DNA from: an uncultured Bacteroidales bacterium | GTDB taxonomy: Bacteria; Bacteroidota; Bacteroidia; Bacteroidales; UBA3663 | Direction of reading: 5' to 3' | NCBI GenBank assembly: GCA_902770595.1 | Contig: CACXTQ010000004.1 | Span: 3,445 to 67,444 of the forward strand | DNA length: 64,000 bases | The notes under the pieces: generated by a model | What the model was told of the DNA's origin: nothing | Database searches by the model: none | What the model saw: only the letters and a program-made list of their open reading frames with translations | Shown: piece after piece, positions 1 to 64,000 of the stretch | How the letters are laid out: each line of letters opens with the position of its first letter | Numbering within the stretch: position 1 is the first letter of the stretch | Made by a program: the position numbers and the translations under genes

Positions 1-24
1 CTGATTGACGCAAATCTGTAAGAT

Positions 25-156
25 AAGGTTCTGAAAGGTTCTGAATTGTTAAGAAAGGTTCGAAAGGTTGTTAATCCCTAAATCCTCTTCGAACCTTTCG
101 AACCCCTCAGAACCTTTCAGAACCTTTCGAACCCCTCAGAACCTTTCAGAACCCTT
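25..156. repeat. Composite word-repeat hairpin: a GAAAGGTTC-type arm (25-69) faces a GAACCTTTC-type arm (91-156). The right arm holds a 29-bp unit (91-119) repeated at 120-148.
   Basis: Read directly. GAAAGGTTCTGA on the left is the reverse complement of TCAGAACCTTTC on the right, and gaacctttcgaacccctcagaacctttca occurs twice in tandem. Confidence 0.8.
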
Positions 157-163
157 AACCATT

Positions 164-877
164 ATGCAAATCGAAATCTGTTTCTCTCCCAGCCTAATCC
201 AACTCTATGAGCACCGCGACAGCGTCGTGGTGGTGACCGACGTGTTCCGTGCCACCACAACCATCTGCACAGCCTTTGCCAACGGTGCATCCTATATCAT
301 TCCTGTTGCCACCGAGCAGGAAGCACTTGCCTATAAGTCCTTGGGACACCTTGTGGGTGCTGAGCAGGCTACTGAACGCTGTTCGTTCGCTGATTTCGGT
401 AACTCTCCTTCCGAATATTCCGTCGATAAGGTCAACGGCAAGTCCATCGTCTTTATGACTACCAATGGTACAAAGGCCATCAAGGGCGCTGCCGACTGCT
501 ATCAGCTGCTCATTGGTGCCTTCGTCAACCTGCGCGCCCTCACTGAACGCATTCTCTCCCTGGGTAAGGACGTGCTCATCGTCTGCTCGGGTGCCAATGG
601 CCGCATCTGTCTGGAGGACTCGCTCTTCGCCGGAGCCCTCACCAGCACGCTGCTTGCCGAAGATGGTGTGGAAGCAGCCAGCGATGGCGCACGCATGGCC
701 GTCGCCCTCTGGCATCAGGCGAACCGCGACTTCTCGAACATCCTCCTCCAGAGCGAGCATGCCCGCCGCCTCATCCAGCATGGCTTCCGCTCCGACATCA
801 ACTACTGCCTGCGTCGCAGCATCTTCGGTGTCGTCCCCGAACTCCAAGGCGACAAACTCATCGTCCGCAAAGAATAA
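164..877 (+). CDS. 2-phosphosulfolactate phosphatase (ComB) family protein
   Basis: ORF 68-877 (TTG start) trimmed to the first ATG at 164. The VVVTDVFRATTTI... N-terminus and length (~237 aa) fit the ComB family as I remember it. Confidence 0.7.
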   Translation: MQIEICFSPSLIQLYEHRDSVVVVTDVFRATTTICTAFANGASYIIPVATEQEALAYKSLGHLVGAEQATERCSFADFGNSPSEYSVDKVNGKSIVFMTTNGTKAIKGAADCYQLLIGAFVNLRALTERILSLGKDVLIVCSGANGRICLEDSLFAGALTSTLLAEDGVEAASDGARMAVALWHQANRDFSNILLQSEHARRLIQHGFRSDINYCLRRSIFGVVPELQGDKLIVRKE

Positions 878-884
878 GAAAACC

Positions 885-1727
885 ATGGCACAATTAGGAC
901 AATACAATACGCTGAAAGTGGCGAAGATCGTTGACTTCGGCCTGTACCTCGATGGAGGCGAAGGGGTCGAGATACTCATGCCCAAACGCTACATGCCGCA
1001 GGACGTCAAGGTGGGCGACGAATTGAAGGTCTTCGTCTATCAGGATGCCGAGGCACGCCTCATCGCCACCAACGAGCATCCCTACGCCACCGTGGGGCAG
1101 TTCGCCTATCTGAAAATCAACAGCGTGAACGCCGTCGGCGCTTTTGCCGACTGGGGCACGTCGAAGGAACTGCTCATCCCCCATCGCGAACAGGCTCAGA
1201 AGATGGAGGAAGGCCGCCGATACATTATTTATATATATATCGACCAACTGTCGGGCCGCATCGTAGGCACTGGCAAAATCGACAAGCATTTGGGCAACGT
1301 GCCACCCGCCTACGAGGAAGGTCAGGAAGTCGAAGCTCTCGTCTGGAAGCAAACGAACCTCGGCTACAAGGTCATCATCAACCACCAGCATGCCGGCCTG
1401 CTCTATCATAACCAGATCTTCCAGGAGATACGCATCGGTGAACGTCTGCGTGCCTGGGTCAAAGGCGTGCGCGAGGACGACAAGATCGACCTCAGCCTCC
1501 AGCCCATCGGCTATCGCCAGATGATTGACCCTGCCGAGGCTTCCATCCTCAAGGCACTGCATCGCCGCAACGGTTTCCTGCCGCTCACTGACCACTCCAC
1601 GCCCGAACTCATCGCCTCCGAGCTTCAGATGTCGAAGAAGACCTTCAAGAAGGCCATCGGTGCCCTCTACAAGCAGCAGCGCATCTCCCTGCTCGCCGAT
1701 GGCATCCAGCTGCTGGATGGAGAATAA
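885..1727 (+). CDS. S1-like RNA-binding protein, CvfB/YitL family
   Basis: In-frame ATG at 885 inside ORF 465-1727. MAQLGQYNTLKVAKIVDFGLYLDGG...ILMPKRYMP is the typical N-terminus of this family. The upstream part of the ORF is antisense-like low-complexity sequence. Confidence 0.75.
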   Translation: MAQLGQYNTLKVAKIVDFGLYLDGGEGVEILMPKRYMPQDVKVGDELKVFVYQDAEARLIATNEHPYATVGQFAYLKINSVNAVGAFADWGTSKELLIPHREQAQKMEEGRRYIIYIYIDQLSGRIVGTGKIDKHLGNVPPAYEEGQEVEALVWKQTNLGYKVIINHQHAGLLYHNQIFQEIRIGERLRAWVKGVREDDKIDLSLQPIGYRQMIDPAEASILKALHRRNGFLPLTDHSTPELIASELQMSKKTFKKAIGALYKQQRISLLADGIQLLDGE

Positions 1728-1732
1728 TTTAG

Positions 1733-1820
1733 TAGGTCACACAGATTTCACAGATGAACACAGATTATTGTATGTTGTATATAGAATAAAATCTGTATAA
1801 ATCTGTGAAATCTGTGTGAC
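1733..1820. repeat. CACAGATTT-word hairpin (left arm GGTCACACAGATTTCACAGAT, right arm ATCTGTGAAATCTGTGTGAC)
   Basis: The arms are reverse complements. The 25-mer TAGGTCACACAGATTTCACAGATGA at 1733-1757 recurs identically at 2222-2246. Confidence 0.85.
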
Positions 1821-1852
1821 AAATATATTGATAATGAATAACACAGATATTT

Positions 1853-2224
1853 ATGACTGACAACGAGATTACTTATCAAGTAAGAGGAGCCATTTTCGAT
1901 GTTTACAATGAGTTAGGACCTGGCTTATTGGAAAGCGTTTATGAAGAAGCGCTTGTATTTGAAATTCAGAAGAGAGGCATGAAAGTTGAGCGTCAGTTGG
2001 ATGTACCCATCATCTACAAGGGGAATGTACTCAAATCGCCTTTAAGAATAGATCTTCTTGTAGAAGATAGGATTGTTGTTGAATTGAAATCCGTGGAAGA
2101 AATGAGACCTTTGTTCTGGAAGCAAACACTCACGTATTTGAGACTCAAGAAACTCCATGTGGGTCTTTTGGTTAATTTCTCCTCGTCATGTATCAATGAA
2201 GTCATTTATCGCATAGTTAATTAG
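1853..2224 (+). CDS. GxxExxY family protein (small PD-(D/E)XK-like protein)
   Basis: 123 aa, contains GLLESVY (GxxExxY), with overall length and pattern typical of this multi-copy family. Confidence 0.85.
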   Translation: MTDNEITYQVRGAIFDVYNELGPGLLESVYEEALVFEIQKRGMKVERQLDVPIIYKGNVLKSPLRIDLLVEDRIVVELKSVEEMRPLFWKQTLTYLRLKKLHVGLLVNFSSSCINEVIYRIVN

Positions 2225-2306
2225 GTCACACAGATTTCACAGATGAGAGCAGATCATTGTATGTCGTAAAGTAAAAATCTGTGTAAATCTGTGAAATCTG
2301 TGTGAC
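2222..2306. repeat. Second copy of the CACAGATTT-word hairpin
   Basis: Near-identical to 1733-1820. It begins with the TAG stop codon of the GxxExxY ORF. Confidence 0.85.
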
Positions 2307-2339
2307 AATCAAAATACCCCAAAACACAGTTTATTTCAA

Positions 2340-2381
2340 GTCACAAAAAAAATCTGTGTAAATCTGTGGAATCTGTGTGAC
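2340..2381. repeat. Truncated third copy (right arm only) of the CACAGATTT-word hairpin
   Basis: aaaatctgtgtaaatctgtggaatctgtgtgac matches the right arms at 1788-1820 and 2274-2306. Only GTCACA is left of the left arm. Confidence 0.7.
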
Positions 2382-2440
2382 TTAAATATTCTCTGTGCGA
2401 AAAAAGCAGATGCAGAATCTGTGAGACAAAAGACCTGCCA

Positions 2441-3883
2441 TCAGTGAGGATATGCAAGGAAAGGCAAAGTGATATCGACAAGGTGCTTGTACCCTTCGAC
2501 ATTCGGATGCAGCTTGTCCTTTTGGTAGTAGGGGCCATAGTTGCTGTGCGTGAAGCCCGAGCGACGGAAGAGGTCGAGGTAAGGGATATCGTGCGCCTTG
2601 GCCCACTCGATCTGGGCATCGACGTAGTGGCGCAGGCCGATGCTGTCGGCGTAGAGCGTATCGTAGCCCGCTGCTCCCTTGTTGAAGATAGGGAGCGTGG
2701 TGAACAGAAGAATCTCGGCATCGGGGTTCTTCTGTTTCAGTTTCTGATAGCTGTAGTTCATTCCGCCCAGCATAGTCGTGAGCTTCGCGGTGTCGAAGCC
2801 GTCGGCCTCGGTGTAGTCGCTGAGCGTGCCGATGGTGGCGCGACCCTTCGAGAAGTCGTTGCTGGGCGACCAGAGCAGGTAGATGTCGTGCGGCTCATCG
2901 CGTCGGCAGCAGCGATCCACAGCATACTGCACGCCCCTCTCATGCGTCGCCACGCTGTAACCAGCCCCATTGATGCCGTGGCCGAATAACGTGAGCTGCA
3001 GCTTCTCCTGCCAATAGAACTTGCAGCTGTCCGACTCCTCAATGTTGCTGAACGAACCTCCGAAGATACCAAGGCTCTTGCCAAAGTTGGGCGAGAGGGT
3101 GTAGTACAGATCCGAATTGATGTCAATCAAATAACCTGAATATCGACTGATTGTACCCTGTTGTACGACAACATCGGTCACTGTCTTGGTAGCCAAAGCT
3201 TCATACTCTGCGTTATTTGCCCTCAAAAACAGGTTACCCACATTACCCGAAGACGGAACAAACGTAAGCAAATCGAAGTTTTGTGTCTTATGTTCCTCCG
3301 AAGTGATCTGTTGTGAAAGTTGTAACGTATTCCCTGTGCAGATTCCAGTCATCGTCGCAAGATCAAATCCATGACAAAGCCCTGAAGCCTGCAACTCGAT
3401 CGTAGCCACCTGCGGTGGCCATTTGTCGAGGACTTCGACCTTCACATCAGCCACAACCAAGGGGAGTATGATATTTTCTTCCAAAGAGGTTTTGCCCACA
3501 TCGATACTCATGCGGCAGGCCCAAACGCGACCAAGTCCTGTAGAATCATCATGCCATGTCAACTGTAGGTGCTCGGCATCAAATGATGACCATTTGTTCT
3601 CAGCGGCCACGAAATAGAATTCATGCACTCCAAAGGCCAACATCATCACGAAAGGATCAAACGAGGACTTCTCCACGCATTTTACTTCATTGCCGAATTT
3701 ATCAATAATCAATAGATGAGCAGGTTCTGAAAGTCCACGAGTGAACGGAATCTGCTCAAATTCATTCACAGACAACTGGAATCTCAGTTCAACCTCTGAT
3801 TCAATCATTTCATCAGTATGCTGTTGGCACGCTGAAAACAAAAACAAGAGCCCTAACAATGCAGTAGAATAACTTTTCACCAT
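2441..3883 (-). CDS. Lipoprotein with a fimbrillin-like N-terminal region fused to a C-terminal SGNH/GDSL-type hydrolase domain
   Basis: Lipobox LFLFSAC at the N-terminus. The C-terminal third (LWSPSNDF...LFTTLP...DKLHPN) resembles SGNH hydrolases. The N-terminal assignment is weak. Confidence 0.6.
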   Translation of the reverse strand: MVKSYSTALLGLLFLFSACQQHTDEMIESEVELRFQLSVNEFEQIPFTRGLSEPAHLLIIDKFGNEVKCVEKSSFDPFVMMLAFGVHEFYFVAAENKWSSFDAEHLQLTWHDDSTGLGRVWACRMSIDVGKTSLEENIILPLVVADVKVEVLDKWPPQVATIELQASGLCHGFDLATMTGICTGNTLQLSQQITSEEHKTQNFDLLTFVPSSGNVGNLFLRANNAEYEALATKTVTDVVVQQGTISRYSGYLIDINSDLYYTLSPNFGKSLGIFGGSFSNIEESDSCKFYWQEKLQLTLFGHGINGAGYSVATHERGVQYAVDRCCRRDEPHDIYLLWSPSNDFSKGRATIGTLSDYTEADGFDTAKLTTMLGGMNYSYQKLKQKNPDAEILLFTTLPIFNKGAAGYDTLYADSIGLRHYVDAQIEWAKAHDIPYLDLFRRSGFTHSNYGPYYQKDKLHPNVEGYKHLVDITLPFLAYPH

Positions 3884-3927
3884 CTTGTTTTGTGGTTTCA
3901 GAACTGCTCATCTAAATTATATAGTAC

Positions 3928-5409
3928 TTACAAAGTCTGCCATGCCGACCCATTCCATATTTCAGCATTTCCCGTAGAAATGTTGAAATAAACAAAACCA
4001 GCACCGACATAGTTACCCAAGCCCGAAGGCCGATTGGCTGTTGTTCCTCGTTTAATCCAATCGTATTCAACCAATATATCAGTAAAACAACCAGTTGCAT
4101 TGTAAGCTGTAATCAACTGATCAGAAAGAATCTGTTTGACTTCGGTGTGGCCCGAAATAGTTTTGTCTCTATCATAGCCTCTGTAATACACATTATGTAA
4201 ACGGACAGTATTCTTAGACCCATTTGAACAATTAATCTTTATCAGATTGCTCTCATTAAACCATCCGTTATTAGTAGTCCAACCTGTACAAACCCAATTT
4301 GAGATGTATAAACCATCGATTTCGACTTTATCACAGTTTAAGAAGAACAGAATTCTCTTATCATTAACCGAAGTCGTCATAAAAGGCATATTAAACCAAC
4401 AATTTTTAACAGTCATATTTGTACCGCCATCAAAATATATACCTTTTGCGGCCTCTTCTCCTGCACAATTAATCAATGAAAGGGAATTACACCACTTGAT
4501 ATAATAGATGTACCAATTACTACCACCATCAGTAACAGAACTATCTGGTTTCCAAGTGTCAGCACAACAATTCATTAAAGTGGAATAGGTCAAAGTTTCA
4601 AGGTAATAAGCATTCTGCTTGTAACTCTTTACGAAACAGTTAGCCATCGTAACCGAAGTTCCACCTTTGATCGAAAAACCTGTAAAAACGCCAGTCGCAG
4701 TACAACGCTCAATCTTAGACAGGAATGTATCCAAATAATAGCCAATGGAGCAACCTGTTGAAGCCAATCCCTCCAACACAAGTCTATAATGCTGCCCGTT
4801 TGTTGAGAATCCATAATCCATTACATTCTCTGTTCCATTCTTTACAGAAAAATTCCTAATAGTGACGAAATCACTCGCAATACTAACAATAGTATTCATT
4901 GTGGTATTTGTCGGACTTGCCAACAATTGAGGTTTGCCTGAATGATCATTAGATTGACGCGTTCCTTCGAACACCTTTCTGCTTGAGATAGAAAGAGTTG
5001 ATTTAATCAGGTACGTTTTATTCAACAAGATGACTCTCTCAATAGGAGAAGACAAAGCTTTTTGAATAGCAGTAGTATCATTCGTAGAACCATTGCCTAC
5101 TGCACCCCACCATTCAGCATAGCAACTGTCCACATTCCATGTGCCTGCTAAAGTAACGCCACTAAAGATTTGCCTTGGTGGTGATACTATAGTAGATCTA
5201 TTTCCTGTCAAAGTGTAGTTGCCAATGATTTTTCCCCCTTCGAAGATTATCATTGTGTTGGATGCCATAGTGACATTAGCGGTGAGCGTAATGTCAGAGT
5301 CAAGGTGATAGACACCACCCGATTGCTGAACTGCAGACAAAAAGTCTGCCAAAGTGCTTCTAACCTGTTCACTAACAAGCTGAGCAACCTCATTTGTGTT
5401 TTGTTCCAT
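3928..5409 (-). CDS. Right-handed beta-helix protein, pectate-lyase-3/tailspike-like, no signal peptide
   Basis: AEWWGAVGNGSTNDTTAIQKAL is the typical opening of the pectate_lyase_3 / phage tailspike fold. The C-terminus GTTANRP...YFNISTGNAEIWNGSAWQ resembles phage tail-fibre tips. The region is AT-rich. Confidence 0.6.
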   Translation of the reverse strand: MEQNTNEVAQLVSEQVRSTLADFLSAVQQSGGVYHLDSDITLTANVTMASNTMIIFEGGKIIGNYTLTGNRSTIVSPPRQIFSGVTLAGTWNVDSCYAEWWGAVGNGSTNDTTAIQKALSSPIERVILLNKTYLIKSTLSISSRKVFEGTRQSNDHSGKPQLLASPTNTTMNTIVSIASDFVTIRNFSVKNGTENVMDYGFSTNGQHYRLVLEGLASTGCSIGYYLDTFLSKIERCTATGVFTGFSIKGGTSVTMANCFVKSYKQNAYYLETLTYSTLMNCCADTWKPDSSVTDGGSNWYIYYIKWCNSLSLINCAGEEAAKGIYFDGGTNMTVKNCWFNMPFMTTSVNDKRILFFLNCDKVEIDGLYISNWVCTGWTTNNGWFNESNLIKINCSNGSKNTVRLHNVYYRGYDRDKTISGHTEVKQILSDQLITAYNATGCFTDILVEYDWIKRGTTANRPSGLGNYVGAGFVYFNISTGNAEIWNGSAWQTL

Positions 5410-5440
5410 AGTTATATATTTTTTGTTAAAAGTATTCAGT

Positions 5441-7840
5441 TCACCAAGGAACTGTAAGAATTTTCTTGCCTTTGTGAATCATTACCTGTCCCTCAGCAGG
5501 ATGCTGGAGTCGATGACCGAACAAGTCATAGAAGGAAGCATCATCGCAATCCTCAACAACGGCCTCCTCTATGCCAGCTCCAGGAGCAACTACAGGCAAA
5601 AGGGTCAGCGAGACGATATTGTTGCCCAGCAGATCCGGTCGTAAGGACATTTCGGGCTGATGAAAGGTGCGAGTCTCAAAGCCTCCATTGGAGTAACCGA
5701 CTACCAGCTGCCAATGGAAATTACTGCTGCCACTATTCACACGGAAAGCCCTTCCACTGAAACAATATCCATCGAAATTGCCCTCTGTCAAACCGATGTC
5801 GTTCACTCTTACCGGCACATTGTAAACCGAGCCATCATGATATGCCATCGTAGAGACCGTAAGCGGGATAACATTCCCCAAATTGAATCGCGAAGCAAGC
5901 TGCTGGCTCTGGATCAGCGGGCGCTGCCGACAGAATGGGATAAGCCGATTCTCGATACGATTGGCAAAATCCTGATAGGTGGCACCTTCGTTCATGAAGG
6001 CGAATGTCGCTTCGATCTCACCATCAATCGCTGCACGCATTTTGTTAATCATTGCAACTGTGACCGAGGGTTTGCAGAAATCCCCCAGATAGACCATCAT
6101 GCGGTCGATGAACGGGTTGCGGAACTCCGGCATATCGAACAGCCGCGCAAAAATGCGTCGGTGTTCGGGCTTTTCATCGTAATTGCTCTCACTTCCCGTC
6201 ATTGTGATGAAATTAAGCCAGTTCCAGTTGTCTCCTCCTCCGGCAAGATCGTCAAGGTCCTTCAGCAGAGGACGGAAAACCTTCTGGGTTTCGCTTCTGT
6301 CGTACCACAGATAGACGTTGGTATGAGCAAAGGTGCGATTGGAGGAATATGCCTCGCAGCAAAGATAATTGAGAAGCAGCGACATGTCGAAGTATCGGGC
6401 GAAGTCTTCATATCTGGAATACGGGTCATCTATCAGCTGACGAACATCGTCGTAGTCTGCCACACTGCTATAAAAAGCTTCGACTTCCGAAATGGAATCT
6501 TCCTCCAGACCCAGATTGTTCGATGCCCAAGTATTGTTGGCACGCTCACGAATGTCCATGATTCCATTGTACTTGCCGTCGATATAGACAATGCACGGCC
6601 GATAGTCGAGATACTGCAAGCTGTCGATATGATTGGCAAAAAGCAACTGTACAAAGGCGTCGTCAATACGTGAGTCGAGGCAGCGCGTGCCACTATTGCG
6701 AAGACAGAAAGTCTTGGTCTTCTTGACGAATGGCTTATGCGGGAAGAATGTCGAAGATTTGAAGCGTTTCTTCTGCCAACGCTTGTTGGTATAAAGGTTC
6801 ATCGCCTTCTGATTTCTTCGCAACGACCCTGCACCATGCATGCCCGCCTCGCCTATCTGATTGATGAGTGCCGTGTCAGGCTCCGATTGTTCGAAGAACT
6901 CGATGTTGAACGGGCGGCGCCAACCCTTGAAGCAATTGCCATCAAAATCATCGCCCACCATCATGCCTATCTCCTCGTCGTAAAGGTATCTGCTGTCGGT
7001 CGATAGCGAGAACACCGGCAGTTGCGTCGTGCGTGGATGGAAGATGTAGGAATGCGTAACAGGCAGGGAAGTCAGTGCGAAGTCAGAAATCAACCGGGCA
7101 CGGACCACCGTTGTTTTCGTTATCTGTATCCTACACGGTTCATCCTTGGCATAGCTTGCTGACACTTTGGTAGGAGCCGAGCCATCGAGGGTGACATACA
7201 GGCGCGTGTCGGAAGGAAGAGCGGCATCAGGAAACGCAATCGATAGTAAGAATGACTCGCCCACCGTGAGCAGTCGCCCTGCATGACTGAATATCGGATT
7301 AGGCAAGAGAAAGTCTGAGCCACGGCTTTCGTTCGGTTCGCCAGGCGTTGGCGTGACTTCAAATTGCCATTCGTCAGCCCCATCAGCCACTCGGCCCCAA
7401 GCGATATTGGGGGCAGGCATCTCTTCGTATGCCACACTATCGATCAATACGCCGTCCGCATTCCAAAGATAGAGGGCTCCCGCCTTGGTAGATTCTAACC
7501 GGAAGTCAGTGTGTTCCCATCCGTCATCCTTCTTGTCGCAATAGAAGAGGATATGCCCACCTGCAGGGAGTTCGCGAGTATGGTACAGTTTGTAAGCTTT
7601 GGCATAGTCGCTACTGGTGCCAATGCTCCAGCCTTTCATGTTGATTTTCTTTCCTGTAGTGTTATAGACTTCGAACCAGGAGTCGGGGAAATCCTTTCGA
7701 TAGAATAAGGCATCGATGTTGCTCTGCATCAGTTCGTTGATAATCACTTGATGCGTCTGGGCGACAAGAGATCCACCTGAACTGACGAGTAGCATCAGAC
7801 ATGCGACAATCAGACTTCTTTGAAATAATGCTCTTTCCAT
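5441..7840 (-). CDS. Secreted CotH kinase family protein with N-terminal lamin-tail domain (LTD) and T9SS CTD-like tail
   Basis: Signal peptide, then VIINELMQSN...WFEVYN (LTD), then a central CotH-like region (CLRNSGTRCLDSRIDDAF...). The C-terminus is FYDLFGHRL...GKKILTVPW. Confidence 0.75.
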   Translation of the reverse strand: MERALFQRSLIVACLMLLVSSGGSLVAQTHQVIINELMQSNIDALFYRKDFPDSWFEVYNTTGKKINMKGWSIGTSSDYAKAYKLYHTRELPAGGHILFYCDKKDDGWEHTDFRLESTKAGALYLWNADGVLIDSVAYEEMPAPNIAWGRVADGADEWQFEVTPTPGEPNESRGSDFLLPNPIFSHAGRLLTVGESFLLSIAFPDAALPSDTRLYVTLDGSAPTKVSASYAKDEPCRIQITKTTVVRARLISDFALTSLPVTHSYIFHPRTTQLPVFSLSTDSRYLYDEEIGMMVGDDFDGNCFKGWRRPFNIEFFEQSEPDTALINQIGEAGMHGAGSLRRNQKAMNLYTNKRWQKKRFKSSTFFPHKPFVKKTKTFCLRNSGTRCLDSRIDDAFVQLLFANHIDSLQYLDYRPCIVYIDGKYNGIMDIRERANNTWASNNLGLEEDSISEVEAFYSSVADYDDVRQLIDDPYSRYEDFARYFDMSLLLNYLCCEAYSSNRTFAHTNVYLWYDRSETQKVFRPLLKDLDDLAGGGDNWNWLNFITMTGSESNYDEKPEHRRIFARLFDMPEFRNPFIDRMMVYLGDFCKPSVTVAMINKMRAAIDGEIEATFAFMNEGATYQDFANRIENRLIPFCRQRPLIQSQQLASRFNLGNVIPLTVSTMAYHDGSVYNVPVRVNDIGLTEGNFDGYCFSGRAFRVNSGSSNFHWQLVVGYSNGGFETRTFHQPEMSLRPDLLGNNIVSLTLLPVVAPGAGIEEAVVEDCDDASFYDLFGHRLQHPAEGQVMIHKGKKILTVPW

Positions 7841-7846
7841 ATTCCC

Positions 7847-10219
7847 TTATTTTCTGATAATCTTCCGGAATGTTCCATCGGGATCACGCACCAGTCGTAT
7901 GTTCCCCACCCCTGCATTGCTGCAAGGCGTACCATAGATGGTATAGTAGAGGGCAGGAGTTTTGTTCTCATCATTCGCTACACACTCTATGCCTTCGCCC
8001 GGGTCGATCGAAATGGTCGTGAAGACGACAGACTCGCAAGTGCCCACAGTTTGGGCCAAACGCATGCTGACTGATGGCTGCTCATATCGGAAGGTCTTCG
8101 TGTTGCCATTCAAATAGGTCACAGTCATTGCCCAGCCCGCTGCAGGGTTTCGGCTGTCGAGCCTCAGCTTGCGCCCCATCCAAGTGTAGCCGTCAAATCG
8201 GCTTTGGGTGAGCCCGACATTGTTGACCAGAATCGGATTCCCCTGCGGATAGATGGTCATCGGAACAACATCGCCCAACGAGAAATATTGTGCAAATTGA
8301 TTGTAAGCACGCAGGGGGCGCTGTTCGCAATAGGGTATCAGCCGTTCGTTGATAGTTTTGTCAAAGTCTGCATAGCTTACATCTTCGGTCATAGCAGCAA
8401 AGGTTGCTGCCACTTCGCTGTCGATTTCATCGCGCATTTGGCGGATGAGCGGCAACGTCACATCGGGGCGAAGGAAATCGCCGAGATAGGTACCCATGCG
8501 GTCGATGAAGGCCTCGCAGAACTCATCCATCATCAGCAATTTCTGTATCAGCCGATGTTTGATAGGCTGCAATGCCCATTTCCCTTCATTCCCCGTCACC
8601 ATAAGCCAATTGAGATAGTCGAAACCCAATTGGGAATTGGAGAAATAATCAAGGTCTTTCAGCACGAAATGCCACTTGCCCTGCTTCTTTCTCCACATAT
8701 ATACATTATTATGGGGGAAATCCTCATTCGTTGCAAAAGTCTCGCAGCAGAGATAGTCGATAAACTGGCTCATCTCCATGATGGTTTCGAAATCGGCAAA
8801 TGTCGAAGATTCGTCATCGATGAGCTGGAGCATATCGGCGTATGCTGGCGCATCGCTGTAGAAACTTTCCACAACATCCACCTCCTCCGTGATTCCATAA
8901 TTAGATTCCAGATAGTCCTCGTCAATCTTCTCTCTTAGTCCAAAGACGCCCTTGTATTCTCCATTGATATAACCGATGACGGGCGAATAGGCTATCCATT
9001 CGAGCGAATCCTTCCATCGGGCGAAGAGCCTTTGCGCCAGTGCATCCTCAAACCGTGTGTCGATACACCGATTGCCGCCATTGCGCAGACGAAATGACTT
9101 GACCCGGGTGACTTCCGGTTTGTCTGCGGGCCACAGTTGTGCCTTGAAGCGCTTCTTGCCAAAACGCTTGTTGGCATACAGCTTGAGTGACTTCTGCGAA
9201 TAGATACGCGATCCCAAACCACCCACAGCCGTTTCGCCAAGCTGATTGATAATGGCATCATCGCCCTGCTTTTCGAAATATTCGATGTTGACGGGACGAC
9301 GCCAATCCTTGTAGCAATTGCCCGTGCCCAAGGGCTGGCCGCCCAGCAGGATGCCGTGCTCTTCACTATAGAAATAAGCGCTGTCAGTCACCAGACTCAC
9401 GATGGGCAGCTGTAGCTCGCGGGGATGGAAGATGTAGGAGTGGGTGACAGCGCGCGAAGGCAAGGCATGAGTCGACAGGAGTTTGGCGCGGACGGTGATC
9501 GTCCGGTCGATCGGCAGACGGAACTCAGTCGCAGAAGGGGATTCGAGTATAGGTTCCTCTCCATTCGTGGTCATATAGATGCGGGTGTCGGATGGTAATT
9601 CATATCCCTCCGGCATCGTTATCTGTAGCTCCGCAGGTCCCGTCATGATACGCCCTGACAGACTGAACACGGGCGAAGGCAGTAACGTAGCCGAACCGCC
9701 GCCTTCGTTGGCAGCTCCGGGTGTCGGCTTCAGCTCATATTGCCATTCCGATTCGTCTTCGGTACAGCGACCGTATGCAATGTTCGGCGCAGGCATCTCG
9801 GGATGTCTAAGGCTGTCGATAATCTCCCCGTCCGGACTGAACAAGTAAATGCTTCCTCCTGAAGTAGATTCCAAACGAAAGTCAGTGTGAGTATCCTGCC
9901 CTTTCTTGTCGCAATAAATCAGTCGGTAGCCGTGGGCAGCCACATGATGGCTTTTGGGGAAAAGATACGAGGACTCGAAATCGGGTGCCAATCCTATCCT
10001 ATAGCCCTGGATGTTGATCGCCTTTCCTGTCGGATTGTAAAGCTCCACCCAAGAATCGGGGAAGTCGTGCTCCACCATCAGCTGGTCGATGTTCGACTGC
10101 ATAATCTCGTTGATGACGAGGTGTCCCGATTCATTCGAACCGAGAACGTCAGCCGAGGCAGTCGCTGGCAGCACACCAAGCGCAAGGCTTGCCGACAGGA
10201 GAGAAAGACGTTTCAACAT
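7847..10219 (-). CDS. Secreted CotH kinase family protein with LTD and T9SS CTD-like tail (paralog 2)
   Basis: Same architecture as 5441-7840: LVINEIMQSN...WVELYN, RLRNGGNRCIDTRFEDAL, KWHFVLKDLDYF. It starts 6 nt after the downstream paralog. Confidence 0.75.
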   Translation of the reverse strand: MLKRLSLLSASLALGVLPATASADVLGSNESGHLVINEIMQSNIDQLMVEHDFPDSWVELYNPTGKAINIQGYRIGLAPDFESSYLFPKSHHVAAHGYRLIYCDKKGQDTHTDFRLESTSGGSIYLFSPDGEIIDSLRHPEMPAPNIAYGRCTEDESEWQYELKPTPGAANEGGGSATLLPSPVFSLSGRIMTGPAELQITMPEGYELPSDTRIYMTTNGEEPILESPSATEFRLPIDRTITVRAKLLSTHALPSRAVTHSYIFHPRELQLPIVSLVTDSAYFYSEEHGILLGGQPLGTGNCYKDWRRPVNIEYFEKQGDDAIINQLGETAVGGLGSRIYSQKSLKLYANKRFGKKRFKAQLWPADKPEVTRVKSFRLRNGGNRCIDTRFEDALAQRLFARWKDSLEWIAYSPVIGYINGEYKGVFGLREKIDEDYLESNYGITEEVDVVESFYSDAPAYADMLQLIDDESSTFADFETIMEMSQFIDYLCCETFATNEDFPHNNVYMWRKKQGKWHFVLKDLDYFSNSQLGFDYLNWLMVTGNEGKWALQPIKHRLIQKLLMMDEFCEAFIDRMGTYLGDFLRPDVTLPLIRQMRDEIDSEVAATFAAMTEDVSYADFDKTINERLIPYCEQRPLRAYNQFAQYFSLGDVVPMTIYPQGNPILVNNVGLTQSRFDGYTWMGRKLRLDSRNPAAGWAMTVTYLNGNTKTFRYEQPSVSMRLAQTVGTCESVVFTTISIDPGEGIECVANDENKTPALYYTIYGTPCSNAGVGNIRLVRDPDGTFRKIIRK

Positions 10220-10223
10220 ATCA

Positions 10224-10272
10224 TTGTCCGTTTTTCCAATGCAAAAATAGGCGGTTTTGTCCGTTTTTCCAA
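10224..10272. repeat. Two copies of a 16-bp direct repeat TTGTCCGTTTTTCCAA (10224-10239 and 10257-10272)
   Basis: Read directly. The copies are spaced 33 bp start-to-start and bracket the -7 box at 10242-10249. Confidence 0.85.
10242..10249 (-). promoter_or_regulatory. Bacteroidota -7 promoter box (TATTTTTG on minus strand)
   Basis: Matches the TAnnTTTG consensus, 22 nt upstream of the ATG at 10219. This is the only sizeable gap (97 nt) inside the CotH gene train. Confidence 0.45.
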
Positions 10273-10316
10273 CATTTGCAGTGCAATCGCACCTGATTTT
10301 TAAAAATAATTAACGA

Positions 10317-11879
10317 CTAATAGAGGAAGAATCTTTCGGCCACGCTTTCCGAAAAGCCCACAGGAGGTTCGGGCGATTCGGTGATACTCCAGCTGGCGGG
10401 GTCGAAATCGGGGGAAGACAGGAGCGACTGCGTGCTCGGGAAGTCGTGGTCGAAGCGGAAGGTGCAGATCGGGATGCCCTGCGGGCCGATGAGCGAATAG
10501 TAGCTTCCGCTGCGACAATCGTCGAGGGCGGGTCCCAGATAATAGGGCTGCTGGCTGGAGCCGAGGGTGCGCTGCTCGGGGTGCTGTGCACCGCCGAAGG
10601 TGACAACAGTGCCGCTGCGGAGCAGAATACGACGGGTGTCATCGCAGTCAAGCGCTTCCTCCGAAGGGCCTTGTGTCGTGTAGGCGAACAGATTGCCTCC
10701 ATCGATGACGATGGCACCCGACTGGGCGTAATCGCTGTCGATAGCATCATCGCCCGTGCTGAAGCAGACTGTGGTTCCGCCTGCAAAAGTGATGGGCCCG
10801 GCGCTGTTCAGGCAGTCATCGTAACATTGCATAAAGATACGTCCGCCACTGATGTCGATGCACTCATCAGCCTTAATGCCCTGCGATGCATTGTCGGCAG
10901 TCTCAATGCTGATGTTACCGCCCTGGATGCAGACTGAGCTCTGCGTTCGTATGGCGGGACAGCCTTCCGTCAGTGTATGTCCGTCGGAGCTGGGGGTGTA
11001 GAGCGTCTTGCCCGTGCAGTGAATGTCAAGTTCAAGGGGGGTATCTTGATTTGAGCCAATAGTGACAGGTCCCTCGCACACGATTCCCTTGCCCGCCTCG
11101 CGTGTGGCATGAATCGACAATCGCCCCCCTCTCATTTCGAATGCCTCTTCTGCCATAATTGCGATGGGCGAGCAGATGACACCTATTTCCTTAATGCCTC
11201 GACTACTGTTGTCAATCGTAAGGGTGCCGCCTTCAATGTCAAGTGCACCGGCATGAATCGAATGCCCGACCTTTCCTTCAGTTAGGACGGTGAGGGTACC
11301 TGAACCCGAGAGCGTGAGTTGACCAGTGGCATAAATAGCAGCTTCGGGCGAATCACGATCCAGTTCGCTTGCTGTATGCCTGAGCGAGTTTTCGCCTTCG
11401 ATGAGGATGGTGTCAGCCGATGCCTTCGCCAGCCTGATGATTGATGGTCGGCTGCTGGAGAGCTCCAGTCCATTGAGATGAAGGCGAATGGGCTGGTCGG
11501 CTTCGACGAGAATCGACGCTTCGGATGCTTGTCCTTCAATTTCGATGTCCGTCACGAAGTTGCAGTGGCTCACCACCTTGACATGATTCCCGCTGCACTC
11601 GATCGTCAGTCCGTCGAAATAATAGGGATTGACCGTTGATACAAGGTCAGGGTCGAAACGTATGGATGCTCGCGACTGGAGTTGGGGAAAAGAGATGCTA
11701 TCAATGGTGGAAATAGGCACATAATACCCAGAAGTCTCAGCACGATGAACGACGAGCTGCTGTTCGGTTGCATCGAAGGTAATACTATCGATGCTGCTGA
11801 TGTCCGTCTGGATGCACTGCGCACCCAAATGGAGCTGAAAGGCTGTAGCCGCAAGAGGGAGGAGCAGAGGGAGGGTCAT
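10317..11879 (-). CDS. Secreted carbohydrate-binding beta-helix protein, Cthe_2159-like
   Basis: Signal peptide, then repetitive G-x-I/L beta-helix-like segments (ITFAGGTTVCFSTGDDAIDSDY..GAIVIDGGNLFAYT). It has a 4-nt ATGA overlap with the upstream CotH gene. The family call is from memory. Confidence 0.55.
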   Translation of the reverse strand: MTLPLLLPLAATAFQLHLGAQCIQTDISSIDSITFDATEQQLVVHRAETSGYYVPISTIDSISFPQLQSRASIRFDPDLVSTVNPYYFDGLTIECSGNHVKVVSHCNFVTDIEIEGQASEASILVEADQPIRLHLNGLELSSSRPSIIRLAKASADTILIEGENSLRHTASELDRDSPEAAIYATGQLTLSGSGTLTVLTEGKVGHSIHAGALDIEGGTLTIDNSSRGIKEIGVICSPIAIMAEEAFEMRGGRLSIHATREAGKGIVCEGPVTIGSNQDTPLELDIHCTGKTLYTPSSDGHTLTEGCPAIRTQSSVCIQGGNISIETADNASQGIKADECIDISGGRIFMQCYDDCLNSAGPITFAGGTTVCFSTGDDAIDSDYAQSGAIVIDGGNLFAYTTQGPSEEALDCDDTRRILLRSGTVVTFGGAQHPEQRTLGSSQQPYYLGPALDDCRSGSYYSLIGPQGIPICTFRFDHDFPSTQSLLSSPDFDPASWSITESPEPPVGFSESVAERFFLY

Positions 11880-14275
11880 GGGCAGAATGTTTTGCGTGTA
11901 TTTCCATTCGAATCACGTATGATGCTGAGGCCTCTTGATGTGGACTGGATTGGGCGACCAACGAGGTCAAAGCATTGTTGCGGAGCCGCATGACCGATCG
12001 TGATGTTTTCAATGCCCAATTGGTCAATAGGCGTGGGATCGAAGCGAATGCTTGAGAAACCTGTGCCGTAGTCGGCGAGGCAGAACGAGAGCGAAGAGCG
12101 ACGTCGTTCGAGGGTCTGCGTACGGCCCAATGCATCGGTGAGTGTGATGCGCCACCCCAGCTCGTCATTGCCGGTGTCGAGGCGAACGGAACGACTTGAA
12201 AACAGAGCGCCGTCGAAGTCTCCTTCGGTAAGGCGGATGCCATTGACCTTAATGCAGAGTGACTCCCAGTTCAACCCATCGTCATCACTATAAAGCGTGC
12301 TGATGCGCATTGGCACGACTTCGCCCAGTCCGTAATAGGCCGCCAGATGCCGATAGTGTATCATCGGGCGCTGCTCCAGATAAGGGATGAGCATACGGTC
12401 GATGCGATCGGCAAAATCAGCGTAGGTTACACCCTCGTCGAGCACTTCGAAGGTAGCCGGAATCTCGTCTTCAATCTCGGCACGCATTTGCTGAACCATG
12501 GGTACGGTAACAGAGGGTTTGCAGAAGTCGCCCAAATAGGTCTGCATGCGGTCGAGAAAAGCATCCTGGAACTCCTTCATACCGAACAGGACAGCGTAGA
12601 GGCGACGACAATTGTAGTTCGAACCCCATGTGCCCTCTGAACCTTGCAGGGTGATGAAGTTGTACCAGTTGGTAGTAGGAGCTGTGGAGGCCAATTCATC
12701 AAGGTCCTTCAAAACAGGATGAATGCGGCAGTCGGGATCGTCGGGACGAAGTGTGTCGCCATGCACCCACATGAAGACGTTGGCTGATGGGAAGAGCGTA
12801 TTGGTGGCAAAGGCCTGGCAGCACGTGTAGTCGAGCAGCAAGGGCATGTCGAAGTAACGGCAAAGTGCCTCGTAGGTTGGGTTGTCGCTCCATATCAGGT
12901 CGCGGATAGGCTGGTAAATAGGGTCGGCACTGTCCATATCCTCGATTTCAGTTACTTCGTCCTCATCGATACCATAGTTATTGTCTGCAAAAGTGTTGTT
13001 GGCGCGTTCGCGCAGGTCGTACAGGCCACGGTAACGTCCATTTATATAGACAATGACGGGGCGATAGTCGAGGTATTCGAGTGTGTCGATGTGTTCTGCA
13101 AAGAGGAGCTGCACGAAAGCATCTTCAAACCGCGAGTCAGCACAGCGGCTACCGCCATTACGCAGGCAGAAGGTCTTGGTTTGAGTAATGTGCGGCTTAT
13201 GGGGCCAGAAACGCGATGAGTCGAAGCGTTTGCGCTGCCATCGTTTGCCGGTGTAGAGGTTCATGGCCTTCTGATTGTGGAGCATGGACCCTGCGCCGTG
13301 CATGCCAGCTTCGCCCAACTGATTGAGGATGGCTCGGTCTGGTTGCTCCTGCTCGTACATCTCGAAGTGGATGGGGCGACGCCAGCCCTTGTAGCAGTTG
13401 GCGTGATAGTCCGAGCCAATCAGCATGCCGAGGCTGTCGCCCCAGAGCAGCAGGCTGTCGCACGTGAGCGAGAAGACGGGCAGCCGGGTGGCACGCGGAT
13501 GGAGGATGTAGCTGTGAGTGGCCGGCACATTGGTGAGGCCCTGTGCGGAAAGGAGCCGTGCACGTACGACCGTAGTGCGATTGAGGGTGATGCGGAAGGG
13601 ATTGTCGCGCGTGTAGCCGGGCGAATCGGTGGTAGGGAACGAACCATCGGTAGTGACGTAGAGCCGCGTGTCGGCAGGCAGGTCGGACAAATCAGGGATG
13701 GATACGGTGAGTTCCTGCCCCGCATGGTCGAGCAAACGGCCCGTGAGGCTGAATGTGGGGGCGGGCATCAGATAATGGGTGAAGACACCCTGGTTGGGCG
13801 TGCCCGGCGTAGGGGTCACTTCGTAGTCCCACTCTTCGCCACCATCAACAGTCCGCCCATAGGCCACGCCGGGAGCAGGCTGCTGGCGATGGCGCAGCGA
13901 ATCGACTATCGTGCCGCTCGCGTCCCACAGATAGATGGTGCATTCGTGGGCATCGAGGTGGAAGTCGGTGTGCTGGTAGCCGTTATCGACCTTGTCGCAA
14001 TAGACCAGCAGGTGACTGGAAGCGCCAATGTGCATCGAGTGGCTGAACTCCCAGGCGGTGTCGAAATTGCGCTCCAGACCTATGCGCCAGCTCTGGATGT
14101 TGGTAGCCTTCCTGCTGTCATTATAAAGCTCGACCCACGAGTCGGGGAAATCGCCCTTATACATGATGCAATTGACGTTGCTCTGCATGATCTCGTTGAT
14201 CACGACGTTTTGCGCCCCGACTTGCAGAGAGGAGGCGGAGAGAAGAGCAACGAGGATTGTGAGAAGGCGTTTCAT
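11876..14275 (-). CDS. Secreted CotH kinase family protein with LTD and T9SS CTD-like tail (paralog 3)
   Basis: VVINEIMQSN...WVELYN. Long stretches are near-identical in protein to 5441-7840 (YKGWRRP..., KTFCLRNGGSRCADSRFEDAFVQLLFA). The tail is CFDLVGRPI...NTRKTFCP. Confidence 0.75.
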   Translation of the reverse strand: MKRLLTILVALLSASSLQVGAQNVVINEIMQSNVNCIMYKGDFPDSWVELYNDSRKATNIQSWRIGLERNFDTAWEFSHSMHIGASSHLLVYCDKVDNGYQHTDFHLDAHECTIYLWDASGTIVDSLRHRQQPAPGVAYGRTVDGGEEWDYEVTPTPGTPNQGVFTHYLMPAPTFSLTGRLLDHAGQELTVSIPDLSDLPADTRLYVTTDGSFPTTDSPGYTRDNPFRITLNRTTVVRARLLSAQGLTNVPATHSYILHPRATRLPVFSLTCDSLLLWGDSLGMLIGSDYHANCYKGWRRPIHFEMYEQEQPDRAILNQLGEAGMHGAGSMLHNQKAMNLYTGKRWQRKRFDSSRFWPHKPHITQTKTFCLRNGGSRCADSRFEDAFVQLLFAEHIDTLEYLDYRPVIVYINGRYRGLYDLRERANNTFADNNYGIDEDEVTEIEDMDSADPIYQPIRDLIWSDNPTYEALCRYFDMPLLLDYTCCQAFATNTLFPSANVFMWVHGDTLRPDDPDCRIHPVLKDLDELASTAPTTNWYNFITLQGSEGTWGSNYNCRRLYAVLFGMKEFQDAFLDRMQTYLGDFCKPSVTVPMVQQMRAEIEDEIPATFEVLDEGVTYADFADRIDRMLIPYLEQRPMIHYRHLAAYYGLGEVVPMRISTLYSDDDGLNWESLCIKVNGIRLTEGDFDGALFSSRSVRLDTGNDELGWRITLTDALGRTQTLERRRSSLSFCLADYGTGFSSIRFDPTPIDQLGIENITIGHAAPQQCFDLVGRPIQSTSRGLSIIRDSNGNTRKTFCP

Positions 14276-14334
14276 AAGAAATTATTTACTACTCAAGTTT
14301 CACATTAGTTCAACTTGCCGGATTTGAACGGGAG

Positions 14335-16158
14335 TCATCTGATCATGACGACACGCGAGGTGCCGTCGTCGTAGCGCACGATGTTGATGCCACGAGCAAG
14401 GCTGGTGCGCGGCGTGCCATCGGGAGCAAGCACGGCAATGGCACGAGCCGAGGCAGGGGCTGCTACCTCGTCGAGACCCTCGGGTGGAGTGTAGCCGAAG
14501 TAGGAGTCTTCGAGCGCGATACGTTCGTCGATCCATGCGTCCAGACGCTCGAGGCTGTCGGTGTAGCCGAGCTGCTGATAAGGACGGACGCCCTGGGTGA
14601 CAGAGGAGGCAATCCAGACTCGGCGAGCCAGACGACAGATGTCGCCCGGCTGATAGGTGACATCCTCTTTCCATTCGGGCAGGTGGTTGAAGTGGTCGGT
14701 CCAGTCGTCGGAGGCTTCCCATCCGGGGTTGGTGATAGTCTGACTGATGCACAGGGCGTTGGGCCAGCGTGCCCACTCCATGTCGTAGAGGTCGCCGCCG
14801 ATGCGGTCATGCCAGTCGTGGATGAGTACTGAGATGTTCTTTGGGCTGAAGACACCGCAGTCGCGCAGCTCGGCGTAGCGCGCCCGTATTTCATCCTTAT
14901 AGTAGTCCCAGAACCACGTGGCGATACCACGCCTCGAGATCTTGAAGCGATAGTCGCTGTCGCTATACGAGAATCGCGCCGGAAAGACAAGCGTGCCTTC
15001 ATGATAGTTGCCGAAAGTACAGTCAAGGTCATAGGGGGCTACGTGCCACGTTTCTCCACCATCGTAGGTAAGCCATTGCCAGTTTTTGGCAAAGCCGTCG
15101 TAGTTGCTTATCACCGTGCTGAACACGAGATAATTGACCATCGACGTGACATCGAAGTGGCGGGCAATGGCCGCACGAATCTCCTCGGCCGAGGCTCCGC
15201 TTTGCTTCAGGTTGGCCACTTCACCTACCCTTCGTGTCAGGGCGATAACGGCCTGTTTGACATAGGCCGAACGTTGCTTGGCCTGGCGCACCTCCTGCGA
15301 ATCGCCGGGCCTCGAATAGTAGGGCGAACTGCTGTCGATGAGTTCGTCGCCTTCGTCATAGGCATTGCCCTCCATGTCGTAAAGCCCCTTGGGATTACGC
15401 ACCTCGAACGCACTCCACTTCAGGTTATCGAACCAGAAGTTCGTCTCGTTCATGTTGCCGTCGAGGTGGATGTGGAGGGCATTGTGCTTCTCCTGAGCCA
15501 TGTTGCGGCGATGCTTGGCGAGCTGCCAGGTGCAGATGCCCCAGAACTCGCCGTTGAGGAACATCATGCAGGGGAAGCCGTCGGGATAGCAGCGTGCATT
15601 CTTGTGTCCCTCCACGCCTGCACGCTTCCAGATGCGGTTGCTCGAAGCAGGCATCTGCTGCTCCATCTGGTCGAAGAGCTGGTAGCCTACGATACCGACA
15701 CCACGCAGCCAGTCGGTGTAGAAAGCCTTGAGGTGGAAATGGTCCTGTTTTACCCATCCGTCAAAATCCACAGTGGGCACCGTTTCGCCCTGCCAGTCAT
15801 CGTCGATGAGCTGCAGCTTGACATTGCGTTTGGGGAAAGAGGTGGAGGTGGCACCCTGCACATTGACGATGGCCCGCTTCATGAAGTAATTGCCCATAGA
15901 ATCGAAATATTCGATGGTATCACGGAAGTTGGAGGTGTTGGTGTAAGGGATTCCGTACTTTGAGCGAAGGTTGATGTAGGCCAAGCGGGGCTGAGGCAGA
16001 TTGATGTCCGACTCATGGCTCCAGTCGTGGGTCTGACCGAGAACGAATCCATACAAGCGGATGGTCTGCTCATAGTTGCTGGTCTGTGCGTGGCTCGGAA
16101 AGAGAAGACTGAGAAGCAGTGAGGAGAGTAAGAGGAATTTCAGCATCGTTAGTTGCAA
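14335..16158 (-). CDS. Secreted CotH kinase family protein (shorter form without LTD) with T9SS CTD-like tail
   Basis: Signal peptide. The canonical CotH-like motif WHVAPYDLDCTFGN is present. The C-terminus is VLAPDGTPR...GINIVRYDDGTSRVVMIR. Confidence 0.75.
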   Translation of the reverse strand: MQLTMLKFLLLSSLLLSLLFPSHAQTSNYEQTIRLYGFVLGQTHDWSHESDINLPQPRLAYINLRSKYGIPYTNTSNFRDTIEYFDSMGNYFMKRAIVNVQGATSTSFPKRNVKLQLIDDDWQGETVPTVDFDGWVKQDHFHLKAFYTDWLRGVGIVGYQLFDQMEQQMPASSNRIWKRAGVEGHKNARCYPDGFPCMMFLNGEFWGICTWQLAKHRRNMAQEKHNALHIHLDGNMNETNFWFDNLKWSAFEVRNPKGLYDMEGNAYDEGDELIDSSSPYYSRPGDSQEVRQAKQRSAYVKQAVIALTRRVGEVANLKQSGASAEEIRAAIARHFDVTSMVNYLVFSTVISNYDGFAKNWQWLTYDGGETWHVAPYDLDCTFGNYHEGTLVFPARFSYSDSDYRFKISRRGIATWFWDYYKDEIRARYAELRDCGVFSPKNISVLIHDWHDRIGGDLYDMEWARWPNALCISQTITNPGWEASDDWTDHFNHLPEWKEDVTYQPGDICRLARRVWIASSVTQGVRPYQQLGYTDSLERLDAWIDERIALEDSYFGYTPPEGLDEVAAPASARAIAVLAPDGTPRTSLARGINIVRYDDGTSRVVMIR

Positions 16159-16268
16159 TGAGTTCGAATAAAACAGACGTTTTCTCTCCTAAAACCATAA
16201 AGCCAAACACCCGGAGCTCGGCTCCAGGCATCTGGCTTTATAGGGTTGACGAAACGCAGAGCGCTTGC

Positions 16269-16760
16269 TTAATAGGCAGGGATGAGCAGCCAGGCAGCAG
16301 GGCAGGTGCCGGGATCGTCGTTGGCGTAGGTCGAACGGATGTTGTCACGCACGCTCACAGCCTGTGCACGGGTGTCATAGCCGCCAGCTACTACACGATA
16401 GAGACCAGCCTCATTCTGTACGAGGAAGGCATTGTAGCCACGGCTCACCATCTTGGCCTTGAAGTTGTCGGCGTTGGTCTTGTTGCTGAATGCGCCTACC
16501 ACAACATTGTAGTCCTTCAGGAGTCCGGCATCGCCGCTATTCACCACCGAAACCTTCTCCTGGCGGTCACCGGCCTGGGCCACTGGTGTGGTACGGGTCG
16601 TGGTGCGGGTAGGAGTAGTGTAGGTGATTGGCTCCACCTCCTTCACTTCCTCGGTAGGAGATGCTACGGTAGCAGCGTCGGAAAGGGTTTTAGAACTTTT
16701 GCAGCCAGTCATTGCGACAGCTGCAACAATGGCAAAGGCCATCAAGAGTGTCTTCTTCAT
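16269..16760 (-). CDS. SPOR domain lipoprotein
   Basis: ATG at 16760 gives MKKTLLMAFAIVAAVAMTGC (lipobox). The C-terminus VVVGAFSNKTNADNFKAKM...YRVVAGGYDTRAQA is SPOR-like. Confidence 0.75.
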   Translation of the reverse strand: MKKTLLMAFAIVAAVAMTGCKSSKTLSDAATVASPTEEVKEVEPITYTTPTRTTTRTTPVAQAGDRQEKVSVVNSGDAGLLKDYNVVVGAFSNKTNADNFKAKMVSRGYNAFLVQNEAGLYRVVAGGYDTRAQAVSVRDNIRSTYANDDPGTCPAAWLLIPAY

Positions 16761-16804
16761 ATTTATTTGGGTTAAGTAATAGATATTTTTATCAAATTTG
16801 GGGG

Positions 16805-16812
16805 CAAATTTA
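16805..16812 (-). promoter_or_regulatory. -7 promoter box (TAAATTTG on minus strand)
   Basis: TAnnTTTG match 44 nt upstream of the SPOR gene ATG. Confidence 0.45.
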
Positions 16813-16886
16813 CGCAACAAATCCGTAGAAAGCAAATTTTTCGTCTAAAAAAAACTGAAATACTTGGAAAAATGCCAAAAAAGCCG

Positions 16887-16894
16887 TAATTTTG
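16887..16894 (+). promoter_or_regulatory. -7 promoter box (TAATTTTG)
   Basis: TAnnTTTG match 28 nt upstream of the queC ATG. Confidence 0.5.
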
Positions 16895-16922
16895 CAGCGA
16901 TATATGGATTAAAAGCGTCAAT

Positions 16923-17570
16923 ATGAAAGACAGTATCATTATCCTCAGCGGTGGCATGGACAGCGTGACACTGCTCCATGAATTCCAGGAGCGCATCGCC
17001 CTGGCCGTCACCTTCGACTATCATTCACGCCACGCCGAGCACGAGATAGCCTGCGCGCGCTGGCAGTGTCACAAACTCGGCATACCCCATCTCGTCATCA
17101 ATATTGACTTCATGGAGCAGTACTTCCGCTCCAGTCTCCTCAAGAATGGCTACGAAGAGATACCCGACGGACAATACGACGAAACGACGATGAAATCGAC
17201 CGTCGTTCCCTTCCGCAATGGTGTCATGCTCAGCATCGCCGCCGGCATCGCCGAAAGCCAGGGCTTGCAGCACGTGCTCATGGCCAACCACTCGGGCGAC
17301 CATTTCGTCTATCCCGACTGCCGCCCCGACTTTGTCGTTGCCATGAGCCACGCCATCGAAGAAGGCACCACCAACGGCGTTACGCTCTTCGCCCCCTACA
17401 CTCCCCTCTCGAAGCGCGAAATCGCGCTGCGTGGCCGCGAGTTAGGCGTCGATTATTCGCACACCTACTCCTGCTACAAGGGTCACGACCGCCACTGCGG
17501 AACCTGCGGCACCTGCATCGAGCGCAAGGAAGCTCTCGAAGGTTTCGACCCCACAGAGTATGAAGCGTAA
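16923..17570 (+). CDS. queC: 7-cyano-7-deazaguanine synthase QueC
   Basis: MKDSIIILSGGMDSVTLL (PP-loop SGGxDS) and a C-terminal CGTCGTCIERK zinc-cysteine cluster. Length is 215 aa. Confidence 0.9.
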   Translation: MKDSIIILSGGMDSVTLLHEFQERIALAVTFDYHSRHAEHEIACARWQCHKLGIPHLVINIDFMEQYFRSSLLKNGYEEIPDGQYDETTMKSTVVPFRNGVMLSIAAGIAESQGLQHVLMANHSGDHFVYPDCRPDFVVAMSHAIEEGTTNGVTLFAPYTPLSKREIALRGRELGVDYSHTYSCYKGHDRHCGTCGTCIERKEALEGFDPTEYEA

Positions 17571-17576
17571 GCAGAA

Positions 17577-17754
17577 TTAAGGGATTCTAAGGGATTTTAA
17601 GGGAATCTAAGGGATTTTAAGGGACGTATGTTTCTTGGGTCCCAATCTCTACAGGCTAAGGTATCGTCCCTTAATATCCCTTAATATCCCTTAATATCCC
17701 TAATATCCCCTAATATCCCCTAATATCCCCAAAAAGAGATATCCCTTATTATCC
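17577..17754. repeat. Word-repeat hairpin: a (TAAGGGATT)n arm faces (CCCTTAATAT)3 (CCCTAATATC)3 arms, between convergent genes
   Basis: Read directly. The left arm has 4-5 tandem TAAGGGA words and the right arm has 6+ tandem TCCCTTA/TCCCCTA words, so the arms are partly complementary. Confidence 0.8.
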
Positions 17755-17791
17755 ATCAAGTTGAGCAAATGCGAAACTTGAGTCAATTATT

Positions 17792-18262
17792 TTATTCTTC
17801 GACATCACAGCCGGTGAAGCCTATGGTTTCAGCGGCTTTTTCTTTCGAGGCACAGAAATAGACAAGGGTGGAGCGGGTGCAGACTTCACTAGAGGAATCA
17901 AGGATCTCCGTCTCGATGAAAGCGACATTACGCATCTGACGAACGATATGACCACGGATAGTAAGCACGGGCTCGTTGGTCGAGATAGGCTTGAGATACT
18001 GCACCTCCATCTTGCTGGTGACACCGGTGGTTTGCAGTTTGCGTGTGACAACCCAACCGCCCACTTCGTCCATCAGCATAGCTTGCACCCCGCCGTGCAG
18101 GGTGTCGAGCCAACCTTGAAAGTCACGATCGGGATGCCATTGGGTGACGATATCGTCGCCATCCTCCCAGAAGTCAAGATGGAGACCACGTGGATTACCT
18201 GGGCTACAACAGATGCAGTTGTAGCCTTTGATGCCAAGCCAGGGGTTGATGATCTTTTTCAA
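17792..18262 (-). CDS. PaaI-family (hotdog fold) thioesterase, TTG start
   Basis: 156 aa; LHGGVQAMLMDEVGG is the hotdog thioesterase core motif. The only start giving a full-length protein is a TTG at 18262-18260. Confidence 0.7.
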   Translation of the reverse strand: MKKIINPWLGIKGYNCICCSPGNPRGLHLDFWEDGDDIVTQWHPDRDFQGWLDTLHGGVQAMLMDEVGGWVVTRKLQTTGVTSKMEVQYLKPISTNEPVLTIRGHIVRQMRNVAFIETEILDSSSEVCTRSTLVYFCASKEKAAETIGFTGCDVEE

Positions 18263-18321
18263 TTAACAATTAACAATTAACAATGGTCAATTAACAATAA
18301 ATAATTAACAATTAACAATTG
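18260..18321 (-). repeat. (AATTGTT)n leader array immediately 5' of the thioesterase start (coding-strand reading)
   Basis: The reverse complement reads AATTGTTAATTGTTAATTATTTATTGTTAATTGACCATTGTTAATTGTTAATTGTTAATTG. The last TTG is the start codon. Confidence 0.85.
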
Positions 18322-18341
18322 TGGTGGGTTACGGAGGATAA

Positions 18342-20402
18342 TTATTTTTCGATACGGATTCTGGCATCGACGGCGACAACTTCCTTCTCGTCGGCGATGA
18401 GCGGGTTGATGTCCATTTCCTTAATCTCAGTAGCGAAACGCAGGAGGGTGGAGAGACGCACAATGATCTCCATATACTTGTGTTCATTGATTCCCTTCTG
18501 CCCTCGCGTTCCCTTGATGATCTTATACCCACGAAGGCTGTGGATCATCGATTCGGCTTCGGACACCGACAAGGGAGCCAAACCGCTGGAGACATCCTTG
18601 AGTACTTCGACAAAAATGCCTCCCAAACCACAAAGCACAACGTGACCGAAACGCGGTTCATACTTTGCACCAATGAAGAGCTCGGTACCACGCAGCATCT
18701 TCTGCACCATCACGCCCTTGGCACCTTCGATCTTCATCTTGTGGTCAAACTCCCAGGCAAGATGTTCGGCATCGCGGATATTGAGCGTCACGCCACCCAC
18801 ATCACTCTTGTGAATGGGACCAACAACCTTGGCAACAACAGGATATCCAATTCGGTCGGCGAAGGCCAGCAGTTCTTCCTTTTGCTCCGAAACCATTTCG
18901 GGCACCATCGGAATGCCGGCACAACTGAAAATCTGTCGCACCAGATCGGGCGAGATGTAGCCGCTCTCCTTCAGGCCGCTCATGATGTCGCGAATCTTCG
19001 GCACATCAACGCCGAAGAGCGTTATCTCGGCAGGCGCTGGCTTGGGGGTGTTCATCACGCGGACGAGACAGTTGGCCACGGTTACTTCGTCGGAGAAGTT
19101 GACGTGTCCCTTGGCTAAGAACTCGGCCACCTCGGGACCAGCCGTATTCATCGAAGGTAGGATGGGGAAGATGGGCTTGCGACACTCGAGAATCTTCTTG
19201 TGAAGCACGTCATAGGCCTCATAGAGTTGCACAAGTCCTGGCGAGCCGAAGATGACAAAGATGGCATCAATCTCATCGAAACGCTTCTCGCAATAGTCGA
19301 TAGCGATACCCAACTGTTCGGGGGTTCCCGTGGCAAGGATGTCGATGGGATTGCTCACGGCAGCGCCCTGGAAGAGTTTCGTCTTCAGTTCCTCGGTAGC
19401 AGGACCCGTGAGATGGGGCACCTGTAAGCCGCCCTTTGAAAGCGCATCGGTCAGCATCACACCAGGGCCGCCGGCATGGGTGACGATGGCGAAGTTCCTT
19501 CCGCCCAAGGCGGGAAGAGTGAAGATACAGCCAACGGTGGTCAGTTCCTCTCGTGAGAAACATCGGACGATGCCAGCTTTGCGGAAGAGCGCCTCGACAG
19601 CTGAATCGCTGCTGGCGATAGCGCCTGTGTGGGAACTGGCAGCACGCGAACCACTCTCGCTGCTGCCTGCCTTGATGGCAGCGATGCGACAACCCTTGCG
19701 AATCAACGAACCAGCATGATAGAGCAGTTTATCAGGATCGGAAATGTTCTCGATATAGAGCAGTTTGATGTGCGAGTCACGCTCAGGATCGAAGTTCTCG
19801 TCCATATACTGCAATGCATCCTCGATACCAATCTGCTTGCCGTTGCCAATGCTCCAGACGGAATTGAAAGGCAAGCCCTTGATGACTGCCGATTCGAGGA
19901 TGAACACCGCCGTGGCTCCACTGCCCGAGATAAAGTCCGCGCCCTTGGCATTGAGCTGGGGAATAGGCTTGGTAAACACACCGTGATACCATGCGTTCAT
20001 CATACCGATGCAGTTCGGTCCGATGAGCGCACAACCATACTTCTCGCATGTGTCGAGGATGTGTTGTTCACGCTTAGCTCCTTCAGCAGTCTCTTCGCCG
20101 AAACCTGCCGAAATGATGATGAAGGCGCGCACCTGCTTTTCGGCAGCAAGGTAATCGACATAGTCGGGACAATACTTGGCAGCCACCACTAGGATAGCCA
20201 ACTCAGTGGGCGGTATCTCCTTGGCATCGTGGAAAGCCTTGATGCCCTGAATCTCGTCCTCCTTGGGATTGACAATACGGAGCGTGCCCTGGTAACCTCC
20301 TTGAATAAGATTGCGGACGATGGCGCCTCCTGGCTTATGCACGTTGTTCGAGCCGCCTATCACTACTATGCTCTCGGGATGTAAAAGCTGTCGGTTGATC
20401 AT
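18342..20402 (-). CDS. ADP-forming acetate--CoA ligase family protein (CoA-binding + succinyl-CoA-ligase-like + ATP-grasp)
   Basis: MINRQLLHPESIVVIGGSNN...GPNCIGMMN, with an ATP-grasp-like C-terminus. I prefer the ATG at 20402 over the TTG at 20411 in the ORF track. Confidence 0.8.
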   Translation of the reverse strand: MINRQLLHPESIVVIGGSNNVHKPGGAIVRNLIQGGYQGTLRIVNPKEDEIQGIKAFHDAKEIPPTELAILVVAAKYCPDYVDYLAAEKQVRAFIIISAGFGEETAEGAKREQHILDTCEKYGCALIGPNCIGMMNAWYHGVFTKPIPQLNAKGADFISGSGATAVFILESAVIKGLPFNSVWSIGNGKQIGIEDALQYMDENFDPERDSHIKLLYIENISDPDKLLYHAGSLIRKGCRIAAIKAGSSESGSRAASSHTGAIASSDSAVEALFRKAGIVRCFSREELTTVGCIFTLPALGGRNFAIVTHAGGPGVMLTDALSKGGLQVPHLTGPATEELKTKLFQGAAVSNPIDILATGTPEQLGIAIDYCEKRFDEIDAIFVIFGSPGLVQLYEAYDVLHKKILECRKPIFPILPSMNTAGPEVAEFLAKGHVNFSDEVTVANCLVRVMNTPKPAPAEITLFGVDVPKIRDIMSGLKESGYISPDLVRQIFSCAGIPMVPEMVSEQKEELLAFADRIGYPVVAKVVGPIHKSDVGGVTLNIRDAEHLAWEFDHKMKIEGAKGVMVQKMLRGTELFIGAKYEPRFGHVVLCGLGGIFVEVLKDVSSGLAPLSVSEAESMIHSLRGYKIIKGTRGQKGINEHKYMEIIVRLSTLLRFATEIKEMDINPLIADEKEVVAVDARIRIEK

Positions 20403-20409
20403 GATAGTC

Positions 20410-20469
20410 AATTAACAATTAATAATTAACAATTAACAATTAATTATTTACAAATAATGATTAACAATT
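20410..20469 (-). repeat. (AATTGTT)n leader array 5' of the acetate--CoA ligase start
   Basis: The reverse complement of 20410-20441 is AATTGTTAATTGTTAATTATTAATTGTTAATT, identical to 38756-38787. It lies between the -7 box (20475-20482) and the ATG. Confidence 0.85.
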
Positions 20470-20474
20470 TTGTG

Positions 20475-20482
20475 CAAAGATA
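20475..20482 (-). promoter_or_regulatory. -7 promoter box (TATCTTTG on minus strand)
   Basis: TAnnTTTG match 72 nt upstream of the ATG at 20402. Confidence 0.5.
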
Positions 20483-20565
20483 AAAGAAATCGGGGAAGAA
20501 TCCAAAAAAAAGGGAGACTTTTTTGGTTTTTCATTCCAAAAATTGGAAGAATGCAGAATAATACG

Positions 20566-20573
20566 TATTTTTG
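20566..20573 (+). promoter_or_regulatory. -7 promoter box (TATTTTTG)
   Basis: TAnnTTTG match 35 nt upstream of the ATG at 20609. Confidence 0.5.
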
Positions 20574-20608
20574 CAACGTGCTTTTCGATGTTACAATAAT
20601 AAAAAAGA

Positions 20609-21589
20609 ATGAATCAGAAACTGACGGTAGAGGTGACGGAATTCGACAACCTCCGCAACGAATACATGCAATACGAAGCAGCAGGTGAAGACTACATCAA
20701 CATGCTCGATGCCCGACTCATGTCGGAGTACCGAAGCTATGTGGAAGAGGACCCTGTGGCTGCAGAAGATTACCTGGCAGCAGGAAAGGCGCTCATCCGT
20801 GAACTTTCCGATTGGGCAGCGTCGGAGCGCCATCAGGCCGACACCGACTTTGTTGCCAACGCGCTGCACAAGCTGGAAGAAGAAGTCCAACGACAACACT
20901 TCACTCCACAACCCGACGACCGTGCATGGGTTTATCTGGCAGGCGAACACAACGTCTGCCTGCATTACGGCAACGACACCGACAACGTGCGACTGGTCTA
21001 TACACGTGACGGTGTCGAGGAATGCATCAAGGAGTCGGTGCGACTACTGCGCACAAAACGTGAAGCGAGGGAGGCAGAACTGCAACGCACGCTTCAGCAG
21101 ATGCGGGATGCCCTGCAACAATCGCAGCACAACACTCGGAAGCTGGACCGAAGCCGTCTGCTGCGCAGTTTCCATTGCCCGATGATTGCCTACAAGGTCG
21201 CCTTCCTCGAAGGAATAATCAAGGATGTGGCAACGAAGAAAACGGAAGAAATCGAGGCAAAGCAGCACAACGACAACAAACATAATAAGCCACAGGATAA
21301 ACGAGGGAAAGGTTTCGATCCGGAGTTGAACCAATGCTACAGACAATTTGTCGAAGACCTGGCAGAAGTGACTGCTCCACTCGTTATGGCTGGCGATGGC
21401 AAGACTGTGCTGTTCCGCTTTGCCCTGTCCATCCCAAAGAAGGGAGAAATCTCAGTGAGTTGGGATGCGTTCAACTGCCGAAATTATCTTTATGGCCACA
21501 CCTTTGCAGTGCAGCAGGATTATCTGGACGCCCTGCGTTCGTGGTGGGCCACCAGCTGCATGATGGAGATGAAACGATTGAAAATATAA
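20609..21589 (+). CDS. Hypothetical cytoplasmic protein (326 aa), no family recognised
   Basis: A long ORF with normal composition and its own promoter box. It has no signal peptide or TM segment and no motif I recognise. Confidence 0.55.
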   Translation: MNQKLTVEVTEFDNLRNEYMQYEAAGEDYINMLDARLMSEYRSYVEEDPVAAEDYLAAGKALIRELSDWAASERHQADTDFVANALHKLEEEVQRQHFTPQPDDRAWVYLAGEHNVCLHYGNDTDNVRLVYTRDGVEECIKESVRLLRTKREAREAELQRTLQQMRDALQQSQHNTRKLDRSRLLRSFHCPMIAYKVAFLEGIIKDVATKKTEEIEAKQHNDNKHNKPQDKRGKGFDPELNQCYRQFVEDLAEVTAPLVMAGDGKTVLFRFALSIPKKGEISVSWDAFNCRNYLYGHTFAVQQDYLDALRSWWATSCMMEMKRLKI

Positions 21590-21601
21590 TATTGCAGAAT
21601 C

Positions 21602-22630
21602 CTATTCTTTTTTCCAAACCAGATAACTGATATTTTTCGCCTTGGCAAATTTGGATTCTCCCCATTCGTGAAGTTTGCTGTTGATGTCACGAAGGAATCC
21701 AAGGGCATACTGACTGCCCACGAGATAAACGGCGTTGTCGATATTCAGATCCTGCAGAGCTTGGGCGAAATCGTGGAAGGATTCAGGAGTCAATGATTCT
21801 GCCACAAAGAAGTTGCTTCCGCGCTGACAAATTGCGCGACGCACAGCCTTTCCCTTGGGCTGATTTTCGATCATGACACCATCGGCCACAAGCGGATACT
21901 GGCGGAAGAAATCGCCTCCTTCCTGAATAGCCGCTTCGAACAACGGACTATGATCAGTTACTCCTATTCTCATTTTTCCTTGTATAATCGATACATATCC
22001 TTTCTTTGCCAATCCTTTTCCAACAACCTCTCCATTATATACACAAGCGCCCACTATCTCTCCATTATCCTTTCGAATATCCGCAGCCTGAAGGGCCAAG
22101 ACGATATTTGCATCATTAGGATCAATCTTTCCGACTACGAATTTTGGCACCGCGTCCATCGGAATCATCAATTTCAATTCTATTCCATTTATTTCAACCA
22201 TCTTTTCCTGACAATGTGGGACTGCCGATGTCGACGACGTAACCGGAATGTCATCAAGAATCATCGTGTTGGCGGCACTAACTTCCGACTCGAATTGTCC
22301 TTCGGGCACTTCGGGATCGAACATTGCATTTTCCAATTCCTCTACCCCATTCATACGAGCTTCAACAGGCGGTTGACTCATACTACCTTTGAAGATGTAG
22401 AAGAGCACATTGGCAACGATGACAAACAGCACAAACAAGATGAGCAACTTGCGTATGCTCCATCCGTCTTTGGGTTTATTGTATCGTCCCTCTTCCCTAT
22501 CGAAACTCTTTTTCTCGGGCACGGAATCATCTTTTGAACTCTCTGCCGACGGATTAACTGGCACAGTGTTCTTGTCGAAGGTTTCGTCCTTACCGATGAT
22601 ACGAATTTCAGAATCTTTTATGTCTTCCAT
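21602..22630 (-). CDS. Single-pass membrane protein with a large extracytoplasmic domain (possibly DUF2233/phosphodiester-glycosidase-like)
   Basis: An acidic/lysine-rich ~60-aa N-terminus, then a TM segment LLILFVLFVIVANVLFYIF, then a ~260-aa C-terminal domain. It starts 18 nt after the LytTR gene. The family assignment is tentative. Confidence 0.6.
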   Translation of the reverse strand: MEDIKDSEIRIIGKDETFDKNTVPVNPSAESSKDDSVPEKKSFDREEGRYNKPKDGWSIRKLLILFVLFVIVANVLFYIFKGSMSQPPVEARMNGVEELENAMFDPEVPEGQFESEVSAANTMILDDIPVTSSTSAVPHCQEKMVEINGIELKLMIPMDAVPKFVVGKIDPNDANIVLALQAADIRKDNGEIVGACVYNGEVVGKGLAKKGYVSIIQGKMRIGVTDHSPLFEAAIQEGGDFFRQYPLVADGVMIENQPKGKAVRRAICQRGSNFFVAESLTPESFHDFAQALQDLNIDNAVYLVGSQYALGFLRDINSKLHEWGESKFAKAKNISYLVWKKE

Positions 22631-22648
22631 TGTTCCGACAAAAATACA

Positions 22649-23014
22649 TTATTTGATAACACCATTGTCGTATGCATTTTTCAACGCCGTGAGGGCATCC
22701 TTCGAAGCAGTGATTGGGTATCTCACACCACAACCATTGCTTAGAATGAGTTGGCCCTTGGACGGAATGATGACATAGACATAGTCAAGATTGATAATCA
22801 AGCTGCGGCCCACACGCAGGAACCGGTTGTCTTCCTTATTAAGCTGTTCGCGCATGATTTCTTCAAGTTGTCCCAACTGGCATACCAGCACCTGTTCGTC
22901 ATCATCGGCCATCTTGAAACGGGAATAGTTCCCCTCGGCAGCAATATAGACGATGCTGTCGATCGGGAACCTGTAGAGGCCAATGGTGTTGGAGATTGTT
23001 AGATGCGGGGTCAT
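22649..23014 (-). CDS. Stand-alone LytTR-family DNA-binding protein (no receiver domain)
   Basis: 121 aa; IVYIAAEGNYSRF...FLRVGRSLIINLDYV is the LytTR signature pattern. Confidence 0.8.
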   Translation of the reverse strand: MTPHLTISNTIGLYRFPIDSIVYIAAEGNYSRFKMADDDEQVLVCQLGQLEEIMREQLNKEDNRFLRVGRSLIINLDYVYVIIPSKGQLILSNGCGVRYPITASKDALTALKNAYDNGVIK

Positions 23015-23055
23015 CCTTGAATTGTTTCCAATAAAACGCTTTTAATTATTTGCTG

Positions 23056-23063
23056 CAAAGATA
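23056..23063 (-). promoter_or_regulatory. -7 promoter box (TATCTTTG on minus strand)
   Basis: TAnnTTTG match 41 nt upstream of the LytTR ATG. Confidence 0.5.
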
Positions 23064-23151
23064 AGGGTATTTTTTGTATTCTCCAAACCAAAAATCATCA
23101 ACCAAGTCCGCCGGCACCCCAATTTTGTTTAATTTAACACTTTTGATGGTG

Positions 23152-23159
23152 CAAAGATA
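23152..23159 (-). promoter_or_regulatory. Second, distal -7 promoter box (TATCTTTG on minus strand)
   Basis: TAnnTTTG match. The direct-repeat site at 23197-23228 lies 38 bp upstream of it in the minus-strand sense. Confidence 0.4.
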
Positions 23160-23196
23160 GGGCTTATCAAACATATTTCCAAGAAAAATGGGACAA

Positions 23197-23228
23197 ATTG
23201 TACGAAACCCATATCCTATTGTACGAAA
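23197..23228. promoter_or_regulatory. Candidate operator: ATTGTACGAAA direct repeat, two copies 21 bp apart
   Basis: attgtacgaaa occurs at 23197-23207 and 23218-23228. The same GTACGAAA-N13-GTACGAAA arrangement occurs at 55432-55460. Confidence 0.5.
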
Positions 23229-23461
23229 TGTCTCGTGTCACTTTTACGCATTATGAATAATTCGTCGATTAATCCAAAGAAATGGGATATATGACGAATT
23301 ATCACACATTTATTTGAAAGTTTACTTATATTTGCATATATCTATGTAAAAATGACGCAATAAACAAGGGTGTAAGATAGCAAAATTGAAGATTTATGGG
23401 GAAAAGAAACATTTTTTTGAAAAAAGTTACGATATAGTTTGGAGGATGAAGATATTTTTCC

Positions 23462-23469
23462 TATCTTTG
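23462..23469 (+). promoter_or_regulatory. -7 promoter box (TATCTTTG)
   Basis: TAnnTTTG match 27 nt upstream of the ATG at 23497. Confidence 0.55.
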
Positions 23470-23496
23470 CAGTGCAATTCGACAAACTTTAGCGAT

Positions 23497-24300
23497 ATGA
23501 AGAGAGAGTATTTTGAAATCATGAACACGGAAGAGGAGAAATTGACTCGTTCGAAAATGTTGGAACTTTTGACGAAGCGTTACGGAATTCCGGAATTCGA
23601 CGCCAAAGACATTCTGCAAGACGCCTGGCTTGTCCTTCTGGAAAAGCTGATGGTTGGAACACTTTCCGAGAAGCCGAAGAATCTGCTGGCTTACATGACG
23701 AGCATTTGCATCAACAAAGCTCACGAGTACCTCCGCAAGCGGACGTACGAGAACCTGGAGACTTCGCTCGACGACGAAAGTATCCTGCCCGAAAGGCTTG
23801 ACTTGATTCAAAAGGAGATTCAATCGTGGATTGACTTCATCGAAGAGAGCGAAAAGGCACAGCAACGCAAGATGGAAGCCATCGAACAAGCCATCCGAAC
23901 GCTCAACCCTCGTCAACGAGCCTTGCTCGAAGGGTACTACTACGACAAAAGAACGATGAGGGAGCTGGCACAACAACTGGGCTACAGCAACGAGGACGTA
24001 GCCAAGAGCACCAAGAACCGAATCATCAAAACGATTCGCGAAACAATCAAAAAGCAGGAGAGAGCCAATCAAAGCAGGCTCTCCCCTGCTGCCTTTTTAA
24101 AGGTCATAGTTCGTGATGCCCAGGATCTGCCAGAAGTCGGCAGGAAGGGTCACATTCTCGAGCATAATGCAGTCGCGGAACAGCGGGGCAATCGTCGAAG
24201 GTGTATAGCCAGCAATGCCACAACCGATACGCGTCACGAGGAAGCGCATTTCGGGATGTTCGGCAGCGAACTTCGCAAACCGCTCCACAGCGCCAGTTAA
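23497..24300 (+). CDS. Sigma-70 family (ECF-like) RNA polymerase sigma factor with an unusual C-terminal read-on
   Basis: Region-2-like DILQDAWLVLLEKL and region-4-like LNPRQRALLEGYYYDKRTMRELAQQLGYSNEDVAKSTKNRI. The first in-frame stop is at 24300, 204 bp inside the convergent gene. Confidence 0.65.
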   Translation: MKREYFEIMNTEEEKLTRSKMLELLTKRYGIPEFDAKDILQDAWLVLLEKLMVGTLSEKPKNLLAYMTSICINKAHEYLRKRTYENLETSLDDESILPERLDLIQKEIQSWIDFIEESEKAQQRKMEAIEQAIRTLNPRQRALLEGYYYDKRTMRELAQQLGYSNEDVAKSTKNRIIKTIRETIKKQERANQSRLSPAAFLKVIVRDAQDLPEVGRKGHILEHNAVAEQRGNRRRCIASNATTDTRHEEAHFGMFGSELRKPLHSAS

Positions 24301-25170
24301 GCTCGCTATGCCTTCCATCGTCGGGATGGCATAGCTCTGGCCCTGCAGACCTTCTCCCTGTCCCCAGATGGCGCCGAAATGATGCATTGCCGCTGCAGCC
24401 GCACCACCTGCGTGATATCCTCGGATGTTGCTGCCGAAGACAAAGATCTCACCGGCATTAAGTGTACAGATGTTGTCGGGAGTCACCCTTGGACCATAGT
24501 ATTCGCGTGCAAACTGACGCTTTTGCTCCCTCATCTCCATTGCTGAAAGTGATGCCTCGTGACCATACATATCGTTCATCTTACGATAATAGGCTCTCTT
24601 CGAAGAACGCTCACGAAGCCAAGTGTTATGCGTACCACGTTCATCGTGAGCGAATTCCACCACATTGTCGATAGCCAGCAAGTCGGTCACTTCCTTCACG
24701 TCGTGTGCCGAACCCATGTAGGAGAATGTCCAGCCTTCGACCTTCAGCTTTTCGATCAGACTGCGAAGGGCTGAGGCAGTCCATTCACTGGATGAATTCT
24801 CCAAACCATCGGTCAGTATTGTTACCACGGCAGCTGCATCGGGATCATCCTTGATGCGGTCGTGCAGGCGTGTCAGCGACTGGCCCATCGCATCGTAGAG
24901 AGGCGTGCCTCCACAAGGCATGTAGTCAGTGAACTCCTTGACCTCTGCGATAGGCTTGTTGTCGATCATCGTTCGTACATAGGGCGTGTTACCCGTGTCG
25001 AAAGTGACGAGCGTCAGCGTATGATCCTGCGTCTCCTTAAATTCCTCCTGCGCACTGCGGATGGTTCCAATCGTTTCGTTGATTCCCGAAAGGGTTGCTT
25101 CCCTCAGGTGTCCCATTGATCCACTCTCATCAACGATAATCAAGTTGTAAATATGTGCTTTTTTCTCCAT
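24097..25170 (-). CDS. vWA (MIDAS) domain fused to a C-terminal macro-like / A1S_2505-like domain
   Basis: N-terminal VDESGSM...GGTPLYDA...ILTDGLEN (MIDAS DxSxS/T/D). C-terminal FVFGSNIRGYHAGGAAAAA...GQSYAIPT...VTRIGCGIAGY, which I recognise from phage non-structural A1S_2505-like proteins and which mimics macro-domain motifs. Confidence 0.65.
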   Translation of the reverse strand: MEKKAHIYNLIIVDESGSMGHLREATLSGINETIGTIRSAQEEFKETQDHTLTLVTFDTGNTPYVRTMIDNKPIAEVKEFTDYMPCGGTPLYDAMGQSLTRLHDRIKDDPDAAAVVTILTDGLENSSSEWTASALRSLIEKLKVEGWTFSYMGSAHDVKEVTDLLAIDNVVEFAHDERGTHNTWLRERSSKRAYYRKMNDMYGHEASLSAMEMREQKRQFAREYYGPRVTPDNICTLNAGEIFVFGSNIRGYHAGGAAAAAMHHFGAIWGQGEGLQGQSYAIPTMEGIASLTGAVERFAKFAAEHPEMRFLVTRIGCGIAGYTPSTIAPLFRDCIMLENVTLPADFWQILGITNYDL

Positions 25171-25245
25171 AACAATTGTTTTTTAAGTTTGACTGTTAAT
25201 AATATATTTAAAAGGTGTATTATTCAAATAAGACAGCTTCTCCAA

Positions 25246-26088
25246 TCAGAATGTCTTGATGTAATGTCCTTTCTCCTGCAGCCGTCCGATGACCTCAACA
25301 AAACGAGGCGGCAGCTTGTCGAGCGCATCACCGGCAAGGTCAGAGGGGATTTCCTTATAGAAGGCTTCGGCTATGCCGCCCGTGATGCAGGCAAGGGTGT
25401 CGCTGTCGCCACCCAGAGTGACAGCCAGTCGAATGGCATCCTCGTAGTCTCGACTGTCGAGGAAAGCGACGATTGCTTCGGGTACCGTGCCCTGGCAACT
25501 GCCATTGAAATGGTAAGTCGGACGAATCTCATCACAGGTACGATGCAGGTCGTAGCCATATTTCTCTTCGATGTACTTGCGAATTTCCTCCTTCGTGCTG
25601 CCTGTCCGTGCCATAAAGATGGCTGCCGCCGTGGCTTGTGCTCCCTTGATGCCTTCGGGGTGATTGTGGGTAATGGATGCCGAGATTTCGGCAGCATTCT
25701 CAGTCTGCCAAAGTGTATCGAACATCCAACCTACTGCCGAAACACGCATAGCCGAGCCATTGCCCCAGGAGTTGTAGGGGACTCGTTCGCCGCCTATATA
25801 GAAACCACGATAGTCCTTGAGTTGCTCGGGATAGAAGAGCCAGGTGCGGAAGCCACCACCATATCCTCCCATCGGGCATGGAAATTCGTTGGCAAACTCC
25901 ACCAGTTTCTGTTCCAGAACCGCGTGCGAGAGGTTGGGGTCATCGAGAAGCCACTCGGCAACTGCCACAGTGCAGATGCTGTCGTCAGTGAAATTGCTAA
26001 ACAGGTCGAAGAGCGGGAAGTTGTAGTCATGCGTGTTGCAGAACTCAAATGTTGATCCAGCGATATCGCCTATGATTGCTCCTAACAT
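25246..26088 (-). CDS. ADP-ribosylglycohydrolase family protein
   Basis: The ATG at 26088 gives MLGAIIGDIAGSTFEF. The C-terminus has GGDSDTLACITGGIAEAFY. Both are signature ARH/DraG-family motifs. Confidence 0.8.
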   Translation of the reverse strand: MLGAIIGDIAGSTFEFCNTHDYNFPLFDLFSNFTDDSICTVAVAEWLLDDPNLSHAVLEQKLVEFANEFPCPMGGYGGGFRTWLFYPEQLKDYRGFYIGGERVPYNSWGNGSAMRVSAVGWMFDTLWQTENAAEISASITHNHPEGIKGAQATAAAIFMARTGSTKEEIRKYIEEKYGYDLHRTCDEIRPTYHFNGSCQGTVPEAIVAFLDSRDYEDAIRLAVTLGGDSDTLACITGGIAEAFYKEIPSDLAGDALDKLPPRFVEVIGRLQEKGHYIKTF

Positions 26089-26167
26089 AAGTGTAAGTTT
26101 TAGAATTTGGTTATTATTGTTGTTGGTAGTTCCCGGCAGCGATGCCACCGGAAACAAGTGAATGGAA

Positions 26168-26791
26168 TTACTCCTCAATAGCCTTGACGTAAAAATATTT
26201 CGGATATCGACCGACGACGAAGAGCGTCACTGGGCAAAGCCAAAGGGTGCGAGGCATCGATTCTCCAGTCAGTGGGTGTTTGCGCATGAACTGTTCAGCC
26301 TTGTTTCCTCGAACCGTATAAGTGGCACCTCCTGTCAACGAAGACTGAGTCTGAGACAATTCGTGCCAACCGTCCTGCATAAGCTGCTGGAATTCCACCT
26401 CGTCAAGTTTTTCGGAAGTAGCCTTAGCGATAATCGAGACACGATCCTTACCTTCGCTCAAGAGGTCCAGGAACTTGTCCGCGCCACAAACCATCTCAAG
26501 GTTTCCCTTCTTCCAAGGCCAATTCGGGAAATCAACATACCATCGATATTCCTCTTCGCGATTGAAGGAGAGCTTGTATTCCTCCTTACGACCAGTAATG
26601 GCACTGCCCAAAAGCCTTACCAGCTTCATTACGCTCATTCCGTCCACATCACCATAACCGGACAACTGTTCGGTCACGACATTGCGAATCTCGGAAATCG
26701 AGAGGCTATCGGCTGTCATCTGATCATTGTCACGAACTGTCTTCTTCAAATTTTCAATGTTGCTCATTGTGCTTGCTGTTTGGTTAAACAT
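26168..26791 (-). CDS. Hypothetical protein (207 aa), family not recognised
   Basis: A clean ORF co-directional with the ARH and vWA genes; contains WYVDFPNWPWKKGNLEMVCGADKFLDLL. The start could alternatively be the second Met (26767). Confidence 0.55.
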   Translation of the reverse strand: MFNQTASTMSNIENLKKTVRDNDQMTADSLSISEIRNVVTEQLSGYGDVDGMSVMKLVRLLGSAITGRKEEYKLSFNREEEYRWYVDFPNWPWKKGNLEMVCGADKFLDLLSEGKDRVSIIAKATSEKLDEVEFQQLMQDGWHELSQTQSSLTGGATYTVRGNKAEQFMRKHPLTGESMPRTLWLCPVTLFVVGRYPKYFYVKAIEE

Positions 26792-26851
26792 TCGGAGATT
26801 TGTAATATCACATTATTATGTGTCAAAAAGACCAAAAGGTAAACATATTTC

Positions 26852-26859
26852 CAAAAATA
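26852..26859 (-). promoter_or_regulatory. -7 promoter box (TATTTTTG on minus strand)
   Basis: TAnnTTTG match 60 nt upstream of the ATG at 26791. Confidence 0.4.
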
Positions 26860-26955
26860 GGAAGAATTTTGTACAAAAGAATGTAAATCTTCAGCCATAT
26901 AAGGGAAATAAGACCTTCTGCCACCTAATAGAGCAAAGCGTATGCCAAAAAGAAA

Positions 26956-26974
26956 GTGCGTCAAATTGACACAC
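26956..26974. promoter_or_regulatory. 19-bp near-perfect palindrome GTGCGTCAA-A-TTGACACAC (candidate operator)
   Basis: 8 of 9 arm positions pair. It lies between the NrtR-like gene and the downstream three-gene unit. Confidence 0.35.
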
Positions 26975-27007
26975 TTTAATATAACAACTAAAGAAGGGAT
27001 TGTTGCT

Positions 27008-27040
27008 AAAAAGAAAAATACTGACAATCTGTCACAGATT
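27008..27040 (-). terminator. Weak hairpin (AATCTGT-C-ACAGATT) plus U-rich tract after the NrtR-like gene
   Basis: Palindrome at 27026-27040, followed on the minus strand by GTCAGTATTTTTCTTTTT. The stem is short and AT-rich. Confidence 0.35.
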
Positions 27041-27049
27041 CGTGAGAGA

Positions 27050-27820
27050 TCAGAAAATCAAGTTCGAGAGTCTGCCGGTGCGCTTGAATTCCTCGTACTT
27101 CTCGAGATTGAGCTGATAGTTGATGTTCCTCGATTCAGTGGGGAATACATCAAGAATGCCACTGTCGAGCATCTTACGAGCAAAATTGCGACGGTCGAAA
27201 TTCTTTTCGAGGATGGCCTCATAGAGTTTCTGGAGCGTCGTCATCGAGAATCGCTTGGGCAGCAGCTTGAAGGCCAAAGGCTCGAAGCACAACTGCTGCT
27301 GGAGGCGAATATGGGCTGCAGTAATGATTTCGTCGTGGTCGAAAGCCAGAAAACGCATACCATCAGGCAGATTCTTGATGGTATTGAGCACCTGATAAAG
27401 TGGAACCCACTTGGCATCGGCCGCATCGTCTCCACCCCGAACAGGTTGGATGGTCACCAAGGCATAATAGGCATCGGTGATGGTAATGCATCGAGGATCT
27501 CGACCTGGAGTACTCCAGGTACCAAGTTCATAGATGTTCTGAACATCAAAACCCGTCTCCTCCTTCAGCTCTCGTTTAGCACATTCAAGGAGACTCTCGT
27601 TCTTCTCCTCGACCACCAGACCATATTGATTGGTCTTGGCCTCAATTTTGATGAAACCACCCGGCAGAGCATAACGACCCTTGAAAGGTTCGATACCTCG
27701 TTCGATGAGCAAAACCTTTAGGAGTTCATCGGTCATATCGAAACCGAAAATGACACAATCGGTGGTGACTGCGGGTCGTGGATAGATATATCCGAAATTA
27801 GGTTTTTCGTGATTCTCCAT
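27050..27820 (-). CDS. nrtR: NrtR-family Nudix-related transcriptional regulator
   Basis: A Nudix core ...ECAKRELKEETGF plus a C-terminal winged-helix segment FSMTTLQKLYEAILEKNFDRRNFARKMLDSGIL, which matches the NrtR C-terminal domain pattern. Confidence 0.75.
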   Translation of the reverse strand: MENHEKPNFGYIYPRPAVTTDCVIFGFDMTDELLKVLLIERGIEPFKGRYALPGGFIKIEAKTNQYGLVVEEKNESLLECAKRELKEETGFDVQNIYELGTWSTPGRDPRCITITDAYYALVTIQPVRGGDDAADAKWVPLYQVLNTIKNLPDGMRFLAFDHDEIITAAHIRLQQQLCFEPLAFKLLPKRFSMTTLQKLYEAILEKNFDRRNFARKMLDSGILDVFPTESRNINYQLNLEKYEEFKRTGRLSNLIF

Positions 27821-27840
27821 AATTATTGCGTTTGTTTGTG

Positions 27841-27848
27841 CAAAGATA
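27841..27848 (-). promoter_or_regulatory. -7 promoter box (TATCTTTG on minus strand)
   Basis: TAnnTTTG match 20 nt upstream of the ATG at 27820. Confidence 0.5.
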
Positions 27849-27924
27849 CGGGATTTCTACGACAAAAACAAGTCTTTGAAGATTTTTCTTACAAAAAATG
27901 CGTAAATTTTACACAAAGGCACTT

Positions 27925-29136
27925 TTATGCAGTCTCTTTCTTCATCTTTGGCAGATAGACGGCGATGATGCCAAGCAAAGGAAGCAGGGCGCTGACCTTG
28001 AAGATGAAGAGGATGCTGGTCTGATCGGCCAACCATCCGAAGAAACTGCTGCCAAGTCCTCCCAGTCCGAACGAAAGTCCATAGAAGATGCCAGCCACCG
28101 TGCCTGTATGATGCGGCATGAGATCGGTGGCATAAACGAGAATGGCCGAGAATGCGGACGCCATGACCATACCAATCACGATGGAGAGACCAATAGTAGC
28201 GACAAAGCCATCGAGATAAGGAAGAAGCAATGTGAATGGTGCTGCCCCAAATATCGAGAACCATATCACATACTTTCGACCATACTTGTCACCAATCCAT
28301 CCTCCCACGATGGTTCCAACGACCTGAGAGGCAAGGAAGGCGAAGAGACAGACTTGTGCATTGGCCACCGTAATGTGGAACTTGTCGATGAGGAAAAATG
28401 TGAAATAATTGGTCATACTCGAAGTATAGAAATTCTTCGAGAACATCAGCATGAATAGGATGAAGATGAAGAAATAGATTCTTCGCCGGCTATATTGTTT
28501 CACCGTAGCCCAATGCTCGACGGCTTTCTTTCGTGCTTCTTTCATCTCCTTCACAAGCCATCGACCAATGTAGCCTAAGATGATGGCAAGAAAGATGGCT
28601 ACGAAGGCGAGCAGGCGAACACCGGCAAGCCCTCTTGGCAATACGATGAGTGCGGCAAGTAATGGACCAATGGAATAACCTCCATTGCCGCCTACCTGGA
28701 AGATGCTTTGCGCCAATCCCTTCCTTCCTCCCGATGCTACCTGTGCCACTTGCGAAGCCTGCGGATGGAAAATGGATGAACCGCATCCCATCAAAACTAC
28801 TGCCATCAGGATCATCTCATAGCTCGTGGCATAAGACAACAGCAGGATGCCTGACAGTGTAAAGAGCATGCTCACCGACAACTGCCAGGAATGGTGGTGT
28901 TTGTCGGCATAAAACCCAACAAACGGTTGCAGGATGGACGATGTGACCTGAAGCACCAAAGTGATGGCTCCAATCTGAGCAAAACTCAGACTGAAGTCCT
29001 CCTTCAGAACAGGAAAGAGTGCAGGAATCATCGACTGCATCGTGTCATTGAGCAAATGACAGAAACTGACGATGAAGAGTATTGTAAAGGCGGTTTGGCC
29101 TGTCCTTCTTGGCTTGGACAATTCCTTTTCGTTCAT
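27925..29136 (-). CDS. MFS transporter, Fsr (fosmidomycin-resistance)-like
   Basis: 403 aa with ~12 TM segments. The N-terminus FCHLLNDTMQSMIPALFPVLKEDFSLSFAQIG is typical of the Fsr subgroup. Confidence 0.75.
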   Translation of the reverse strand: MNEKELSKPRRTGQTAFTILFIVSFCHLLNDTMQSMIPALFPVLKEDFSLSFAQIGAITLVLQVTSSILQPFVGFYADKHHHSWQLSVSMLFTLSGILLLSYATSYEMILMAVVLMGCGSSIFHPQASQVAQVASGGRKGLAQSIFQVGGNGGYSIGPLLAALIVLPRGLAGVRLLAFVAIFLAIILGYIGRWLVKEMKEARKKAVEHWATVKQYSRRRIYFFIFILFMLMFSKNFYTSSMTNYFTFFLIDKFHITVANAQVCLFAFLASQVVGTIVGGWIGDKYGRKYVIWFSIFGAAPFTLLLPYLDGFVATIGLSIVIGMVMASAFSAILVYATDLMPHHTGTVAGIFYGLSFGLGGLGSSFFGWLADQTSILFIFKVSALLPLLGIIAVYLPKMKKETA

Positions 29137-29195
29137 TTATAATATATATAATGTGTAGATTGGGCTACAAAGACAAGCGATGGCAACAATCGAAA

Positions 29196-29225
29196 CTGGC
29201 CAGCAGATGAAGTTCTGCCGGCCAG
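29196..29225 (-). terminator. Hairpin CTGGCCAGCAG...CTGCCGGCCAG downstream of the C10 peptidase gene
   Basis: A GC-rich imperfect inverted repeat 28 nt after the stop at 29253. A modest T-rich run follows on the minus strand. Confidence 0.45.
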
Positions 29226-29252
29226 CGTAAACGGAGAGCTCATCCAGCGATG

Positions 29253-32200
29253 CTATCGAAGGATCTTCTTTCCATTCAAGATATAGAAGCCCGACTGGGG
29301 AACTGATACCCTACGGCCCTGCAGGTCATAGAGGACAGCCTCGGGTTCGTCAACACGAATCGTACTGATGCCGCCAGGTTCATTTTCGAAATTAACAGGA
29401 ATCGAAAGGGCCGTAGCGCCTTCGAGCACAAGATAGGCATCGCCTGCCAAAACGATATCCGAAGAGTTGGCCACAAACGAACCATCCTGATAGATGTAGG
29501 CATCCTTGATTTCGGAAAGGTCGGTATCAGCAAGGGCTGCAACGAGCAGGTTGCCGGTAACGTCGGTCGTAGCTTCTGCGTCGTTGGTTGGGAATACCAG
29601 GATTGACTGTCCTCCGACGAGCAGGCCACTGCCGGCAGGAAGCACACCCTGCACAGCCGAAGCAAGAATCTTGCCAGATTCGCTGTCATAACCCACCTTG
29701 TAGGCCGTAGTTGAAACCTCATCGGCCAATGCCTCGAAGTCATTATCAACAACGATGATTCCATCGAGGTCGATATTCTTCGACGAAGAGAAGCCCTGGA
29801 CACCAGCTTTGCCGAAAGCCTTGAAGAGACTAACGTTCGAGAACAATTTCCATCCATCAGCCACGCAATAGGAAACCTCGGTGCCAACTGGGATGATGAC
29901 CTGAACCTTGTCGCAATCCAAACCTGCAAAGGTACCCGAACTATTACCCGTGAGACAAGAAGGAGCCTTACGGCGTTGCGGCACGATCATCGTAAGCTCT
30001 TCGCATCCATTGAAGCAGGCCGAGCCGAACCTCATTACACTCTCAGGAAGGATAAGGCGAGTGATGGCCGTACCCGCGAAACTACCATCTCCGATGATGG
30101 TCAAGGAATCGGGCAGATTGTTCACCACTCCCTTCGCAGATGGATAGCAGTTCAAGGTCTTGCCTTCGCTTGAGAACAACATGCCATCGTGAGCCGAATA
30201 TTTTTCATTTTTCTCGTCCACTTGAATATCGGCAATACTTCTGCACCCTGCAAAGGCACCGGGACCAATGCTCTTGACCGGTGCGGGAATCGTGAGACTC
30301 GTCAGGCTCGAGCAATCCTCGAAGCAATATTCGCCTATTGTGGTGAGCTGAGCGGGAAGCACAACGCTCAACAACTCTGTACAACCATAGAACGCATTCT
30401 TATCGAGGGCGGTTACCACATATTTCTTGTTGTTCGAAACAACGGTGTCGGGTATAACAATATGCCCAACATATGCATCGCGGCCAGCTACGACCTTGGC
30501 TTCCTGCGTATCGGGAGTCAACTTGTAGCGAATGCCATCGATAGTCTGGTCGCCACCATTGATGCTGACGGTACAACTGCCGAAGACACACTTTCCATTC
30601 GGGTCAGATGCGAAACTAACGGTCCACGCTCCACTTGCCGAGGGCTTGAACGTGAACGACGCCCGAAGACTGTCATGTGCCTGAACGGAGAAGCCTTCGA
30701 ACGAAGAATACCGCCCACTCAGCGACTTGCCTTCACCACGATTGGAGAAAAGATAAATCGGGCCATAGTAATCCTGATCAGTATCGTTGCGGAAAGTGAC
30801 TTTGAAAGTCTGCGGCTGGCTGACGAACAGATCGCCCTCAAACGTGTAATTCTCGGTCTGTATCTTGTTCCAAATAGTGTTGAATTCCAACGAACCATCC
30901 TCCCCTACCATCACATCGGCATAAGGATAAACATTGTACGACCAAACACTATCACCTTCCATGCGGAAAATAGGAACCAGACGATGAGTGCCTGCATCAA
31001 GTTCCGACACGCGGAATTCCACGTCTTCCTCGCCCCACAAACTACGGATAGTCTCTTTGTGCATGGTACTGGCGACAGGAGTAGCTACACCATCAACCAA
31101 GTCTCCCAGACCAAACTCGAAGACATGGGTCGCATATGTGATGTTGTAATATTCCAAGAGGACGCCTCGATCAGTTACACCCACGATATTCATTGAAAAG
31201 GATGGAACCTCGGTCTTGGTCTGAAGTCCTGGTTTAAGGAAGATGACATCCTGGTCGAAACTGAAACCGTCGCTCGAACTGCTCGAGCCAAGGCTGGTGT
31301 TGTTGTAAGGATTGAGCACCGAGAGGAGGAAATAGTCGTCGCTCACTCCACCCCATCCCCAGTTGATATGGAAATAGTGGTTGCTATCGTAGCCATCGAC
31401 CACGAAACTATGCCCACCACCTGTCGACATGCCATTAAAGATCACAGGATAGCCTGTTGCAAGTTGCTGATAAATGGAATCCTCGAAAGCCACGAGCGGA
31501 TAGTTCTTGCGATAGAGTTGGGTGGCCTGATAGTCGAAACAAGTGCTGATTCCAGGGACCATATCCTGGCTGAAGACACCCGAACCCATGTAGTCGTAAT
31601 CCATCTTGATGCTTCGACCCACATAGCTCATCAGTTCGGCAACAGCCTGTCGTGATGCGCTGCTCGAATTAGACTTATAAGTGTCAATCATTGAATCCCA
31701 GTCGATTACAGTACCTTCAGGGACGGCATCCATATGGTAATGACGCGATGATGTGTAATAAGAAGGTATCTCGGCTATGGTGGCAGCAGGCCATTTGTGA
31801 TAATACATGACCTGAGCCGTCGATGTGGCAGCACAACCAGTAGGACTTCCACCAGGACAGAGGGCGTTGTAAGGCGTGCCCTGGTCCCAACGGCTGCTCA
31901 TCAATGGCTCGATGGGATCATAATCCTGTTCTTCGGCACGACGCGGTGCACGTTGAACCTCGGAGATTTTAGCATCGTCGAGGTATTGGATTTCGTCGGC
32001 GTAAGTTTGAAGAAACGACTTGAAATGCATCGGCAATTGCGACTCATCGAATGTTCCCTTATAGGCATAGCCAAAAACTTCGGCAGTACGGTCATCACCC
32101 GACACAATCACATATCCCCGGTTCTGCGGAGCATTGAACACATAATAGTAAGCATTTTCATCGGCAACCTGTCCACAGCGGGGTGCCTTGAAAGCCATCT

Positions 32201-32342
32201 CGGCATTTTCGGTTGTCATGCCCTTTTCAATCATAAACTGACGGGCAATCTCCTGAGCCTGTTGACGGGTAACAGGGGCAGCGCTAGCCAACACAGGAAT
32301 CACAACCAACAAAGTGGATAAAACAAGAGTCCTATTATACAT
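29253..32342 (-). CDS. C10-family cysteine peptidase (streptopain-like) with BspA-type leucine-rich repeats and a T9SS C-terminal domain
   Basis: Signal peptide and propeptide (PVTRQQAQEIARQFM); C10 core (SSRWDQGTPYNALCP...GCAATSTAQVMYYHKWP...GGHSFVVDGY); LRRs (FYGCTELLSVVLP...IGEYCFEDCSSLTSLTIP); tail VLYDLQGRRVSVPQSGFYILNGKKILR. Confidence 0.85.
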   Translation of the reverse strand: MYNRTLVLSTLLVVIPVLASAAPVTRQQAQEIARQFMIEKGMTTENAEMAFKAPRCGQVADENAYYYVFNAPQNRGYVIVSGDDRTAEVFGYAYKGTFDESQLPMHFKSFLQTYADEIQYLDDAKISEVQRAPRRAEEQDYDPIEPLMSSRWDQGTPYNALCPGGSPTGCAATSTAQVMYYHKWPAATIAEIPSYYTSSRHYHMDAVPEGTVIDWDSMIDTYKSNSSSASRQAVAELMSYVGRSIKMDYDYMGSGVFSQDMVPGISTCFDYQATQLYRKNYPLVAFEDSIYQQLATGYPVIFNGMSTGGGHSFVVDGYDSNHYFHINWGWGGVSDDYFLLSVLNPYNNTSLGSSSSSDGFSFDQDVIFLKPGLQTKTEVPSFSMNIVGVTDRGVLLEYYNITYATHVFEFGLGDLVDGVATPVASTMHKETIRSLWGEEDVEFRVSELDAGTHRLVPIFRMEGDSVWSYNVYPYADVMVGEDGSLEFNTIWNKIQTENYTFEGDLFVSQPQTFKVTFRNDTDQDYYGPIYLFSNRGEGKSLSGRYSSFEGFSVQAHDSLRASFTFKPSASGAWTVSFASDPNGKCVFGSCTVSINGGDQTIDGIRYKLTPDTQEAKVVAGRDAYVGHIVIPDTVVSNNKKYVVTALDKNAFYGCTELLSVVLPAQLTTIGEYCFEDCSSLTSLTIPAPVKSIGPGAFAGCRSIADIQVDEKNEKYSAHDGMLFSSEGKTLNCYPSAKGVVNNLPDSLTIIGDGSFAGTAITRLILPESVMRFGSACFNGCEELTMIVPQRRKAPSCLTGNSSGTFAGLDCDKVQVIIPVGTEVSYCVADGWKLFSNVSLFKAFGKAGVQGFSSSKNIDLDGIIVVDNDFEALADEVSTTAYKVGYDSESGKILASAVQGVLPAGSGLLVGGQSILVFPTNDAEATTDVTGNLLVAALADTDLSEIKDAYIYQDGSFVANSSDIVLAGDAYLVLEGATALSIPVNFENEPGGISTIRVDEPEAVLYDLQGRRVSVPQSGFYILNGKKILR

Positions 32343-32371
32343 TATAAATATATATTAAATAAAAACGGGCG

Positions 32372-32379
32372 CAAAAATA
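32372..32379 (-). promoter_or_regulatory. -7 promoter box (TATTTTTG on minus strand)
   Basis: TAnnTTTG match 29 nt upstream of the ATG at 32342. Confidence 0.5.
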
Positions 32380-32488
32380 CTGATAATTTCAACAAAATGC
32401 AAGTTTTGAGAAAAAAATGATATAAAATAACCGTATTTTTGTAAATAATTTCCCCAAATGCTTTCATTTGTCCACGAAAAAAGAGTTG

Positions 32489-33424
32489 TCATTCTTCATT
32501 TACTTCGAACAGTGGACCTACAAGTATATCTTCCAAAGGGACCTTGTTCCACGAAAATTCCGATACAAGTTCCTGTGCTGATACGGGTTCCGTATGGTCA
32601 ATGATTCCTGCATAGAAGGCTAGTTTCCCAATCACCGCCTCAGGCAAGTGTCCAGCCTTGCGTATCTCTCCCAGGTCAAGGCTCTTATCGCGCTTGCAGA
32701 GACGTTGCCCGGCGAGGTTGCAAAGCAGTGGCAAATGACAGAAAGTGGGAGTCGCAAAGCCGAGCAGACGATACAGGTAGATTTGTTGGGGTGCCGAGAG
32801 CAGCAGGTCTCGCCCTCGCACCACCTCAGTGATGCCCATCAAGGCATCATCAACCACCACCGCCAACTGATAAGCCCACGCTCCATCGGCACGCCGCAAG
32901 ACGAAATCACCGCAATGACGGGCCAGATTGACCGATTGCTCGCCATAATGTGCATCGACGAAGCAAATATCTTCATCGGGTACTATGATTCGTGTAGCAG
33001 GTTTTCGGCCCGAAGGATGCTCATCGACGTTGAGCCAAGCCTCTTCCAAATGATTCGGACGGCATGTGCCTGCATACACAATCCGTCCATCCGACTCATG
33101 GGGAGCCTGTGTGGCCATGATATCGGCACGAGTGCAATAGCAGGGATAGGTTAGGCTCTTCTGACCTAACACTTCCAAATAATGTGTATAGATCTCCCCT
33201 CGTTCGCTTTGGACAAAGTATTCGTCCCAATCCAAGCCCAACCACCGCAGGTCATCTTCGATCTGCTGGGCAAATTCTCGACGCGAACGCTGGGGGTCCA
33301 GATCTTCGATGCGCAACACCCACGAACCACCCTGGCTCCTGACCGAAAGCCAGGAGAGAAGTGCCGAATAAACGTTGCCAAGATGCATTCTTCCCGTCGG
33401 TGAGGGGGCAAATCTTCCTTTCAT
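32489..33424 (-). CDS. gluQ: Glutamyl-Q tRNA(Asp) synthetase
   Basis: The ATG at 33424 gives MKGRFAPSPTGRMHLGN (class I HIGH region). At ~311 aa it is a truncated GluRS paralog without an anticodon-binding domain. Confidence 0.8.
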   Translation of the reverse strand: MKGRFAPSPTGRMHLGNVYSALLSWLSVRSQGGSWVLRIEDLDPQRSRREFAQQIEDDLRWLGLDWDEYFVQSERGEIYTHYLEVLGQKSLTYPCYCTRADIMATQAPHESDGRIVYAGTCRPNHLEEAWLNVDEHPSGRKPATRIIVPDEDICFVDAHYGEQSVNLARHCGDFVLRRADGAWAYQLAVVVDDALMGITEVVRGRDLLLSAPQQIYLYRLLGFATPTFCHLPLLCNLAGQRLCKRDKSLDLGEIRKAGHLPEAVIGKLAFYAGIIDHTEPVSAQELVSEFSWNKVPLEDILVGPLFEVNEE

Positions 33425-33429
33425 GGGCA

Positions 33430-33437
33430 CAAAGATA
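33430..33437 (-). promoter_or_regulatory. -7 promoter box (TATCTTTG on minus strand) only 5 nt from the gluQ ATG
   Basis: TAnnTTTG match. The spacing implies a leaderless or near-leaderless mRNA. Confidence 0.45.
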
Positions 33438-33531
33438 CTACTTTTTTTGTTCCATTGGACAATTTTATACAATAAAATGCGGAAAACTACGTTTATTGGT
33501 TAGCGTTCATTTCGAAAAACGACAAAAGGAC

Positions 33532-34512
33532 ATGCAGAAAGCAGTACATAGTACATATATATGGCAGAAGACAATGGGCACGTTGAGTACCATCGTCATG
33601 CTCTTCTCTGCATCTGTCCTCTTTGCCCAGCAGGACACCAACGAGAGTATGTATTGGGCTACTCCCACGCTCTACAACCCTGCTACTGCAGGCAGCGACT
33701 CGGCACTCCACATCACGGCGTTCGATCGTATGCAGTGGGTGGGCGTAAAGGATGCTCCACAGACGTTCTTCGTCTCGGCCGACCTTCCCATCATGCTCGG
33801 ACGCAAGCGCACAGGACTTGGGGCCACCATTCTAAACGATAAGGCTGGTCTCTTCACCACGACCTTTGTCAGCCTGCAGGCCAACTACAGTTTCAAACTG
33901 TGGGGCGGACGATTTGCGGTGGGTCTTCAACCCGGTTTTGTCAATCAGACCTTTGCAGGTGGCGATGTCTATATCCCCTCGGGCGAGGCCTGGGATGCTG
34001 CCGACGATGCCATCCCCACAGGCGACGTCTCGGGCATGACATTCGACCCTTCGGCTGGTGTCTATTATGAACGAGGCTGGTTTTACGGTGGATTCAGCGG
34101 CTTACACCTGATGGGAAGTGAGATAGAATTGGCTGATTACGCCTATTTTGAACTATCTCCGACGTTTTATTTTCATGCGGGAGGCAATATTCCTTTAAAA
34201 CATACGTTATTTATATTGCAGCCTTCGCTGCTGGTGAAATCCACCTTTCAGTTCACCCAATACGATTTCTCGTTCAGAACCACCTACAACGAGAAATTCT
34301 GGGGAGGTCTCTCCTACCGTCCTGGCGATGCCGTTGTGGTCATGGTGGGTGCCGACATCAACCATGTGCGTTTGGGATATGCCTACGACATCCCTATCTC
34401 GCAGATAGGCATTGCAGGTGGCGGTTCGCACGAGATACTGGCAACCTACACGATGCACATCGACCTCGACAAGGTTAAGTCCAGGGGAACGAAGTCAATC
34501 AGAATACTATAA
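33532..34512 (+). CDS. porP: PorP/SprF-family type IX secretion system membrane protein
   Basis: Signal peptide, then ...YNPATAGSDSALHITAFDRMQWVG...ILNDKAGLF..., typical of PorP/SprF. The start is either ATG 33532 or ATG 33574. Confidence 0.8.
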   Translation: MQKAVHSTYIWQKTMGTLSTIVMLFSASVLFAQQDTNESMYWATPTLYNPATAGSDSALHITAFDRMQWVGVKDAPQTFFVSADLPIMLGRKRTGLGATILNDKAGLFTTTFVSLQANYSFKLWGGRFAVGLQPGFVNQTFAGGDVYIPSGEAWDAADDAIPTGDVSGMTFDPSAGVYYERGWFYGGFSGLHLMGSEIELADYAYFELSPTFYFHAGGNIPLKHTLFILQPSLLVKSTFQFTQYDFSFRTTYNEKFWGGLSYRPGDAVVVMVGADINHVRLGYAYDIPISQIGIAGGGSHEILATYTMHIDLDKVKSRGTKSIRIL

Positions 34513-34564
34513 ACATCGGCCTCTCAGGTCGGGCAACTAAACGCAAAACAATAAATACAAAGAT

Positions 34565-36085
34565 ATGAAAAGAATCTTTCTGGCAATCATCGTGGCAGTC
34601 ATAGGCTGCACAATGCTGACCAGCTGCATGAAGTCAATGGGCGGACAGGGCGGCGAAGTCACGGGTGTGCGCGGACGTTCATGGAATGAACCACAGCCCT
34701 ACGGCATGGTGCTCGTCAAGCGTGGTTCGATGGAAGTGGGCGCACAAAGTCAGGACTCGCTGTGGGGCGATCTACTGGATGCCAAAGGCATTTCGGTCGA
34801 TGCCTTCTGGATGGACGAGAAGGAAGTCTCGAACGCCATGTACCGCCAATTTGTCCACTACGTGCGCGACTCCATCATCCGCGAACGCTTGGCCGACCCT
34901 GCCTACGGTGGCAACGAAGATTTCAAGATCGAGGAAGACAAGTACGGCGAGCCCGTCACTCCGCACCTCAACTGGTCGAAGCCCATCCCCTGGCGCAAGC
35001 CCAATGAGGACGAGCAACGTGCCATCGAAAGCGTCTATCGCACCGACCCCATCACGGGCAAGAAGATGCTCGATGCGCATCAGATGAACTATCGCTATGA
35101 GGTGTTCGACTATAACTCTTACGCTCAGCGTCGCTATCGTCTCAACCCAGAACTGCGTGACCTCAACACCGATCATGCAGTTGACTACGATGCCGAGGTC
35201 ATCATCTCGAAGGATACCGCCTTCATCGACGATGATGGCAATATCGTACGTTCCACCATCGTCCGTCCGCTGTCATCAGAATGGGACTTCCTCAACACCT
35301 ACATCGTCAACATCTACCCCGACACTACCGTCTGGGTCAACGATTTTGCCAATGCATTCACCGACCAGTATGCACGCTACTACTTCTCGTCGCCCATCTA
35401 CGACGACTATCCCGTAGTGGGTGTAAGTTGGGAACAAGCCAATGCTTTCTGCCGTTGGCGCACCGATTTTCTGGTGGCAAGCCATGGTATGCGCGGCATT
35501 CAGGTCGAGCCATATCGTTTGCCCACTGAGGCAGAATGGGAATATGCAGCGCGTGCCGGCAACAACGACCAGACCTTCTCGTGGAAGACCGACATTCCTC
35601 ACACTGACAAAGGCTGCTACAACGGCAACTTCAAGCCTGGCAATGGTGACTACAGCCGCGATGGTTACATCATCACCTCGCCCGTCGGAGCCTATCCGAG
35701 CAATGATTTCGGTCTCTACGACATGTCGGGCAACGTGGCTGAATGGACTTCTACTGCCTGGACTGAGTCGGGCGTCCATAGTGCCAGCGACATCAACCCC
35801 GACTATCAGTACAATGCTGCGAAGGAAGACCCCTACCGCATGAAGCGAAAGGTGATTCGCGGCGGTTCGTGGAAAGATGCCGAGCATTACGTCCGTGGTG
35901 ACGTCCGCTCGTGGGAATACCAGAACGAACATCGTTCATTCATCGGATTCCGCTGCGTCCGCACCTATCTCGGCAACAACAAGGCCAATGTCAAGACCAG
36001 CAAAGCCAAAGCCGCGAAGCAACCCAAACAGAAGAAAGAACGTAGTGGCGGTGGCGGCGGCAGCCGCTCCGTTAGAAGAAGATAA
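34565..36085 (+). CDS. porK: T9SS lipoprotein PorK/GldK (FGE-sulfatase/SUMF1 fold)
   Basis: Lipobox MLTSC; GMVLVKRGSMEVG...DAFWMDEKEVSNAMY...RGGSW; position just upstream of porL/M/N. Confidence 0.9.
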   Translation: MKRIFLAIIVAVIGCTMLTSCMKSMGGQGGEVTGVRGRSWNEPQPYGMVLVKRGSMEVGAQSQDSLWGDLLDAKGISVDAFWMDEKEVSNAMYRQFVHYVRDSIIRERLADPAYGGNEDFKIEEDKYGEPVTPHLNWSKPIPWRKPNEDEQRAIESVYRTDPITGKKMLDAHQMNYRYEVFDYNSYAQRRYRLNPELRDLNTDHAVDYDAEVIISKDTAFIDDDGNIVRSTIVRPLSSEWDFLNTYIVNIYPDTTVWVNDFANAFTDQYARYYFSSPIYDDYPVVGVSWEQANAFCRWRTDFLVASHGMRGIQVEPYRLPTEAEWEYAARAGNNDQTFSWKTDIPHTDKGCYNGNFKPGNGDYSRDGYIITSPVGAYPSNDFGLYDMSGNVAEWTSTAWTESGVHSASDINPDYQYNAAKEDPYRMKRKVIRGGSWKDAEHYVRGDVRSWEYQNEHRSFIGFRCVRTYLGNNKANVKTSKAKAAKQPKQKKERSGGGGGSRSVRRR

Positions 36086-36097
36086 ACAATCAGCCAA

Positions 36098-36146
36098 CTA
36101 TCTAAAACATCTAGAACATCTAGAGAATCTAGAATATCTAGAAAGA
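36098..36146. repeat. Tandem ATCTAGAA-type words (five to six copies) in the porK-porL spacer
   Basis: ctatctaaaacatctagaacatctagagaatctagaatatctagaaag. Each word contains the palindrome TCTAGA. Confidence 0.75.
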
Positions 36147-36175
36147 CTCGAAAAACAAAATAACAACAAAACAAT

Positions 36176-37159
36176 ATGAACTTCCGTAATATCCTTCATA
36201 TTCTCCAGGTCTTCAAAGGCGAGAAGGGACAGAAACGATTCAACTATCTCTACTCCATCGGTGCCTCCATCGTTATCCTTGGTGCACTCTTCAAGTTGAC
36301 TCACGTACCTGGCGCCGACATCATGCTCATCATTGGTATGGGCACCGAGGCCGTCATCTTCTTCCTCTCTGCTTTCGACACGCCAGCACGCGACTATAAG
36401 TGGGAGAAGGTCTATCCAGAACTCGACATCCCCAATAAGGAGGAGGCAGCACGCAACCGTCTCGACCGCATGAAAGATGGTGTTCCTGAGCCTCGTCGTC
36501 GTGGCACTGAAACCGGAACAGGCAATGTTGCCGGCAACGTCACCATCATCGGCGGTGGCATGCCAACGGGTGGAACCATCGTCGTTGGAGGAGGCTCTCC
36601 TGCAACGGGCACTGCTGCACCCGTAGGTGGGGCAGCACCTCTCGTTGCTTCGGGCAATGTAGGTGTAACTCCCGAACAGGCCGACCAGGTGACCGAAGCT
36701 ACCGAGAAGTATGTGAAGCAACTCAACGAGATCAGCACTGCCCTCAGCAAACTGCAGGAGACCATGGCTGCTCTCGAAACCACGACAACCTACGCCGAGC
36801 AGATGGCTACGCTCAACCGCAACGTGCAAGGTCTCAACACCATCTACGAGATACAACTCAAGAGTGTCAGCGCACAACTCGGCACCATCGAGCAGGTTAA
36901 CCAGGGCCTCAACAACATCCGTGCGCTCTATGAAAGCGGTCAGAACGATTCGTTCCGCATCCGTCAGGAGACCGACCAGATGACCCGCAACCTGCAGCAA
37001 CTCAACGAGGTTTATGCACGCATGCTCCAGGCCATGACTGCGGGTTACGGCATGCAGATGCCTCAGCAGCCCATCGGTCAGCCCAACATGGCCTTCAATC
37101 CCCAGCAAACCCTGTACGGCCAGCAGCCCCAGCAACCAGGGTTCAATCAGCAGCGTTAA
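36176..37159 (+). CDS. porL: T9SS motor component PorL/GldL
   Basis: The N-terminus has two TM helices (IGASIVILGALFKLTH, IGMGTEAVIFFLSAF), then a coiled region and a Q-rich tail. Position is between porK and porM. Confidence 0.85.
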   Translation: MNFRNILHILQVFKGEKGQKRFNYLYSIGASIVILGALFKLTHVPGADIMLIIGMGTEAVIFFLSAFDTPARDYKWEKVYPELDIPNKEEAARNRLDRMKDGVPEPRRRGTETGTGNVAGNVTIIGGGMPTGGTIVVGGGSPATGTAAPVGGAAPLVASGNVGVTPEQADQVTEATEKYVKQLNEISTALSKLQETMAALETTTTYAEQMATLNRNVQGLNTIYEIQLKSVSAQLGTIEQVNQGLNNIRALYESGQNDSFRIRQETDQMTRNLQQLNEVYARMLQAMTAGYGMQMPQQPIGQPNMAFNPQQTLYGQQPQQPGFNQQR

Positions 37160-37179
37160 CCTCTCTTACCCCCCAATAA

Positions 37180-38733
37180 ATGAGTGCCAATAACAGCAGA
37201 CTGTCGCCCCGTCAGAAGATGATCAACCTGATGTACATCGTCTTCCTGGCTATGGTGGCCATGAACGTATCAGGCGATGTCCTCGAAGGCTTCAAGCACG
37301 TCGAGGATGCCCTCGATGCCAGTAATGCCGGTGCGCAGTCACGCAATCAGAAACTATACCAGGAGTTCGACCTCGCCCGCGAGAAGAACCCCGAGAAGGT
37401 ATCCCGCTGGTACAATCACGCACAGGAAGTGCGGACGAGCGCCGAACAGTTGGTAGCCTTCATCGATTCGCTCAAACTCGAAATCGTGCGCTATGCCGAT
37501 GGTAAGGATGGTGACCCCAACGATATCGAGAACCGCGAGAACCTTGAGGCCGTCAACCAGGTCATGCTCTCTCCCATCAAAGGCGAGGGTGCGATACTGC
37601 GCAAGCGTCTTGAAGCCTACAAGGAACAACTTGTGGCATTCCTTCCCGAAGCCGATGCACGAGTGGTAGCCAACTACCTCAACACGGCAAAGACCGGCTC
37701 GACGTTTGCCACCTGGGAAGACCAGATGTTCGAAAACATCCCCGTCGCTGCTGCCGTCACCATTCTTGCCAAGTTGCAGGGCGACGTCCGTAATGCCGAG
37801 GGACAGGCCGTTGAAAGCCTCATGCAGAGCGTCGATCGTGGCGATGTGCGCGTCAATCAGGTGAGTGCCTTTGTGATTCCCAATTCGCGTAACGTGATGC
37901 GCGGTTCGGTCTATGAGGCACAGATTGTCATGGCTGCCGTCGATACCACCCAGACGCCAACCATCTACATCGGCGACAAGGTTTACAATCCCGCCAAGCA
38001 GGGGTACTACAGCGTGACAGCCGGTCGCGAAGGCATCCAGACCCTGCAAGGCTATCTCGAAGTCGATAAACCCGACGGCACCGTTGAGAAACTGCCTTTC
38101 GAGTCAACCTACTTCGTCAGCGAACCCATTGCCACCGTTTCGAACACGATGATGAATGTGATGTACGCCGGCATTGACAACCCACTTTCAATCTCCGTGC
38201 CAGGCGTGGCTGCAGGTCAAGTCAGCGCATCGATGACCAACGGCACGCTCACCCGCACAGCTACGGGTTGGGTGGCAAAGCCAAAGACAGTCGATCAGGA
38301 TGCTGTCATCACCGTCACAGCCAACCAAAACGGTCGCACTATGACCGTGAGCCAAACTTCCTTCCGTGTGCGTCGTCTGCCCGACCCCACTCCTTATCTA
38401 TTATGTAAGGATGCTGCCGGCAACTCTGTGCGCTACAAGGGCGGTTCGCCCATCTCCAAGCAGGCATTGCTGGCTGCCGGAGGCATACGTGCCGCCATCG
38501 ACGATGGTCTGCTCAACGTTGAGTTCACCGTCAAGTCGTTCCGTATCGACATCTTCGACTCGATGGGCAACGACATTCCCGAGGACAGCCAGACATCTGC
38601 CTACTCCGATCGTCAGCGCACAGCCATCAGTCGTCTGCAGCGTGGCAAGAAGTTCTTTATCACCCGCGTCAAGGCTGTGGGTCCCGATGGCATCGAGCGC
38701 ACCCTTTCGCCTATCGAAGTCATAGTTAATTGA
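37180..38733 (+). CDS. porM: T9SS motor/periplasmic shaft component PorM/GldM
   Basis: SPRQKMINLMYIVFLAMVAMNVS is the conserved GldM N-terminal TM segment. Length is 517 aa. Confidence 0.9.
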   Translation: MSANNSRLSPRQKMINLMYIVFLAMVAMNVSGDVLEGFKHVEDALDASNAGAQSRNQKLYQEFDLAREKNPEKVSRWYNHAQEVRTSAEQLVAFIDSLKLEIVRYADGKDGDPNDIENRENLEAVNQVMLSPIKGEGAILRKRLEAYKEQLVAFLPEADARVVANYLNTAKTGSTFATWEDQMFENIPVAAAVTILAKLQGDVRNAEGQAVESLMQSVDRGDVRVNQVSAFVIPNSRNVMRGSVYEAQIVMAAVDTTQTPTIYIGDKVYNPAKQGYYSVTAGREGIQTLQGYLEVDKPDGTVEKLPFESTYFVSEPIATVSNTMMNVMYAGIDNPLSISVPGVAAGQVSASMTNGTLTRTATGWVAKPKTVDQDAVITVTANQNGRTMTVSQTSFRVRRLPDPTPYLLCKDAAGNSVRYKGGSPISKQALLAAGGIRAAIDDGLLNVEFTVKSFRIDIFDSMGNDIPEDSQTSAYSDRQRTAISRLQRGKKFFITRVKAVGPDGIERTLSPIEVIVN

Positions 38734-38755
38734 TGGTCATTTCTCGACAAACACG

Positions 38756-38790
38756 AATTGTTAATTGTTAATTATTAATTGTTAATTAAT
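38756..38790 (+). repeat. (AATTGTT)n leader array immediately 5' of porN
   Basis: AATTGTTAATTGTTAATTATTAATTGTTAATT (38756-38787) is identical to the reverse complement of 20410-20441. It ends 5 nt before the ATG at 38793. Confidence 0.85.
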
Positions 38791-38792
38791 CA

Positions 38793-40151
38793 ATGAAACA
38801 TATCCTCCGTCTGATCATGCTCACGCTCATGTTGGGCATCGTCATACCTGAAGCCACTGCACAGGTCAGCGTACGTCGATCCAGCAGTTCCCGCAGCTCG
38901 TCTTCCTCTTCGTCTAAGAAGAAGAGCGACGACAAGAAGAAAAGCGATGACAAGAAGAAGAGCAAGGAAGCGACTTCCAAGCCTGTTGAGGTCAAGGCGA
39001 CTCCAGTTTCTTCCACCCCAGCGTCATCTGGCGATGGTCAGGTAGCAAGGCCGACACGCCGTCCCGAAGGCACAATGCAGGATGGTGCATCACCTGCTGC
39101 CCGCGTGACGCCTACCCGCAGGGTGCAGAAGAAGGAAAATCAGCCCATTGTCGATGGCAATAGCCAGCGTCAGCAGTCGTTTGCCGAATACCAGCGCAAG
39201 GAAGACGGATTCATGCCCTGGCAGCATGTCGTCTATCGCGAACTCGATATGGAGAACCCCGTCAACGCTTCGCTCTACTATCCCGAAGAACCCATGGACG
39301 GACTGACCAACCTCTTCCGTGTCATCCTCGATGGCATCTGCACAGGTAGACTAAAAGGCTACGAATACCTCGATGGCCGCGAGATCTTTGACGAGAAATA
39401 TGTGGTCAATCCTCGCGATATCCTCGACAAGTTCCAGATTCTCTATCAGGAGAAACCCGCTGTCGGACAAAACGGCAAACCCACCTATGTAGTCGAAGAG
39501 ATGGACGTACCCTGCAACGAAGTGCTGAGTTATTTCATCAAGGAACGTTGGGAATTCAACCAGAAAACTTCGAAATATGGTCCCCGCATTCTTGCCATCT
39601 GCCCTGTGCTTCATCGTTCAGGCGACTTTGGAGGTGACCTGGTCAAGTACCCCATGTTCTGGCTCAATTACGAAGACCTTCGTCCCCTGCTGCGCGAACA
39701 CCTCATTATGAGCGATGGTATGAACAACACTCCTCGTTTTACGATGGAGGAGTTCTTCACTCTCGAGCAGTATAAGGGCGACATCTATAAGGTGCAGAAT
39801 ACCCGCGGCCTTTCGCTGATGCAGCAGTATCCCAATCCTGATACCCTCAAGATGATGCGTGCCAAGATAGAAGCCGAACTGCGTGGTTTCGGCGACAGCA
39901 TCTGGGTCTATGAAGAGACCGAAGCCGACCTCGCCGTACAGGACAGCATCCGCGCTGCCCGCCGCGCCGAACGTCGTGCCCGTCGCGGCGAACCCGCAAC
40001 TGCCTCAACAGGCGATGGCAAGAAGAACCGTCGCACCAAGGCCGAAGTTGATATGGCTGCCGTCGAGGAAGCTAAGGAAGCCAAGGAAGATGCCATCGAC
40101 AGCCGCATCGAATCGACCGGCAAGGCCCATTCCGCCCGCCGAAGAAGGTAA
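38793..40151 (+). CDS. porN: T9SS ring component PorN/GldN with low-complexity N- and C-terminal extensions
   Basis: The core (YRELDMENPVNASLYYP...LFRVILDGI...ERWEFNQKTS) matches GldN. The N-terminal S/K/D-rich and C-terminal R/A/E-rich tracts are extra. Confidence 0.85.
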   Translation: MKHILRLIMLTLMLGIVIPEATAQVSVRRSSSSRSSSSSSSKKKSDDKKKSDDKKKSKEATSKPVEVKATPVSSTPASSGDGQVARPTRRPEGTMQDGASPAARVTPTRRVQKKENQPIVDGNSQRQQSFAEYQRKEDGFMPWQHVVYRELDMENPVNASLYYPEEPMDGLTNLFRVILDGICTGRLKGYEYLDGREIFDEKYVVNPRDILDKFQILYQEKPAVGQNGKPTYVVEEMDVPCNEVLSYFIKERWEFNQKTSKYGPRILAICPVLHRSGDFGGDLVKYPMFWLNYEDLRPLLREHLIMSDGMNNTPRFTMEEFFTLEQYKGDIYKVQNTRGLSLMQQYPNPDTLKMMRAKIEAELRGFGDSIWVYEETEADLAVQDSIRAARRAERRARRGEPATASTGDGKKNRRTKAEVDMAAVEEAKEAKEDAIDSRIESTGKAHSARRRR

Positions 40152-40160
40152 TAGTCCTCG

Positions 40161-40190
40161 TCGCGGCCGTTTTTGGCCGCGCCCCTTTTT
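40161..40190 (+). terminator. Rho-independent terminator after porN
   Basis: CGCGGCC-GTTTTT-GGCCGCG stem-loop followed by CCCCTTTTTG. Confidence 0.7.
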
Positions 40191-40215
40191 GCTCCTAACA
40201 TTTCAAAAATAATCT

Positions 40216-41832
40216 ATGACTCAACTCAAGACCCTTCGCGACTCAGCCGCCCTGCGTTGGACGGCGCTACTCCTGTTGGCACTGGCAATGTTCTGTGCCT
40301 ACATCTTCATGGACATCCTTTCGCCAATCAAGGACCTCATGCTTTCCGAGCGTGGTTGGGACTCCACGGCGTTCGGTACCATGCAAGGTTCTGAAACCTT
40401 CCTCAACGTCTTTGTCTTCTTCCTCATCTTCGCAGGCATCATCCTCGATAAGATGGGCGTTCGCTTCACGGCCGTACTATCTGGTGCCGTAATGCTGGCA
40501 GGTGCTCTTATCAAGTACTATGCCATCAGCGAAAGTTTCATGGGCAGTGGACTTGAGACATGGTTCACCAACAATCTCAACCACATTCCCATCTTCGAAC
40601 AACTCGGCGTATCACCCTTCTACGAGGGGATGCCCGCTTCGGCCAAGGTTGCTGCCTGCGGCTTTATGATCTTCGGCTGCGGTGCCGAAATGGGCGGCAT
40701 TACCGTTTCGCGTGGTATCGTCAAGTGGTTCAAAGGTCGCGAAATGGCGCTTGCCATGGGTTCTGAGATGGCACTTGCCCGCTTGGGTGTTGCCACCTGT
40801 ATGATCTTCTCGCCCTTCTTCGCCAAGTTGGGTGGGCACATCGACGTATCACGTTCTGTAGCTTTTGGCGTAGTACTCCTCTGTATCGCCCTCATCATGT
40901 TCGTCGTCTATTTCTTCATGGACAAGAAGCTCGACGCACAGACCGGCGAAGCCGAAGAGAAGGACGATCCGTTCAAGGTGAGCGACATCGGCAAGATCCT
41001 CAGCAGCATGGGCTTCTGGCTTGTCTCGCTGCTCTGCGTGCTCTACTATTCGGCCATCTTCCCCTTCCAGAAGTATGCGGTCAATATGCTGCAGTGCAAT
41101 CTGACTTTCTCCGAGGTTCCCGCCGATTCGTTCTGGGCTTCCACCTCAATCACCATCGTACAGTACGTCGTGATGCTCATCGTGGCAGCCACCGCCTTTA
41201 TGTTCAACTTCATGAAGAACAAGAATATCAAGTACGGTGTGCTCTGCATCTCCATTATCGCCCTCATCAGTTATTGCTATATGGGCTATATGCGACAGTC
41301 GGCCGAATCCATCTTTGCCGTGTTCCCGCTCCTTGCTGTGGGCATCACCCCCATCCTGGGCAAATACGTTGATTACAAGGGCAAGGCAGCCTCGATGCTC
41401 GTGCTGGGCTCACTGCTCCTCATCGCCTGCCACCTCACTTTCGCCTTTATTCTGCCGATGTTCAAGGGCAACCAGGTGGGCGGCGTCATCGTGGCCTACC
41501 TCACCATCCTCGTGCTCGGCTCTTCATTCTCGCTGGTTCCCGCATCGCTCTGGCCATCCGTTCCAAAGCTTGTTGAACCTAAGATCATCGGTTCGGCCTA
41601 CGCCCTCATCTTCTGGATCCAGAACATCGGCCTTTGGCTTTTCCCGCTCCTTATCGGCAAGGTGCTCGATATGACCAACGAAGGGGTCACCGACCCGACC
41701 AAGTACGACTACACCTGGCCTCTCATTATGCTCGCCTGCCTCGGTGTTGCTGCACTCGTCATCGGACTCATCCTCAAGGCTGTGGACAAGAAGAAGGGCC
41801 TTGGTCTCGAATTGCCCAATGTGAAGGCATGA
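40216..41832 (+). CDS. MFS transporter (538 aa)
   Basis: Roughly 12-14 hydrophobic segments with an MFS-like N-terminal half. The substrate is unknown. Confidence 0.7.
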   Translation: MTQLKTLRDSAALRWTALLLLALAMFCAYIFMDILSPIKDLMLSERGWDSTAFGTMQGSETFLNVFVFFLIFAGIILDKMGVRFTAVLSGAVMLAGALIKYYAISESFMGSGLETWFTNNLNHIPIFEQLGVSPFYEGMPASAKVAACGFMIFGCGAEMGGITVSRGIVKWFKGREMALAMGSEMALARLGVATCMIFSPFFAKLGGHIDVSRSVAFGVVLLCIALIMFVVYFFMDKKLDAQTGEAEEKDDPFKVSDIGKILSSMGFWLVSLLCVLYYSAIFPFQKYAVNMLQCNLTFSEVPADSFWASTSITIVQYVVMLIVAATAFMFNFMKNKNIKYGVLCISIIALISYCYMGYMRQSAESIFAVFPLLAVGITPILGKYVDYKGKAASMLVLGSLLLIACHLTFAFILPMFKGNQVGGVIVAYLTILVLGSSFSLVPASLWPSVPKLVEPKIIGSAYALIFWIQNIGLWLFPLLIGKVLDMTNEGVTDPTKYDYTWPLIMLACLGVAALVIGLILKAVDKKKGLGLELPNVKA

Positions 41833-43532
41833 CGCGCCCCCGTTCCGTTCATAATACCATCGCAACGCTACTATGGCTACTGGCCATAGTAGCGCTGTCT
41901 GCGTCTTCAGCAGTGGCTTCTGACAGTTTGCAGACGTCCTGTCCTCTCCTACCGTTGCATGCCCAGCGCCTGCCGGACATGAACCTGCCGCGTGCGGGTT
42001 ATAGTGTCTTCTGTATTAACGGAGAAATCACTGTTGTAGGAGGTCACACCGATGGTTTTGTTCCAACAGCCACGGCTGAATATTACAAGGATGGAGCCTG
42101 GCACCTCCTGTCGACTGCCTACGAACACGACAATGGCTTTGCAGTCGTTCTCTCGTCGGGCAAGGCACTCATCGCTGGTGGCCACGAGAAGCATCTGGGC
42201 ATTGGTCAGACCTTTGTGGCCGAAATGTACGATCCCACAACGCATAGCTTCGAAGGCTTCGGATGCCTAGACACCAAACGCAGTCTCGCCAGTGCCATCG
42301 AGATGGACAGTGGACACGTGGTGATAGCAGGTAATCATTATACCGACGATGCCATCGAATGCTTCGATGGGCAAAAGAACTTTACTTATTTAAAGGATGT
42401 TTCAGCAGGACGATGCCGTCCCTACATTCTCCGAATTGCCAATAACGATGCCCTCGTCTTCGGAGCCTTCGACACAAAGGACAAGCCTCTTCCTGAACCC
42501 TCTTTGATTGACCGTATTAAGGGCGAACCTTTCCGTGAGCCTTTGCTCGACACCTGGCATCCGCTCGGCTTTGAAGGGTTGGACCCCAACGCCATTAGTT
42601 TCATTGGTGACGAACAGGCTTGCGATTATCGCCATCTGCTGGCTGCATGCAACGACGAAGGGCAAATGGCCATCATTCAGGTTTGCGACACAATCTTCTC
42701 CATCCTCCCCACCGATGTACCCATTCCTATGGAAAGCTCGTGGGGCAAGATTCTTTATTTCAGCCCACTCATTGTCGACAGGATGGAGCAAAAGGGTTAC
42801 ATCCTGGGCGTTGACAACGACAAGCGTTTCTATGCGCTTTGCATCAATTACAGCACAGTTTCCGACAGTACTCCAGCCTCTCTTACACTCTATTACACCG
42901 ACCCGTTGACCGATGCCGGAACTGCTTCCCCTATCCTGACTCCCGAGGGCAACATCTTGCTAGCGGGTGGCATCACTGATTCCAACTTCTATCCCTATCG
43001 AACAGTGTACCTGCTGCCCTTAGGGCGACAAGTGGAGGGGGCATCCTCTCCTGGTGGACTCAAGCCCTACGACGTGGCAGGATACGTCTGCCTGGTGATT
43101 TTCATGCTGCTCTTTCTCAATTGGTTGCGAGTGCGACGCAAACAAGGCCACACTTCACCCGATACTCCTCAGGGTGGCAACGCTGCACCAGCTCCAAACG
43201 CCTCACGACTGATGGAGCAGATTCATCAGGCGATGGTCGAACAAAAGCTCTATTTGAACAATGACCTGAAGCTAACCGACGTCGCCGCCCTCCTCGACAC
43301 CACGCCCCGCAACATCGCCGAATACATCAGGGAATGCGAGAATTGCTCGTTCACCCAACTGGTCAACAATTACCGCATCGAGCACGCTAAACGTCTCCTC
43401 GTCGAGCAGCCCGACAAGAAACTGATGAACGTCGCCATCGAATCAGGGTTTGCCAACGAGACCTCCTTCTTCCGCACCTTCAAGTCGGTCACTGGTATGA
43501 CACCACGCGAATGGACGGCCCAAAAGAAGTAA
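41829..43532 (+). CDS. Transmembrane one-component regulator: periplasmic Kelch/beta-propeller domain, TM segment, cytoplasmic AraC-type HTH
   Basis: The ATG at 41829 overlaps the MFS stop (ATGA). Signal peptide; repeated GGH...G motifs (VVGGHTDGF, LIAGGHEKHLG, VIAGNHY); TM segment YVCLVIFMLLFLNWL; C-terminus AIESGFANETSFFRTFKSVTGMTPREW (AraC HTH). Confidence 0.75.
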   Translation: MTRPRSVHNTIATLLWLLAIVALSASSAVASDSLQTSCPLLPLHAQRLPDMNLPRAGYSVFCINGEITVVGGHTDGFVPTATAEYYKDGAWHLLSTAYEHDNGFAVVLSSGKALIAGGHEKHLGIGQTFVAEMYDPTTHSFEGFGCLDTKRSLASAIEMDSGHVVIAGNHYTDDAIECFDGQKNFTYLKDVSAGRCRPYILRIANNDALVFGAFDTKDKPLPEPSLIDRIKGEPFREPLLDTWHPLGFEGLDPNAISFIGDEQACDYRHLLAACNDEGQMAIIQVCDTIFSILPTDVPIPMESSWGKILYFSPLIVDRMEQKGYILGVDNDKRFYALCINYSTVSDSTPASLTLYYTDPLTDAGTASPILTPEGNILLAGGITDSNFYPYRTVYLLPLGRQVEGASSPGGLKPYDVAGYVCLVIFMLLFLNWLRVRRKQGHTSPDTPQGGNAAPAPNASRLMEQIHQAMVEQKLYLNNDLKLTDVAALLDTTPRNIAEYIRECENCSFTQLVNNYRIEHAKRLLVEQPDKKLMNVAIESGFANETSFFRTFKSVTGMTPREWTAQKK

Positions 43533-43566
43533 CTGCGTCCCTCCTTTTTTGTACGAATATACCACC

Positions 43567-43605
43567 AAAAGACTAACAATTTCTGCATTGTTAGTCTTTT
43601 TTCAT
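43567..43605 (+). terminator. Rho-independent terminator after the AraC-type gene
   Basis: AAAAGACTAACAAT-TTCTGC-ATTGTTAGTCTTTT (perfect 14-bp stem), then a T-run. Confidence 0.8.
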
Positions 43606-43636
43606 TTTTTGTAAGTCCATTTTGTCCGTTATTGGC

Positions 43637-43644
43637 TATATTTG
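43637..43644 (+). promoter_or_regulatory. -7 promoter box (TATATTTG)
   Basis: TAnnTTTG match 53 nt upstream of the ATG at 43698. Confidence 0.5.
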
Positions 43645-43697
43645 CACCATATTTCACATCAATTAGCTCACTTACTTCACCCCCAAAACACTATTGT

Positions 43698-46600
43698 ATG
43701 AAAAACATCTATCTCTATTTGCTTGCGCTTCTGTCGCTCGCAGGTCCCGGCATCGCCACGGCACAGACTCTGGAGAACGGCGATGTGAAGACGGGACGCT
43801 TCACCGAAACACAACACGAAGCATGGTACACCCTCACTCTCCAGACCGAAGGTGATGCCTCCATCGCCGTCAATTCGGTCAGCAACGTCCGTATCGATGG
43901 ACTCGACCTCTATGCAGAGTACAATGGCGAAAATCATTGGCGCACCGGCTCTGTGTGGATCGAAGGTGGACGCATTCTCACCTGCGCCGATATGGGCATT
44001 GGCACCTACAAGGTGAAGGTGACCGGCCGACCCACCAACAACGCCACAAGCGGTACCTTCCAAATCACCTGCTTGCTGAGCCAGCCTTCTTACAAAAGCG
44101 ACCCGGAACCCAACGGCACCTGGCAACAGGCAGCCTTCCTGACTCAAGGCGTAACAATGCCCGGTCGAATGGGCTATCAATTCTATAACGACCGCGACAA
44201 CACCGATTGGTTCCGTCTCGAGGTGCCCGAGGACGGCAAACTCACTTTCGAGACCAAGAGCGACCAATCCCTGCGTTTGGGCAGCCTCAATCTCTACACA
44301 CTCAATGCCGATGGGGCCGACGTTTCGTGGCGCACTTCGAAGGATATGGATGGCTATGGCCGCGACACCACCATCGTATTCGAAATCCCCAATGTATCGG
44401 CAGGCACCTACTACGTCCGGCAGGATCGCTACACGGGCGTCGGCAGCTACCAGTTGATCTATTACTTTACCTCGCACAGCCTCAACGCCGATCCCGAACC
44501 AAATGGCACTTGGAAAGAGGCCATCGAACTGAATGCCGGACCTTCGGTCAGCGGACAGTTAGGCTACGACTACCAGAACTCGACCGATGGTGTCGATTGG
44601 TACAAGATCGAAGTTCCCGACGAAGGAACTGTCATTCTCAACACCTCTTCCGAGACTACCTTGCGTCTGGGCAGCCTGAATCTCTATACCTACAATGCTG
44701 ACCAGAGCGACGTTTCGTGGCGCACTTCGAAGGATATGGACGGCTATGCCAAGGACACCACCGTCTTCTTCACCATCGTCGATTGTGCTGCTGGTACCTA
44801 TTTCCTGCGTCTCGACCGCTACACAGGCTATGGCACCTACACGCTCAAATACACCTTCAATGCCAACAGCCATCAGAAGGACCCCGAGCCCAACAACGAT
44901 TGGACAAAGGTTTCCGAAATCAAACTTGGAACCACCCAGCAGGGACGTTTGGGATACTTCTACTACAACGACCGCGACGGTGTGGATTGGTACAAAGTCG
45001 AAATTCCCGACGAGGGAACTCTGGCACTTACCACCACCTCCGAAACTACCCTACGTCTCGGCAGTCTCAACCTTTACACCTACAATGCTGAACGAACCGA
45101 CGTCTCGTGGCGCACCTCGAAAGATATGGATGGATATTCCAAGGATACCACCGTCGTCTTCACCATTTCCGATCTTGCTCCAGGTACTTACTTCCTCCGT
45201 CAAGACCGTTACACCGGACAAGGAGGCTACAAGCTGAAGGTTGAGTTCACGCCTAATCCCTATGGCCCCGATTCGTTCGACAACAACGCATGGGACAAGG
45301 CCACAGAAATTACTTCGGGCATCACTCAGCAAGGTCGTTTGGGATACTTCTACTACAATGACCGCGACGGTGTGGATTGGTACCGATTCGAGATATCAGC
45401 CGATGGCGAGGCTGTTTTTACCACCACTTCCGAGACCACGTTGCGTCTGGGCAGCCTCAATCTCTATACCTACAACGGCGAACGCACCGACGTATCGTGG
45501 CGCACCTCCAAGGATATGGACGGATACTCCAAGGACACCACCGTAATCTTCATCATCTCCGACCTCGCTCCAGGCACCTACTTCCTCCGCCAGGACCGTT
45601 ACACTGGTCAAGGTGGCTATGCCCTCACCTATCGCTTCAACCCGAACCCCTATTGGCGCGAAAGAATCGACAACAACAAGTTCGATGGCCGTCTGGAGCT
45701 GAAGAAGGGGAAGACCGTCTATACGACGCTGGGCTTCTTCTATTACAACGACCGCAATACCGAAGACTGGTATGATCTGGGCACCTTTAACCGTGACATC
45801 ATCGACATCACCATCTGTCCCGACACTACCCATTCGCTCAATATGAGCAATGTCGATTGGTATCGTTGGGATGGAACCTACAACGACAACGGCTCGCCAC
45901 GCCTCTCGTGGATCAAGGGCGACCGTATCGAACGCAGCCGCATCACCTCTTCCTATTATAACAATACCGACGAGGAAACCCACCTCATCCTGAAAGTGAG
46001 TCGCTACACCGGTCAGGGTGGTTACTCCATTGTGATGGGCGAAGACGAGGAGGAAGTGGCAGCACGCGGTCCCGTCTATGCCAACTATCTGGGTCTGCAT
46101 ATCATTGTCGGTGGACGCAATACAGTGCGCAAGGGCGTGGCCTGTTACAACCCCATCACCATCTGCAACACGAGCAATGTGCGCACAATGCCAGCTGCAC
46201 TGGTCATCTCCGCTTCGAGCGACATCAACATCCTCGGCTTCGAGATGCCAGGCGATCTGGGCACCACCTATCTGCCTGCCGACAGCGTCCTCGTCGAGGG
46301 CGAAGACTGCGAGGGAACAGCCGTCTTCATCGTGCCTGGTCTTGATCCATGGCAGTTCTACACCTTCAACCTCATCAGCGAAGGTGTGGGCGACATCAAC
46401 TTCATTCCCGTTCGTCCTGGCGAAGATGTTGCTGAGAGGATTCGTGCCTTCGAACCCTTCACCACCGCCATTGTCGTGGGCTTCGTAGTCGATTGCGCTT
46501 GGGACATTGTCCAGGACCAGCTCGGCATCGACCATTTCGTCTCACGTACCGCTGGAGAAGTGCTTGCCCTCAACGAGCAGGAGGAACGGCAGTACTGCAA

Positions 46601-47738
46601 GTTCCTCAACCTCACCTACGAGCAGTATCACGGCGAACAGCCTGGCGTGGCAGCCTACACCGCCAAGTCGGTCATCAAGACCGCCTGTGTCAAGGGCATC
46701 GAAAAGATACCCGTCATCGGCACAACCATAAAGGCTGTAGGAAGCGCAATCGAAATCATGCAGAACATCGTGCCTAACCTCCGTCGCCGTCTGTGGTACT
46801 GGATCTACAAGGATCTGGGCTACATCAAGGACGACCTCGAAGTGAGGGATGGCAAGCAGCCCATCAACGGCGTCGTAACCTCGTGGGATCCCAACGAGAT
46901 GTGTGGTCCGCAGGGTGTGGGCGAACAGCACTACATCGCTGGCGAACAAACCATTGGCTACACCATTATGTTCGAAAACAAGGCCGAAGCTGGCGATGCC
47001 GCCTATCGTGTGCGCATCAGCGACGTCCTCGACGAGGAAGTCTTCGACGTAAGCACAGTTAAGTTCGGAGGCACCAGTCACGATGGCGTGGGCTACAACT
47101 GGAAGATGACACGCGAGGGCAACAAGCTGTCGTGGGACATCGAGGGCATCGAGTTGCCACCCAATGTCAACGCTCCTGAGGGCGAAGGCTTCGTCACCTT
47201 CACCGTGGGCCTCAAGCCGGGTCTGCCCGATGGCACTGTCATCAGCAACAAGGCCGAAATCATCTTCGACAAGAACTTCCCGATCGAGACCAACGTGTAC
47301 ACCAACACGCTCGACCTCACGGCTCCTGTCACCACCATGTCTGAGGCCAACTACGACACCGCCAACCAGCTCATCGCCATCAATTGCAGTTCCTACGATG
47401 CTGCTTCGGGTGTCGATAGTTACCAGCTCTTCGTCTCGAAGGATGGCGGCAACTACACCTGCGCTGGTCAGTTCCCCGACCAGGTATTCTACAGCGTACC
47501 TGCAGGCGATGGCGCAACCTATAGCTTCTATGTGCTTGCCATCGACCGTGTGGGCAATGCCGAGGTCATCATCCCCGATGCCATCCCGTTCACCAACGGC
47601 ATCCGCATCATTCGCGCCGACGATCCCTCACTCATCCGTCGCATCTACACCCTCGACGGCAAGTATCTGGGCGACGACGTCAGCACCCTCCCCTCCGGCA
47701 TCTACATTCAAGGTGGCAAGAAACTGATTGTGAAATAA
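43698..47738 (+). CDS. Large T9SS cargo protein: six tandem pre-peptidase C-terminal (PPC)-like domains, an unassigned central module, Ig-like/DUF region, and a T9SS CTD
   Basis: The ATG at 43698 gives the signal peptide MKNIYLYLLALLSLAGPGIATAQ. Repeated DPEPNG.W..A..L......G.LGY..YND.D.VDWY...VP.EG... units; SWDPNEMCGPQG motif; tail IYTLDGKYLGDDVSTLPSGIYIQGGKKLIVK. Confidence 0.75.
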   Translation: MKNIYLYLLALLSLAGPGIATAQTLENGDVKTGRFTETQHEAWYTLTLQTEGDASIAVNSVSNVRIDGLDLYAEYNGENHWRTGSVWIEGGRILTCADMGIGTYKVKVTGRPTNNATSGTFQITCLLSQPSYKSDPEPNGTWQQAAFLTQGVTMPGRMGYQFYNDRDNTDWFRLEVPEDGKLTFETKSDQSLRLGSLNLYTLNADGADVSWRTSKDMDGYGRDTTIVFEIPNVSAGTYYVRQDRYTGVGSYQLIYYFTSHSLNADPEPNGTWKEAIELNAGPSVSGQLGYDYQNSTDGVDWYKIEVPDEGTVILNTSSETTLRLGSLNLYTYNADQSDVSWRTSKDMDGYAKDTTVFFTIVDCAAGTYFLRLDRYTGYGTYTLKYTFNANSHQKDPEPNNDWTKVSEIKLGTTQQGRLGYFYYNDRDGVDWYKVEIPDEGTLALTTTSETTLRLGSLNLYTYNAERTDVSWRTSKDMDGYSKDTTVVFTISDLAPGTYFLRQDRYTGQGGYKLKVEFTPNPYGPDSFDNNAWDKATEITSGITQQGRLGYFYYNDRDGVDWYRFEISADGEAVFTTTSETTLRLGSLNLYTYNGERTDVSWRTSKDMDGYSKDTTVIFIISDLAPGTYFLRQDRYTGQGGYALTYRFNPNPYWRERIDNNKFDGRLELKKGKTVYTTLGFFYYNDRNTEDWYDLGTFNRDIIDITICPDTTHSLNMSNVDWYRWDGTYNDNGSPRLSWIKGDRIERSRITSSYYNNTDEETHLILKVSRYTGQGGYSIVMGEDEEEVAARGPVYANYLGLHIIVGGRNTVRKGVACYNPITICNTSNVRTMPAALVISASSDINILGFEMPGDLGTTYLPADSVLVEGEDCEGTAVFIVPGLDPWQFYTFNLISEGVGDINFIPVRPGEDVAERIRAFEPFTTAIVVGFVVDCAWDIVQDQLGIDHFVSRTAGEVLALNEQEERQYCKFLNLTYEQYHGEQPGVAAYTAKSVIKTACVKGIEKIPVIGTTIKAVGSAIEIMQNIVPNLRRRLWYWIYKDLGYIKDDLEVRDGKQPINGVVTSWDPNEMCGPQGVGEQHYIAGEQTIGYTIMFENKAEAGDAAYRVRISDVLDEEVFDVSTVKFGGTSHDGVGYNWKMTREGNKLSWDIEGIELPPNVNAPEGEGFVTFTVGLKPGLPDGTVISNKAEIIFDKNFPIETNVYTNTLDLTAPVTTMSEANYDTANQLIAINCSSYDAASGVDSYQLFVSKDGGNYTCAGQFPDQVFYSVPAGDGATYSFYVLAIDRVGNAEVIIPDAIPFTNGIRIIRADDPSLIRRIYTLDGKYLGDDVSTLPSGIYIQGGKKLIVK
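44100..46049 (+). repeat. In-frame tandem repeat with an exact 390-bp period (units start at 44100, 44490, 44880, 45270, 45660; the last is divergent)
   Basis: The unit starts were located by the recurring GAYCCNGARCCNAAY / GAT TCG TTC GAC AAC AAC codons. Each unit is one PPC-like domain of 130 aa. Confidence 0.85.
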
Positions 47739-47910
47739 ACCTATCATCATACCATAAAAACATGGGGGATGTGCCTTGCGAGGCATATCCTCCTTTTTAT
47801 CATCCTTATCTATCATCAATTTTTATCACCTCCATCTGCCATCTCAACCCTTTTCTTCCCTCTTTCCAAGGAAACGTTGTCAAAATATACTCCTTTTCGC
47901 AAATTTTGCG

Positions 47911-47918
47911 TATATTTG
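47911..47918 (+). promoter_or_regulatory. -7 promoter box (TATATTTG)
   Basis: TAnnTTTG match 52 nt upstream of the ATG at 47971. Confidence 0.5.
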
Positions 47919-47932
47919 CACCGAACCAAACA

Positions 47933-47964
47933 AATTGTTATTTGTTAATTGTTAATTATTATTT
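47933..47964 (+). repeat. (AATTGTT)n leader array 5' of the DjlA-like gene
   Basis: AATTGTTATTTGTTAATTGTTAATTATTATTTG lies between the -7 box and the ATG, in the same orientation relative to the gene as the other three copies. Confidence 0.8.
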
Positions 47965-47970
47965 GAATAT

Positions 47971-48792
47971 ATGGCATTCGCAAAATGGATAGGAGCCTTC
48001 CTCGGCCTGCTCTCAGGAGGCGCCTTTGGAGCAATCGCAGGCTACGCCCTCGGCTACATCGTCGACGACTTCATCAGCAACGGAAACCAACTCACCTCTG
48101 GCGAACAGGAACCCTTTTCGCAGCAGAGGCGCACCACCTACACCCGTCGCACCACCCAGTCTCAGCGTGGCACCCAGCAGGAAGGCGAGCGCAACAGTTA
48201 CCTCTTCTCCCTGCTTCTCCTCTCGTCTCACATCATCATAGCCGACCAGAAGATCATGCATTCCGAGATGGAATATGTGCGCCGCACCCTGCGCAACAAC
48301 TTCGGCACTGCGGCAGAAAGCCAGGGAAACGAGATCCTGCTTCGTCTCTTCGAACGTCACAAGCAACTTGGCACAGCATTGTGGACCGAGCAGATACGCC
48401 AATGCTGCTACCAGATGGTAGGTGCCATGAGCGTCGAAGAGCGCCTCCAGCTCCTTGCCTTCCTCTGCGAAATCGCCAAGGCCGATGGCTCGGTGGTACA
48501 GGTCGAGGTCGATCGAATCCGCTCGATAGCCAATTGGCTCAGCATCAATGTTGACGAAGTGGACAAGCTTCTCCATCTCGGCTCCAACAAGATTGAAGAT
48601 GCCTACAAGGTGCTTGGCGTCTCTCCCGATGCCACCGACGACGAAGTGAAGAAGGCCTATCGCAAGATGGCCCTCCAGTATCATCCCGACAAGGTTTCCA
48701 CCCTCGGTGATGACGTCAAGGCTGCCGCCGAAAAGAAGTTCAAGGAAATCAACGCCGCCAAGGAACTCATCTGGGCTGCTCGTGGCCTATAA
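47971..48792 (+). CDS. DjlA-like co-chaperone: N-terminal TM segment, TerB-like domain, C-terminal J domain
   Basis: [31 protein letters not shown] (TM segment); central TerB-like repeats; C-terminus [31 protein letters not shown] (J domain with HPD). Confidence 0.75.
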
Positions 48793-48818
48793 CCTGCCCC
48801 TTCCCTTTTGTTTCCGTC

Positions 48819-48836
48819 GCGGCCATGTTTGGCCGC
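48819..48836. other. Small GC hairpin GCGGCC-ATGTTT-GGCCGC between the djlA-like gene and cutC
   Basis: Read directly. It is related to the hairpins at 40161-40181 and 49589-49608. Confidence 0.6.
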
Positions 48837-48846
48837 AAATCACGCC

Positions 48847-49527
48847 ATGCGAACCCTCGAAATATGCGCCGGCGACCTCGCCAGCGCGCTTGCAGCCGCT
48901 CAAGGCGGTGCCCAACGTATCGAACTCTGTTCTGCCCTCCAACTTGACGGGCTTACTCCCTCGGCCGAAACGATCGAGGGCGCTCGTCGTATCGAGGGCC
49001 TGAAACTCCACGTCCTCATCCGTCCGCGCGAAGGCGATTTTGTCTATGACGAAGCTGAGGCCAAAACGATGCTCCGCGACATCCACCTTGCCCACCGACT
49101 CGGTGCCGATGGCGTAGTTATCGGTGCATTGACCTCCGATGGCGACATCGACAACCCTCTTTGCCGCCGTCTCGTTGATGCCGCCCAAGGTATGCAGGTC
49201 ACCTTCCACCGCGCCTTCGACCATACCCGCGACCCTTATCAAGCCCTCGAAAACATCATCGCCCTGGGCTGCACGCGTATCCTCACCTCCGGACAAGCCC
49301 CCACGGCCGAAGCCGGCATCCCCCTGCTTCGCCAACTCGTCCTTCAGGCCAATGGCCGCATCATCATCATGCCCGGTGCTGGCGTCACACCCACTAATGC
49401 TCGCTGCATCCTTGACGCCACTGGTGCCACCGAGATCCACGGCTCCCTCCGTTCCCTACACAACGGACTCCTCATCACCGACCCCAGCCTCGTCCACCAA
49501 ACCGTTCTCGCCATCAACCAGTCTTAG
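48847..49527 (+). CDS. cutC: Copper homeostasis protein CutC family
   Basis: The ATG at 48847 gives MRTLEICAGDLASALAAAQGGAQRIELCSALQLDGLTPS, the conserved CutC N-terminus. Confidence 0.8.
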   Translation: MRTLEICAGDLASALAAAQGGAQRIELCSALQLDGLTPSAETIEGARRIEGLKLHVLIRPREGDFVYDEAEAKTMLRDIHLAHRLGADGVVIGALTSDGDIDNPLCRRLVDAAQGMQVTFHRAFDHTRDPYQALENIIALGCTRILTSGQAPTAEAGIPLLRQLVLQANGRIIIMPGAGVTPTNARCILDATGATEIHGSLRSLHNGLLITDPSLVHQTVLAINQS

Positions 49528-49588
49528 CCCCCTCTAATCCCAAGACCCCGTGTCCCAAGCCTCCCTCGTCTCCCCATTTGTCCTTGTC

Positions 49589-49608
49589 AGCAGCCATGTT
49601 TGGCTGCT
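49589..49608. other. Small hairpin AGCAGCC-ATGTTT-GGCTGCT downstream of cutC
   Basis: Read directly. It has the same ATGTTT loop as 48819-48836. Confidence 0.55.
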
Positions 49609-49660
49609 CCCATCTCCCCCCTTTTCAGCAAGCAGCGGTTGAACCGCTGCCCCCATTAAC

Positions 49661-52252
49661 ATGAAGCCCCTCCTCCCTCTCCTCGCCCTCCTCTCCCTCG
49701 CCTCCTGCACAACCACGCCCGAGACCACCCGTGACGAAGCCCTCGCCTTCCTCTACGCCTCCATGCCCCTCCCCGACAGCGTGGACTATAGTCGTGACTT
49801 CTGGCTCCAGAATATCGACTGCGCCCTTCAGGCACGCCGCGAGATGCCATGGGGCAGCACCATCCCCGAACGCGAATGGCGCCACTTCGTCCTCCCCGTG
49901 CGTGTCAACAACGAGAACCTCGACACCTGCCGAATTGTGTTCTATCCGCAGCTCAAGGACCGCGTCAAGGGCCTCTCGATGGCCGAAGCCATCCTCGAGG
50001 TCAACCATTGGTGCCACGAACGCGTCACCTATCAGCCCAGCGACGAACGCACCTCATCTCCCCTCGCCACCATCCGTACAGCCTATGGTCGTTGCGGTGA
50101 GGAATCCACCTTCCTCGTAGCAGCCTTGCGCAGCGTCGGCATACCCGCCCGCCAGGTCTATACCCCACGCTGGGCCCACACCGACGACAATCACGCCTGG
50201 GTCGAAGCATGGGCTGACGGCGAGTGGCATTTCCTCGGTGCCTGCGAACCTGAACCCGTTCTCGACCTCGGTTGGTTCAATCAGCCCGCTTCGCGTGCCA
50301 TGCTCATGCACACCAAGGTCTTCGGCCAATACGATGGACCCGAAGAAGTGATGCAGCGCAACGCCTGCTTCACCGAAATCGACGTCACCAGTCGCTATGC
50401 TCCCGTGGCTCGCAATTATGTCCAAGTGCTAGATGCCGAGGGGCATCCCGTGCCCGATGCCACGGTGGAATTCAAGATCTACAACTATGCTGAGTTCTAC
50501 ACCGTCCTGCGTCGTCAGACCAATGCTGAGGGCATTACGTCTATGCAGGCAGGCTTGGGCGACCTCATCTGCTGGGCTCACAAAGGCGATGCCTACGGCT
50601 TCCGCAAGATTCACATCGGCGATACCGACACGCTACGCCTCACGCTCAATCATCATCCAGGCGAACGCTACAGCATCGACCTCGACATCGTGCCTCCTGA
50701 CGAACGAAACACGTTGCCCGAAGTCTCCCCCGAACAACGTGCGCTCAACACCCGGCGTTTAGTCTATGAGGATTCGCTCCGCAATGCCTACGTCGCCACC
50801 TTCCCCACGTCCAACGACCCGCTCATCCTTGCCTCACATGGCAATTATGAGGTAATCAATCAATTCCTGAACCAAAATACCATCGTCGGTGAGGCAATCA
50901 GCCCCAATCTTCGTCGTTCATTGCTCAAGGCGCTTTCTGCCAAGGACCTCCGCGATGTCACGCCCGACGTACTGCGCGATGCCTTCTTTGGCTTCGAGCT
51001 TGCCGAACTTGATGCGATGGATGACTTCAAGATGCAGTACGTCGTCAATCCACGCGTTGCCAACGAAGGACTCCGTCCCTACAAGGCCTTCTTTGCCCAG
51101 CACATCAGCGACGAGCAGGCCAACGCCTGGCGTGCCGACCCGCAGCAGCTTGCAGTATGGATTGGCCAGAACATCGCGCTCGACACCACGCGCAATCCCC
51201 AGAACCTGCGCATGACACCCGTCGGAGCCTGGCTCAACCGATGCTGCGATGCCACCTCGCGCGACATCCTCTTCGTCGCCATCGCCCGCAGTTGCCACAT
51301 CCCCGCCCGCATCGACCCCGTGACCCGCAAACTGCAGTTTGCTCAAATGGGAACCACGCCCCTTTGGACCGATGTTAACATCGAGGGCCCAGCTCCTGCC
51401 CCTTCTATCAACCCCGCTTCGTCCATCAATCCCGCTCCTTCCGTTTCAGTAGCGACCAAGCTTGGTCGCCCATCGCTTCAAGGCGCCCTCTCCCTCACCT
51501 ACACCCCCACGCGCTTCAACCCCGATCCGAAATACTACACCCACTTCACCCTCTCGCAAATCAAGGATGGCTCGCCCGTCCTTCTCAACTACGGCGAAGG
51601 CGACACCCATCAAAGCCTTTTCGGCAACAATGCCACGTCGTTCGATTGTGGCGACTACATGCTCGTCACGGGCACACGTTTGGCCACAGGTTCCGTGCTC
51701 ACCCATATCGAGGTCTTTCCCATAGTGAAGGACCAGAAGGTCAAGGTGCCGCTGATGCTACGACAGGCCGAAACGGGATTGCAGGTCATCGGTAACTTCA
51801 ACAGCGAGAACCTCTACAACGACCTCAAGCAGGGCACGAAATCCCTGCTCTCCACCACGGGTCGCGGCTATTACATTCTCGGCATCATCGCTCCCAACAA
51901 CGAACCCTCTAACCATACGCTGCGCGACATCGCCCAGTGCAAGCAGGCTTTCGATCAATGGGGCATTCCCTTCGTCCTCCTCTTCCGCAACCAGCAGGAT
52001 GCTGCCCGTTTCTCCGACACTCCCTCCTTCCCCGACAAAACCTTCTTCGGCACCGACATCGACGGCAAAATCCTCGGCGAACTATGCACCGAGATGCACA
52101 TCAATAACCCCACCCTCCCCATCTTCATCATCGCCGACACCTTCAATCGCGTCGTCTTCCTCTCCGAAGGCTACACCATCGGCCTCGGCGAACAGTTAAT
52201 CAAGGCAGAAAGCACTCTGACGGGCGACAGAGTACTTGCTCTTACAGTATAA
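49661..52252 (+). CDS. Transglutaminase-like domain lipoprotein (863 aa)
   Basis: Lipobox LSLASC. YGRCGEESTFLVAALRSVGIPARQVYTPRWAHTDDNHAWVEAW carries a transglutaminase-core Cys/His/Asp pattern. Confidence 0.75.
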   Translation: MKPLLPLLALLSLASCTTTPETTRDEALAFLYASMPLPDSVDYSRDFWLQNIDCALQARREMPWGSTIPEREWRHFVLPVRVNNENLDTCRIVFYPQLKDRVKGLSMAEAILEVNHWCHERVTYQPSDERTSSPLATIRTAYGRCGEESTFLVAALRSVGIPARQVYTPRWAHTDDNHAWVEAWADGEWHFLGACEPEPVLDLGWFNQPASRAMLMHTKVFGQYDGPEEVMQRNACFTEIDVTSRYAPVARNYVQVLDAEGHPVPDATVEFKIYNYAEFYTVLRRQTNAEGITSMQAGLGDLICWAHKGDAYGFRKIHIGDTDTLRLTLNHHPGERYSIDLDIVPPDERNTLPEVSPEQRALNTRRLVYEDSLRNAYVATFPTSNDPLILASHGNYEVINQFLNQNTIVGEAISPNLRRSLLKALSAKDLRDVTPDVLRDAFFGFELAELDAMDDFKMQYVVNPRVANEGLRPYKAFFAQHISDEQANAWRADPQQLAVWIGQNIALDTTRNPQNLRMTPVGAWLNRCCDATSRDILFVAIARSCHIPARIDPVTRKLQFAQMGTTPLWTDVNIEGPAPAPSINPASSINPAPSVSVATKLGRPSLQGALSLTYTPTRFNPDPKYYTHFTLSQIKDGSPVLLNYGEGDTHQSLFGNNATSFDCGDYMLVTGTRLATGSVLTHIEVFPIVKDQKVKVPLMLRQAETGLQVIGNFNSENLYNDLKQGTKSLLSTTGRGYYILGIIAPNNEPSNHTLRDIAQCKQAFDQWGIPFVLLFRNQQDAARFSDTPSFPDKTFFGTDIDGKILGELCTEMHINNPTLPIFIIADTFNRVVFLSEGYTIGLGEQLIKAESTLTGDRVLALTV

Positions 52253-52612
52253 AGCATCGTGACGGCCGTCAGAGTACTTCCGCAATCGGAAAAAACACTC
52301 TGACGGCCGACAGAGTACTCGCTCCTATCGAATAGAGCATTATGACGCGCGACAGAGTACTTCCGCGATTTGAGCAAGCATCACGACGTGCGACAGAGTA
52401 CTTGCTTCTACAAGAAGAAGCATTATGACGGCCGTCAAAGTATTTGCGCAAATGGATAGAGTACTCTGTCGGCCGACAGAGTACTTGCTATTACAGAATA
52501 AAGCATCATAACGGCCGTCAGAATACTTACTCCTACGAAATAAAGCATCGTGACGGCCGACAGAGTGTTTGCGCAAATGGATAAAGTACTCTGACGCGCG
52601 TCAGAGTATTTG
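52213..52612. repeat. Array of ten 41-42-bp units, each centred on a CTGACGGCCGTCAG-type palindrome (REP/BIME-like)
   Basis: The cores start at 52217, 52259, 52300, 52342, 52383, 52425, 52466, 52508, 52550 and 52591. A perfect 26-bp palindrome AGTACTCTGTCGGCCGACAGAGTACT lies at 52460-52485. The array sits between convergent genes. Confidence 0.85.
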
Positions 52613-52640
52613 CTCCCCTATTCTAGAAAAAAGAAATTTA

Positions 52641-53393
52641 TCAAATCAGCATCAGGATAACAGAAATCCAGGTGACTATGGTGATGAAGCGACGGAAGAT
52701 CTTTTCGGGCAGCCAACGGACCAAACGCAAGCCCAACAGACCACCCAGGACGATGAAGGGCAGACAGCAGAGATCGGCCGCGAACGTGTGAAGCGTGATG
52801 TTGTGCCACGCGAAGATCTGGAGTGGCACTTTCAGCAGGTTCACCACCATGAAGAACCACGCATTAGTTCCCACGAAGTTCATCTTCGGCATCTCGGTCG
52901 ATAGCAGATAGATGGCCATCACGGGTCCTGCCGCATTGCCTATCATCGTGGTGAAACCGCCCAGCAAGCCGAACAACGGCCCATACCACCACTTGTCGAT
53001 GAGCATGTTCTGTTTGCCACGAAACTCGGTCACCATCATCAGGATAAGCACGAAGAGCAGGCAGGCGCCCATGAGTTTCTTGAACTCGGAGGCGGGCACG
53101 AAGTGATCGACGGCAAGTGCCACAAAAAAGCCGGCGATGGCCGAGGGCAGCAGCCGAACGATGTAGGTCCAGTTGGCTACGCGACGATAATGCATCACCG
53201 CGAAGATGTCGGCCATACAGAGCAGAGGCAGTATGAGGCCTGTGGAAGGCTTTGCCCCGAAACTCAGTGCCATAAGGGGAATCACGAGCAGCGTCACCCC
53301 TTGTATTCCCGACTTCGACATACCCACAAGCAACGCGGTGAGTGCCAGTAGCACCCACTGCGATGTTTGATATGTCAAAAAGAATTCGCTCAT
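52641..53393 (-). CDS. TauE/SafE family sulfite/anion exporter
   Basis: 250 aa with ~7-8 TM segments. LLVGMSKSGIQGVTLLVIPLMAL and the GNAAGPVM repeat are typical of TauE. Confidence 0.75.
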   Translation of the reverse strand: MSEFFLTYQTSQWVLLALTALLVGMSKSGIQGVTLLVIPLMALSFGAKPSTGLILPLLCMADIFAVMHYRRVANWTYIVRLLPSAIAGFFVALAVDHFVPASEFKKLMGACLLFVLILMMVTEFRGKQNMLIDKWWYGPLFGLLGGFTTMIGNAAGPVMAIYLLSTEMPKMNFVGTNAWFFMVVNLLKVPLQIFAWHNITLHTFAADLCCLPFIVLGGLLGLRLVRWLPEKIFRRFITIVTWISVILMLI

Positions 53394-54521
53394 TTACTCT
53401 ATCTTTCCTGCCATGCGGAGACGGACGGGAGCAGGAGTAGAGGGAGCCGTGATTGCAGCTGTGTTGACAGGCTGCTGGTTGCCCACTATGTCGAACTGGA
53501 GGGTTGCACCATCACCGCGTACGTCGATGGTGACAGGAGCGCCCATCACGAGGGGCAGATTCACGTCGCCGTGACCAGCGGGGAAGCCGCAGAGCACGGG
53601 GATTCGATAGTCCTTCAGCATCTCGTGGAGCATGGCCTCGACACTGATAGTCGTGCCATCGGGCTGCTTGAACTCGGTGCCGCAATCGGTGAACTCACCA
53701 AGGATGATGCCATTGCAGCGGTCGAGCACACCGTTCATCTGCAGGATACGCATCTGACGATCGATGTTGTGCATCGACTCCTCGACTTCCTCGATGAAGA
53801 GTATCAGGTTCTTGCCCTTGGTGGCATCGGCCTGTGAGCCAAGGTTGGGCACGAAGGTGCAGATGTTTCCTCCAACGAGCACACCACTAGCCTTACCCTC
53901 GATGTTCTGCTCGTGGGCGGGCAGTTCGTAGCGCGGAACGTTGCCGAGCAACAGGTCACGCAAGAGGATGCTGGAGGCATCGGTGCCACCCTTGGCGAGG
54001 AATGAACTCATGGTGCCGTGGATGCTCATCACCCCTGCACAGCTCCACAAGCCATGGAGTGTGGAGATGTCGCTGAAGCCGATGATCCACTTGGGCGAAG
54101 CCTTGATTACGGAGAGCGACAGGCGGTCGATTAGCTGGATGGATCCATAGCCGCCACGGTTACAGAGGATAGCCTTGATGGAAGGGTCGCTGAGCGCCCA
54201 ACGGAGGTCGCTGACGCGTTCGGCTACGGTTCCGGCATATTTTCCATCGACAATCTTACCTACGTTGGGACCGATGACGGGTTCGAATCCCCAGGCCCGC
54301 AGGAGGTCGGCCGTCTTCTCGACATTCTCCATCGGAGTGAAGTAAGAGGGCGAGACAAGTGCCACCTTGTCGCCTGCCTTGAGGTAGTCGGGCTTGACGC
54401 ATCTTTGCACATTTTGGTCAGGATTGACGAAATCGGGGTCATCGCCTTCGCACGAAGACAACATAAACATACTTATGGCAGCCATCAGGGTAGCTACTGC
54501 CATCGAAATAATCTTTTTCAT
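53394..54521 (-). CDS. LD-carboxypeptidase (peptidase S66) lipoprotein
   Basis: Lipobox MLSSC; VALVSPSY...; nucleophile motif IGFSDISTLHG; C-terminus GFPAGHG. Confidence 0.8.
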   Translation of the reverse strand: MKKIISMAVATLMAAISMFMLSSCEGDDPDFVNPDQNVQRCVKPDYLKAGDKVALVSPSYFTPMENVEKTADLLRAWGFEPVIGPNVGKIVDGKYAGTVAERVSDLRWALSDPSIKAILCNRGGYGSIQLIDRLSLSVIKASPKWIIGFSDISTLHGLWSCAGVMSIHGTMSSFLAKGGTDASSILLRDLLLGNVPRYELPAHEQNIEGKASGVLVGGNICTFVPNLGSQADATKGKNLILFIEEVEESMHNIDRQMRILQMNGVLDRCNGIILGEFTDCGTEFKQPDGTTISVEAMLHEMLKDYRIPVLCGFPAGHGDVNLPLVMGAPVTIDVRGDGATLQFDIVGNQQPVNTAAITAPSTPAPVRLRMAGKIE

Positions 54522-54547
54522 TTGTTTTTAAATATATAAATCGGACG

Positions 54548-54555
54548 CAAAGATA
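54548..54555 (-). promoter_or_regulatory. -7 promoter box (TATCTTTG on minus strand)
   Basis: TAnnTTTG match 26 nt upstream of the ATG at 54521. Confidence 0.5.
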
Positions 54556-54657
54556 CTGCTTTTTCGCGACATATCCAAACTTTTTTAAAAGAATCGCAAG
54601 CGAAGGCAATTGGAGCCTTTCACTTGCGACTGAATTGTTTCTGAAGGAATGGAAGAG

Positions 54658-55344
54658 TTACTTCAGATAGTACTCGATAGTGGTGACGACGCGGACCTTA
54701 CGCTTGTGGGGCATAACCTCGTCGCTCTCGATCTCGAACTGACCCTGGCGTGCAGTGCAGATGCTGCCGAGCTTTGCTCCGGCATCTTCGGCAAACTTCT
54801 GTGCCACGATGCGTGCGTTCTTGGTGGCTTCCTCCACCATCTCGGGCTTCAGGTCGTTCAAGCCAGTGTATTCGTAACTGCAGTAACTGTTGTCGAGGAG
54901 AACACCCTGCTTGAGCAGGTCGAGTTGCTTCATACGCAGCGTCATGATTTTCTCAACGTCGGACGAAACGATGGTGAGACGACCGGTCACAACGAAACGT
55001 GCCATAACGTCCTTCTTCTCGTTCCAGTTGTACCATGAGGAACGGTCCTCAGCCGAAGGAACATCGAGGAAGATCTCGTCCTCCTTCACGCCATTTGACT
55101 TGAGGAACTTGATGAGTTTGTCCTGCTTTGGCTCGAGGCTCTCGTAGAGGAACTCAAGTGCATTGCCGGCCACGTTGTACGACAGCGACCAGGTCACCTT
55201 GTCTGCCATAACTTCGCGCTCAGAAAGGCCCTTGACGGTAACATGACGATCCTTGTTGGCAATCTTTTCGATGCCACAATAGATGAAGTAACCCGACAGG
55301 GCTACTCCGATACCCAGGATCAATGCCCAAACATAATTTTTCAT
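54658..55344 (-). CDS. SIMPL (DUF541) domain protein, membrane-anchored
   Basis: 228 aa with an N-terminal TM segment. RHVTVKGLSEREVMADKVTWSLSY and the overall pattern fit the SIMPL family. Confidence 0.7.
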   Translation of the reverse strand: MKNYVWALILGIGVALSGYFIYCGIEKIANKDRHVTVKGLSEREVMADKVTWSLSYNVAGNALEFLYESLEPKQDKLIKFLKSNGVKEDEIFLDVPSAEDRSSWYNWNEKKDVMARFVVTGRLTIVSSDVEKIMTLRMKQLDLLKQGVLLDNSYCSYEYTGLNDLKPEMVEEATKNARIVAQKFAEDAGAKLGSICTARQGQFEIESDEVMPHKRKVRVVTTIEYYLK

Positions 55345-55382
55345 TGTTGTAAATTTTAGAGTAAAATGGTTTTATTACGTCG

Positions 55383-55390
55383 CAAAGATA
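55383..55390 (-). promoter_or_regulatory. -7 promoter box (TATCTTTG on minus strand)
   Basis: TAnnTTTG match 38 nt upstream of the ATG at 55344. Confidence 0.5.
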
Positions 55391-55431
55391 GCGGTTTCTG
55401 CCGAAATATGCAAGAAAAAGGATGGAAAAAA

Positions 55432-55460
55432 GTACGAAACATATTCACCTTTGTACGAAA
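55432..55460. promoter_or_regulatory. Candidate operator: GTACGAAA direct repeat, two copies 21 bp apart (second occurrence in the window)
   Basis: gtacgaaa occurs at 55432-55439 and 55453-55460, in the divergent SIMPL/GH2 promoter region, 42 bp upstream of the minus-strand -7 box. Confidence 0.5.
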
Positions 55461-55506
55461 ACCGTTTTTGAACGGCAAATTATATGGCAAAATAAAAAGA
55501 AAAACG

Positions 55507-55514
55507 TATCTTTG
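55507..55514 (+). promoter_or_regulatory. -7 promoter box (TATCTTTG)
   Basis: TAnnTTTG match 19 nt upstream of the ATG at 55534. Confidence 0.55.
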
Positions 55515-55533
55515 CAGCACAATTTTGATCCAT

Positions 55534-58500
55534 ATGAAACGCTTGCTCATCACACTCATCGCGCTCTGCTCACTAGTCACAGCTGGGGCGCAGCGCCAAC
55601 GCTACAACTTCAACTCCGATTGGAACATCACTTTCGTCGACCCCGACACGAATCCATCGTCCGAGGCGAAGAAGGTCACCTTGCCCCACGCATGGAACGA
55701 GGACTATGCCTTCATGGTCGAGATACGGCAACATCCCGATGCCGAAGTATGGTACCGGAAGACATTCTCACTGCCTGCTTCTGATGAAGGCAAGCACGTC
55801 CTGCTGGAATTCGAAGGTGCACGCCAAGCAGCGGAAGTGTGGATCAACGGACATCGCCTCGGCCTGCACGAGAACGGCGTCATGGCATTCGGCTTCGACC
55901 TGACACCTTATATAAATTATGCGGGCGTGAACGTCCTAAAGGTGCGCACTGACAACAACTGGAGTTATCAGGAGCAGGCCACAGGTACGCGTTTCCAATG
56001 GAACAATTCGAACTTCAACGCAAACTTCGGAGGTCTGCCCAAGAACGTCTGGTTGCACGTTGCAGGCGATATCTATCAGACACTGCCCCTCTATTCAGGC
56101 CTTGGCACAACGGGTACCTACATCTACGGCACGGACTACGACATCAAGGGCCGCAAGGTGACGGTGAATGCCGAATCGCAGGTCATCAACGCTTCGGACA
56201 AGCCGCAGCGCGTGGCCTTGCAGGTGGAGGTGCTCGACATCGACGGCAAACTTGTCGGCAAGTACAAGGGACGTTCGCAAGTGATTGCTGCGGGCGATAC
56301 GTCAGTAATCGGAGCTTCGCACAGACTCAGTGGCATGCACTTCTGGTCGTGGGGCTACGGATACCTATATAACGTCAAGACCAGCCTCGTCGTGGGCGGC
56401 AAGACCTTCGACACGGTGGAGACACGCACAGGCTTCCGTAAGACACGTTTCGCCGAAGGTAAGATCTGGCTCAACGACCGCGTGCTGATGATGCACGGCT
56501 ACGCCCAACGCACTTCGAACGAATGGCCTGGCGTGGGCATGAGTGTGCCTGCCTGGCTGAGTGACTACTCCAATGACCTGATGGTGCGTTCGGGAGGCAA
56601 TCTGGTGCGCTGGATGCACGTCACTCCCTGGAAGCAGGATGTTGAATCGTGCGACCGCGTGGGCCTTATCCAGGCAATGCCTGCGGGTGATGCCGAGAAG
56701 GACTGCAAGGGACGACAGTGGGAGCAGCGCTGCGAACTGATGCGAGATGCCATTATCTACAACCGCAACAACCCGTCCATCCTCTTCTACGAGGGTGGCA
56801 ACGAGAGCATCAGCCGTGAGCATATGGTGGAACTGAAGGAGATTCGCGACCGCTTTGACCCCTATGGCGGACGTGCCACCGGCAGCCGAGAGATGCTCGA
56901 CATCAACGAGGCAGAATACGGTGGCGAAATGCTCTACATCAACAAGAGCGGCAAGCACCCTATGTGGGCTATGGAATATTGCCGCGACGAGGGCTATCGC
57001 CAGTATTGGGACAACTATTCGTACCCCTTCCACCAAGAGGGTGCAGGCCCCTGGTACCGCAAGGCTCCTGCCGACATCTACAACCACAATTCGGATGAAC
57101 TTGCCATCGAGCACATCCGTCGTTGGTACGACTATTACGAGCAGCGACCTGGACAAGGCCGACGTGTGAGTGCAGGCGGTGTGAAGATCATCTTTTCGGA
57201 CACCAACACCCACGGACGATCGGAGTTCAGTTATCGTGTGTCGGGCGTGGTCGATCCCATGCGCATCGAGAAGGAAGGATTCTATGCGGCTCAGGTGATG
57301 TGGAACAGTTGGGTCGATATCGATTATAGCCGCACCCACATCATGGGCCACTGGAACTATCCGGAAGGAGTCAAGAAGAACATCTACGTGGTTTCGACCG
57401 ACCCTGTGGTTGACCTGCTGATCAACGATAGCCTCGTGGCACGTAGCACACAGGCCGAATACCGTTTCCTGCATACGTTCAAGAACGTCACATACGTACC
57501 AGGCACAATTCGTGCCGTGGGCTACAGCGACGCTTCTGGAAGCACTGCGAGCAGTTGTGACAGCATCGAGACTGCCGGTCCTGCCGACCACCTCAAACTC
57601 ACACTTATCCAAAGTCCCAATGGAATGGTGGCCGATGGTGCCGACATGGCGCTCGTGCAAGTGGAGGTAGTGGATAGCGAAGGTCGACGTTGCCCCACCG
57701 ACAATCATCTCATCACCTGGAAGGTGGAAGGCCCAGCCGAATACCGAGGAGGCATTGCCAAGAGTCCCGATTTCGACAACTACATTCTCGCGGAGACATT
57801 GCCCGTGGAATGTGGCGTGAACCGCGTACTGGTTCGTTCGACCACAACACCGGGCACTATCCGCGTCACTGCCTCGGCTCGTGGACTGGGCAATGCGGGC
57901 GCTAGCAGTGGCGAAGCTGCCGCTTCGACCATCGTTGGTCCTAATCCTTCGGGATGGAGCGGTAATGGCGCATCGACCAACCGCGAATGGACCACGGCCG
58001 AGGTAAGCTGGCAGACACGCCCCGTGCCCGGCGAGGTGAATGCTGGCCTCAGCACCTATATCGCGGGTGCTGCCCTACCTTGCATCCTTGACCGTGGCGA
58101 GACTCCTTTGACGCCCTCCTACGTCAATCGTTTCGAGACCATCGGCATCACTTCGGCCGAAGCAGGGGCCAACACAAATGAGGCAAAGAGCAGTTTCGAT
58201 GACAACGAACTCAGCGAATGGCGCAACGACGGACGCCTCTCGACAGCGTGGATCACCTACACGCTGGATCGTCCTGCTGCCATTGACCATATCAGCCTCA
58301 AGCTGACGGGATGGCGCCAGCGCAGTTATCCGATTGAGATCTATGCAGATGAGACGCTCGTCTGGAAGGGCGACACTCCCAAGTCGCTTGGCTACGTGGA
58401 ACTCGACATCGAGCAGCCCGTCGAGGCAAAGACCTACACCATCCGACAGGTGGGTTCGGCTACCGACAAGGAAGCCTTCGGACAAATCGTCGAACTGGCT

Positions 58501-58602
58501 GCCCCCAACGCAGGAGAACTCGACCTCTACAAGAGCGCTGATGGCGACAAAGTGAAAGGCGAGCTCCGTATTGTGGAGATTGATTTCCTGAAACGTTATT
58601 AA
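55534..58602 (+). CDS. Glycoside hydrolase family 2 protein with a C-terminal F5/8 type C (discoidin) domain
   Basis: The ATG at 55534 gives a signal peptide. FNSDWNITF...VTLPHAWNED...LEFEGARQAAEVWINGHRLG is the GH2 sugar-binding N-domain. The C-terminus NELSEWRNDGRLSTAWITYTL is discoidin-like. Confidence 0.75.
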   Translation: MKRLLITLIALCSLVTAGAQRQRYNFNSDWNITFVDPDTNPSSEAKKVTLPHAWNEDYAFMVEIRQHPDAEVWYRKTFSLPASDEGKHVLLEFEGARQAAEVWINGHRLGLHENGVMAFGFDLTPYINYAGVNVLKVRTDNNWSYQEQATGTRFQWNNSNFNANFGGLPKNVWLHVAGDIYQTLPLYSGLGTTGTYIYGTDYDIKGRKVTVNAESQVINASDKPQRVALQVEVLDIDGKLVGKYKGRSQVIAAGDTSVIGASHRLSGMHFWSWGYGYLYNVKTSLVVGGKTFDTVETRTGFRKTRFAEGKIWLNDRVLMMHGYAQRTSNEWPGVGMSVPAWLSDYSNDLMVRSGGNLVRWMHVTPWKQDVESCDRVGLIQAMPAGDAEKDCKGRQWEQRCELMRDAIIYNRNNPSILFYEGGNESISREHMVELKEIRDRFDPYGGRATGSREMLDINEAEYGGEMLYINKSGKHPMWAMEYCRDEGYRQYWDNYSYPFHQEGAGPWYRKAPADIYNHNSDELAIEHIRRWYDYYEQRPGQGRRVSAGGVKIIFSDTNTHGRSEFSYRVSGVVDPMRIEKEGFYAAQVMWNSWVDIDYSRTHIMGHWNYPEGVKKNIYVVSTDPVVDLLINDSLVARSTQAEYRFLHTFKNVTYVPGTIRAVGYSDASGSTASSCDSIETAGPADHLKLTLIQSPNGMVADGADMALVQVEVVDSEGRRCPTDNHLITWKVEGPAEYRGGIAKSPDFDNYILAETLPVECGVNRVLVRSTTTPGTIRVTASARGLGNAGASSGEAAASTIVGPNPSGWSGNGASTNREWTTAEVSWQTRPVPGEVNAGLSTYIAGAALPCILDRGETPLTPSYVNRFETIGITSAEAGANTNEAKSSFDDNELSEWRNDGRLSTAWITYTLDRPAAIDHISLKLTGWRQRSYPIEIYADETLVWKGDTPKSLGYVELDIEQPVEAKTYTIRQVGSATDKEAFGQIVELAAPNAGELDLYKSADGDKVKGELRIVEIDFLKRY

Positions 58603-58901
58603 AGGATTTCGCAAACAAAAGCGACAATGCAGCAGACTGCTGCCACGGGGAAAAGACCCCATCCGAACCAGGCGGCAACGATGCCGAAAAGCAAGGCAAT
58701 GAATCCGCCCCAAGGCGAGGAGGTCGCCTGCATGATGGCGGGAAAGGTCATCACGGCAAGCGTGACGTAAGGCACGTAATAGAGGAAACTACGCAAGAAA
58801 GGATGAGTAATCTTCTTGCGAATCAACGTCATCGGCAGGACACGTATCAGATTGGTCACGAGGACCATGATGAAGAGGTAGATCAACAGGCTATGCTTCA
58901 T
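58599..58901 (-). CDS. azlD: AzlD-family branched-chain amino acid transport protein
   Basis: 100 aa, three TM segments, directly downstream of and overlapping azlC. Confidence 0.75.
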   Translation of the reverse strand: MKHSLLIYLFIMVLVTNLIRVLPMTLIRKKITHPFLRSFLYYVPYVTLAVMTFPAIMQATSSPWGGFIALLFGIVAAWFGWGLFPVAAVCCIVAFVCEIL

Positions 58902-59613
58902 CGTGGTCCTCTATTTTAACGGGTTTTACATATGCTGCTATTGCTGCAATTACGATGGTGAGCACAATGGTACGTGTGCCGGCACTCATTTCACGGACTG
59001 TCGGCAACACGGAGCAAAGCCAGCTCAAGAGGAAACTGGCGATGGCGGAAATACCTACCGCATTGTCGCGCTTCGAAGGTGGTATGATGATGGCGATGAA
59101 CATGCCATAGAGTGCCACACTGAGCGCAGCGACGACGTGCGGAGGAAGGATCTCACCTGCCACGATGCCCACGGCCGTTCCCGATGCCCACATCGTAGTC
59201 GAAATGAGCATCGCTCCAAAGGGATAGGCAGGCGGCAGATTGCCGGGATAGGCGATGGAGATGCCAAAGATCTCGTCGGTCACGCAACAGGCAACAAGTA
59301 TGCGCTTCAAGAGCGAAACATTCGACGCGAACTTCTGTGTCAAGGCAGTGCTCATCAGCAGATAGCGAAGATTGGTGACCAAGCACATGGCCACGACTTC
59401 GACGTATGATGCGCCGATGGCAATGAGCGAATAGACGCCATATTCTCCCGCCGAAGCACGCGTCAGGAAACTGCCCACGAAGCCCATCCATGCAGTCAAC
59501 CCTGCCTTGGCAGCTATGATGCCCAACGAAAAGGACACGGCGAAATACCCCATACCGATGGGGAATCCGTCGCGCATACCATGCAAAAAGATACTTCGGG
59601 TCTCAGTACGCAT
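58891..59613 (-). CDS. azlC: AzlC-family branched-chain amino acid transporter permease
   Basis: 240 aa, polytopic. GMRDGFPIGMGYFAVSFSLGI is a typical AzlC N-terminus. Confidence 0.8.
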   Translation of the reverse strand: MRTETRSIFLHGMRDGFPIGMGYFAVSFSLGIIAAKAGLTAWMGFVGSFLTRASAGEYGVYSLIAIGASYVEVVAMCLVTNLRYLLMSTALTQKFASNVSLLKRILVACCVTDEIFGISIAYPGNLPPAYPFGAMLISTTMWASGTAVGIVAGEILPPHVVAALSVALYGMFIAIIIPPSKRDNAVGISAIASFLLSWLCSVLPTVREMSAGTRTIVLTIVIAAIAAYVKPVKIEDHDEA

Positions 59614-59616
59614 TGC

Positions 59617-60330
59617 CTAGAAGATTGACTTGATCTTCGTGTCGTCGAGCACGCGGTTGAAGAAGTCGTTAACAGGCTTGCCGATGCGGAAGCCTTCGAC
59701 CACACGCTCCACGAGATTGGGGGCCAGCGCCTCTTCTTCGCTCAAATCGCGGAAGAGGTCCCAGTCCTTCATACGAATCAGGTCGTCGAAGGGACTGTCC
59801 CTCCATTGCTTGGGCAGGACTTTGAGTTTTTCCTCCGACCAGAAAACATAACCATAGCGGCGCACCTCGTCATTGTCCACGGCATCGCGCAGTTCCTGGC
59901 CTTCGTCGAAGATGGCCTGACGAATCACTTTGGCTGCTGCCGAGGGTGGACAATGCACACCAACATCGATCATTGAATTGGCCGAATATTCGCCATCCTC
60001 GTTCTTCGGCTGCAAGTGGAAATAATAGCCTCCACCTACGCACTTCTTGCCTCCGGGCACGAGATAGAGTCCGAAATGCGTTTTGTAGGGGCTCTTGTCC
60101 CAAGAGAAACGCGTGTCGCGGGCAAAACGGAAGATGCACTGCTTGGGATCGAGCCCACGCAGCAAAGGGTCGATCTGCGCCATCTGTCCCATGATATCGA
60201 CGCTGAGGGCATAGAACGTGTCGCGCGCCTGCTCGTATTTCTTTCGATTGGCGTGCATCCACTCTACTGTGTTGTTATACTTGATTTCGCGAAGGAAATC
60301 GAAAATCTGCTGAATGTTGTATTGGGTCAT
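59617..60330 (-). CDS. DUF2461 (TIGR02453) family protein
   Basis: FLREIKYNNTVEWMHANRKKYEQAR...FRFARDTRFSWDKSPYKTHFG matches the family pattern. Confidence 0.75.
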   Translation of the reverse strand: MTQYNIQQIFDFLREIKYNNTVEWMHANRKKYEQARDTFYALSVDIMGQMAQIDPLLRGLDPKQCIFRFARDTRFSWDKSPYKTHFGLYLVPGGKKCVGGGYYFHLQPKNEDGEYSANSMIDVGVHCPPSAAAKVIRQAIFDEGQELRDAVDNDEVRRYGYVFWSEEKLKVLPKQWRDSPFDDLIRMKDWDLFRDLSEEEALAPNLVERVVEGFRIGKPVNDFFNRVLDDTKIKSIF

Positions 60331-60334
60331 AGGG

Positions 60335-61051
60335 TTACAATATTTTCATAATCTGACGCAACGAATGCACCTCGTAGTTGACGGGCTCAGTGGGATGGAA
60401 GGTGCGGGGATTGCGGTTGAAGAACATCACATCGAGCCCATAGGCTTTGGCACCGAGGATGTCGGTATCGAACGTGTCTCCAATCATTAACGTGGTTTCC
60501 ACCTTGGCACCCGTCTTTGCCATCGCATAGTCGAAGTAGGCACGAAGGGGCTTATTGGCTCCAGCGTCTTCGCTTAGGATGATGTTGTCGAAAAACTCCT
60601 CCATCCCCGAGGCTCGCAGTTTGCGATACTGCACCTCATGGAAACCGTTGCTACAAAGATGCAGGCCATATCCCTGTGCGCGAAGATAACGCATCAAGTC
60701 GTGCGCCCCTTCGACCACTCCGGGCTTATTGGCACAAAGGTCGAGGAAGTGGTCGCTCACTTCCAGACAATATTCCTTCGTAGGTTCAAAATGCACCCCA
60801 GGACTTACGAAGCCACAGGCCAATGGTCGGCGAAAGCGCTCGACGATGAGATAAGGACGATCAATCTCGCCTCGTGCATACTGGCCCCACAATTCGACAT
60901 TGGTCTGCCAATAGGGGACGGTAAAGTCTTCAAGGCGCTGGAAATAGCGGCCCAACTGCAAATCGTCGAACAATTCGGCCAGCGCTAGTTTGGCGTTGCC
61001 GTGGGTGTCGTAGAGCGTATCGTCAAAATCTATGAACAGGTCGTGGTACAT
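60335..61051 (-). CDS. HAD-IA hydrolase, YjjG-like noncanonical pyrimidine nucleotidase
   Basis: Motif I is [10 protein letters not shown]. The C-terminus has [13 protein letters not shown] (motif IV). Confidence 0.7.
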
Positions 61052-61105
61052 GAGGGAGGGGGTCGAAGCGTTATGAAAAGTTTGAAAGGGGTTGCTTTAT
61101 CGCCG

Positions 61106-61113
61106 CAAAGATA
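61106..61113 (-). promoter_or_regulatory. -7 promoter box (TATCTTTG on minus strand)
   Basis: TAnnTTTG match 54 nt upstream of the ATG at 61051. Confidence 0.5.
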
Positions 61114-61219
61114 CGAACAAACTGCCACATCTCCAAATAATTTGCCCATTTATTGTAACAAAATCCAACCCATAATGTTCTTTTTCGAATGATTTTTTTG
61201 TTTCTTTCGAAAAATACCT

Positions 61220-61227
61220 TATCTTTG
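61220..61227 (+). promoter_or_regulatory. -7 promoter box (TATCTTTG)
   Basis: TAnnTTTG match 55 nt upstream of the ATG at 61283. Confidence 0.5.
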
Positions 61228-61282
61228 TCGGCAAATTACAGATATTTCGAACCAAGTTATTTCTTAATTTCATTACCTCATC

Positions 61283-63814
61283 ATGAAAAGAACCACCCTT
61301 CTACTCTCCTCACTCCTCCTGCTCACCGCTTGTGGCAGCAAACAACTGCAGCAAGCGAAGCAGGACCTTGCTCTCAACGACCTTGAGTATTTCGAATGCC
61401 AAGGTGTCAATGTTTTGGTCTATAGCAACAACTTCAACGGAGGCTTCAACGATGAGAAGAACTCCGGCATCGAAATTATTCACCACGGCGTGCGCACCGT
61501 GCAAGGAGGTGCTGTGCGTCTTAATAAGACTCCCGAGCAATGGGACCTTGTGCCCAAGACCACAAGTCGCACCGTGAACCGCGATGCAGGTCAGATCGAA
61601 GTGGGTCTGCGCTATGACGACTACGATTTCGACAGCCGCATCGTTGTGACGTCCCTTCCTCCCACCGAAGGGAAAGAGGGAGCCGTAGAAATTGCTGTTT
61701 GGCTCGACAAACCCGTGCCCGAGTCTTTAGCAGGTGAAGCGGGACTGAATATCGAATTCCTGCCTTCGCAATACTGGAACAAGACCTACCTTATGGATGG
61801 TCGCTTGAACCGTTTCCCTCGTTATGCTGCCAGTCAAACCGTGACACGCCCCAACAGTGAGAAACCCCGTCAGTTCAAGGGATTCAAGACCTACGATGAC
61901 CGCGGCACCGACCGCTTTGTCGATCCCACTCCACTTGAAACTGGACACGAAATCATCCTGGCACCCGATGCTCCCGAAAGGATGATCAAGGTAACAAGCA
62001 AGGATGCCGAACTCAACCTTTACGACGGACGTATGTTGGCACAAAATGGTTGGTACGTGCTCCAAAGTGTGCTCCCTGCCGGCAAGACAGGCAAGGTGGT
62101 GAGTTGGCGCGTCGAACCTCATGCCATCCCGGGATGGATACGCGAACCGAATATCGGTTTCAGCCAAGTGGGCTATCTGCCCAATCAACCGAAAGTGGCC
62201 GTGATAGAGCTCGACAAACGCGACAAGATACATGACGAAGCCTCAATCTGCCGCATCAAGCCCGATGGTACCATCGAGACAGCATTCAGCGGAAAAACAA
62301 CCGTTTGGGGCGACTATTTCAAATATAAATATGTGAAGTTCGACTTCTCGGAAGTTAGCGAACCCGGCATCTACTTCATCAAATATGGTGACACCCAGAC
62401 GGGCAACTTCCTCATTGACCAGAGCGTCTATGACAAGATTACCGATGCCACTACCGACGTGTGGATTCCCATTCACATGAACCACATCACCGTGAATGAA
62501 GGCTATCGCGTCTGGCATGGCGAGCCTTTCAAGGAAGGCTATCTGCAGGCTCCACCGAGCGACCATTTCGACCTCCACTCGCAAGGACCGACCACCGATA
62601 CGAAGTACAAGCCACTGCAACTCATTCCAGGACTCAACGTGGGCGGATACTTTGATGCAGGTGACTTCGACATCGAGACTGGTTCGAACATCAACGTGGT
62701 GCAAAACCTCGTGCGCATCTGGGAACAATTCCCCAGTGAGCGCGACGAGACTTTCGTAAGCGAAGAGCAGCGCTACGTGGATCTGCATCGACCCGATGGT
62801 GTGCCCGACATCTTGCAGTATATTGAGCATGGCACGCTGAACCTCGTGGCACAAGCCGAAAAGATTGGACATATGTCGCAATGCCTCTCCAATTCGGTGC
62901 TCGACAACTACCATCACCTCGGCGACGCCGCTTCGCTCACCGATGGCCTGCACTACGACCCGAAACTCAAACCCTACCAGATTTCAATGGACGGCAAGCG
63001 TAGTGGCACGCCCGACGATATGTGGGCGTTCACGACACGCGACCCACGCCTTGACTTCCGTGCAGCCGCGATGTTTGCTGCTGCCAGCCGTGTCCTCCAG
63101 GGCTATAACGATGCCCTGGCAAAACGCGCCCTTATCCAATCGAAGCGACTGATGACCGAAGCCACCGAATTGCTCCACGAAGCCGACCTCAGCACCAACC
63201 TTCAACTCTATGGAGCAACTGGCGACAAGCAGTATCTCGAAAAGTTCAATTCGGGCATCTGGAACGCACTCGACAAGCAGTACAATGCAGCCCTCCAAAT
63301 AGCTCTCGACGCCATACCTTTTATGGACGATACCTATCGTGAGCAATTACGTCCTTATGTCGAAAAGTATCGTGCTTACGTCGACAGCCTCGATACCCAG
63401 AATCCCTACGGCGTGCCCATCGGCCTTGGCAACTGGGCAGCAGGTGGAGGCGTCGTGCAGTTTGGCGCCACCCTTTGCACAGCAAACAAGTATTTTCCCG
63501 ACATCATCGAAAAGAACCTGCTCTATCGCACCGCCAATTTCATCTACGGCTGCCATCCATACCACAACTACTCATTGGTGGCTGCCGTGGGCGCCGCTCG
63601 TCCGAAAGCTGTGTTCTATGGAAACAACCGTGCTGACTTCTCGTTCATTCCTGGTAATATGGCCCCAGGTGTGCTCTTCCGCAAGCCCGATCATTTCGAA
63701 AATTTTGACGACTGGCCGTTCCTGTGGGGACAGAACGAGGGCACCATTGCCGGAAATACGCAATACGTGATTTTCGGCCTGGCGTTCAAGGATAGAATGA
63801 AGGAAGGGAAATAA
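61283..63814 (+). CDS. Glycoside hydrolase family 9-like lipoprotein with an N-terminal Ig-like domain
   Basis: Lipobox LLLTAC. GFSQVGYLPNQPKVAVIELD (CelD_N-like) and GGYFDAGDFDIETG (resembles the GH9 DAGD motif). The family call is tentative. Confidence 0.55.
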   Translation: MKRTTLLLSSLLLLTACGSKQLQQAKQDLALNDLEYFECQGVNVLVYSNNFNGGFNDEKNSGIEIIHHGVRTVQGGAVRLNKTPEQWDLVPKTTSRTVNRDAGQIEVGLRYDDYDFDSRIVVTSLPPTEGKEGAVEIAVWLDKPVPESLAGEAGLNIEFLPSQYWNKTYLMDGRLNRFPRYAASQTVTRPNSEKPRQFKGFKTYDDRGTDRFVDPTPLETGHEIILAPDAPERMIKVTSKDAELNLYDGRMLAQNGWYVLQSVLPAGKTGKVVSWRVEPHAIPGWIREPNIGFSQVGYLPNQPKVAVIELDKRDKIHDEASICRIKPDGTIETAFSGKTTVWGDYFKYKYVKFDFSEVSEPGIYFIKYGDTQTGNFLIDQSVYDKITDATTDVWIPIHMNHITVNEGYRVWHGEPFKEGYLQAPPSDHFDLHSQGPTTDTKYKPLQLIPGLNVGGYFDAGDFDIETGSNINVVQNLVRIWEQFPSERDETFVSEEQRYVDLHRPDGVPDILQYIEHGTLNLVAQAEKIGHMSQCLSNSVLDNYHHLGDAASLTDGLHYDPKLKPYQISMDGKRSGTPDDMWAFTTRDPRLDFRAAAMFAAASRVLQGYNDALAKRALIQSKRLMTEATELLHEADLSTNLQLYGATGDKQYLEKFNSGIWNALDKQYNAALQIALDAIPFMDDTYREQLRPYVEKYRAYVDSLDTQNPYGVPIGLGNWAAGGGVVQFGATLCTANKYFPDIIEKNLLYRTANFIYGCHPYHNYSLVAAVGAARPKAVFYGNNRADFSFIPGNMAPGVLFRKPDHFENFDDWPFLWGQNEGTIAGNTQYVIFGLAFKDRMKEGK

Positions 63815-63824
63815 AGATTTTCTC

Positions 63825-64000
63825 TTAAAAGGATACGAATCTATTACCTAAGAAATCCTGGTGTTCTCCATGATGGATATAGCCCAACTGGTCGCAGACG
63901 AGTTGGGTTTTTCCTATCTGGGTGCCAATGTTATAATGAGAGTGTCCAAAGATCCAATAATCAATGGGGCTTTGCTCGATATATGATTCCAATTCGACGG
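63825..64000 (-). CDS. Metallophosphoesterase, C-terminal fragment (gene runs off the window)
   Basis: The reverse-strand translation is ...YWIFGHSHYNIGTQIGKTQLVCDQLGY...FVSF*, with the GHSH motif of calcineurin-like phosphoesterases. The stop is at 63825-63827. Confidence 0.6.
   Translation of the reverse strand, partial: VELESYIEQSPIDYWIFGHSHYNIGTQIGKTQLVCDQLGYIHHGEHQDFLGNRFVSF

What the first reader, a model, noticed from the sequence alone, without database searches (positions are those of the whole stretch)
5441..16158. Gene train of four secreted CotH-kinase-family paralogs plus a Cthe_2159-type beta-helix protein, all apparently T9SS cargo
Seen: five co-directional minus-strand ORFs with gaps of 6, 97 and 59 nt and one ATGA overlap. 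Three ~800-aa paralogs share the architecture signal peptide, lamin-tail domain (INE[IL]MQSN...W[FV]E[LV]YN), CotH-like core. A fourth, 607-aa member lacks the LTD. All four end in tails (e.g. FYDLFGHRL...GKKILTVPW, CFDLVGRPI...RKTFCP) that resemble the clear T9SS CTDs of the C10 peptidase and the PPC protein in this window. The porPKLMN core lies 17 kb away. The short member keeps a canonical-looking PYDLDCTFG motif, whereas the LTD paralogs have LKDLD[DEY] at the equivalent place. Established: CotH is an atypical protein kinase fold (Bacillus spore coat), and Cthe_2159-like proteins are beta-helix polysaccharide binders. Inference: this is a battery of surface-attached or extracellular kinase-fold proteins with a glycan-binding partner. 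I know of no described function for such proteins in gut Bacteroidota. This is my top candidate for an undescribed system.
Basis: partly seen in the sequence, partly recalled or inferred. Interest (0 to 1): 0.75.

Follow-up and report, generated by a model that had tools for sequence, protein, structure and literature searches.

The report
Exported CotH kinase-fold glycan module
A rumen Prevotellaceae bacterium has a row of genes for exported kinase-like (CotH) proteins, a sugar-binding beta-helix protein and an esterase; in other bacteria these are fused into one protein or sit inside capsule-synthesis loci, so they probably act together on a polysaccharide at the cell surface, by a chemistry that is still unknown.

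Summary
The five ORFs, their spacing and their domains are real: CotH in four proteins, LTD in three, Cthe_2159 in one. AlphaFold models of B and E match Bacillus cereus CotH (5JD9).

The interpretation needs three corrections.

1. The DxD metal motif is kept in all four paralogs. What differs is the catalytic-loop Asp (B. subtilis D228). B and E keep it; A has Thr and D has Leu.
2. No protein in the window, including the C10 peptidase and the PPC protein, matches a T9SS CTD model. The four CotH proteins do share a ~35-residue C-terminal tail. Distant orthologues carry TIGR04183-positive CTDs at the same position. The Cthe_2159 protein has no tail.
3. The unit extends beyond the stated coordinates. 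The pair D+C (ATGA overlap) is the split form of LTD-CotH-Cthe_2159(-SGNH) fusion proteins. These fusions are flanked by E-type CotH genes, and the SGNH part corresponds to gene G (2441-3883).

Half (11 of 22) of the nearest outgroup homologues lie inside capsule/EPS loci. Others end glycoside-hydrolase operons.

Best reading: a surface, glycan-directed CotH module made of two predicted active members and two pseudo-members. Its chemistry is unknown. The families are known and large, but this module is undescribed in the papers I could search.

The parts
14335..16158 (-). E: short CotH protein (607 aa from TTG; 603 aa from the ATG at 16146). Signal peptide, CotH core with all catalytic residues, short C-terminal tail.
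   Evidence: Pfam CotH 2e-22. AF2 pLDDT 91.3, top PDB fold hit 5jd9 at E 1e-12. N352/D354/N359 and D377/D379 are kept and invariant in 40 of 40 E-type homologues. Tail HMM 4.3e-8.
11876..14275 (-). D: LTD-CotH paralog with Leu494 in place of the catalytic-loop Asp (pseudo-type). Signal peptide and short tail. Overlaps C by ATGA.
   Evidence: Pfam LTD 4.5e-12, CotH 2.4e-15, CHB_HEX_C_1 7e-6. L494 at the catalytic position, D524/D526 kept. It is the closest window paralog (56-58% identity) to the CotH part of the LTD-CotH-Cthe_2159 fusions.
10317..11879 (-). C: Cthe_2159-type beta-helix protein with a signal peptide and no C-terminal tail.
   Evidence: Pfam PF14262 1.1e-27. PDB 4peu 3.8e-5. Aligns over ~500 aa (39-40% identity) to the middle part of the fusion proteins of L002 and L016. 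No tail hit.
7847..10219 (-). B: LTD-CotH paralog with the catalytic Asp kept (D500), plus D522/D524. Signal peptide and short tail.
   Evidence: Pfam. AF2 pLDDT 87.7; fold hits 5jd9 at 3e-12 and lamin Ig domain 3jt0. Alignment A1. Tail HMM 1.5e-14.
5441..7840 (-). A: LTD-CotH paralog with Thr503 at the catalytic-loop position (second pseudo-type). 47% identical to D. Short tail of the 'GKKI' form.
   Evidence: Pfam. T503, D528/D530. Pairwise identities. Tail HMM 1.1e-6.
2441..3883 (-). G: SGNH/GDSL hydrolase lipoprotein and terminal member of the module.
   Evidence: Pfam Lipase_GDSL_2 4.6e-11. Lipoprotein-type signal ...LFLFSAC. Present at the end of the cluster in all related loci L009-L012, L015 and L021. 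45% identical to the C-terminal SGNH domain of the L016 fusion protein. Resembles the SGNH domain of phage tail fibres, phrog_5240 1.2e-16.
3928..5409 (-). F: 493-aa protein with no signal peptide and only a weak beta-helix signal. An optional passenger, not a core member.
   Evidence: Only sub-threshold Pfam Beta_helix. No PHROG or PDB match. Present in only 2 of 7 related loci; L010 and L011 carry an extra LTD-CotH (747-748 aa) in its place. Local GC is 0.42 against 0.50-0.57 for A-E.
16198..16240 (-). 20-bp-stem hairpin followed by a T-run, between the SPOR gene and E. Likely a terminator marking the upstream boundary of the unit.
10220..10316 (-). C-B intergenic region. It holds TATTTTTG (10249-10242), which fits the Bacteroidetes -7 box TAnnTTTG known to me from memory, and a 16-nt direct repeat TTGGAAAAACGGACAA (10272-10257 and 10239-10224). 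A possible internal promoter or regulatory site for B-A.
   Evidence: Read directly from the sequence. Function not tested.

Best explanation
SHOWN
- The locus encodes four signal-peptide-bearing CotH-fold proteins. E is a short form. B, A and D are LTD-CotH forms.
- It also encodes a Cthe_2159 beta-helix protein (C) and an SGNH lipoprotein (G).
- E and B keep the complete CotH catalytic set. A and D have lost the catalytic-loop Asp but keep the metal and nucleotide residues.
- D+C, and elsewhere +G, are the split equivalent of single LTD-CotH-Cthe_2159(-SGNH) polypeptides. In other Bacteroidales these fusions are flanked by E-type genes.
- The conserved core is therefore one active short CotH, a pseudo-CotH/beta-helix scaffold and an esterase. 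B and A are extra paralogs in a site whose gene content varies between related genomes.
- A, B, D and E end in a ~35-residue three-strand tail behind a flexible linker.

INFERRED
- The tail is a shortened T9SS type A sorting signal. If so, the CotH proteins are exported by the porKLMN machinery encoded in the window and displayed on or released from the cell surface.
- C has no tail and may travel or act bound to D.
- The target is a polysaccharide. My preferred version is the cell's own capsule or exopolysaccharide, handled after export. The beta-helix and Ig-like domains would hold the polymer, G would remove or move acyl groups, and E and B would carry out a phosphoryl or nucleotidyl transfer. 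A and D would act as non-catalytic binders.
- The donor substrate outside the cytoplasm is unknown.
For: Identity
- Pfam hits above gathering scores.
- AF2 models with pLDDT 91 (E) and 88 (B); top PDB fold hits 5jd9/5jda, TM-score on the target 0.64 and 0.71.

Catalytic residues
- E aligns NYDG...N and PYDLD to the B. cereus CotH motifs NFDG...N and PWDYD.
- B. subtilis D228Q and D251A mutants are inactive (PMC7821199).
- In 215 LTD-CotH family members the D228-equivalent is kept in 193. R379, R429, N505, D522 and D524 are invariant.
- The 22 exceptions are the orthologues of A and D, the Cthe_2159 fusions, and three others (P0019, P0049, L027).
- In 40 of 40 E-type homologues the catalytic residues are invariant.

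Fusion evidence
- The L016 protein (1493 aa) is LTD+CotH+Cthe_2159+GDSL by Pfam.
- The L002/P0020 protein (1278 aa) is LTD+CotH+Cthe_2159.
- Their parts match D at 56-58%, C at 39-40% and G at 45%. Both are flanked by E orthologues at 52-56%.
- P0125 is an E-type CotH fused to GDSL. DUF4886 is fused or adjacent in P0006, P0007, P0225 and L085.

Glycan context
- LTD-CotH homologues lie inside Wzx/Wzy/GT/acetyltransferase loci in 4 of 4 Pfam-annotated contigs.
- The same holds for 11 of 22 GTDB loci at 40-46% identity.
- Glycosyltransferases are the commonest Pfam families among 128 non-redundant neighbours.
- An E-type homologue sits beside a GT cluster.
- In Muribaculaceae and Barnesiella the gene ends a GH92-GH30-GH30-GH3 operon.
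- The SGNH domain of G resembles phage tail-fibre esterase domains.
- Cthe_2159 binds cellulose and polygalacturonate (PMC6712302).

Export
- All 10 C-termini tested from distant orthologues have TIGR04183 as best hit; 4 are above the 23-bit cut-off.
- The short tail occupies the same position. It is replaced by a dockerin or a TM anchor in other homologues.
- The tail is also the exact C-terminus of three secreted Bacteroidota CAZymes in PDB: 8bbl, 4kca and 7jvi.
- porPKLMN are in the window.
Against: - No T9SS CTD model hits any protein of this locus.
- A 35-residue tail is much shorter than the 70-100-residue CTDs known to me as functional (from memory).
- This particular locus has no glycosyltransferase, Wzx or Wzy gene nearby. 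The capsule link rests on homologues that are 40-46% identical, and only half of those show it.
- ATP is not expected in the periplasm or outside the cell, so a kinase reaction there lacks an obvious donor.
- No VTC-type polyphosphate polymerase, the partner of CotH in Firmicutes, turned up among the window or locus proteins I annotated.
- The only biochemically characterised CotH phosphorylates proteins, not glycans.
Confidence: 0.45

Rival explanations
1. The module targets dietary or foreign polysaccharide (plant cell wall, fungal wall), not the cell's own capsule. It would be a Bacteroidota counterpart of the dockerin-borne CotH and Cthe_2159 proteins of cellulosomes, helping the cell attach to or loosen fibre in the rumen.
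For: - The source is a cattle rumen metagenome, and the closest genomes are rumen and omasum MAGs.
- C. thermocellum cellulosomes contain CseP (CotH) and Cthe_0239 (LTD-LTD-Fn3-CotH) (PMC6083626).
- Among the fungi compared, the CotH and Cthe_2159 Pfam domains occur only in anaerobic gut fungi (PMC6712302).
- Some homologues carry dockerins (P0032, P0115, P0157).
- LTD-CotH ends GH92-GH30-GH30-GH3 operons in Muribaculaceae.
- The same tail is found on a rumen arabinanase and on a capybara CBM89-GH10 xylanase.
- GH2 and GH9 genes lie elsewhere in the window.
Against: - The nearest outgroup homologues are embedded in biosynthetic loci, not degradative ones.
- There is no SusC/SusD or GH gene next to this cluster.
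- The role of cellulosomal CotH is itself unknown (PMC12484212).
Confidence: 0.25
2. This is a battery of extracellular or surface protein kinases that phosphorylate proteins (the cell's own surface proteins, other microbes or the host), with C as a glycan-binding partner.
For: - The only characterised CotH is a Ser kinase of spore-coat proteins and is related to the secretory kinase Fam20C (PMC7821199).
- B and E keep all catalytic residues.
- The fold match to 5jd9/5jda is strong.
Against: - Two of the four paralogs lack the catalytic Asp.
- Every recurrent partner, whether fused or adjacent, is carbohydrate-related: Cthe_2159, SGNH/DUF4886, CHB_HEX_C_1, GT/Wzx loci and GH operons.
- There is no Ser-rich substrate gene like cotB/cotG in the cluster.
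- There is no evident ATP source outside the cell.
Confidence: 0.12
3. These are non-enzymatic surface adhesins or variable surface antigens. The CotH fold would serve as a binding scaffold, as proposed for the Mucorales CotH invasins, and the paralog train would supply surface diversity.
For: - Gene content at this chromosomal site varies between close relatives, from 2 to 5 CotH genes.
- Two members are pseudo-enzymes.
- The proteins contain Ig-like LTD and beta-sandwich domains.
- Fungal CotH proteins are described as invasins (titles and abstracts).
Against: - The catalytic Asp is kept in 193 of 215 LTD-CotH proteins and in 40 of 40 E-type proteins.
- The metal and nucleotide residues are invariant even in the pseudo-types. 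This argues for a conserved ligand-binding or catalytic site under selection.
Confidence: 0.13

Closest known systems
Bacillus CotH spore-coat protein kinase (PDB 5JD9/5JDA; Pfam PF08757)
   Same: - Same fold: Foldseek E ~1e-12, TM-score on the target 0.64-0.71.
- Same catalytic-loop and DxD motifs in B and E.
   Different: - The proteins here have signal peptides, extra domains (LTD, CHB_HEX_C-like, C-terminal beta-sandwich) and an export-type tail.
- Two paralogs lack the catalytic Asp.
- The organism forms no spores, and there are no CotB/CotG-like substrates.
- The genomic partners are carbohydrate-related.
- Sequence identity is only ~13-14% in the structural alignment.
Cellulosomal CotH proteins of Clostridium (Acetivibrio) thermocellum (CseP/Cthe_0044; Cthe_0239 = LTD-LTD-Fn3-CotH-dockerin) and of anaerobic gut fungi
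   Same: - Extracellular CotH, sometimes with an LTD, in fibre-degrading gut or rumen microbes.
- Co-occurrence with Cthe_2159-type beta-helix proteins.
- Function unknown.
   Different: - Those are anchored by dockerin-cohesin in Gram-positive bacteria and fungi. Here there is a short T9SS-like tail in a Gram-negative.
- Here there is also a defined gene module with a pseudo-CotH/beta-helix/SGNH unit.
CotH genes in exopolysaccharide or virulence loci of Firmicutes (Streptococcus intermedius pel operon SIR_1594 with a VTC-like polyP polymerase; C. perfringens NELoc-2)
   Same: A secreted CotH encoded together with polysaccharide synthesis or modification genes. This parallels the capsule-locus embedding of the Bacteroidales homologues.
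   Different: - No VTC/polyP polymerase or 4-TM partner turned up among the proteins annotated here.
- Domain architecture and export route differ.
T9SS type A cargo (TIGR04183 CTD), e.g. multi-modular rumen cellulases of 'Ca. Paraporphyromonas polyenzymogenes'
   Same: - N-terminal signal peptide plus a C-terminal beta-strand tail of the form ...Y-D-x-x-G-R...G-[IV]-Y/N-I...K-x-x-x-K.
- T9SS genes are present.
- Orthologues carry true TIGR04183 CTDs.
   Different: - The tail here is about half the length and fails the HMM.
- Its function as a sorting signal is untested.
Cthe_2159 (PDB 4PEU/4PHB) and CBM89 (PDB 7JVI): beta-helix polysaccharide binders
   Same: - C matches PF14262 and 4peu.
- Non-catalytic beta-helix carbohydrate binders are established in gut Bacteroidales.
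   Different: - C is translationally coupled, and elsewhere covalently fused, to a pseudo-CotH.
- Its ligand is unknown.
- Close orthologues occur only in one rumen clade.

Membership tests
CotH family (Pfam PF08757) | Profile match above the gathering score | tested here: met
   A 60.4, B 86.3, D 57.3 and E 80.6 bits against a cut-off of 23.8.
CotH family (Pfam PF08757) | Atypical kinase fold as in 5JD9 | tested here: met
   E and B models have 5jd9/5jda as top hits (E 1e-12 and 3e-12, prob 1.0, TMt 0.64 and 0.71). A and D were not modelled, but they are 42-47% identical to B or to each other.
CotH family, as active kinases | Catalytic-loop Asp (B. subtilis D228) | tested here: inconclusive
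   Present in B (D500) and E (D354). Absent in A (T503) and D (L494). The criterion is met for two paralogs and not met for two.
CotH family, as active kinases | Metal-binding Asp (B. subtilis D251) in the DxD motif | tested here: met
   A D528, B D522, D D524, E D377. Invariant in 215 of 215 family members.
CotH family, as active kinases | Phosphotransfer activity with ATP | not testable with these tools
   Needs purified protein.
Lamin tail domain (PF00932) | Profile match above the gathering score, and Ig-like fold | tested here: met
   A 46.9, B 48.9 and D 46.7 bits against a cut-off of 34.3. The B model matches lamin Ig domains 3jt0 and 3gef with prob 1.0. E has no LTD.
Cthe_2159 family (PF14262) | Profile match above the gathering score; similarity to the solved protein | tested here: met
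   C scores 97.4 bits against a cut-off of 25.8. PDB 4peu_A 3.8e-5. Carbohydrate binding itself was not tested.
T9SS type A cargo | C-terminal domain matching TIGR04183 / PF18962 | tested here: not met
   No hit for A-E, neither whole proteins at E<=0.1 nor the last 110 aa at E<=10.
T9SS type A cargo | Sec signal peptide plus a conserved extreme C-terminal beta-strand tail; orthologues with a bona fide CTD | tested here: met
   The tail is shared by A, B, D and E, by 94 of 120 LTD-CotH homologues (a loose motif match) and by 101 of 120 E-type homologues. All 10 distant orthologues tested have TIGR04183 as best hit, 4 above the cut-off. Not met for C, F or G.
T9SS type A cargo | T9SS machinery in the same genome | tested here: met
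   PorP/SprF, PorK (FGE-sulfatase domain), GldL, GldM and GldN at 33361-40151.
T9SS type A cargo | T9SS-dependent secretion | not testable with these tools
   Needs por mutants and proteomics.
Capsule/EPS biosynthesis locus component | Encoded within a cluster of Wzx/Wzy, glycosyltransferase and sugar-modifying genes | tested here: not met
   In this window the flanks are SPOR, QueC, thioesterase, acyl-CoA ligase-like genes and CvfB. The criterion is met only for homologues: 4 of 4 annotated contigs and 11 of 22 GTDB loci at 40-46% identity.
SGNH/GDSL hydrolase (G) | Profile match above the gathering score | tested here: met
   PF13472 scores 44.0 bits against a cut-off of 32.9.

The most novel reading that the evidence does not exclude
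E and B are extracellular glycan-directed phosphotransferases, using an unconventional donor or scavenged nucleotide. They would decorate capsule or other polysaccharide after export. The pseudo-CotH/beta-helix pair D-C would hold the polymer and G would edit its acyl groups. This would give the first function for the large class of exported, non-spore CotH proteins, including the cellulosomal ones. It would also define a shortened T9SS sorting tail that current HMMs miss.
Probability: 0.18. Interest if true: 0.8.

Novelty: new variant of a known kind. Interest (0 to 1): 0.5.

Why it matters
Exported CotH-fold proteins are very numerous. There are at least 2933 LTD-CotH hits and 3694 E-type cluster representatives. 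They are found in cellulosomes, anaerobic fungi, phages and gut Bacteroidales, and outside the Bacillus spore coat no function is known.

This locus, read together with its fused relatives, gives a concrete and testable unit: one active CotH, a pseudo-CotH/beta-helix scaffold and an SGNH esterase. It also gives a likely class of substrate, namely polysaccharide.

The work also shows that a short C-terminal tail common on secreted rumen and gut Bacteroidota enzymes, including three PDB entries, escapes the standard T9SS CTD models. Surveys of T9SS cargo based on TIGR04183 alone may therefore undercount cargo in Prevotellaceae.

Tried and rejected
- T9SS CTD models (NCBIfam and Pfam) on whole proteins and on the last 110 residues of A-E, the C10 peptidase and the PPC protein gave no hit. 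I therefore could not file the proteins as TIGR04183 cargo and used orthologue tails instead.
- A direct PDB sequence search was nearly blind. E hit 5jd9 only at E=0.32, B hit nothing, and profile A1 hit only the tail of 8bbl. Fold search was needed.
- A CBM5/12-like insert in E was suggested by weak Foldseek hits (9fbp_A prob 0.91 over 51 columns; 2d49). Pfam did not confirm it, so I left it as a hint.
- F could not be identified. There was no Pfam hit above threshold and no PHROG or PDB match.
- I looked for the Firmicute CotH partner, a VTC polyphosphate polymerase. None turned up among the proteins I annotated in the window or in the loci.
- The pooled Pfam count of neighbours showed glycosyltransferases as the top families but only at ~10% of neighbours. 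The capsule link is therefore not universal. It is concentrated in the 40-46% identity band.
- Sigma-70 promoter matches inside the genes were disregarded, because Bacteroidota use a different promoter type.
- The Nguyen 2016 PNAS paper on CotH was not held. Residue roles were taken from PMC7821199.
- The literature search for PDB code 8BBL returned only unrelated papers.

Full report
OBSERVATION

- A 5441-7840 (799 aa)
- B 7847-10219 (790 aa)
- C 10317-11879 (520 aa)
- D 11876-14275 (799 aa)
- E 14335-16158 (607 aa from TTG; the source assembly aa from the ATG at 16146)

The gaps are 6, 97 and 59 nt, and D and C overlap by ATGA.

Pfam gives CotH in A, B, D and E, LTD in A, B and D, a weak CHB_HEX_C_1 in A and D, and Cthe_2159 in C. 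All main hits are above the gathering scores. porP, porK, porL, porM and porN are confirmed at 33361-40151.

The window is a scaffold of a cattle rumen metagenome assembly (STEW19-1, ERZ28613784). It is about 96% identical at the protein level to rumen and omasum MAGs labelled Prevotellaceae or Bacteroidales.

FOLD AND CATALYTIC RESIDUES

AlphaFold models built with alignments are confident: E has pLDDT 91.3 and B has 87.7. Both have B. cereus CotH (5jd9/5jda) as their only strong PDB match. B also matches lamin Ig domains.

The sequence alignment of E to 5jd9 pairs NYDG..N with NFDG..N and PYDLD with PWDYD. The first Asp of each pair corresponds to B. subtilis D228 and D251. Mutation of either inactivates the kinase (PMC7821199).

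It is invariant in 215 of 215 family members.

The real difference lies in the catalytic loop:
- B has N-E-D500
- E has N-Y-D354
- A has N-R-T503
- D has N-T-L494

Across 215 LTD-CotH proteins the Asp is kept in 193. The 22 exceptions are the orthologues of A and D, the proteins fused to Cthe_2159, and three others (P0019, P0049, L027). In 40 of 40 E-type homologues the catalytic residues are invariant.

The train therefore holds two predicted active enzymes (E, B) and two pseudo-enzymes (A, D). The pseudo-enzymes still keep the metal and nucleotide residues.

WHAT BELONGS TOGETHER

In GTDB species representatives the full E-D-C-B-A order occurs only in the closest relatives (L009, L010, L011). 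It always lies at the same chromosomal site, between QueC/SPOR and an SGNH gene, CvfB and thioredoxin.

Gene content at that site varies:
- L012 and L015 have only two LTD-CotH genes.
- L021 has E plus two LTD-CotH genes.
- L010 and L011 have an extra 747-748-aa LTD-CotH where this window has F.

The SGNH lipoprotein G (2441-3883) ends the cluster in every case.

Two unrelated Bacteroidales contigs carry fusion proteins:
- L002/P0020 (1278 aa) is LTD-CotH-Cthe_2159.
- L016 (1493 aa) is LTD-CotH-Cthe_2159-GDSL by Pfam.

The N-terminal parts of these fusions are closest to D (56-58%), then A (53%), then B (44-45%). Their middle parts align to almost all of C (39-40%). The L016 C-terminus aligns to the SGNH domain of G (45%). 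Both fusions are flanked by E orthologues (52-56%).

An E-type protein fused to GDSL also exists (P0125). DUF4886 is fused or adjacent in several others.

The ATGA-coupled pair D+C is thus the split form of a single polypeptide. The conserved core is E + D-C + G. B (active type) and A (pseudo type, 47% identical to D) are additional paralogs.

F has no signal peptide, no tail, no recognisable family and a lower GC content. It occurs in only 2 of 7 related loci, so it is probably a passenger.

A 20-bp-stem hairpin after the SPOR gene marks the upstream end of the unit.

THE TAIL AND T9SS

The tail is nevertheless real:
- An HMM built from the last 42 residues of database homologues finds B, D, E and A at their extreme C-termini (1.5e-14 to 1.1e-6). 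The C10 peptidase C-terminus comes next (0.018). The PPC protein is not found.
- The tail is present in 94 of 120 LTD-CotH homologues (a loose motif match) and in 101 of 120 E-type homologues.
- In the models it forms three short strands behind a low-confidence linker.
- In other homologues the same position is taken by a dockerin, by a TM anchor, or by a longer tail of the ...GIYIL...K-I-I-L-K type.
- All ten longer tails tested have TIGR04183 as best hit, and four are above the curated cut-off.
- A profile of the short tail also finds the exact C-termini of three PDB entries. These are the GH20 enzyme 8bbl, the rumen arabinanase 4kca and the capybara CBM89-GH10 protein 7jvi (PMC8810776).

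I read the short tail as a shortened type A sorting signal that is common in this lineage and missed by the HMMs. This is an inference. C, F and G do not have the tail. G has a lipoprotein signal.

CONTEXT OF RELATIVES

The LTD-CotH family is large. There were at least 2933 hits, and 524 stretches in GTDB representatives. NCBI names its members 'CotH kinase family protein'.

Polysaccharide biosynthesis loci:
- On four independent Pfam-annotated contigs the homologue lies inside a locus containing Wzx, Wzy/EpsG, GT1/GT2/GT4, acetyltransferases, LicD, choline kinase, IspD, a TagF-like glycerophosphotransferase and a pyruvyl transferase.
- I labelled neighbours by iterative search from those annotated genes. 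11 of 22 GTDB loci at 40-46% identity have at least two such genes within five genes. Only 3 of 36 loci at 35-39% identity do.
- Glycosyltransferases are the commonest Pfam families among 128 non-redundant neighbours, at about 10%.

Other contexts:
- In Muribaculaceae and Barnesiella the gene ends a GH92-GH30-GH30-GH3 operon.
- E-type homologues were found beside a GT cluster, beside DUF4886, or beside two-component and phosphate-transport genes.

The window's own cluster has no biosynthetic or degradative carbohydrate genes directly next to it.

MECHANISM

Shown: identity, fold, residue states, the split/fusion relation, the shared tail and the carbohydrate-related company of the family.

Inferred: export through T9SS and a polysaccharide target. 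I prefer the cell's own capsule or EPS, because the nearest outgroup genes are in biosynthetic loci and the SGNH domain of G resembles phage tail-fibre esterase domains. A dietary or fungal polysaccharide target is the main rival. It is favoured by the rumen setting, the cellulosomal precedents and the GH operons.

The weakest point of any enzymatic model is the phosphoryl donor outside the cytoplasm. The VTC-type polyphosphate polymerase that accompanies CotH in Firmicutes did not turn up among the proteins I annotated here.

NOVELTY

All the domains belong to known, large families, and the genes are routinely annotated. No paper in the searchable library describes exported CotH function in Bacteroidota, the E + pseudo-CotH-Cthe_2159 + SGNH module, or the short tail.

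I rate it a new variant of a known kind, namely exported CotH proteins associated with polysaccharide systems. Its interest is moderate. The main value is that it turns an old open question, what extracellular CotH proteins do, into a defined set of experiments.

Noticed in passing
window 10220-10316 (minus strand): The C-B intergenic region holds a 16-nt direct repeat, TTGGAAAAACGGACAA, at 10272-10257 and 10239-10224. Between the copies lies TATTTTTG (10249-10242), 23 nt upstream of the B start. Some database homologues have this repeat translated into their called N-termini (MEKRTKSTDFMLEKRTK in P0004 and P0025), so the repeat is conserved in relatives. It may be an internal promoter or operator.
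   Followed up: partly
window 16198-16240 (minus strand): A hairpin with a very long stem (20 pairs, 9 of them G-C) followed by a T-run lies between the SPOR-domain gene and E. It is probably the terminator of the SPOR gene.
   Followed up: no
window 3928-5409 (minus strand): F is a 493-aa protein with no signal peptide and only a sub-threshold beta-helix signal. It has no PHROG or PDB match. Its region has GC ~0.42 against 0.50-0.57 for the neighbouring genes. It is present in only 2 of 7 related loci.
   Followed up: partly
PDB 8bbl_A 864-901, 4kca_A 656-682, 7jvi_A 819-842; window 29253-32342 (C10 peptidase C-terminus): The short tail (..Y-D/N-L-x-G-R/K..G-x-N/Y-I..K-K-I..) is a generic C-terminal tag of secreted gut and rumen Bacteroidota enzymes. 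TIGR04183 and PF18962 do not detect it. T9SS cargo lists built with those models may undercount cargo in Prevotellaceae.
   Followed up: partly
L037, L038, L040, L043, L044, L053 (Muribaculaceae/Barnesiella MAGs), about 2000-12400 in each: A conserved operon GH92 - GH30 - GH30 - GH3(PA14) - LTD-CotH, with a canonical T9SS CTD on the CotH protein. From memory, this GH set would suit alpha-mannan and beta-1,6-glucan, i.e. yeast wall.
   Followed up: partly
L027 7799-12385: A 1528-aa protein made of two complete LTD-CotH units in tandem, each ~42% identical to B. It sits after LicD, choline kinase, NTP-transferase, IspD, GT2 and GT1 genes.
   Followed up: no
L086 and L087 (contigs with E-type homologues P0185 and P0216): The short CotH genes lie next to two-component systems. 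In L086 the gene also lies near a Na/Pi cotransporter with a PhoU domain. This is a possible phosphate-related regulation lead.
   Followed up: no
window 14335-16158, E residues ~470-525 (603-aa numbering): A conserved Trp/Tyr-rich insert after the kinase core gave weak Foldseek matches to chitin-binding domains (9fbp_A, 2d49). Pfam did not confirm it.
   Followed up: partly
window 29253-32342 and 43632-47738: The first gene is a C10 peptidase with an N-terminal Spi/I69 inhibitor domain and BspA-type LRRs. The second is a 1368-aa PPC/DUF7619 protein. Both end in GKK-type tails, and neither matches a T9SS CTD model.
   Followed up: partly
window 10317-11879 (C): Close orthologues of C (78-94% identity) occur only in one rumen clade. 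The next hit is at 49%, and after that identity drops to 25-35%. The beta-helix partner therefore evolves much faster than the CotH genes.
   Followed up: no

What the first reader, a model, noticed from the sequence alone, without database searches (positions are those of the whole stretch)
20410..20441. Identical 32-nt (AATTGTT)n element placed just 5' of start codons at four loci, always in the sense orientation
Seen: AATTGTTAATTGTTAATTATTAATTGTTAATT is present on the coding strand at 20441-20410, 7 nt before the ATG of the acetate--CoA ligase gene. It is present identically at 38756-38787, 5 nt before the porN ATG. One-to-few-mismatch versions lie at 18321-18260 (running into the thioesterase TTG start) and at 47933-47964 (6 nt before the djlA-like ATG). 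Where a -7 box is visible (20475-20482 and 47911-47918), the element fills nearly the whole predicted 5' UTR. At porN and the thioesterase it fills the intercistronic spacer. The two copies around the ligase gene are direct repeats. Established: Bacteroidota largely lack Shine-Dalgarno pairing and favour A/U-rich unstructured leaders. Inference: this may be a portable translation-initiation or mRNA-stability leader, or a binding platform for S1 or another RNA-binding protein, rather than random low complexity. I know of no description of such an element.
Basis: partly seen in the sequence, partly recalled or inferred. Interest (0 to 1): 0.65.

Follow-up and report, generated by a model that had tools for sequence, protein, structure and literature searches.

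The report
Seven-base repeat leaders before start codons
The element is a real seven-base tandem repeat that is transcribed and, in this uncultured cattle-gut Bacteroidales lineage, usually sits on the coding strand right before start codons; similar seven-base repeats at start codons are already described, and it changes too fast between relatives to look like a conserved regulatory site.

Summary
The 32-mer is exact at 20410-20441(-) and 38756-38787(+), and has one mismatch at 18289-18320(-), inside an array spanning 18260-18320. A degenerate copy lies at 47933-47965(+). All four lie on the coding strand and end 0-7 nt before a start codon.

It is a heptanucleotide microsatellite, (AATTGTT)n, not a structured RNA or a mobile element. 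Metatranscriptome contigs show it is transcribed in leaders and intercistronic spacers. AATTGTT arrays turned up mainly in Bacteroidota and Cyanobacteriota, and the exact 32-mer in more than 120 metagenome contigs of 18-57% GC. Across that whole 32-mer sample there is no orientation bias.

In contigs compositionally like the window, the bias is real. Of 30 independent 32-mer copies with enough flanking sequence, 21 end just before an open reading frame on the same strand, against 6 of 31 on the other strand and a 21% background.

Arrays change in 7-nt steps. In PorN relatives they are degenerate, replaced by other repeat families, or absent. They are not less folded than other leaders.

MacGregor 2015 (TAACTGA repeats) and a Nostoc preprint already describe heptamer repeats abutting start codons and propose the same function.

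Best reading: a slippage-born, A/U-rich repeat that serves as a Shine-Dalgarno-independent leader. It is a new member of a known kind, of moderate interest.

The parts
20409..20469 (-). (AATTGTT)n array in the leader of the ADP-forming acetyl-CoA synthetase gene. The exact 32-mer core is 20410-20441. The 5' units are degenerate.
   Evidence: RNA contigs reach into it from the coding region, and RNA depth is zero upstream of 20475.
20475..20482 (-). Bacteroidetes-type -7 promoter box TATCTTTG, upstream of the ligase leader.
   Evidence: Sequence. All four RNA runs have zero depth at 20475-20585, while DNA runs cover that stretch.
18260..18320 (-). (AATTGTT)n array filling the ligase-thioesterase spacer. 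It has two sub-arrays separated by GACC. Its last TTG (18262-18260) is the thioesterase start codon.
   Evidence: RNA contigs run from both flanking genes into the array. The relative L196 has substitutions at the same length.
38756..38787 (+). Exact 32-mer in the porM-porN spacer, ending 5 nt before the porN ATG.
   Evidence: One RNA contig spans porM's end, the array and porN's start with one unit (7 nt) missing. The spacer was compared in nine relatives.
47933..47965 (+). Degenerate (AATTGTT)n array in the leader of the djlA-like gene.
   Evidence: An RNA contig covers 47959-48224, and RNA depth is zero at 47779-47902. The array differs from L245 at about 6 of 40 positions, while about 108 nt upstream are identical.
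47911..47918 (+). -7 promoter box TATATTTG of the djlA-like gene.
   Evidence: Sequence. The RNA depth pattern fits a transcription start just downstream.
18342..20402 (-). ADP-forming acetyl-CoA synthetase gene (CoA_binding_2, Succ_CoA_lig, ATP-grasp_5), downstream of an array.
17792..18262 (-). 4HBT thioesterase gene whose TTG start is supplied by the array.
38793..40151 (+). porN/gldN gene.
47971..48792 (+). djlA-like gene (TerB + DnaJ domains).

Best explanation
The element is a heptanucleotide microsatellite, (AATTGTT)n. It is one of several short-unit tandem-repeat families that fill non-coding spacers in this uncultured bovine-gut Bacteroidales lineage.

Shown:
- It grows, shrinks and mutates like a microsatellite: 7-nt steps, fast substitution, and replacement by other repeats in relatives.
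- It has TAA in all three frames on both strands (direct from the sequence), so an array of three or more units cannot lie inside a gene.
- It is transcribed.
- In this lineage the 32-nt version lies mostly on the coding strand and ends 0-12 nt before genuine start codons. It therefore physically forms the translation initiation region, either the whole short 5' UTR or an intercistronic spacer. Sometimes it donates the UUG start codon.

Inferred: Bacteroidia ribosomes do not use Shine-Dalgarno pairing and initiate on A/U-rich leaders, so such arrays are tolerated right up to the start codon and serve as generic leaders. The lineage-specific strand bias points to some RNA-level selection. The effect is probably modest and not tied to an exact conserved sequence.
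For: - Repeat nature: TRF arrays, with zero chance matches in shuffles.
- Slippage and turnover: arrays differ by 7 or 14 nt among related contigs. An RNA contig lacks one unit. The porM-porN spacer carries the exact 32-mer at 96% PorN identity (L245) and in L225. It carries a longer variant at 92%, inverted 10-mer arrays at 88%, a degenerate array at 84%, no array at 82%, a variant at 77%, and is only 10 nt long at 66%. The djlA leader carries (CCCATAA)n in L242. The array mutates faster than its flank.
- Transcription: RNA contigs enter the arrays from the coding regions. RNA depth is zero upstream of the -7 boxes, where DNA runs give cover.
- Position and strand: among loci with tetranucleotide correlation above 0.8 to the window, 16 copies are sense leaders within 12 nt of a start and 2 are antisense. 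With a symmetric open-reading-frame test the counts are 21/30 sense and 6/31 antisense, against 21% at random positions.
- Genuine starts: Pfam profiles of MnmG, LuxS, RsmD and DUF3109 begin at residues 1-6 of the downstream proteins.
- Background: Bacteroidia initiate without Shine-Dalgarno pairing (PMC6847099, PMC7797042).
Against: - No measurement of translation or mRNA stability exists for any copy.
- Array leaders are not predicted to fold less than other leaders. MFE over -40..+20 is -5.1 to -8.4 kcal/mol against a median of -5.5 for the 40 other genes (p=0.84). Z-scores are -0.45, -0.61, -2.36 and +0.91.
- In F. johnsoniae the positive determinants are adenines at -3, -6, -12 and -13 (PMC6847099). 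The favoured strand here is U-rich (57% U, 29% A), so the bias runs opposite to that rule.
- Ten independent AATTGTT arrays in the same contigs that lack the exact 32-mer lie mostly next to stop codons or between convergent genes.
- The 'window-like' group was defined after seeing the data, first by GC and then by tetranucleotide correlation. All its loci were found through the exact 32-mer.
Confidence: 0.5

Rival explanations
1. The 32-nt leader is a specific post-transcriptional control site. It would be shared by many unlinked genes and bound by a lineage-specific RNA-binding protein (S1-, Csp- or CsrA-like). Alternatively it would pair with complementary (AAUUAAC)n tracts carried in the 3' UTRs of other mRNAs, so that the genes form a regulon.
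For: - At least 21 unlinked genes in window-like contigs carry the identical 32-mer on the coding strand at the start codon.
- 19 of 31 window-like copies are exactly 32 nt long, against 21 of 62 elsewhere (p=0.015).
- The array stretch has word depth hundreds of times that of its flanks in bovine-gut DNA and RNA runs.
- In the cross-phylum genome sample the exact 32-mer was seen in only 2 of the 137 arrays, read by eye from the listing.
- Copies in the opposite orientation directly after stop codons exist in the same group, so complementary RNAs would be present.
- The same proposal was made for TAACTGA repeats (PMC4679880).
Against: - The sequence is not conserved at orthologous sites beyond about 96% PorN identity, and other repeat units occupy the same position.
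- The array is a mutation hot spot compared with its flank.
- Downstream genes have no common function: MnmG, RsmD, RibH, LuxS, alpha-amylase, GH130, a Na/Pi transporter, PorN, DjlA and acetyl-CoA synthetase.
- The sample was selected for the exact 32-mer, which inflates its apparent uniformity.
Confidence: 0.2
2. The arrays are neutral or selfish filler with no role in RNA. Slippage and recombination create them wherever non-coding DNA tolerates them. The strand and position bias would come from how they spread, or from which sites are permissive. Bacteroidetes 5' UTRs are short, so anything inside one lies next to the start codon.
For: - Across all 93 deduplicated 32-mer loci there is no orientation bias, and the mix of tandem, divergent and convergent intergenic regions looks unremarkable.
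- Copies occur between convergent genes and directly after stop codons.
- Turnover is fast, and several unrelated repeat families of 7-, 9- and 10-nt units occupy the same operon spacers.
- Two locus clusters share only one flank, which suggests that arrays mark rearrangement breakpoints.
- Folding is average.
Against: - Permissiveness alone does not explain why the coding-strand orientation is at 70% while the opposite orientation sits at background in the window-like group.
- Copies next to stop codons show no strand bias (6 versus 6), so a general replication-strand or composition effect is unlikely.
- No conserved flanks, terminal inverted repeats or target duplications were found that would indicate a targeting mobile element.
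Confidence: 0.22
3. The arrays act on DNA. They would be A/T-rich direct repeats just downstream of the promoter that bind a nucleoid protein or a repressor, in the manner of the TTTTGAT heptads of the ctxAB promoter, or that change local DNA shape.
For: - -7 boxes lie 7-32 nt upstream of arrays on either strand. There are 8 sense and 7 antisense cases, against 2 and 4 boxes pointing away.
- Three heptads span about two helical turns (my own reasoning).
- Deleting the heptamer repeats upstream of Nostoc recO changed how the reporter responded to LexA and NtcA in E. coli (bioRxiv 10.1101/2022.06.06.494920).
Against: - Two of the four window copies sit in intercistronic spacers inside operons with no visible promoter (porM-porN, ligase-thioesterase), and at least porM-porN is covered by a single RNA contig.
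- A strong strand bias relative to the gene is not expected for a symmetric DNA-binding role.
- No candidate binding protein is known.
Confidence: 0.05

Closest known systems
TAACTGA heptamer direct repeats of marine Beggiatoaceae, Cyanobacteria and some Bacteroidetes (MacGregor 2015, PMC4679880)
   Same: - Both are tandem 7-nt direct repeats of a few copies.
- Both are mostly intergenic, in forward orientation, and within a few nt of start codons in some lineages, but scattered or reversed in others.
- Both are found in Bacteroidetes and Cyanobacteria.
- In neither case do the downstream genes share a function.
- S1, Csp or CsrA binding and translational control were proposed there too.
- The unit is similar: TAATTGT (a rotation of AATTGTT) matches TAACTGA at 5 of 7 positions.
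   Different: - The unit sequence differs.
- The host here is an uncultured gut Bacteroidales.
- One interrupted 32-nt variant recurs at many genes.
- This work adds RNA evidence, a comparison across relatives that shows turnover, and a statistical test of the strand bias.
Cyanobacterial heptamer repeats near start codons (STRR-type; Nostoc PCC 7120 recF/recO study, bioRxiv 10.1101/2022.06.06.494920)
   Same: Contiguous heptamers lie within about 30 nt of the start codons of a dozen or more genes and sometimes overlap the start codon. Their function is unresolved.
   Different: - The units differ (TTTTGAA, GAC(C/T)AAT).
- That study has reporter data, which point to effects on regulator binding at promoters.
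- It reports no strand-bias analysis.
Long simple sequence repeats of prokaryotes (Mrazek et al. 2007, as summarised in PMC4679880)
   Same: Heptanucleotide units were the commonest long repeat class in most genomes. A slippage origin was proposed, and units whose length is not a multiple of three are less often found inside coding regions.
   Different: That work is a genome-wide survey and does not link the repeats to translation starts.
Shine-Dalgarno-independent initiation in Bacteroidia (Baez 2019, PMC6847099; Jha 2020, PMC7797042)
   Same: Start sites have no Shine-Dalgarno sequence. Initiation depends on upstream sequence and low structure, and AUG is avoided near starts. The array contains no AUG on either strand.
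   Different: The known positive determinants are adenines at -3, -6, -12 and -13. The favoured strand of this array is U-rich, and its predicted folding is average.
Phase-variable repeats in 5' UTRs (Moraxella uspA2 AGAT repeats, cited in PMC4679880; Haemophilus, PMC12721329)
   Same: A tandem repeat lies between the promoter and the start codon, and its copy number varies between strains.
   Different: Those repeats sit at single surface-protein genes of pathogens and have measured effects on expression. Here there are many housekeeping genes and no measured effect.

Membership tests
Heptanucleotide simple sequence repeat (microsatellite) | Head-to-tail copies of a 7-nt unit, longer than chance allows | tested here: met
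   TRF finds 4.6-8.7 copies at four sites. Zero matches are expected in shuffles.
Heptanucleotide simple sequence repeat (microsatellite) | Length polymorphism in whole-unit steps between related genomes | tested here: met
   Arrays differ by 7 or 14 nt in clusters 55, 69, 86 and 100. An RNA contig has a 7-nt gap. L246 is longer by about two units.
Heptanucleotide simple sequence repeat (microsatellite) | Confined to non-coding DNA | tested here: met
   None of the 121 32-mer copies lies inside a called gene. TAA occurs in all three frames on both strands (direct from the sequence).
TAACTGA repeat family (MacGregor 2015) | The unit is TAACTGA | tested here: not met
   The unit here is AATTGTT. 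Its closest rotation, TAATTGT, matches at 5 of 7 positions (direct comparison). Mixed TAACTGT/TAATTGT arrays exist in L107.
TAACTGA repeat family (MacGregor 2015) | Forward orientation within a few nt of start codons | tested here: met
   Met in the window (4 of 4) and in window-like loci (21/30). Not met in other lineages (11/56).
Miniature mobile element (MITE-like) | Conserved ends, terminal inverted repeats or target-site duplications flanking the copies | tested here: not met
   Flank consensus over 31 and 62 loci shows nothing conserved beyond the repeat.
Structured cis-regulatory RNA (riboswitch or leader in Rfam) | Match to a curated family, or a stable conserved fold | tested here: not met
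   No Rfam hit anywhere in the window. Fold z-scores are -0.45, -0.61, -2.36 and +0.91.
A/U-rich, S1-type translational enhancer | A/U-rich and located directly 5' of the start codon | tested here: met
   GC over -40..-1 is 0.12-0.17, the lowest of the 44 genes scored. The arrays end 0-7 nt from the start codon.
A/U-rich, S1-type translational enhancer | Single-stranded, less folded than ordinary leaders | tested here: inconclusive
   MFE is -5.1 to -8.4 kcal/mol against a median of -5.5 for the 40 other genes in the window (Mann-Whitney p=0.84).
A/U-rich, S1-type translational enhancer | Raises translation, or binds S1 | not testable with these tools
   This needs reporter assays, toeprinting or ribosome profiling.
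Phase-variable 5' UTR repeat | A change in copy number switches or tunes expression | not testable with these tools
   Polymorphism is seen, but its effect was not measured.

The most novel reading that the evidence does not exclude
In one lineage of rumen Bacteroidales, a fixed, interrupted 32-nt repeat has spread to the start sites of perhaps a hundred unlinked genes. That number is an extrapolation from four arrays, two of them exact copies, in 64 kb. The repeat would work as a common Shine-Dalgarno-independent control point, read either by a dedicated RNA-binding protein or by complementary repeat tracts in other mRNAs. Changes in unit number would tune each gene.
Probability: 0.2. Interest if true: 0.7.

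Novelty: new member of a known kind. Interest (0 to 1): 0.4.

Why it matters
Bacteroidia translate without Shine-Dalgarno pairing, and what defines a good start site in them is still open. A repeat that makes up the whole leader of many genes, with a clear strand preference in one lineage, is a natural test case. Sense, antisense and copy-number variants could be compared directly in reporters.

The work also shows that operon spacers in these gut bacteria are built from fast-changing short repeats. That matters for gene calling, for assembly (contigs break at these arrays) and for strain typing. If the arrays turn out to be neutral, they still show how much sequence freedom a start site has when no Shine-Dalgarno sequence is needed.

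Tried and rejected
- **Genome scan pattern too generic.** It did reveal the spread across phyla.
- **Literal repeat strings in the paper library.** Only two unrelated papers came up.
- **Rfam over the whole window.** No hits.
- **Mobile-element idea.** There are no conserved flanks.
- **'Unstructured leader' idea.** It is not supported.
- **DNA contigs for copy-number polymorphism at the window's four sites.** Contigs break at the arrays.
- **Raw-read runs X21-X23.** They hardly contain this organism. Reads carrying the array come from other contexts. About 40% of them have G at 38774 where the 32-mer has A.
- **GC skew, to place a replication origin and test a leading-strand explanation.** Uninformative.
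- **-7 box scan around arrays.** Boxes point into arrays from either side about equally (8 versus 7), so it does not separate the orientations.
- **In-frame last TTG of the array.** This holds in 2 of 4 window copies, which is close to chance.
- **RNase E-type cleavage motif.** Considered by eye and not matched. Dropped.

Full report
**Observation**

The 32-mer AATTGTTAATTGTTAATTATTAATTGTTAATT is exact at 20410-20441(-) and 38756-38787(+). It has one mismatch at 18289-18320(-). None is expected in shuffled sequence. Tandem Repeats Finder reports period-7 arrays at 18260-18320, 20409-20469, 38756-38787 and 47933-47965. The last array is degenerate, with more than three mismatches to the 32-mer.

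Each array is on the coding strand and ends 0-7 nt before a start codon:
- the ligase ATG at 20402;
- the porN ATG at 38793;
- the djlA-like ATG at 47971;
- the thioesterase TTG at 18262, which is the last TTG of the array itself.

Pfam confirms the genes: ADP-forming acetyl-CoA synthetase, 4HBT thioesterase, GldN/PorN and TerB+DnaJ. The -7 boxes TATCTTTG (20482-20475) and TATATTTG (47911-47918) are present.

**Source and transcription**

The window's sequence is held by bovine gut metagenomes. One run holds 95% of its sampled words and about twenty others hold roughly half. Relatives are labelled only 'Bacteroidales bacterium'.

I laid metatranscriptome contigs from four runs on the window.
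- They cover the ligase and thioesterase genes and run into both arrays. RNA depth is zero at 20475-20585, upstream of the -7 box, although DNA runs cover that stretch.
- At djlA, RNA depth is zero at 47779-47902, and one contig runs from inside the array into the gene.
- At porN, a single RNA contig spans the end of porM, the array and the start of porN, with one 7-nt unit missing.

So the arrays are parts of mRNA leaders or intercistronic spacers. Two caveats apply. Contigs carry no strand information, and DNA carry-over cannot be excluded.

**How widespread**

A scan of one genome per species with the 16-mer TTGTTAATTGTTAATT stopped at its 120-locus limit. By my reading of the record titles, about 55 loci are Bacteroidota (including Ignavibacteria and relatives) and 23 are Cyanobacteriota. 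They include isolates of Capnocytophaga, Hymenobacter, Runella, Parapedobacter, Spirulina and Lyngbya.

The arrays there have 2-18 units. They are often mixed with other heptamers and sometimes occur as inverted pairs.

The exact 32-mer also hit the 120-locus limit in metagenome contigs, in sequences of 18-57% GC. In bovine-gut runs the array stretch has word depth hundreds of times that of its flanks, with dozens of different flanking sequences.

**Orientation and position**

The 121 copies reduce to 93 independent loci. Taken together they show no strand bias. The mix of tandem, divergent and convergent intergenic regions looks unremarkable, and many copies abut stop codons.

The picture changes when the loci are split by tetranucleotide similarity to the window.

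| Group | Test | Sense | Antisense |
|---|---|---|---|
| Window-like, r>0.8 (n=31) | crude gene calls, start within 12 nt | 16 | 2 |
| Others, r≤0.8 (n=62) | same | 4 | 7 |
| Window-like | symmetric test, ORF of at least 80 aa starting within -4..+16 nt of the array end | 21/30 | 6/31 |
| Others | same | 11/56 | 10/58 |
| Random positions in window-like loci | same | 21% | — |

For the 21 versus 6 comparison the binomial p is 0.006.

The starts next to the arrays are genuine. Pfam profiles of MnmG, LuxS, RsmD and DUF3109 begin at residues 1-6 of the predicted proteins, and RsmD uses a TTG formed with the end of the array.

The downstream genes share no function. Window-like copies are mostly exactly 32 nt long (19/31 against 21/62, p=0.015). 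Copies next to stop codons show no strand bias (6 versus 6), which argues against a simple replication-strand effect.

Three cautions apply:
- the window-like group was defined after looking at the data;
- every locus was found through the exact 32-mer;
- ten other independent AATTGTT arrays in the same contigs lie mostly next to stop codons or between convergent genes.

**Turnover**

I fetched PorN homologue loci without reference to the repeat. L225 came from the 32-mer scan. The porM-porN spacer varies as follows.

| PorN identity to window | Locus | porM-porN spacer |
|---|---|---|
| not computed (its PorN start differs at one of the first 24 residues) | L225 | exact 32-mer |
| 96% | L245 | exact 32-mer |
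| 92% | L246 | longer array with a different G/A pattern |
| 88% | L241, L247 | 171 nt of inverted 10-mer arrays, no heptamers |
| 84% | L242 | degenerate array |
| 82% | L248 | 34 nt, no repeat |
| 77% | L243 | variant array |
| 66% | L244 | 10 nt |

Other spacers behave the same way.
- The porK-porL spacer carries (ATCTAGAAC)n in several of these loci, with different copy numbers.
- The porL-porM spacer carries (GAACCTTTC)n in some.
- The djlA leader of L242 carries (CCCATAA)n instead of AATTGTT.
- Between the window and L245, about 108 nt upstream of the djlA array are identical, while the array differs at about 6 of 40 positions.
- Related metagenome contigs differ by 7 or 14 nt in array length, and two clusters share only one flank.

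A TRF census of about 447 kb of window-like sequence found 141 arrays with 6-11 nt units. This is microsatellite behaviour with weak constraint on the exact sequence.

**Structure and other classes**
- Rfam has no match anywhere in the window.
- There are no conserved flanks, so this is not a MITE.
- Predicted folding of the four initiation regions is average for the window. Against shuffles the z-scores are -0.45, -0.61, -2.36 and +0.91.
- The arrays have the lowest G+C of all the leaders scored and contain no AUG on either strand.

**Literature**

MacGregor 2015 (PMC4679880) described TAACTGA heptamer direct repeats. In Beggiatoaceae they are mostly forward-oriented and within a few nt of start codons. 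They also occur in Cyanobacteria and five Bacteroidetes. In Microcystis their arrangement differs. Binding by S1, Csp or CsrA was proposed.

A Nostoc preprint (10.1101/2022.06.06.494920) reports heptamers within 30 nt of the start codons of at least 13 genes. The kind of element and the idea are therefore not new.

Baez 2019 (PMC6847099) reports that in F. johnsoniae adenines at -3, -6, -12 and -13 and low structure favour initiation. The favoured strand here is U-rich, so the bias does not follow that rule.

**Interpretation**

The best-supported reading is a slippage-generated heptanucleotide repeat that is transcribed and forms the start-site region of many genes in this lineage.

It is tolerated, and probably used, as a generic A/U-rich leader, because these ribosomes need no Shine-Dalgarno sequence at a fixed distance. 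The strand bias suggests selection at the RNA level, but why that strand is favoured is unexplained.

A specific regulon, pure neutrality and a DNA-level role remain possible. Only reporter, binding and ribosome-profiling experiments can separate them.

Noticed in passing
window 17577-17624 and 17667-17729; also L241 and L247 porM-porN spacers: Inverted arrays of 10-nt units, (TAAGGGATTC)n and (TCCCTTAATA)n, could form a long hairpin between the convergent queC and thioesterase genes. The same pair fills the 171-nt porM-porN spacer of relatives at 88% PorN identity.
   Followed up: partly
window 25-69 and 91-153; L241, L242 and L247 porL-porM spacers: Inverted arrays (AAGGTTCTGA)n and (GAACCTTTCA)n lie at the window's start. 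Related (GAACCTTTC)n arrays fill the porL-porM spacer in relatives but not in the window.
   Followed up: partly
window 1728-1852 and 2225-2440: Both intergenic regions carry cacagattt-type units facing (AAATCTGTG[T])n arrays. They look like repeat-built hairpins after genes.
   Followed up: no
window 36100-36174 (porK-porL spacer): A (ATCTAGAAC)4.9 array is followed by an A-rich (AAAAACAA)3 run just before porL. The same 9-nt unit occurs with 7 copies in L242 and about 4 in L243. Other units occupy the spacer in L241 and L244.
   Followed up: partly
window 52209-52615: About ten tandem units of roughly 42 nt each hold the palindrome ACTCTGACGGCCGTCAGAGT. The series starts inside the 3' end of ORF 49661-52252 and fills the next intergenic region. 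It resembles a REP/BIME-type cluster.
   Followed up: no
window 44585-45619: 2.7 copies of a 390-nt repeat (TRF) lie inside the large DUF7619 protein gene, which carries three PPC-domain stretches. The protein may be secreted.
   Followed up: no
window 38916-38963: An 18-nt coding repeat near the 5' end of porN gives a Ser/Lys/Asp-rich stretch after the signal peptide. PorN lengths among close relatives vary between 440 and 452 residues.
   Followed up: no
window 40152-40215, 48793-48846, 49528-49660: A GC-rich hairpin of the form GCGGCC-N-TTTGGCCGC recurs after porN, djlA and the next gene, and is also seen in L241, L242 and L245. It looks like a shared terminator motif.
   Followed up: no
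L136/L194 versus L200/L212; L125 versus L236: Contigs share the flank on one side of the 32-mer but not on the other. Arrays may mark rearrangement or insertion breakpoints.
   Followed up: no
L191, L209, L179 and the unselected arrays in L188, L209, L224 and L240: [quoted passage not shown] In the second case the array often supplies the TAA stop. This polarity of the array is unexplained.
   Followed up: partly
whole window: There is no Rfam match at gathering threshold anywhere in the 64 kb, so no rRNA, tRNA or known RNA family was detected.
   Followed up: yes

What the first reader, a model, noticed from the sequence alone, without database searches (positions are those of the whole stretch)
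21602..23014. Stand-alone LytTR regulator co-transcribed with a single-pass membrane protein, resembling a LytTR regulatory system
Seen: a 121-aa protein consisting only of a LytTR DNA-binding domain. Eighteen nt downstream is a gene for a protein with a charged ~60-aa cytoplasmic N-terminus, one TM helix and a ~260-aa outside domain. Established: in streptococci, LytTR regulatory systems (HdrRM, BrsRM) pair a receiver-less LytTR activator with a membrane-bound inhibitor and autoregulate through direct repeats. Inference: this could be an analogous sequestration switch in Bacteroidota. The extracytoplasmic domain would act as sensor and the N-terminal tail as the LytTR-binding element, like an anti-sigma factor. 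A divergent sigma factor gene sits next door.
Basis: partly seen in the sequence, partly recalled or inferred. Interest (0 to 1): 0.6.

Follow-up and report, generated by a model that had tools for sequence, protein, structure and literature searches.

The report
LytTR switch with pseudo-glycosidase membrane partner
A small DNA-binding regulator and a membrane protein whose outer domain is a sugar-phosphate glycosidase fold lacking its catalytic motif form a conserved two-gene switch in gut and rumen Bacteroidales; it probably turns on itself and a few cell-envelope genes, and nobody has tested it.

Summary
On the minus strand, a 121-aa LytTR-only protein (23014..22649) lies 18 nt upstream of a 342-aa type-II membrane protein (22630..21602).

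The pairing is not chance. In 78 of 80 related loci from many Bacteroidales families, a ~120-aa LytTR gene sits directly upstream on the same strand. The other two loci have no upstream DNA.

Main findings:
- **Membrane protein:** it has an invariant cytoplasmic N-terminal motif (D-I-x-D-x-E/Q-I-R-I/V-I-G), a variable linker and one TM helix. Its periplasmic domain has the NAGPA/DUF2233 fold, but the catalytic DGGGS motif is replaced by V-G-S-x-Y.
- **Binding site:** a direct repeat, TTTC[AG]TACA-N12-TTTC[AG]TACA, lies 39-40 nt upstream of a Bacteroidetes -7 box in 64 of 78 operon promoters, this one included.
- **Targets:** the same site precedes a SIMPL / LD-carboxypeptidase / TauE gene row 32 kb away in this window. 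A paralogous pair elsewhere in the genome has it in front of creD.
- **Binding test:** a complex prediction for the regulator with the N-terminal tail gave only weak support (0.44; best control 0.00).
- **Sigma gene:** the neighbouring sigma gene is incidental.

Best reading: this is a LytTR regulatory system like HdrRM/BrsRM, with a new class of membrane partner. This scan reached the same reading earlier on other DNA (e1-3622376, e1-4084962). Inhibition and the signal are inferred, not shown.

The parts
22649..23014 (-). Gene for a 121-aa receiver-less LytTR DNA-binding regulator (stop codon included)
   Evidence: ORF. PF04397 at 38.8 bits, cut-off 22.6. Orthologues are 116-130 aa in 78 loci. 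Alignment A2.
21602..22630 (-). Gene for the 342-aa single-pass (N-in/C-out) membrane partner
   Evidence: ORF. More than 2400 homologues. Alignment A1. AF2 model.
22592..22624 (-). Codons for residues 3-13, the conserved cytoplasmic motif D-I-K-D-S-E-I-R-I-I-G; proposed LytTR-binding element
   Evidence: D6 and R10 are invariant in A1. The Arg is 63/63 and the motif was found in 71 loci, with all six Arg codons in use. The complex prediction gave weak support.
22391..22447 (-). Codons for the transmembrane helix (residues about 62-80)
   Evidence: AF2 helix 58-81 with pLDDT above 80. The hydrophobic run is visible in the translation.
21608..22216 (-). Codons for the periplasmic NAGPA/DUF2233-fold domain (residues 139-341), lacking the DGGGS catalytic motif
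   Evidence: pLDDT above 90. Foldseek hits 6pku at E 1.2e-9 and 3ohg at E 1.4e-9. Pfam PF09992 scores 19.1 bits, below the cut-off of 25. DGGGS aligns to V304-G305-S-x-Y.
23199..23228 (-). Direct repeat TTTCGTACA-N12-TTTCGTACA (21-bp period); proposed LytTR binding site for autoregulation
   Evidence: Read. It is the only exact match in the genome. The same motif at the same position occurs in 64/78 related promoters.
23152..23159 (-). Bacteroidetes -7 box TATCTTTG of the repeat-dependent promoter, 39 nt after the second repeat; a -33-like TTG lies at 23180-23182
   Evidence: The TAnnTTTG consensus is as cited in PMC6193735.
23056..23063 (-). Second TATCTTTG box inside the ~135-nt leader; possible basal promoter
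   Evidence: It is seen only in this clade (L012-L015).
55431..55460 (-). Second copy of the direct repeat (TTTCGTACA-N12-TTTCGTACT), 40 nt upstream of a TATCTTTG box at 55383-55390
   Evidence: Genome scan found 5 sites against 0 in the control. Sequence. Conserved in the near-identical relative G010.
54658..55344 (-). SIMPL/DUF541 gene, predicted target of the regulator
   Evidence: PF04402 at E 1e-17. SIMPL genes are also the repeat-preceded downstream gene in L040 and L069.
52641..54521 (-). LD-carboxypeptidase (Peptidase_S66) and TauE/SafE genes downstream of SIMPL; possibly co-transcribed (136-nt gap after SIMPL)
   Evidence: PF02016/PF17676, PF01925. Coordinates.

Best explanation
This is a LytTR regulatory system (LRS) of a type not yet described, and it occurs widely but patchily in Bacteroidales.

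Proposed mechanism:
1. The 121-aa LytTR protein is a transcription activator. It binds a pair of 9-bp repeats (TTTC[AG]TACA, 21-bp period) placed just upstream of the -33/-7 promoter elements.
2. One such site drives its own two-gene operon, giving positive feedback. Another drives a SIMPL / LD-carboxypeptidase / TauE gene row 32 kb away.
3. The co-transcribed membrane protein controls the regulator. Its short, conserved cytoplasmic N-terminal motif holds the regulator at the membrane, like an anti-sigma factor.
4. Its periplasmic domain is a NAGPA/DUF2233 glycosidase fold that has lost the catalytic DGGGS motif. It acts as a ligand-binding sensor, probably for a sugar-phosphate-type envelope component. 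Signal perception releases the regulator.

Shown here: gene anatomy, domain folds, loss of the catalytic motif, conservation of the pair, and conservation and placement of the repeats. Inferred: DNA binding to these repeats, the protein-protein contact, the inhibitory direction of control, and the nature of the signal.
For: **Pair conservation.** 78 of 80 loci have a ~120-aa LytTR gene directly upstream on the same strand. These loci come from Prevotellaceae, Bacteroidaceae, Alistipes, Muribaculaceae, Barnesiella, Paludibacteraceae and others. The genes are mostly 14 nt overlapping to 4 nt apart. No other neighbour is shared by more than about 28 loci.

**Binding site.** The repeat pair has a 20-21 bp period and ends 39-40 nt before TAnnTTTG in 64/78 operon promoters. 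Shuffled sequences rarely reach the observed match.

**Genome-wide specificity.** There are 5 sites in this genome against 0 for the reversed pattern. Four have the same promoter geometry. The count is 17 against 4 in five same-genus genomes.

**Targets.** In about 40 related loci a second repeat site follows the membrane gene. It precedes exported or envelope-associated proteins: alpha-2-macroglobulin, SIMPL, a ~320-aa lipoprotein and WG-repeat proteins. The paralogous pair on contig C45 has a site in front of creD.

**N-terminal motif.** It is conserved at the protein level, with all six Arg codons used at the invariant Arg, while the linker varies in length and sequence.

**Complex prediction** (regulator with residues 1-62). 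Verdict: weak support, score 0.44, best of 3 controls 0.00.
- The mark was reached by 58 of 80 solved complexes and 2 of 110 mismatched pairs.
- At 0.60 or under it was reached by only 7 of those 80 solved complexes and by both mismatches.
- The runs agree in at least 90% of contacts, and the partner's pLDDT is at least 48.

**Sensor domain.** Foldseek matches NAGPA and DUF2233 at E about 1e-9. The invariant DGGGS motif, with catalytic Asp286 of human NAGPA (PMC13474241), aligns to the family-invariant V-G-S-x-Y.

**Match to the published LRS definition.** The architecture fits Zou et al. 2018 (PMC6193735): a receiver-less LytTR regulator, a co-transcribed membrane protein, and 9-bp repeats 11-13 bp apart just upstream of the promoter.
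Against: No experiment exists for any member.

The complex prediction is only a weak pass, of the kind the tool calls more often wrong than right unless the guess was likely beforehand. The N-terminal tail is modelled with low confidence, with pLDDT about 39 alone and about 49 in the complex.

Nothing here distinguishes inhibition from activation by the membrane protein.

The hhalign match that places DGGGS opposite V-G-S has low probability (7%, small alignments). The assignment therefore rests on the fold match plus the local strand alignment.

Several invariant polar residues in the outer domain (D184, R186, D188, N189, R243, Q244, H286, D287) could form a different active site, so it might be an enzyme rather than a pure sensor.

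14 of 78 promoters lack a clean repeat pair under the rule used.
Confidence: 0.68

Rival explanations
1. The same two-gene module, but the membrane protein is a positive partner. It would be a co-activator or signal-dependent tether needed for the regulator to work, as ToxS is for ToxR, rather than an inhibitor.
For: All the conservation and motif evidence fits either direction of control. The complex prediction says nothing about direction. DanRI in E. coli shows that LytTR-only systems can differ from the streptococcal pattern.
Against: In every LRS tested, the partner inhibits: HdrM and BrsM in PMC6193735, and DanI in the DanRI preprint. A positive-feedback promoter that co-expresses regulator and partner is the usual design for an activator with its antagonist.
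Confidence: 0.15
2. The membrane protein is simply a regulated product with no protein-protein contact. It would be a periplasmic glycan-processing or glycan-binding protein whose gene is co-transcribed with its regulator, and the regulator would be controlled by something else.
For: The outer domain keeps many invariant polar residues and an enzyme fold. The binding prediction is weak.
Against: A strictly conserved 11-residue cytoplasmic motif at the tip of an otherwise variable tail has no role in a periplasmic enzyme. The catalytic DGGGS motif is gone. The pair is kept together in 78/80 loci while the other targets vary from genome to genome. The regulator has no other input domain.
Confidence: 0.1
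3. The pair is part of an ECF sigma / anti-sigma circuit with the divergent sigma gene, and the membrane protein is that sigma factor's anti-sigma factor.
For: A sigma-70/ECF-type ORF lies divergently at 23386. The membrane protein has the single-pass topology typical of anti-sigma factors.
Against: The sigma gene is found next to the pair only in the closest relatives (L012-L015) plus two weak hits among 80 loci. The membrane gene is coupled to the LytTR gene, not to the sigma gene. No anti-sigma domain was detected.
Confidence: 0.03

Closest known systems
LytTR regulatory systems of Streptococcus mutans (HdrRM, BrsRM and three others; Zou et al. 2018, PMC6193735)
   Same: A receiver-less soluble LytTR regulator sits upstream of a co-transcribed membrane protein. 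[quoted passage not shown] There are two paralogous systems in one genome with similar repeats. The regulon is small and accessory.
   Different: The membrane partner is unrelated. Here it is single-pass with a large periplasmic NAGPA-fold domain, not a polytopic DUF3021/DUF2154 protein. Zou's survey required those two domains, so it could not have found this family. The promoter is of the Bacteroidetes -33/-7 type. Inhibition is untested here.
Bacteroides 'LRS-like' operons noted by Zou et al. (Btheta7330_RS19920/RS19915, Bovatus_RS21370/RS21375)
   Same: They occur in the same bacterial order, combine a LytTR regulator with a membrane protein, and have direct repeats upstream of a TAnnTTTG promoter.
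   Different: Those operons have the membrane protein (NfeD + DUF2154) upstream, a LytTR regulator that is itself membrane-embedded, and 11-bp repeats 11 bp apart. Here the regulator is soluble and comes first, and the partner is a pseudo-NAGPA protein.
NAGPA 'uncovering enzyme' / bacterial DUF2233 phosphodiester glycosidases (PDB 6PKU, 3OHG; Pfam PF09992)
   Same: The outer domain has the same fold (Foldseek E about 1e-9, probability 1.00).
   Different: Sequence similarity is below Pfam's cut-off (19.1 against 25 bits). The invariant DGGGS motif with the catalytic Asp is replaced by V-G-S-x-Y (PMC13474241). The domain is membrane-anchored with a cytoplasmic regulatory tail.
ECF sigma factor / membrane anti-sigma factor pairs
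   Same: The logic is the same: a cytoplasmic transcription factor is co-expressed with a single-pass membrane protein. That protein's N-terminal cytoplasmic part would hold the factor, and its outer domain would sense the envelope. The targets are envelope-related.
   Different: The factor held is a LytTR activator, not a sigma factor. The proposed binding element is an 11-residue motif, not an anti-sigma domain.
DanRI of uropathogenic E. coli (bioRxiv 10.1101/2025.06.10.658900)
   Same: A 122-aa LytTR-only regulator is paired with an adjacent inhibitor gene in a Gram-negative bacterium.
   Different: DanI is described there with a predicted four-cysteine zinc-finger domain, not as a periplasmic sensor protein, and DanRI is reported to lack autoregulation.

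Membership tests
LytTR DNA-binding domain family (Pfam PF04397) | Match to the family model above the curated cut-off | tested here: met
   38.8 bits against a cut-off of 22.6, covering residues 13-114 of 121.
LytTR regulatory system (LRS, Zou et al. 2018) | The regulator is a LytTR protein without a receiver or other input domain | tested here: met
   The protein is 121 aa with only PF04397. All orthologues are 116-130 aa.
LytTR regulatory system (LRS, Zou et al. 2018) | A membrane protein gene is co-transcribed directly downstream of the regulator gene | tested here: met
   The gap is 18 nt on the same strand. The arrangement is conserved in 78/80 loci, mostly overlapping or no more than 4 nt apart. 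Transcription itself was not measured.
LytTR regulatory system (LRS, Zou et al. 2018) | A pair of ~9-bp direct repeats, 11-13 bp apart, immediately upstream of the operon promoter | tested here: met
   TTTCGTACA-N12-TTTCGTACA lies at 23228..23199, 39 nt before the -7 box. It is conserved in 64/78 loci.
LytTR regulatory system (LRS, Zou et al. 2018) | The membrane protein inhibits the regulator, giving a basal off state and positive feedback on release | not testable with these tools
   The only result is a weak-support complex prediction (0.44 against 0.00 for the controls). A deletion mutant and a reporter are needed.
LytTR regulatory system (LRS, Zou et al. 2018) | The membrane protein carries DUF3021 or DUF2154 (the filter used in the published survey) | tested here: not met
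   Pfam finds neither domain. The fold is NAGPA/DUF2233. This was a survey filter rather than a functional definition.
Phosphodiester glycosidase / NAGPA (Pfam PF09992) | The same three-dimensional fold | tested here: met
   Foldseek hits 6pku at E 1.2e-9 and 3ohg at E 1.4e-9, both with probability 1.00.
Phosphodiester glycosidase / NAGPA (Pfam PF09992) | Match to the family model above the curated cut-off | tested here: not met
   19.1 bits against a cut-off of 25; 20.8 bits in the genome search.
Phosphodiester glycosidase / NAGPA (Pfam PF09992) | The invariant DGGGS motif with the catalytic Asp (PMC13474241) | tested here: not met
   Canonical family members from Bacteroidales carry DGGGS. 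In hhalign it aligns to V304-G305-S-x-Y, which is invariant in A1. The paralogue has I-T-G-G. The hhalign probability is low, so the residue assignment is likely but not certain.
ECF sigma / anti-sigma pair | Conserved adjacency of the membrane protein gene with a sigma factor gene | tested here: not met
   The sigma homologue is next to the pair only in L012-L015, plus two weak hits among 80 loci.

The most novel reading that the evidence does not exclude
The catalytically dead NAGPA-fold ectodomain is a receptor for a GlcNAc-1-phosphate-type envelope glycan or lipid-linked intermediate. The 11-residue N-terminal motif is a portable peptide that captures a LytTR domain. Together they would form a Bacteroidales envelope-damage response that does the job of sigma-E-type systems. 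It would also be the first LytTR regulatory system with an identifiable ligand-binding sensor domain, which would make the long-unknown input signals of this class directly testable.
Probability: 0.3. Interest if true: 0.75.

Novelty: new variant of a known kind. Interest (0 to 1): 0.6.

Why it matters
LytTR regulatory systems were proposed in 2018 as a separate class of bacterial sensory system. Only a few have been studied, mostly in Gram-positive bacteria, and their input signals are still unknown.

This family would extend the class to dominant gut and rumen Bacteroidales. It offers three experimental handles:
- a sensor domain of known fold, so candidate ligands can be guessed;
- a short, sharply defined cytoplasmic motif that can be mutated;
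- a clear DNA site that allows regulons to be read from genomes.

The predicted targets are alpha-2-macroglobulin, CreD, SIMPL, an LD-carboxypeptidase and lipoproteins. They point to envelope protection, a trait relevant to survival in the gut. Public annotation calls the partner a hypothetical protein.

Tried and rejected
- Neighbourhoods were taken from the search for related loci and the genome search instead.
- **Sigma factor as part of the system.** Rejected, because it is conserved only in the closest relatives.
- **Natural fusion of regulator and membrane protein (L088).** Rejected. It is an in-frame deletion of about 240 bp that joins LytTR residues 1-70 to the TM helix, so it is a damaged copy or an assembly artefact. 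L045 has a split LytTR gene.
- **PDB sequence-profile search with A1.** Found nothing meaningful. Only the fold search found NAGPA.
- **Canonical PF09992 member in this genome.** None found.
- **Carriage on phages or plasmids.** There was no phage match, and one distant paralogue-type match on a 205-kb Prevotella replicon. There is therefore no evidence that the pair rides on such elements, although its distribution is patchy:
  - 7 of 24 same-genus genomes;
  - 10 of 291 evenly drawn high-quality genomes of the order;
  - 1 of 300 drawn phylum-wide, and that one is in the same order.
- **N-terminal conservation as an RNA/DNA-level effect of gene overlap.** Rejected, because synonymous codons vary freely.
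- **The ~320-aa lipoprotein as a target here.** It is a common target elsewhere. Its homologue in this genome (contig C52) has no repeat upstream.
- **The repeat-like site on contig C14 (before ftsX/uppP).** Its second repeat ends only about 10 nt before the -7 box, so it is left as doubtful.
- **Literature search for LytTR with Bacteroidales genera.** Returned nothing relevant. No paper in the library describes this family.
Full report
**What is there.** Both genes lie on the minus strand.
- The upstream gene (23014..22649) encodes 121 aa. This protein is a LytTR domain and nothing else: PF04397, 38.8 bits against a cut-off of 22.6, residues 13-114.
- After an 18-nt spacer, the second gene (22630..21602) encodes 342 aa.
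- That protein has a charged, hydrophilic N-terminus (1-61), one hydrophobic helix (about 62-80) with Lys/Arg on its N-terminal side, and a 262-aa C-terminal part.

**The pair is a conserved module.**
- The membrane protein has more than 2400 relatives in the protein collection.
- It has 529 loci in one-genome-per-species contigs. The best 80 are all Bacteroidales: Prevotellaceae, Bacteroidaceae, Alistipes/Rikenellaceae, Muribaculaceae, Barnesiella, Coprobacter and Paludibacteraceae.
- In 78 of these 80 loci a LytTR homologue lies directly upstream on the same strand. The other two have no upstream DNA.
- All the regulators are 116-130 aa.
- The two genes mostly overlap by 4-14 nt or lie 0-4 nt apart.
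- Clustering of all neighbouring ORFs found no other gene shared by more than about 28 loci, and that cluster is antisense noise.
- The divergent sigma gene recurs only in the closest relatives, L012-L015. It is incidental.
- The distribution is patchy:
  - 7 of 24 same-genus genomes;
  - 10 of 291 high-quality genomes drawn evenly across the order;
  - none outside the order among about 290 further Bacteroidota genomes searched.
- No copy was found on phages. One distant copy lies on a large Prevotella replicon, where the partner is annotated as hypothetical.

**Anatomy of the membrane protein.** Alignment A1 shows three zones.
- *Zone 1, the extreme N-terminus.* It carries the motif [KD]-[DE]-I-x-D-D-[EQ]-[IL]-R-[IV]-[IL]-G. 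The Arg is invariant in 63 of 63 sequences. All six Arg codons and free synonymous variation are seen across 71 loci. Selection therefore acts on the peptide, not on the RNA.
- *Zone 2, the linker region.* It comprises a cytoplasmic linker of very variable length and sequence, the TM helix, and a variable periplasmic linker.
- *Zone 3, a strongly conserved C-terminal domain of about 200 aa.*
  - AlphaFold2 models residues 139-341 with pLDDT above 90 and leaves the N-terminal tail disordered.
  - Foldseek matches the NAGPA catalytic domain (6pku, E 1.2e-9) and the Bacteroides ovatus DUF2233 protein (3ohg, E 1.4e-9), both with probability 1.00.
  - Pfam sees the same family below its cut-off (19.1 bits).
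  - NAGPA-family enzymes have an invariant DGGGS motif with the catalytic Asp (PMC13474241).
  - Canonical members from Bacteroidales genomes carry it.
  - In this family the aligned positions read V-G-S-x-Y, with the Val and Gly invariant.
  - The hhalign probability is low, so the residue assignment is likely rather than certain.
  - The domain is best read as a pseudo-glycosidase kept for binding. Even so, several invariant polar residues leave room for a different chemistry.

**The DNA site.**
- Upstream of the LytTR gene lies TTTCGTACA-N12-TTTCGTACA (23228..23199), with a 21-bp period.
- It ends 39 nt before a Bacteroidetes -7 box, TATCTTTG (23159..23152), with a -33-like TTG in between.
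- An unbiased search for the best 19-23-bp-period repeat in 78 upstream regions returned the same word, ATTTC[AG]TACA, in most of them.
- With a rule of at most 2 mismatches per copy, 64 of 78 promoters have the pair. It ends 39-40 nt before TAnnTTTG.
- This is the geometry Zou et al. describe for LRS operons: 9-bp repeats 11-13 bp apart, just upstream of the promoter.
- In this clade the leader is about 135 nt long and holds a second TATCTTTG box (23063..23056).

**The regulon.** A scan of the whole genome (at most 2 mismatches in total) found 5 sites, against 0 for the reversed pattern.
- Site 1 is the operon's own promoter.
- Site 2 is in this window at 55460..55431. It lies 40 nt before a TATCTTTG box and precedes a SIMPL gene, followed by an LD-carboxypeptidase gene and a TauE gene. 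It is conserved in the 99%-identical relative G010.
- Site 3 is the promoter of a paralogous pair on contig C45. That regulator is 36% identical and that partner 28% identical to those in this window, and the paralogous partner also lacks the Asp.
- Site 4 lies right after that paralogous pair, in front of creD.
- Site 5, before ftsX/uppP, has different spacing and is doubtful.
- In about 40 of the 80 related loci, a second repeat site follows the membrane gene and precedes varied exported proteins: a ~320-aa lipoprotein in about 13 loci, alpha-2-macroglobulin in about 10, and SIMPL, WG-repeat, TPR and vWA proteins in the rest.
- Five same-genus genomes have 17 sites, against 4 in the controls.
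- The regulon is therefore small, differs between genomes, and leans towards envelope and periplasmic functions.

**Does the regulator touch the tail?** A complex prediction of the regulator (alignment A2) with residues 1-62 (from A1) returned weak support: 0.44 against 0.00 for the three controls. Contacts were reproducible but the partner's confidence was low. By the tool's own calibration, a pass at this level is weak. The stronger arguments are indirect:
- the tail motif is the only conserved cytoplasmic element;
- the regulator has no other input domain;
- the pair is inseparable while its targets change.

**Mechanism and rivals.**
- The best reading (confidence about 0.68) is an LRS-type switch. 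The regulator activates the repeat-bearing promoters, including its own. The membrane protein holds it through the N-terminal motif. The pseudo-NAGPA domain senses an envelope-related ligand and releases it.
- The direction of control is taken from tested systems (HdrM, BrsM, DanI). It is not shown here, and a positive-partner version keeps about 0.15.
- A reading in which the membrane protein is only a co-transcribed product keeps about 0.10. The conserved cytoplasmic motif argues against it.
- An anti-sigma reading is essentially excluded.

**Comparison with what is known.**
- The module meets the structural definition of an LRS: a receiver-less LytTR regulator, a co-transcribed membrane protein, and promoter-proximal direct repeats.
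- Its membrane partner is unrelated to the DUF3021/DUF2154 proteins that the 2018 survey required.
- It also differs from the Bacteroides 'LRS-like' operons noted there, which have an NfeD-DUF2154 protein first and a membrane-embedded LytTR.
- No paper in the library describes it.
- It is therefore a new variant of a known kind.
- This scan reached the same reading earlier on other genomes (e1-3622376, e1-4084962). All of these points were re-derived here from the sequence.

Noticed in passing
G000 contig C45:29905-31318 (locus L104:3906-5319): A second, paralogous LytTR plus pseudo-NAGPA membrane pair lies in the same genome (36% and 28% identity). It has the same repeat word in its promoter and a further repeat site in front of creD. 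Because the repeats are so similar, the two systems could cross-regulate, as HdrRM and BrsRM do. The paralogue's N-terminal tail has a different motif (a run of Ile flanked by acidic residues).
   Followed up: partly
Related loci, e.g. L018:4950-5050, L047:4895-4995, L076:4659-4760: In about 40 of 80 loci, the repeat site after the membrane gene is followed by a GC-rich hairpin, an inverted half-site (TGTACGA) and a T-run, all before the -7 box. A terminator-like hairpin therefore seems to sit inside the spacer of the next promoter. The window itself lacks this arrangement, because its downstream neighbour is convergent.
   Followed up: partly
L088:3587-4606: This copy has an in-frame deletion of about 240 bp that joins LytTR residues 1-70 to the TM helix of the partner, removing the N-terminal motif. 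It is a damaged system or an assembly artefact. L045 has a split LytTR gene.
   Followed up: yes
window 23015-23151: In this clade the operon leader is about 135 nt long, against about 50 nt in most relatives, and it contains a second TATCTTTG box at 23056-23063. This may be a repeat-independent basal promoter.
   Followed up: no
window 22276-22300 (residues about 111-118 of the membrane protein): A small conserved periplasmic motif near the membrane (E-G-x-F-E, Phe113 nearly invariant) sits in an otherwise variable linker. NAGPA is kept inactive by an N-terminal propeptide lying in its groove, so this segment might dock on the domain in a similar way.
   Followed up: no
G000 contig C14:14324-14352 (locus L105:1325-1353): A repeat-like pair (TTTCATGCA / TTTCGTGCA, 20-bp period) lies before ftsX and uppP (BacA). 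Its second copy ends only about 10 nt before the -7 box. It could be a repressive site or a chance match.
   Followed up: partly
window 23386-24300: The sigma-70/ECF-type ORF is long (304 aa from a TTG start). The recognisable regions span only about residues 63-225. The true start is probably a later ATG, and the 3' end overlaps the convergent vWA gene. Another note of this scan also records this.
   Followed up: no
window 20609-21589: A 326-aa ORF convergent with the membrane gene, 12 nt between their ends, has no Pfam or NCBIfam match and recurs only in the closest relatives.
   Followed up: partly
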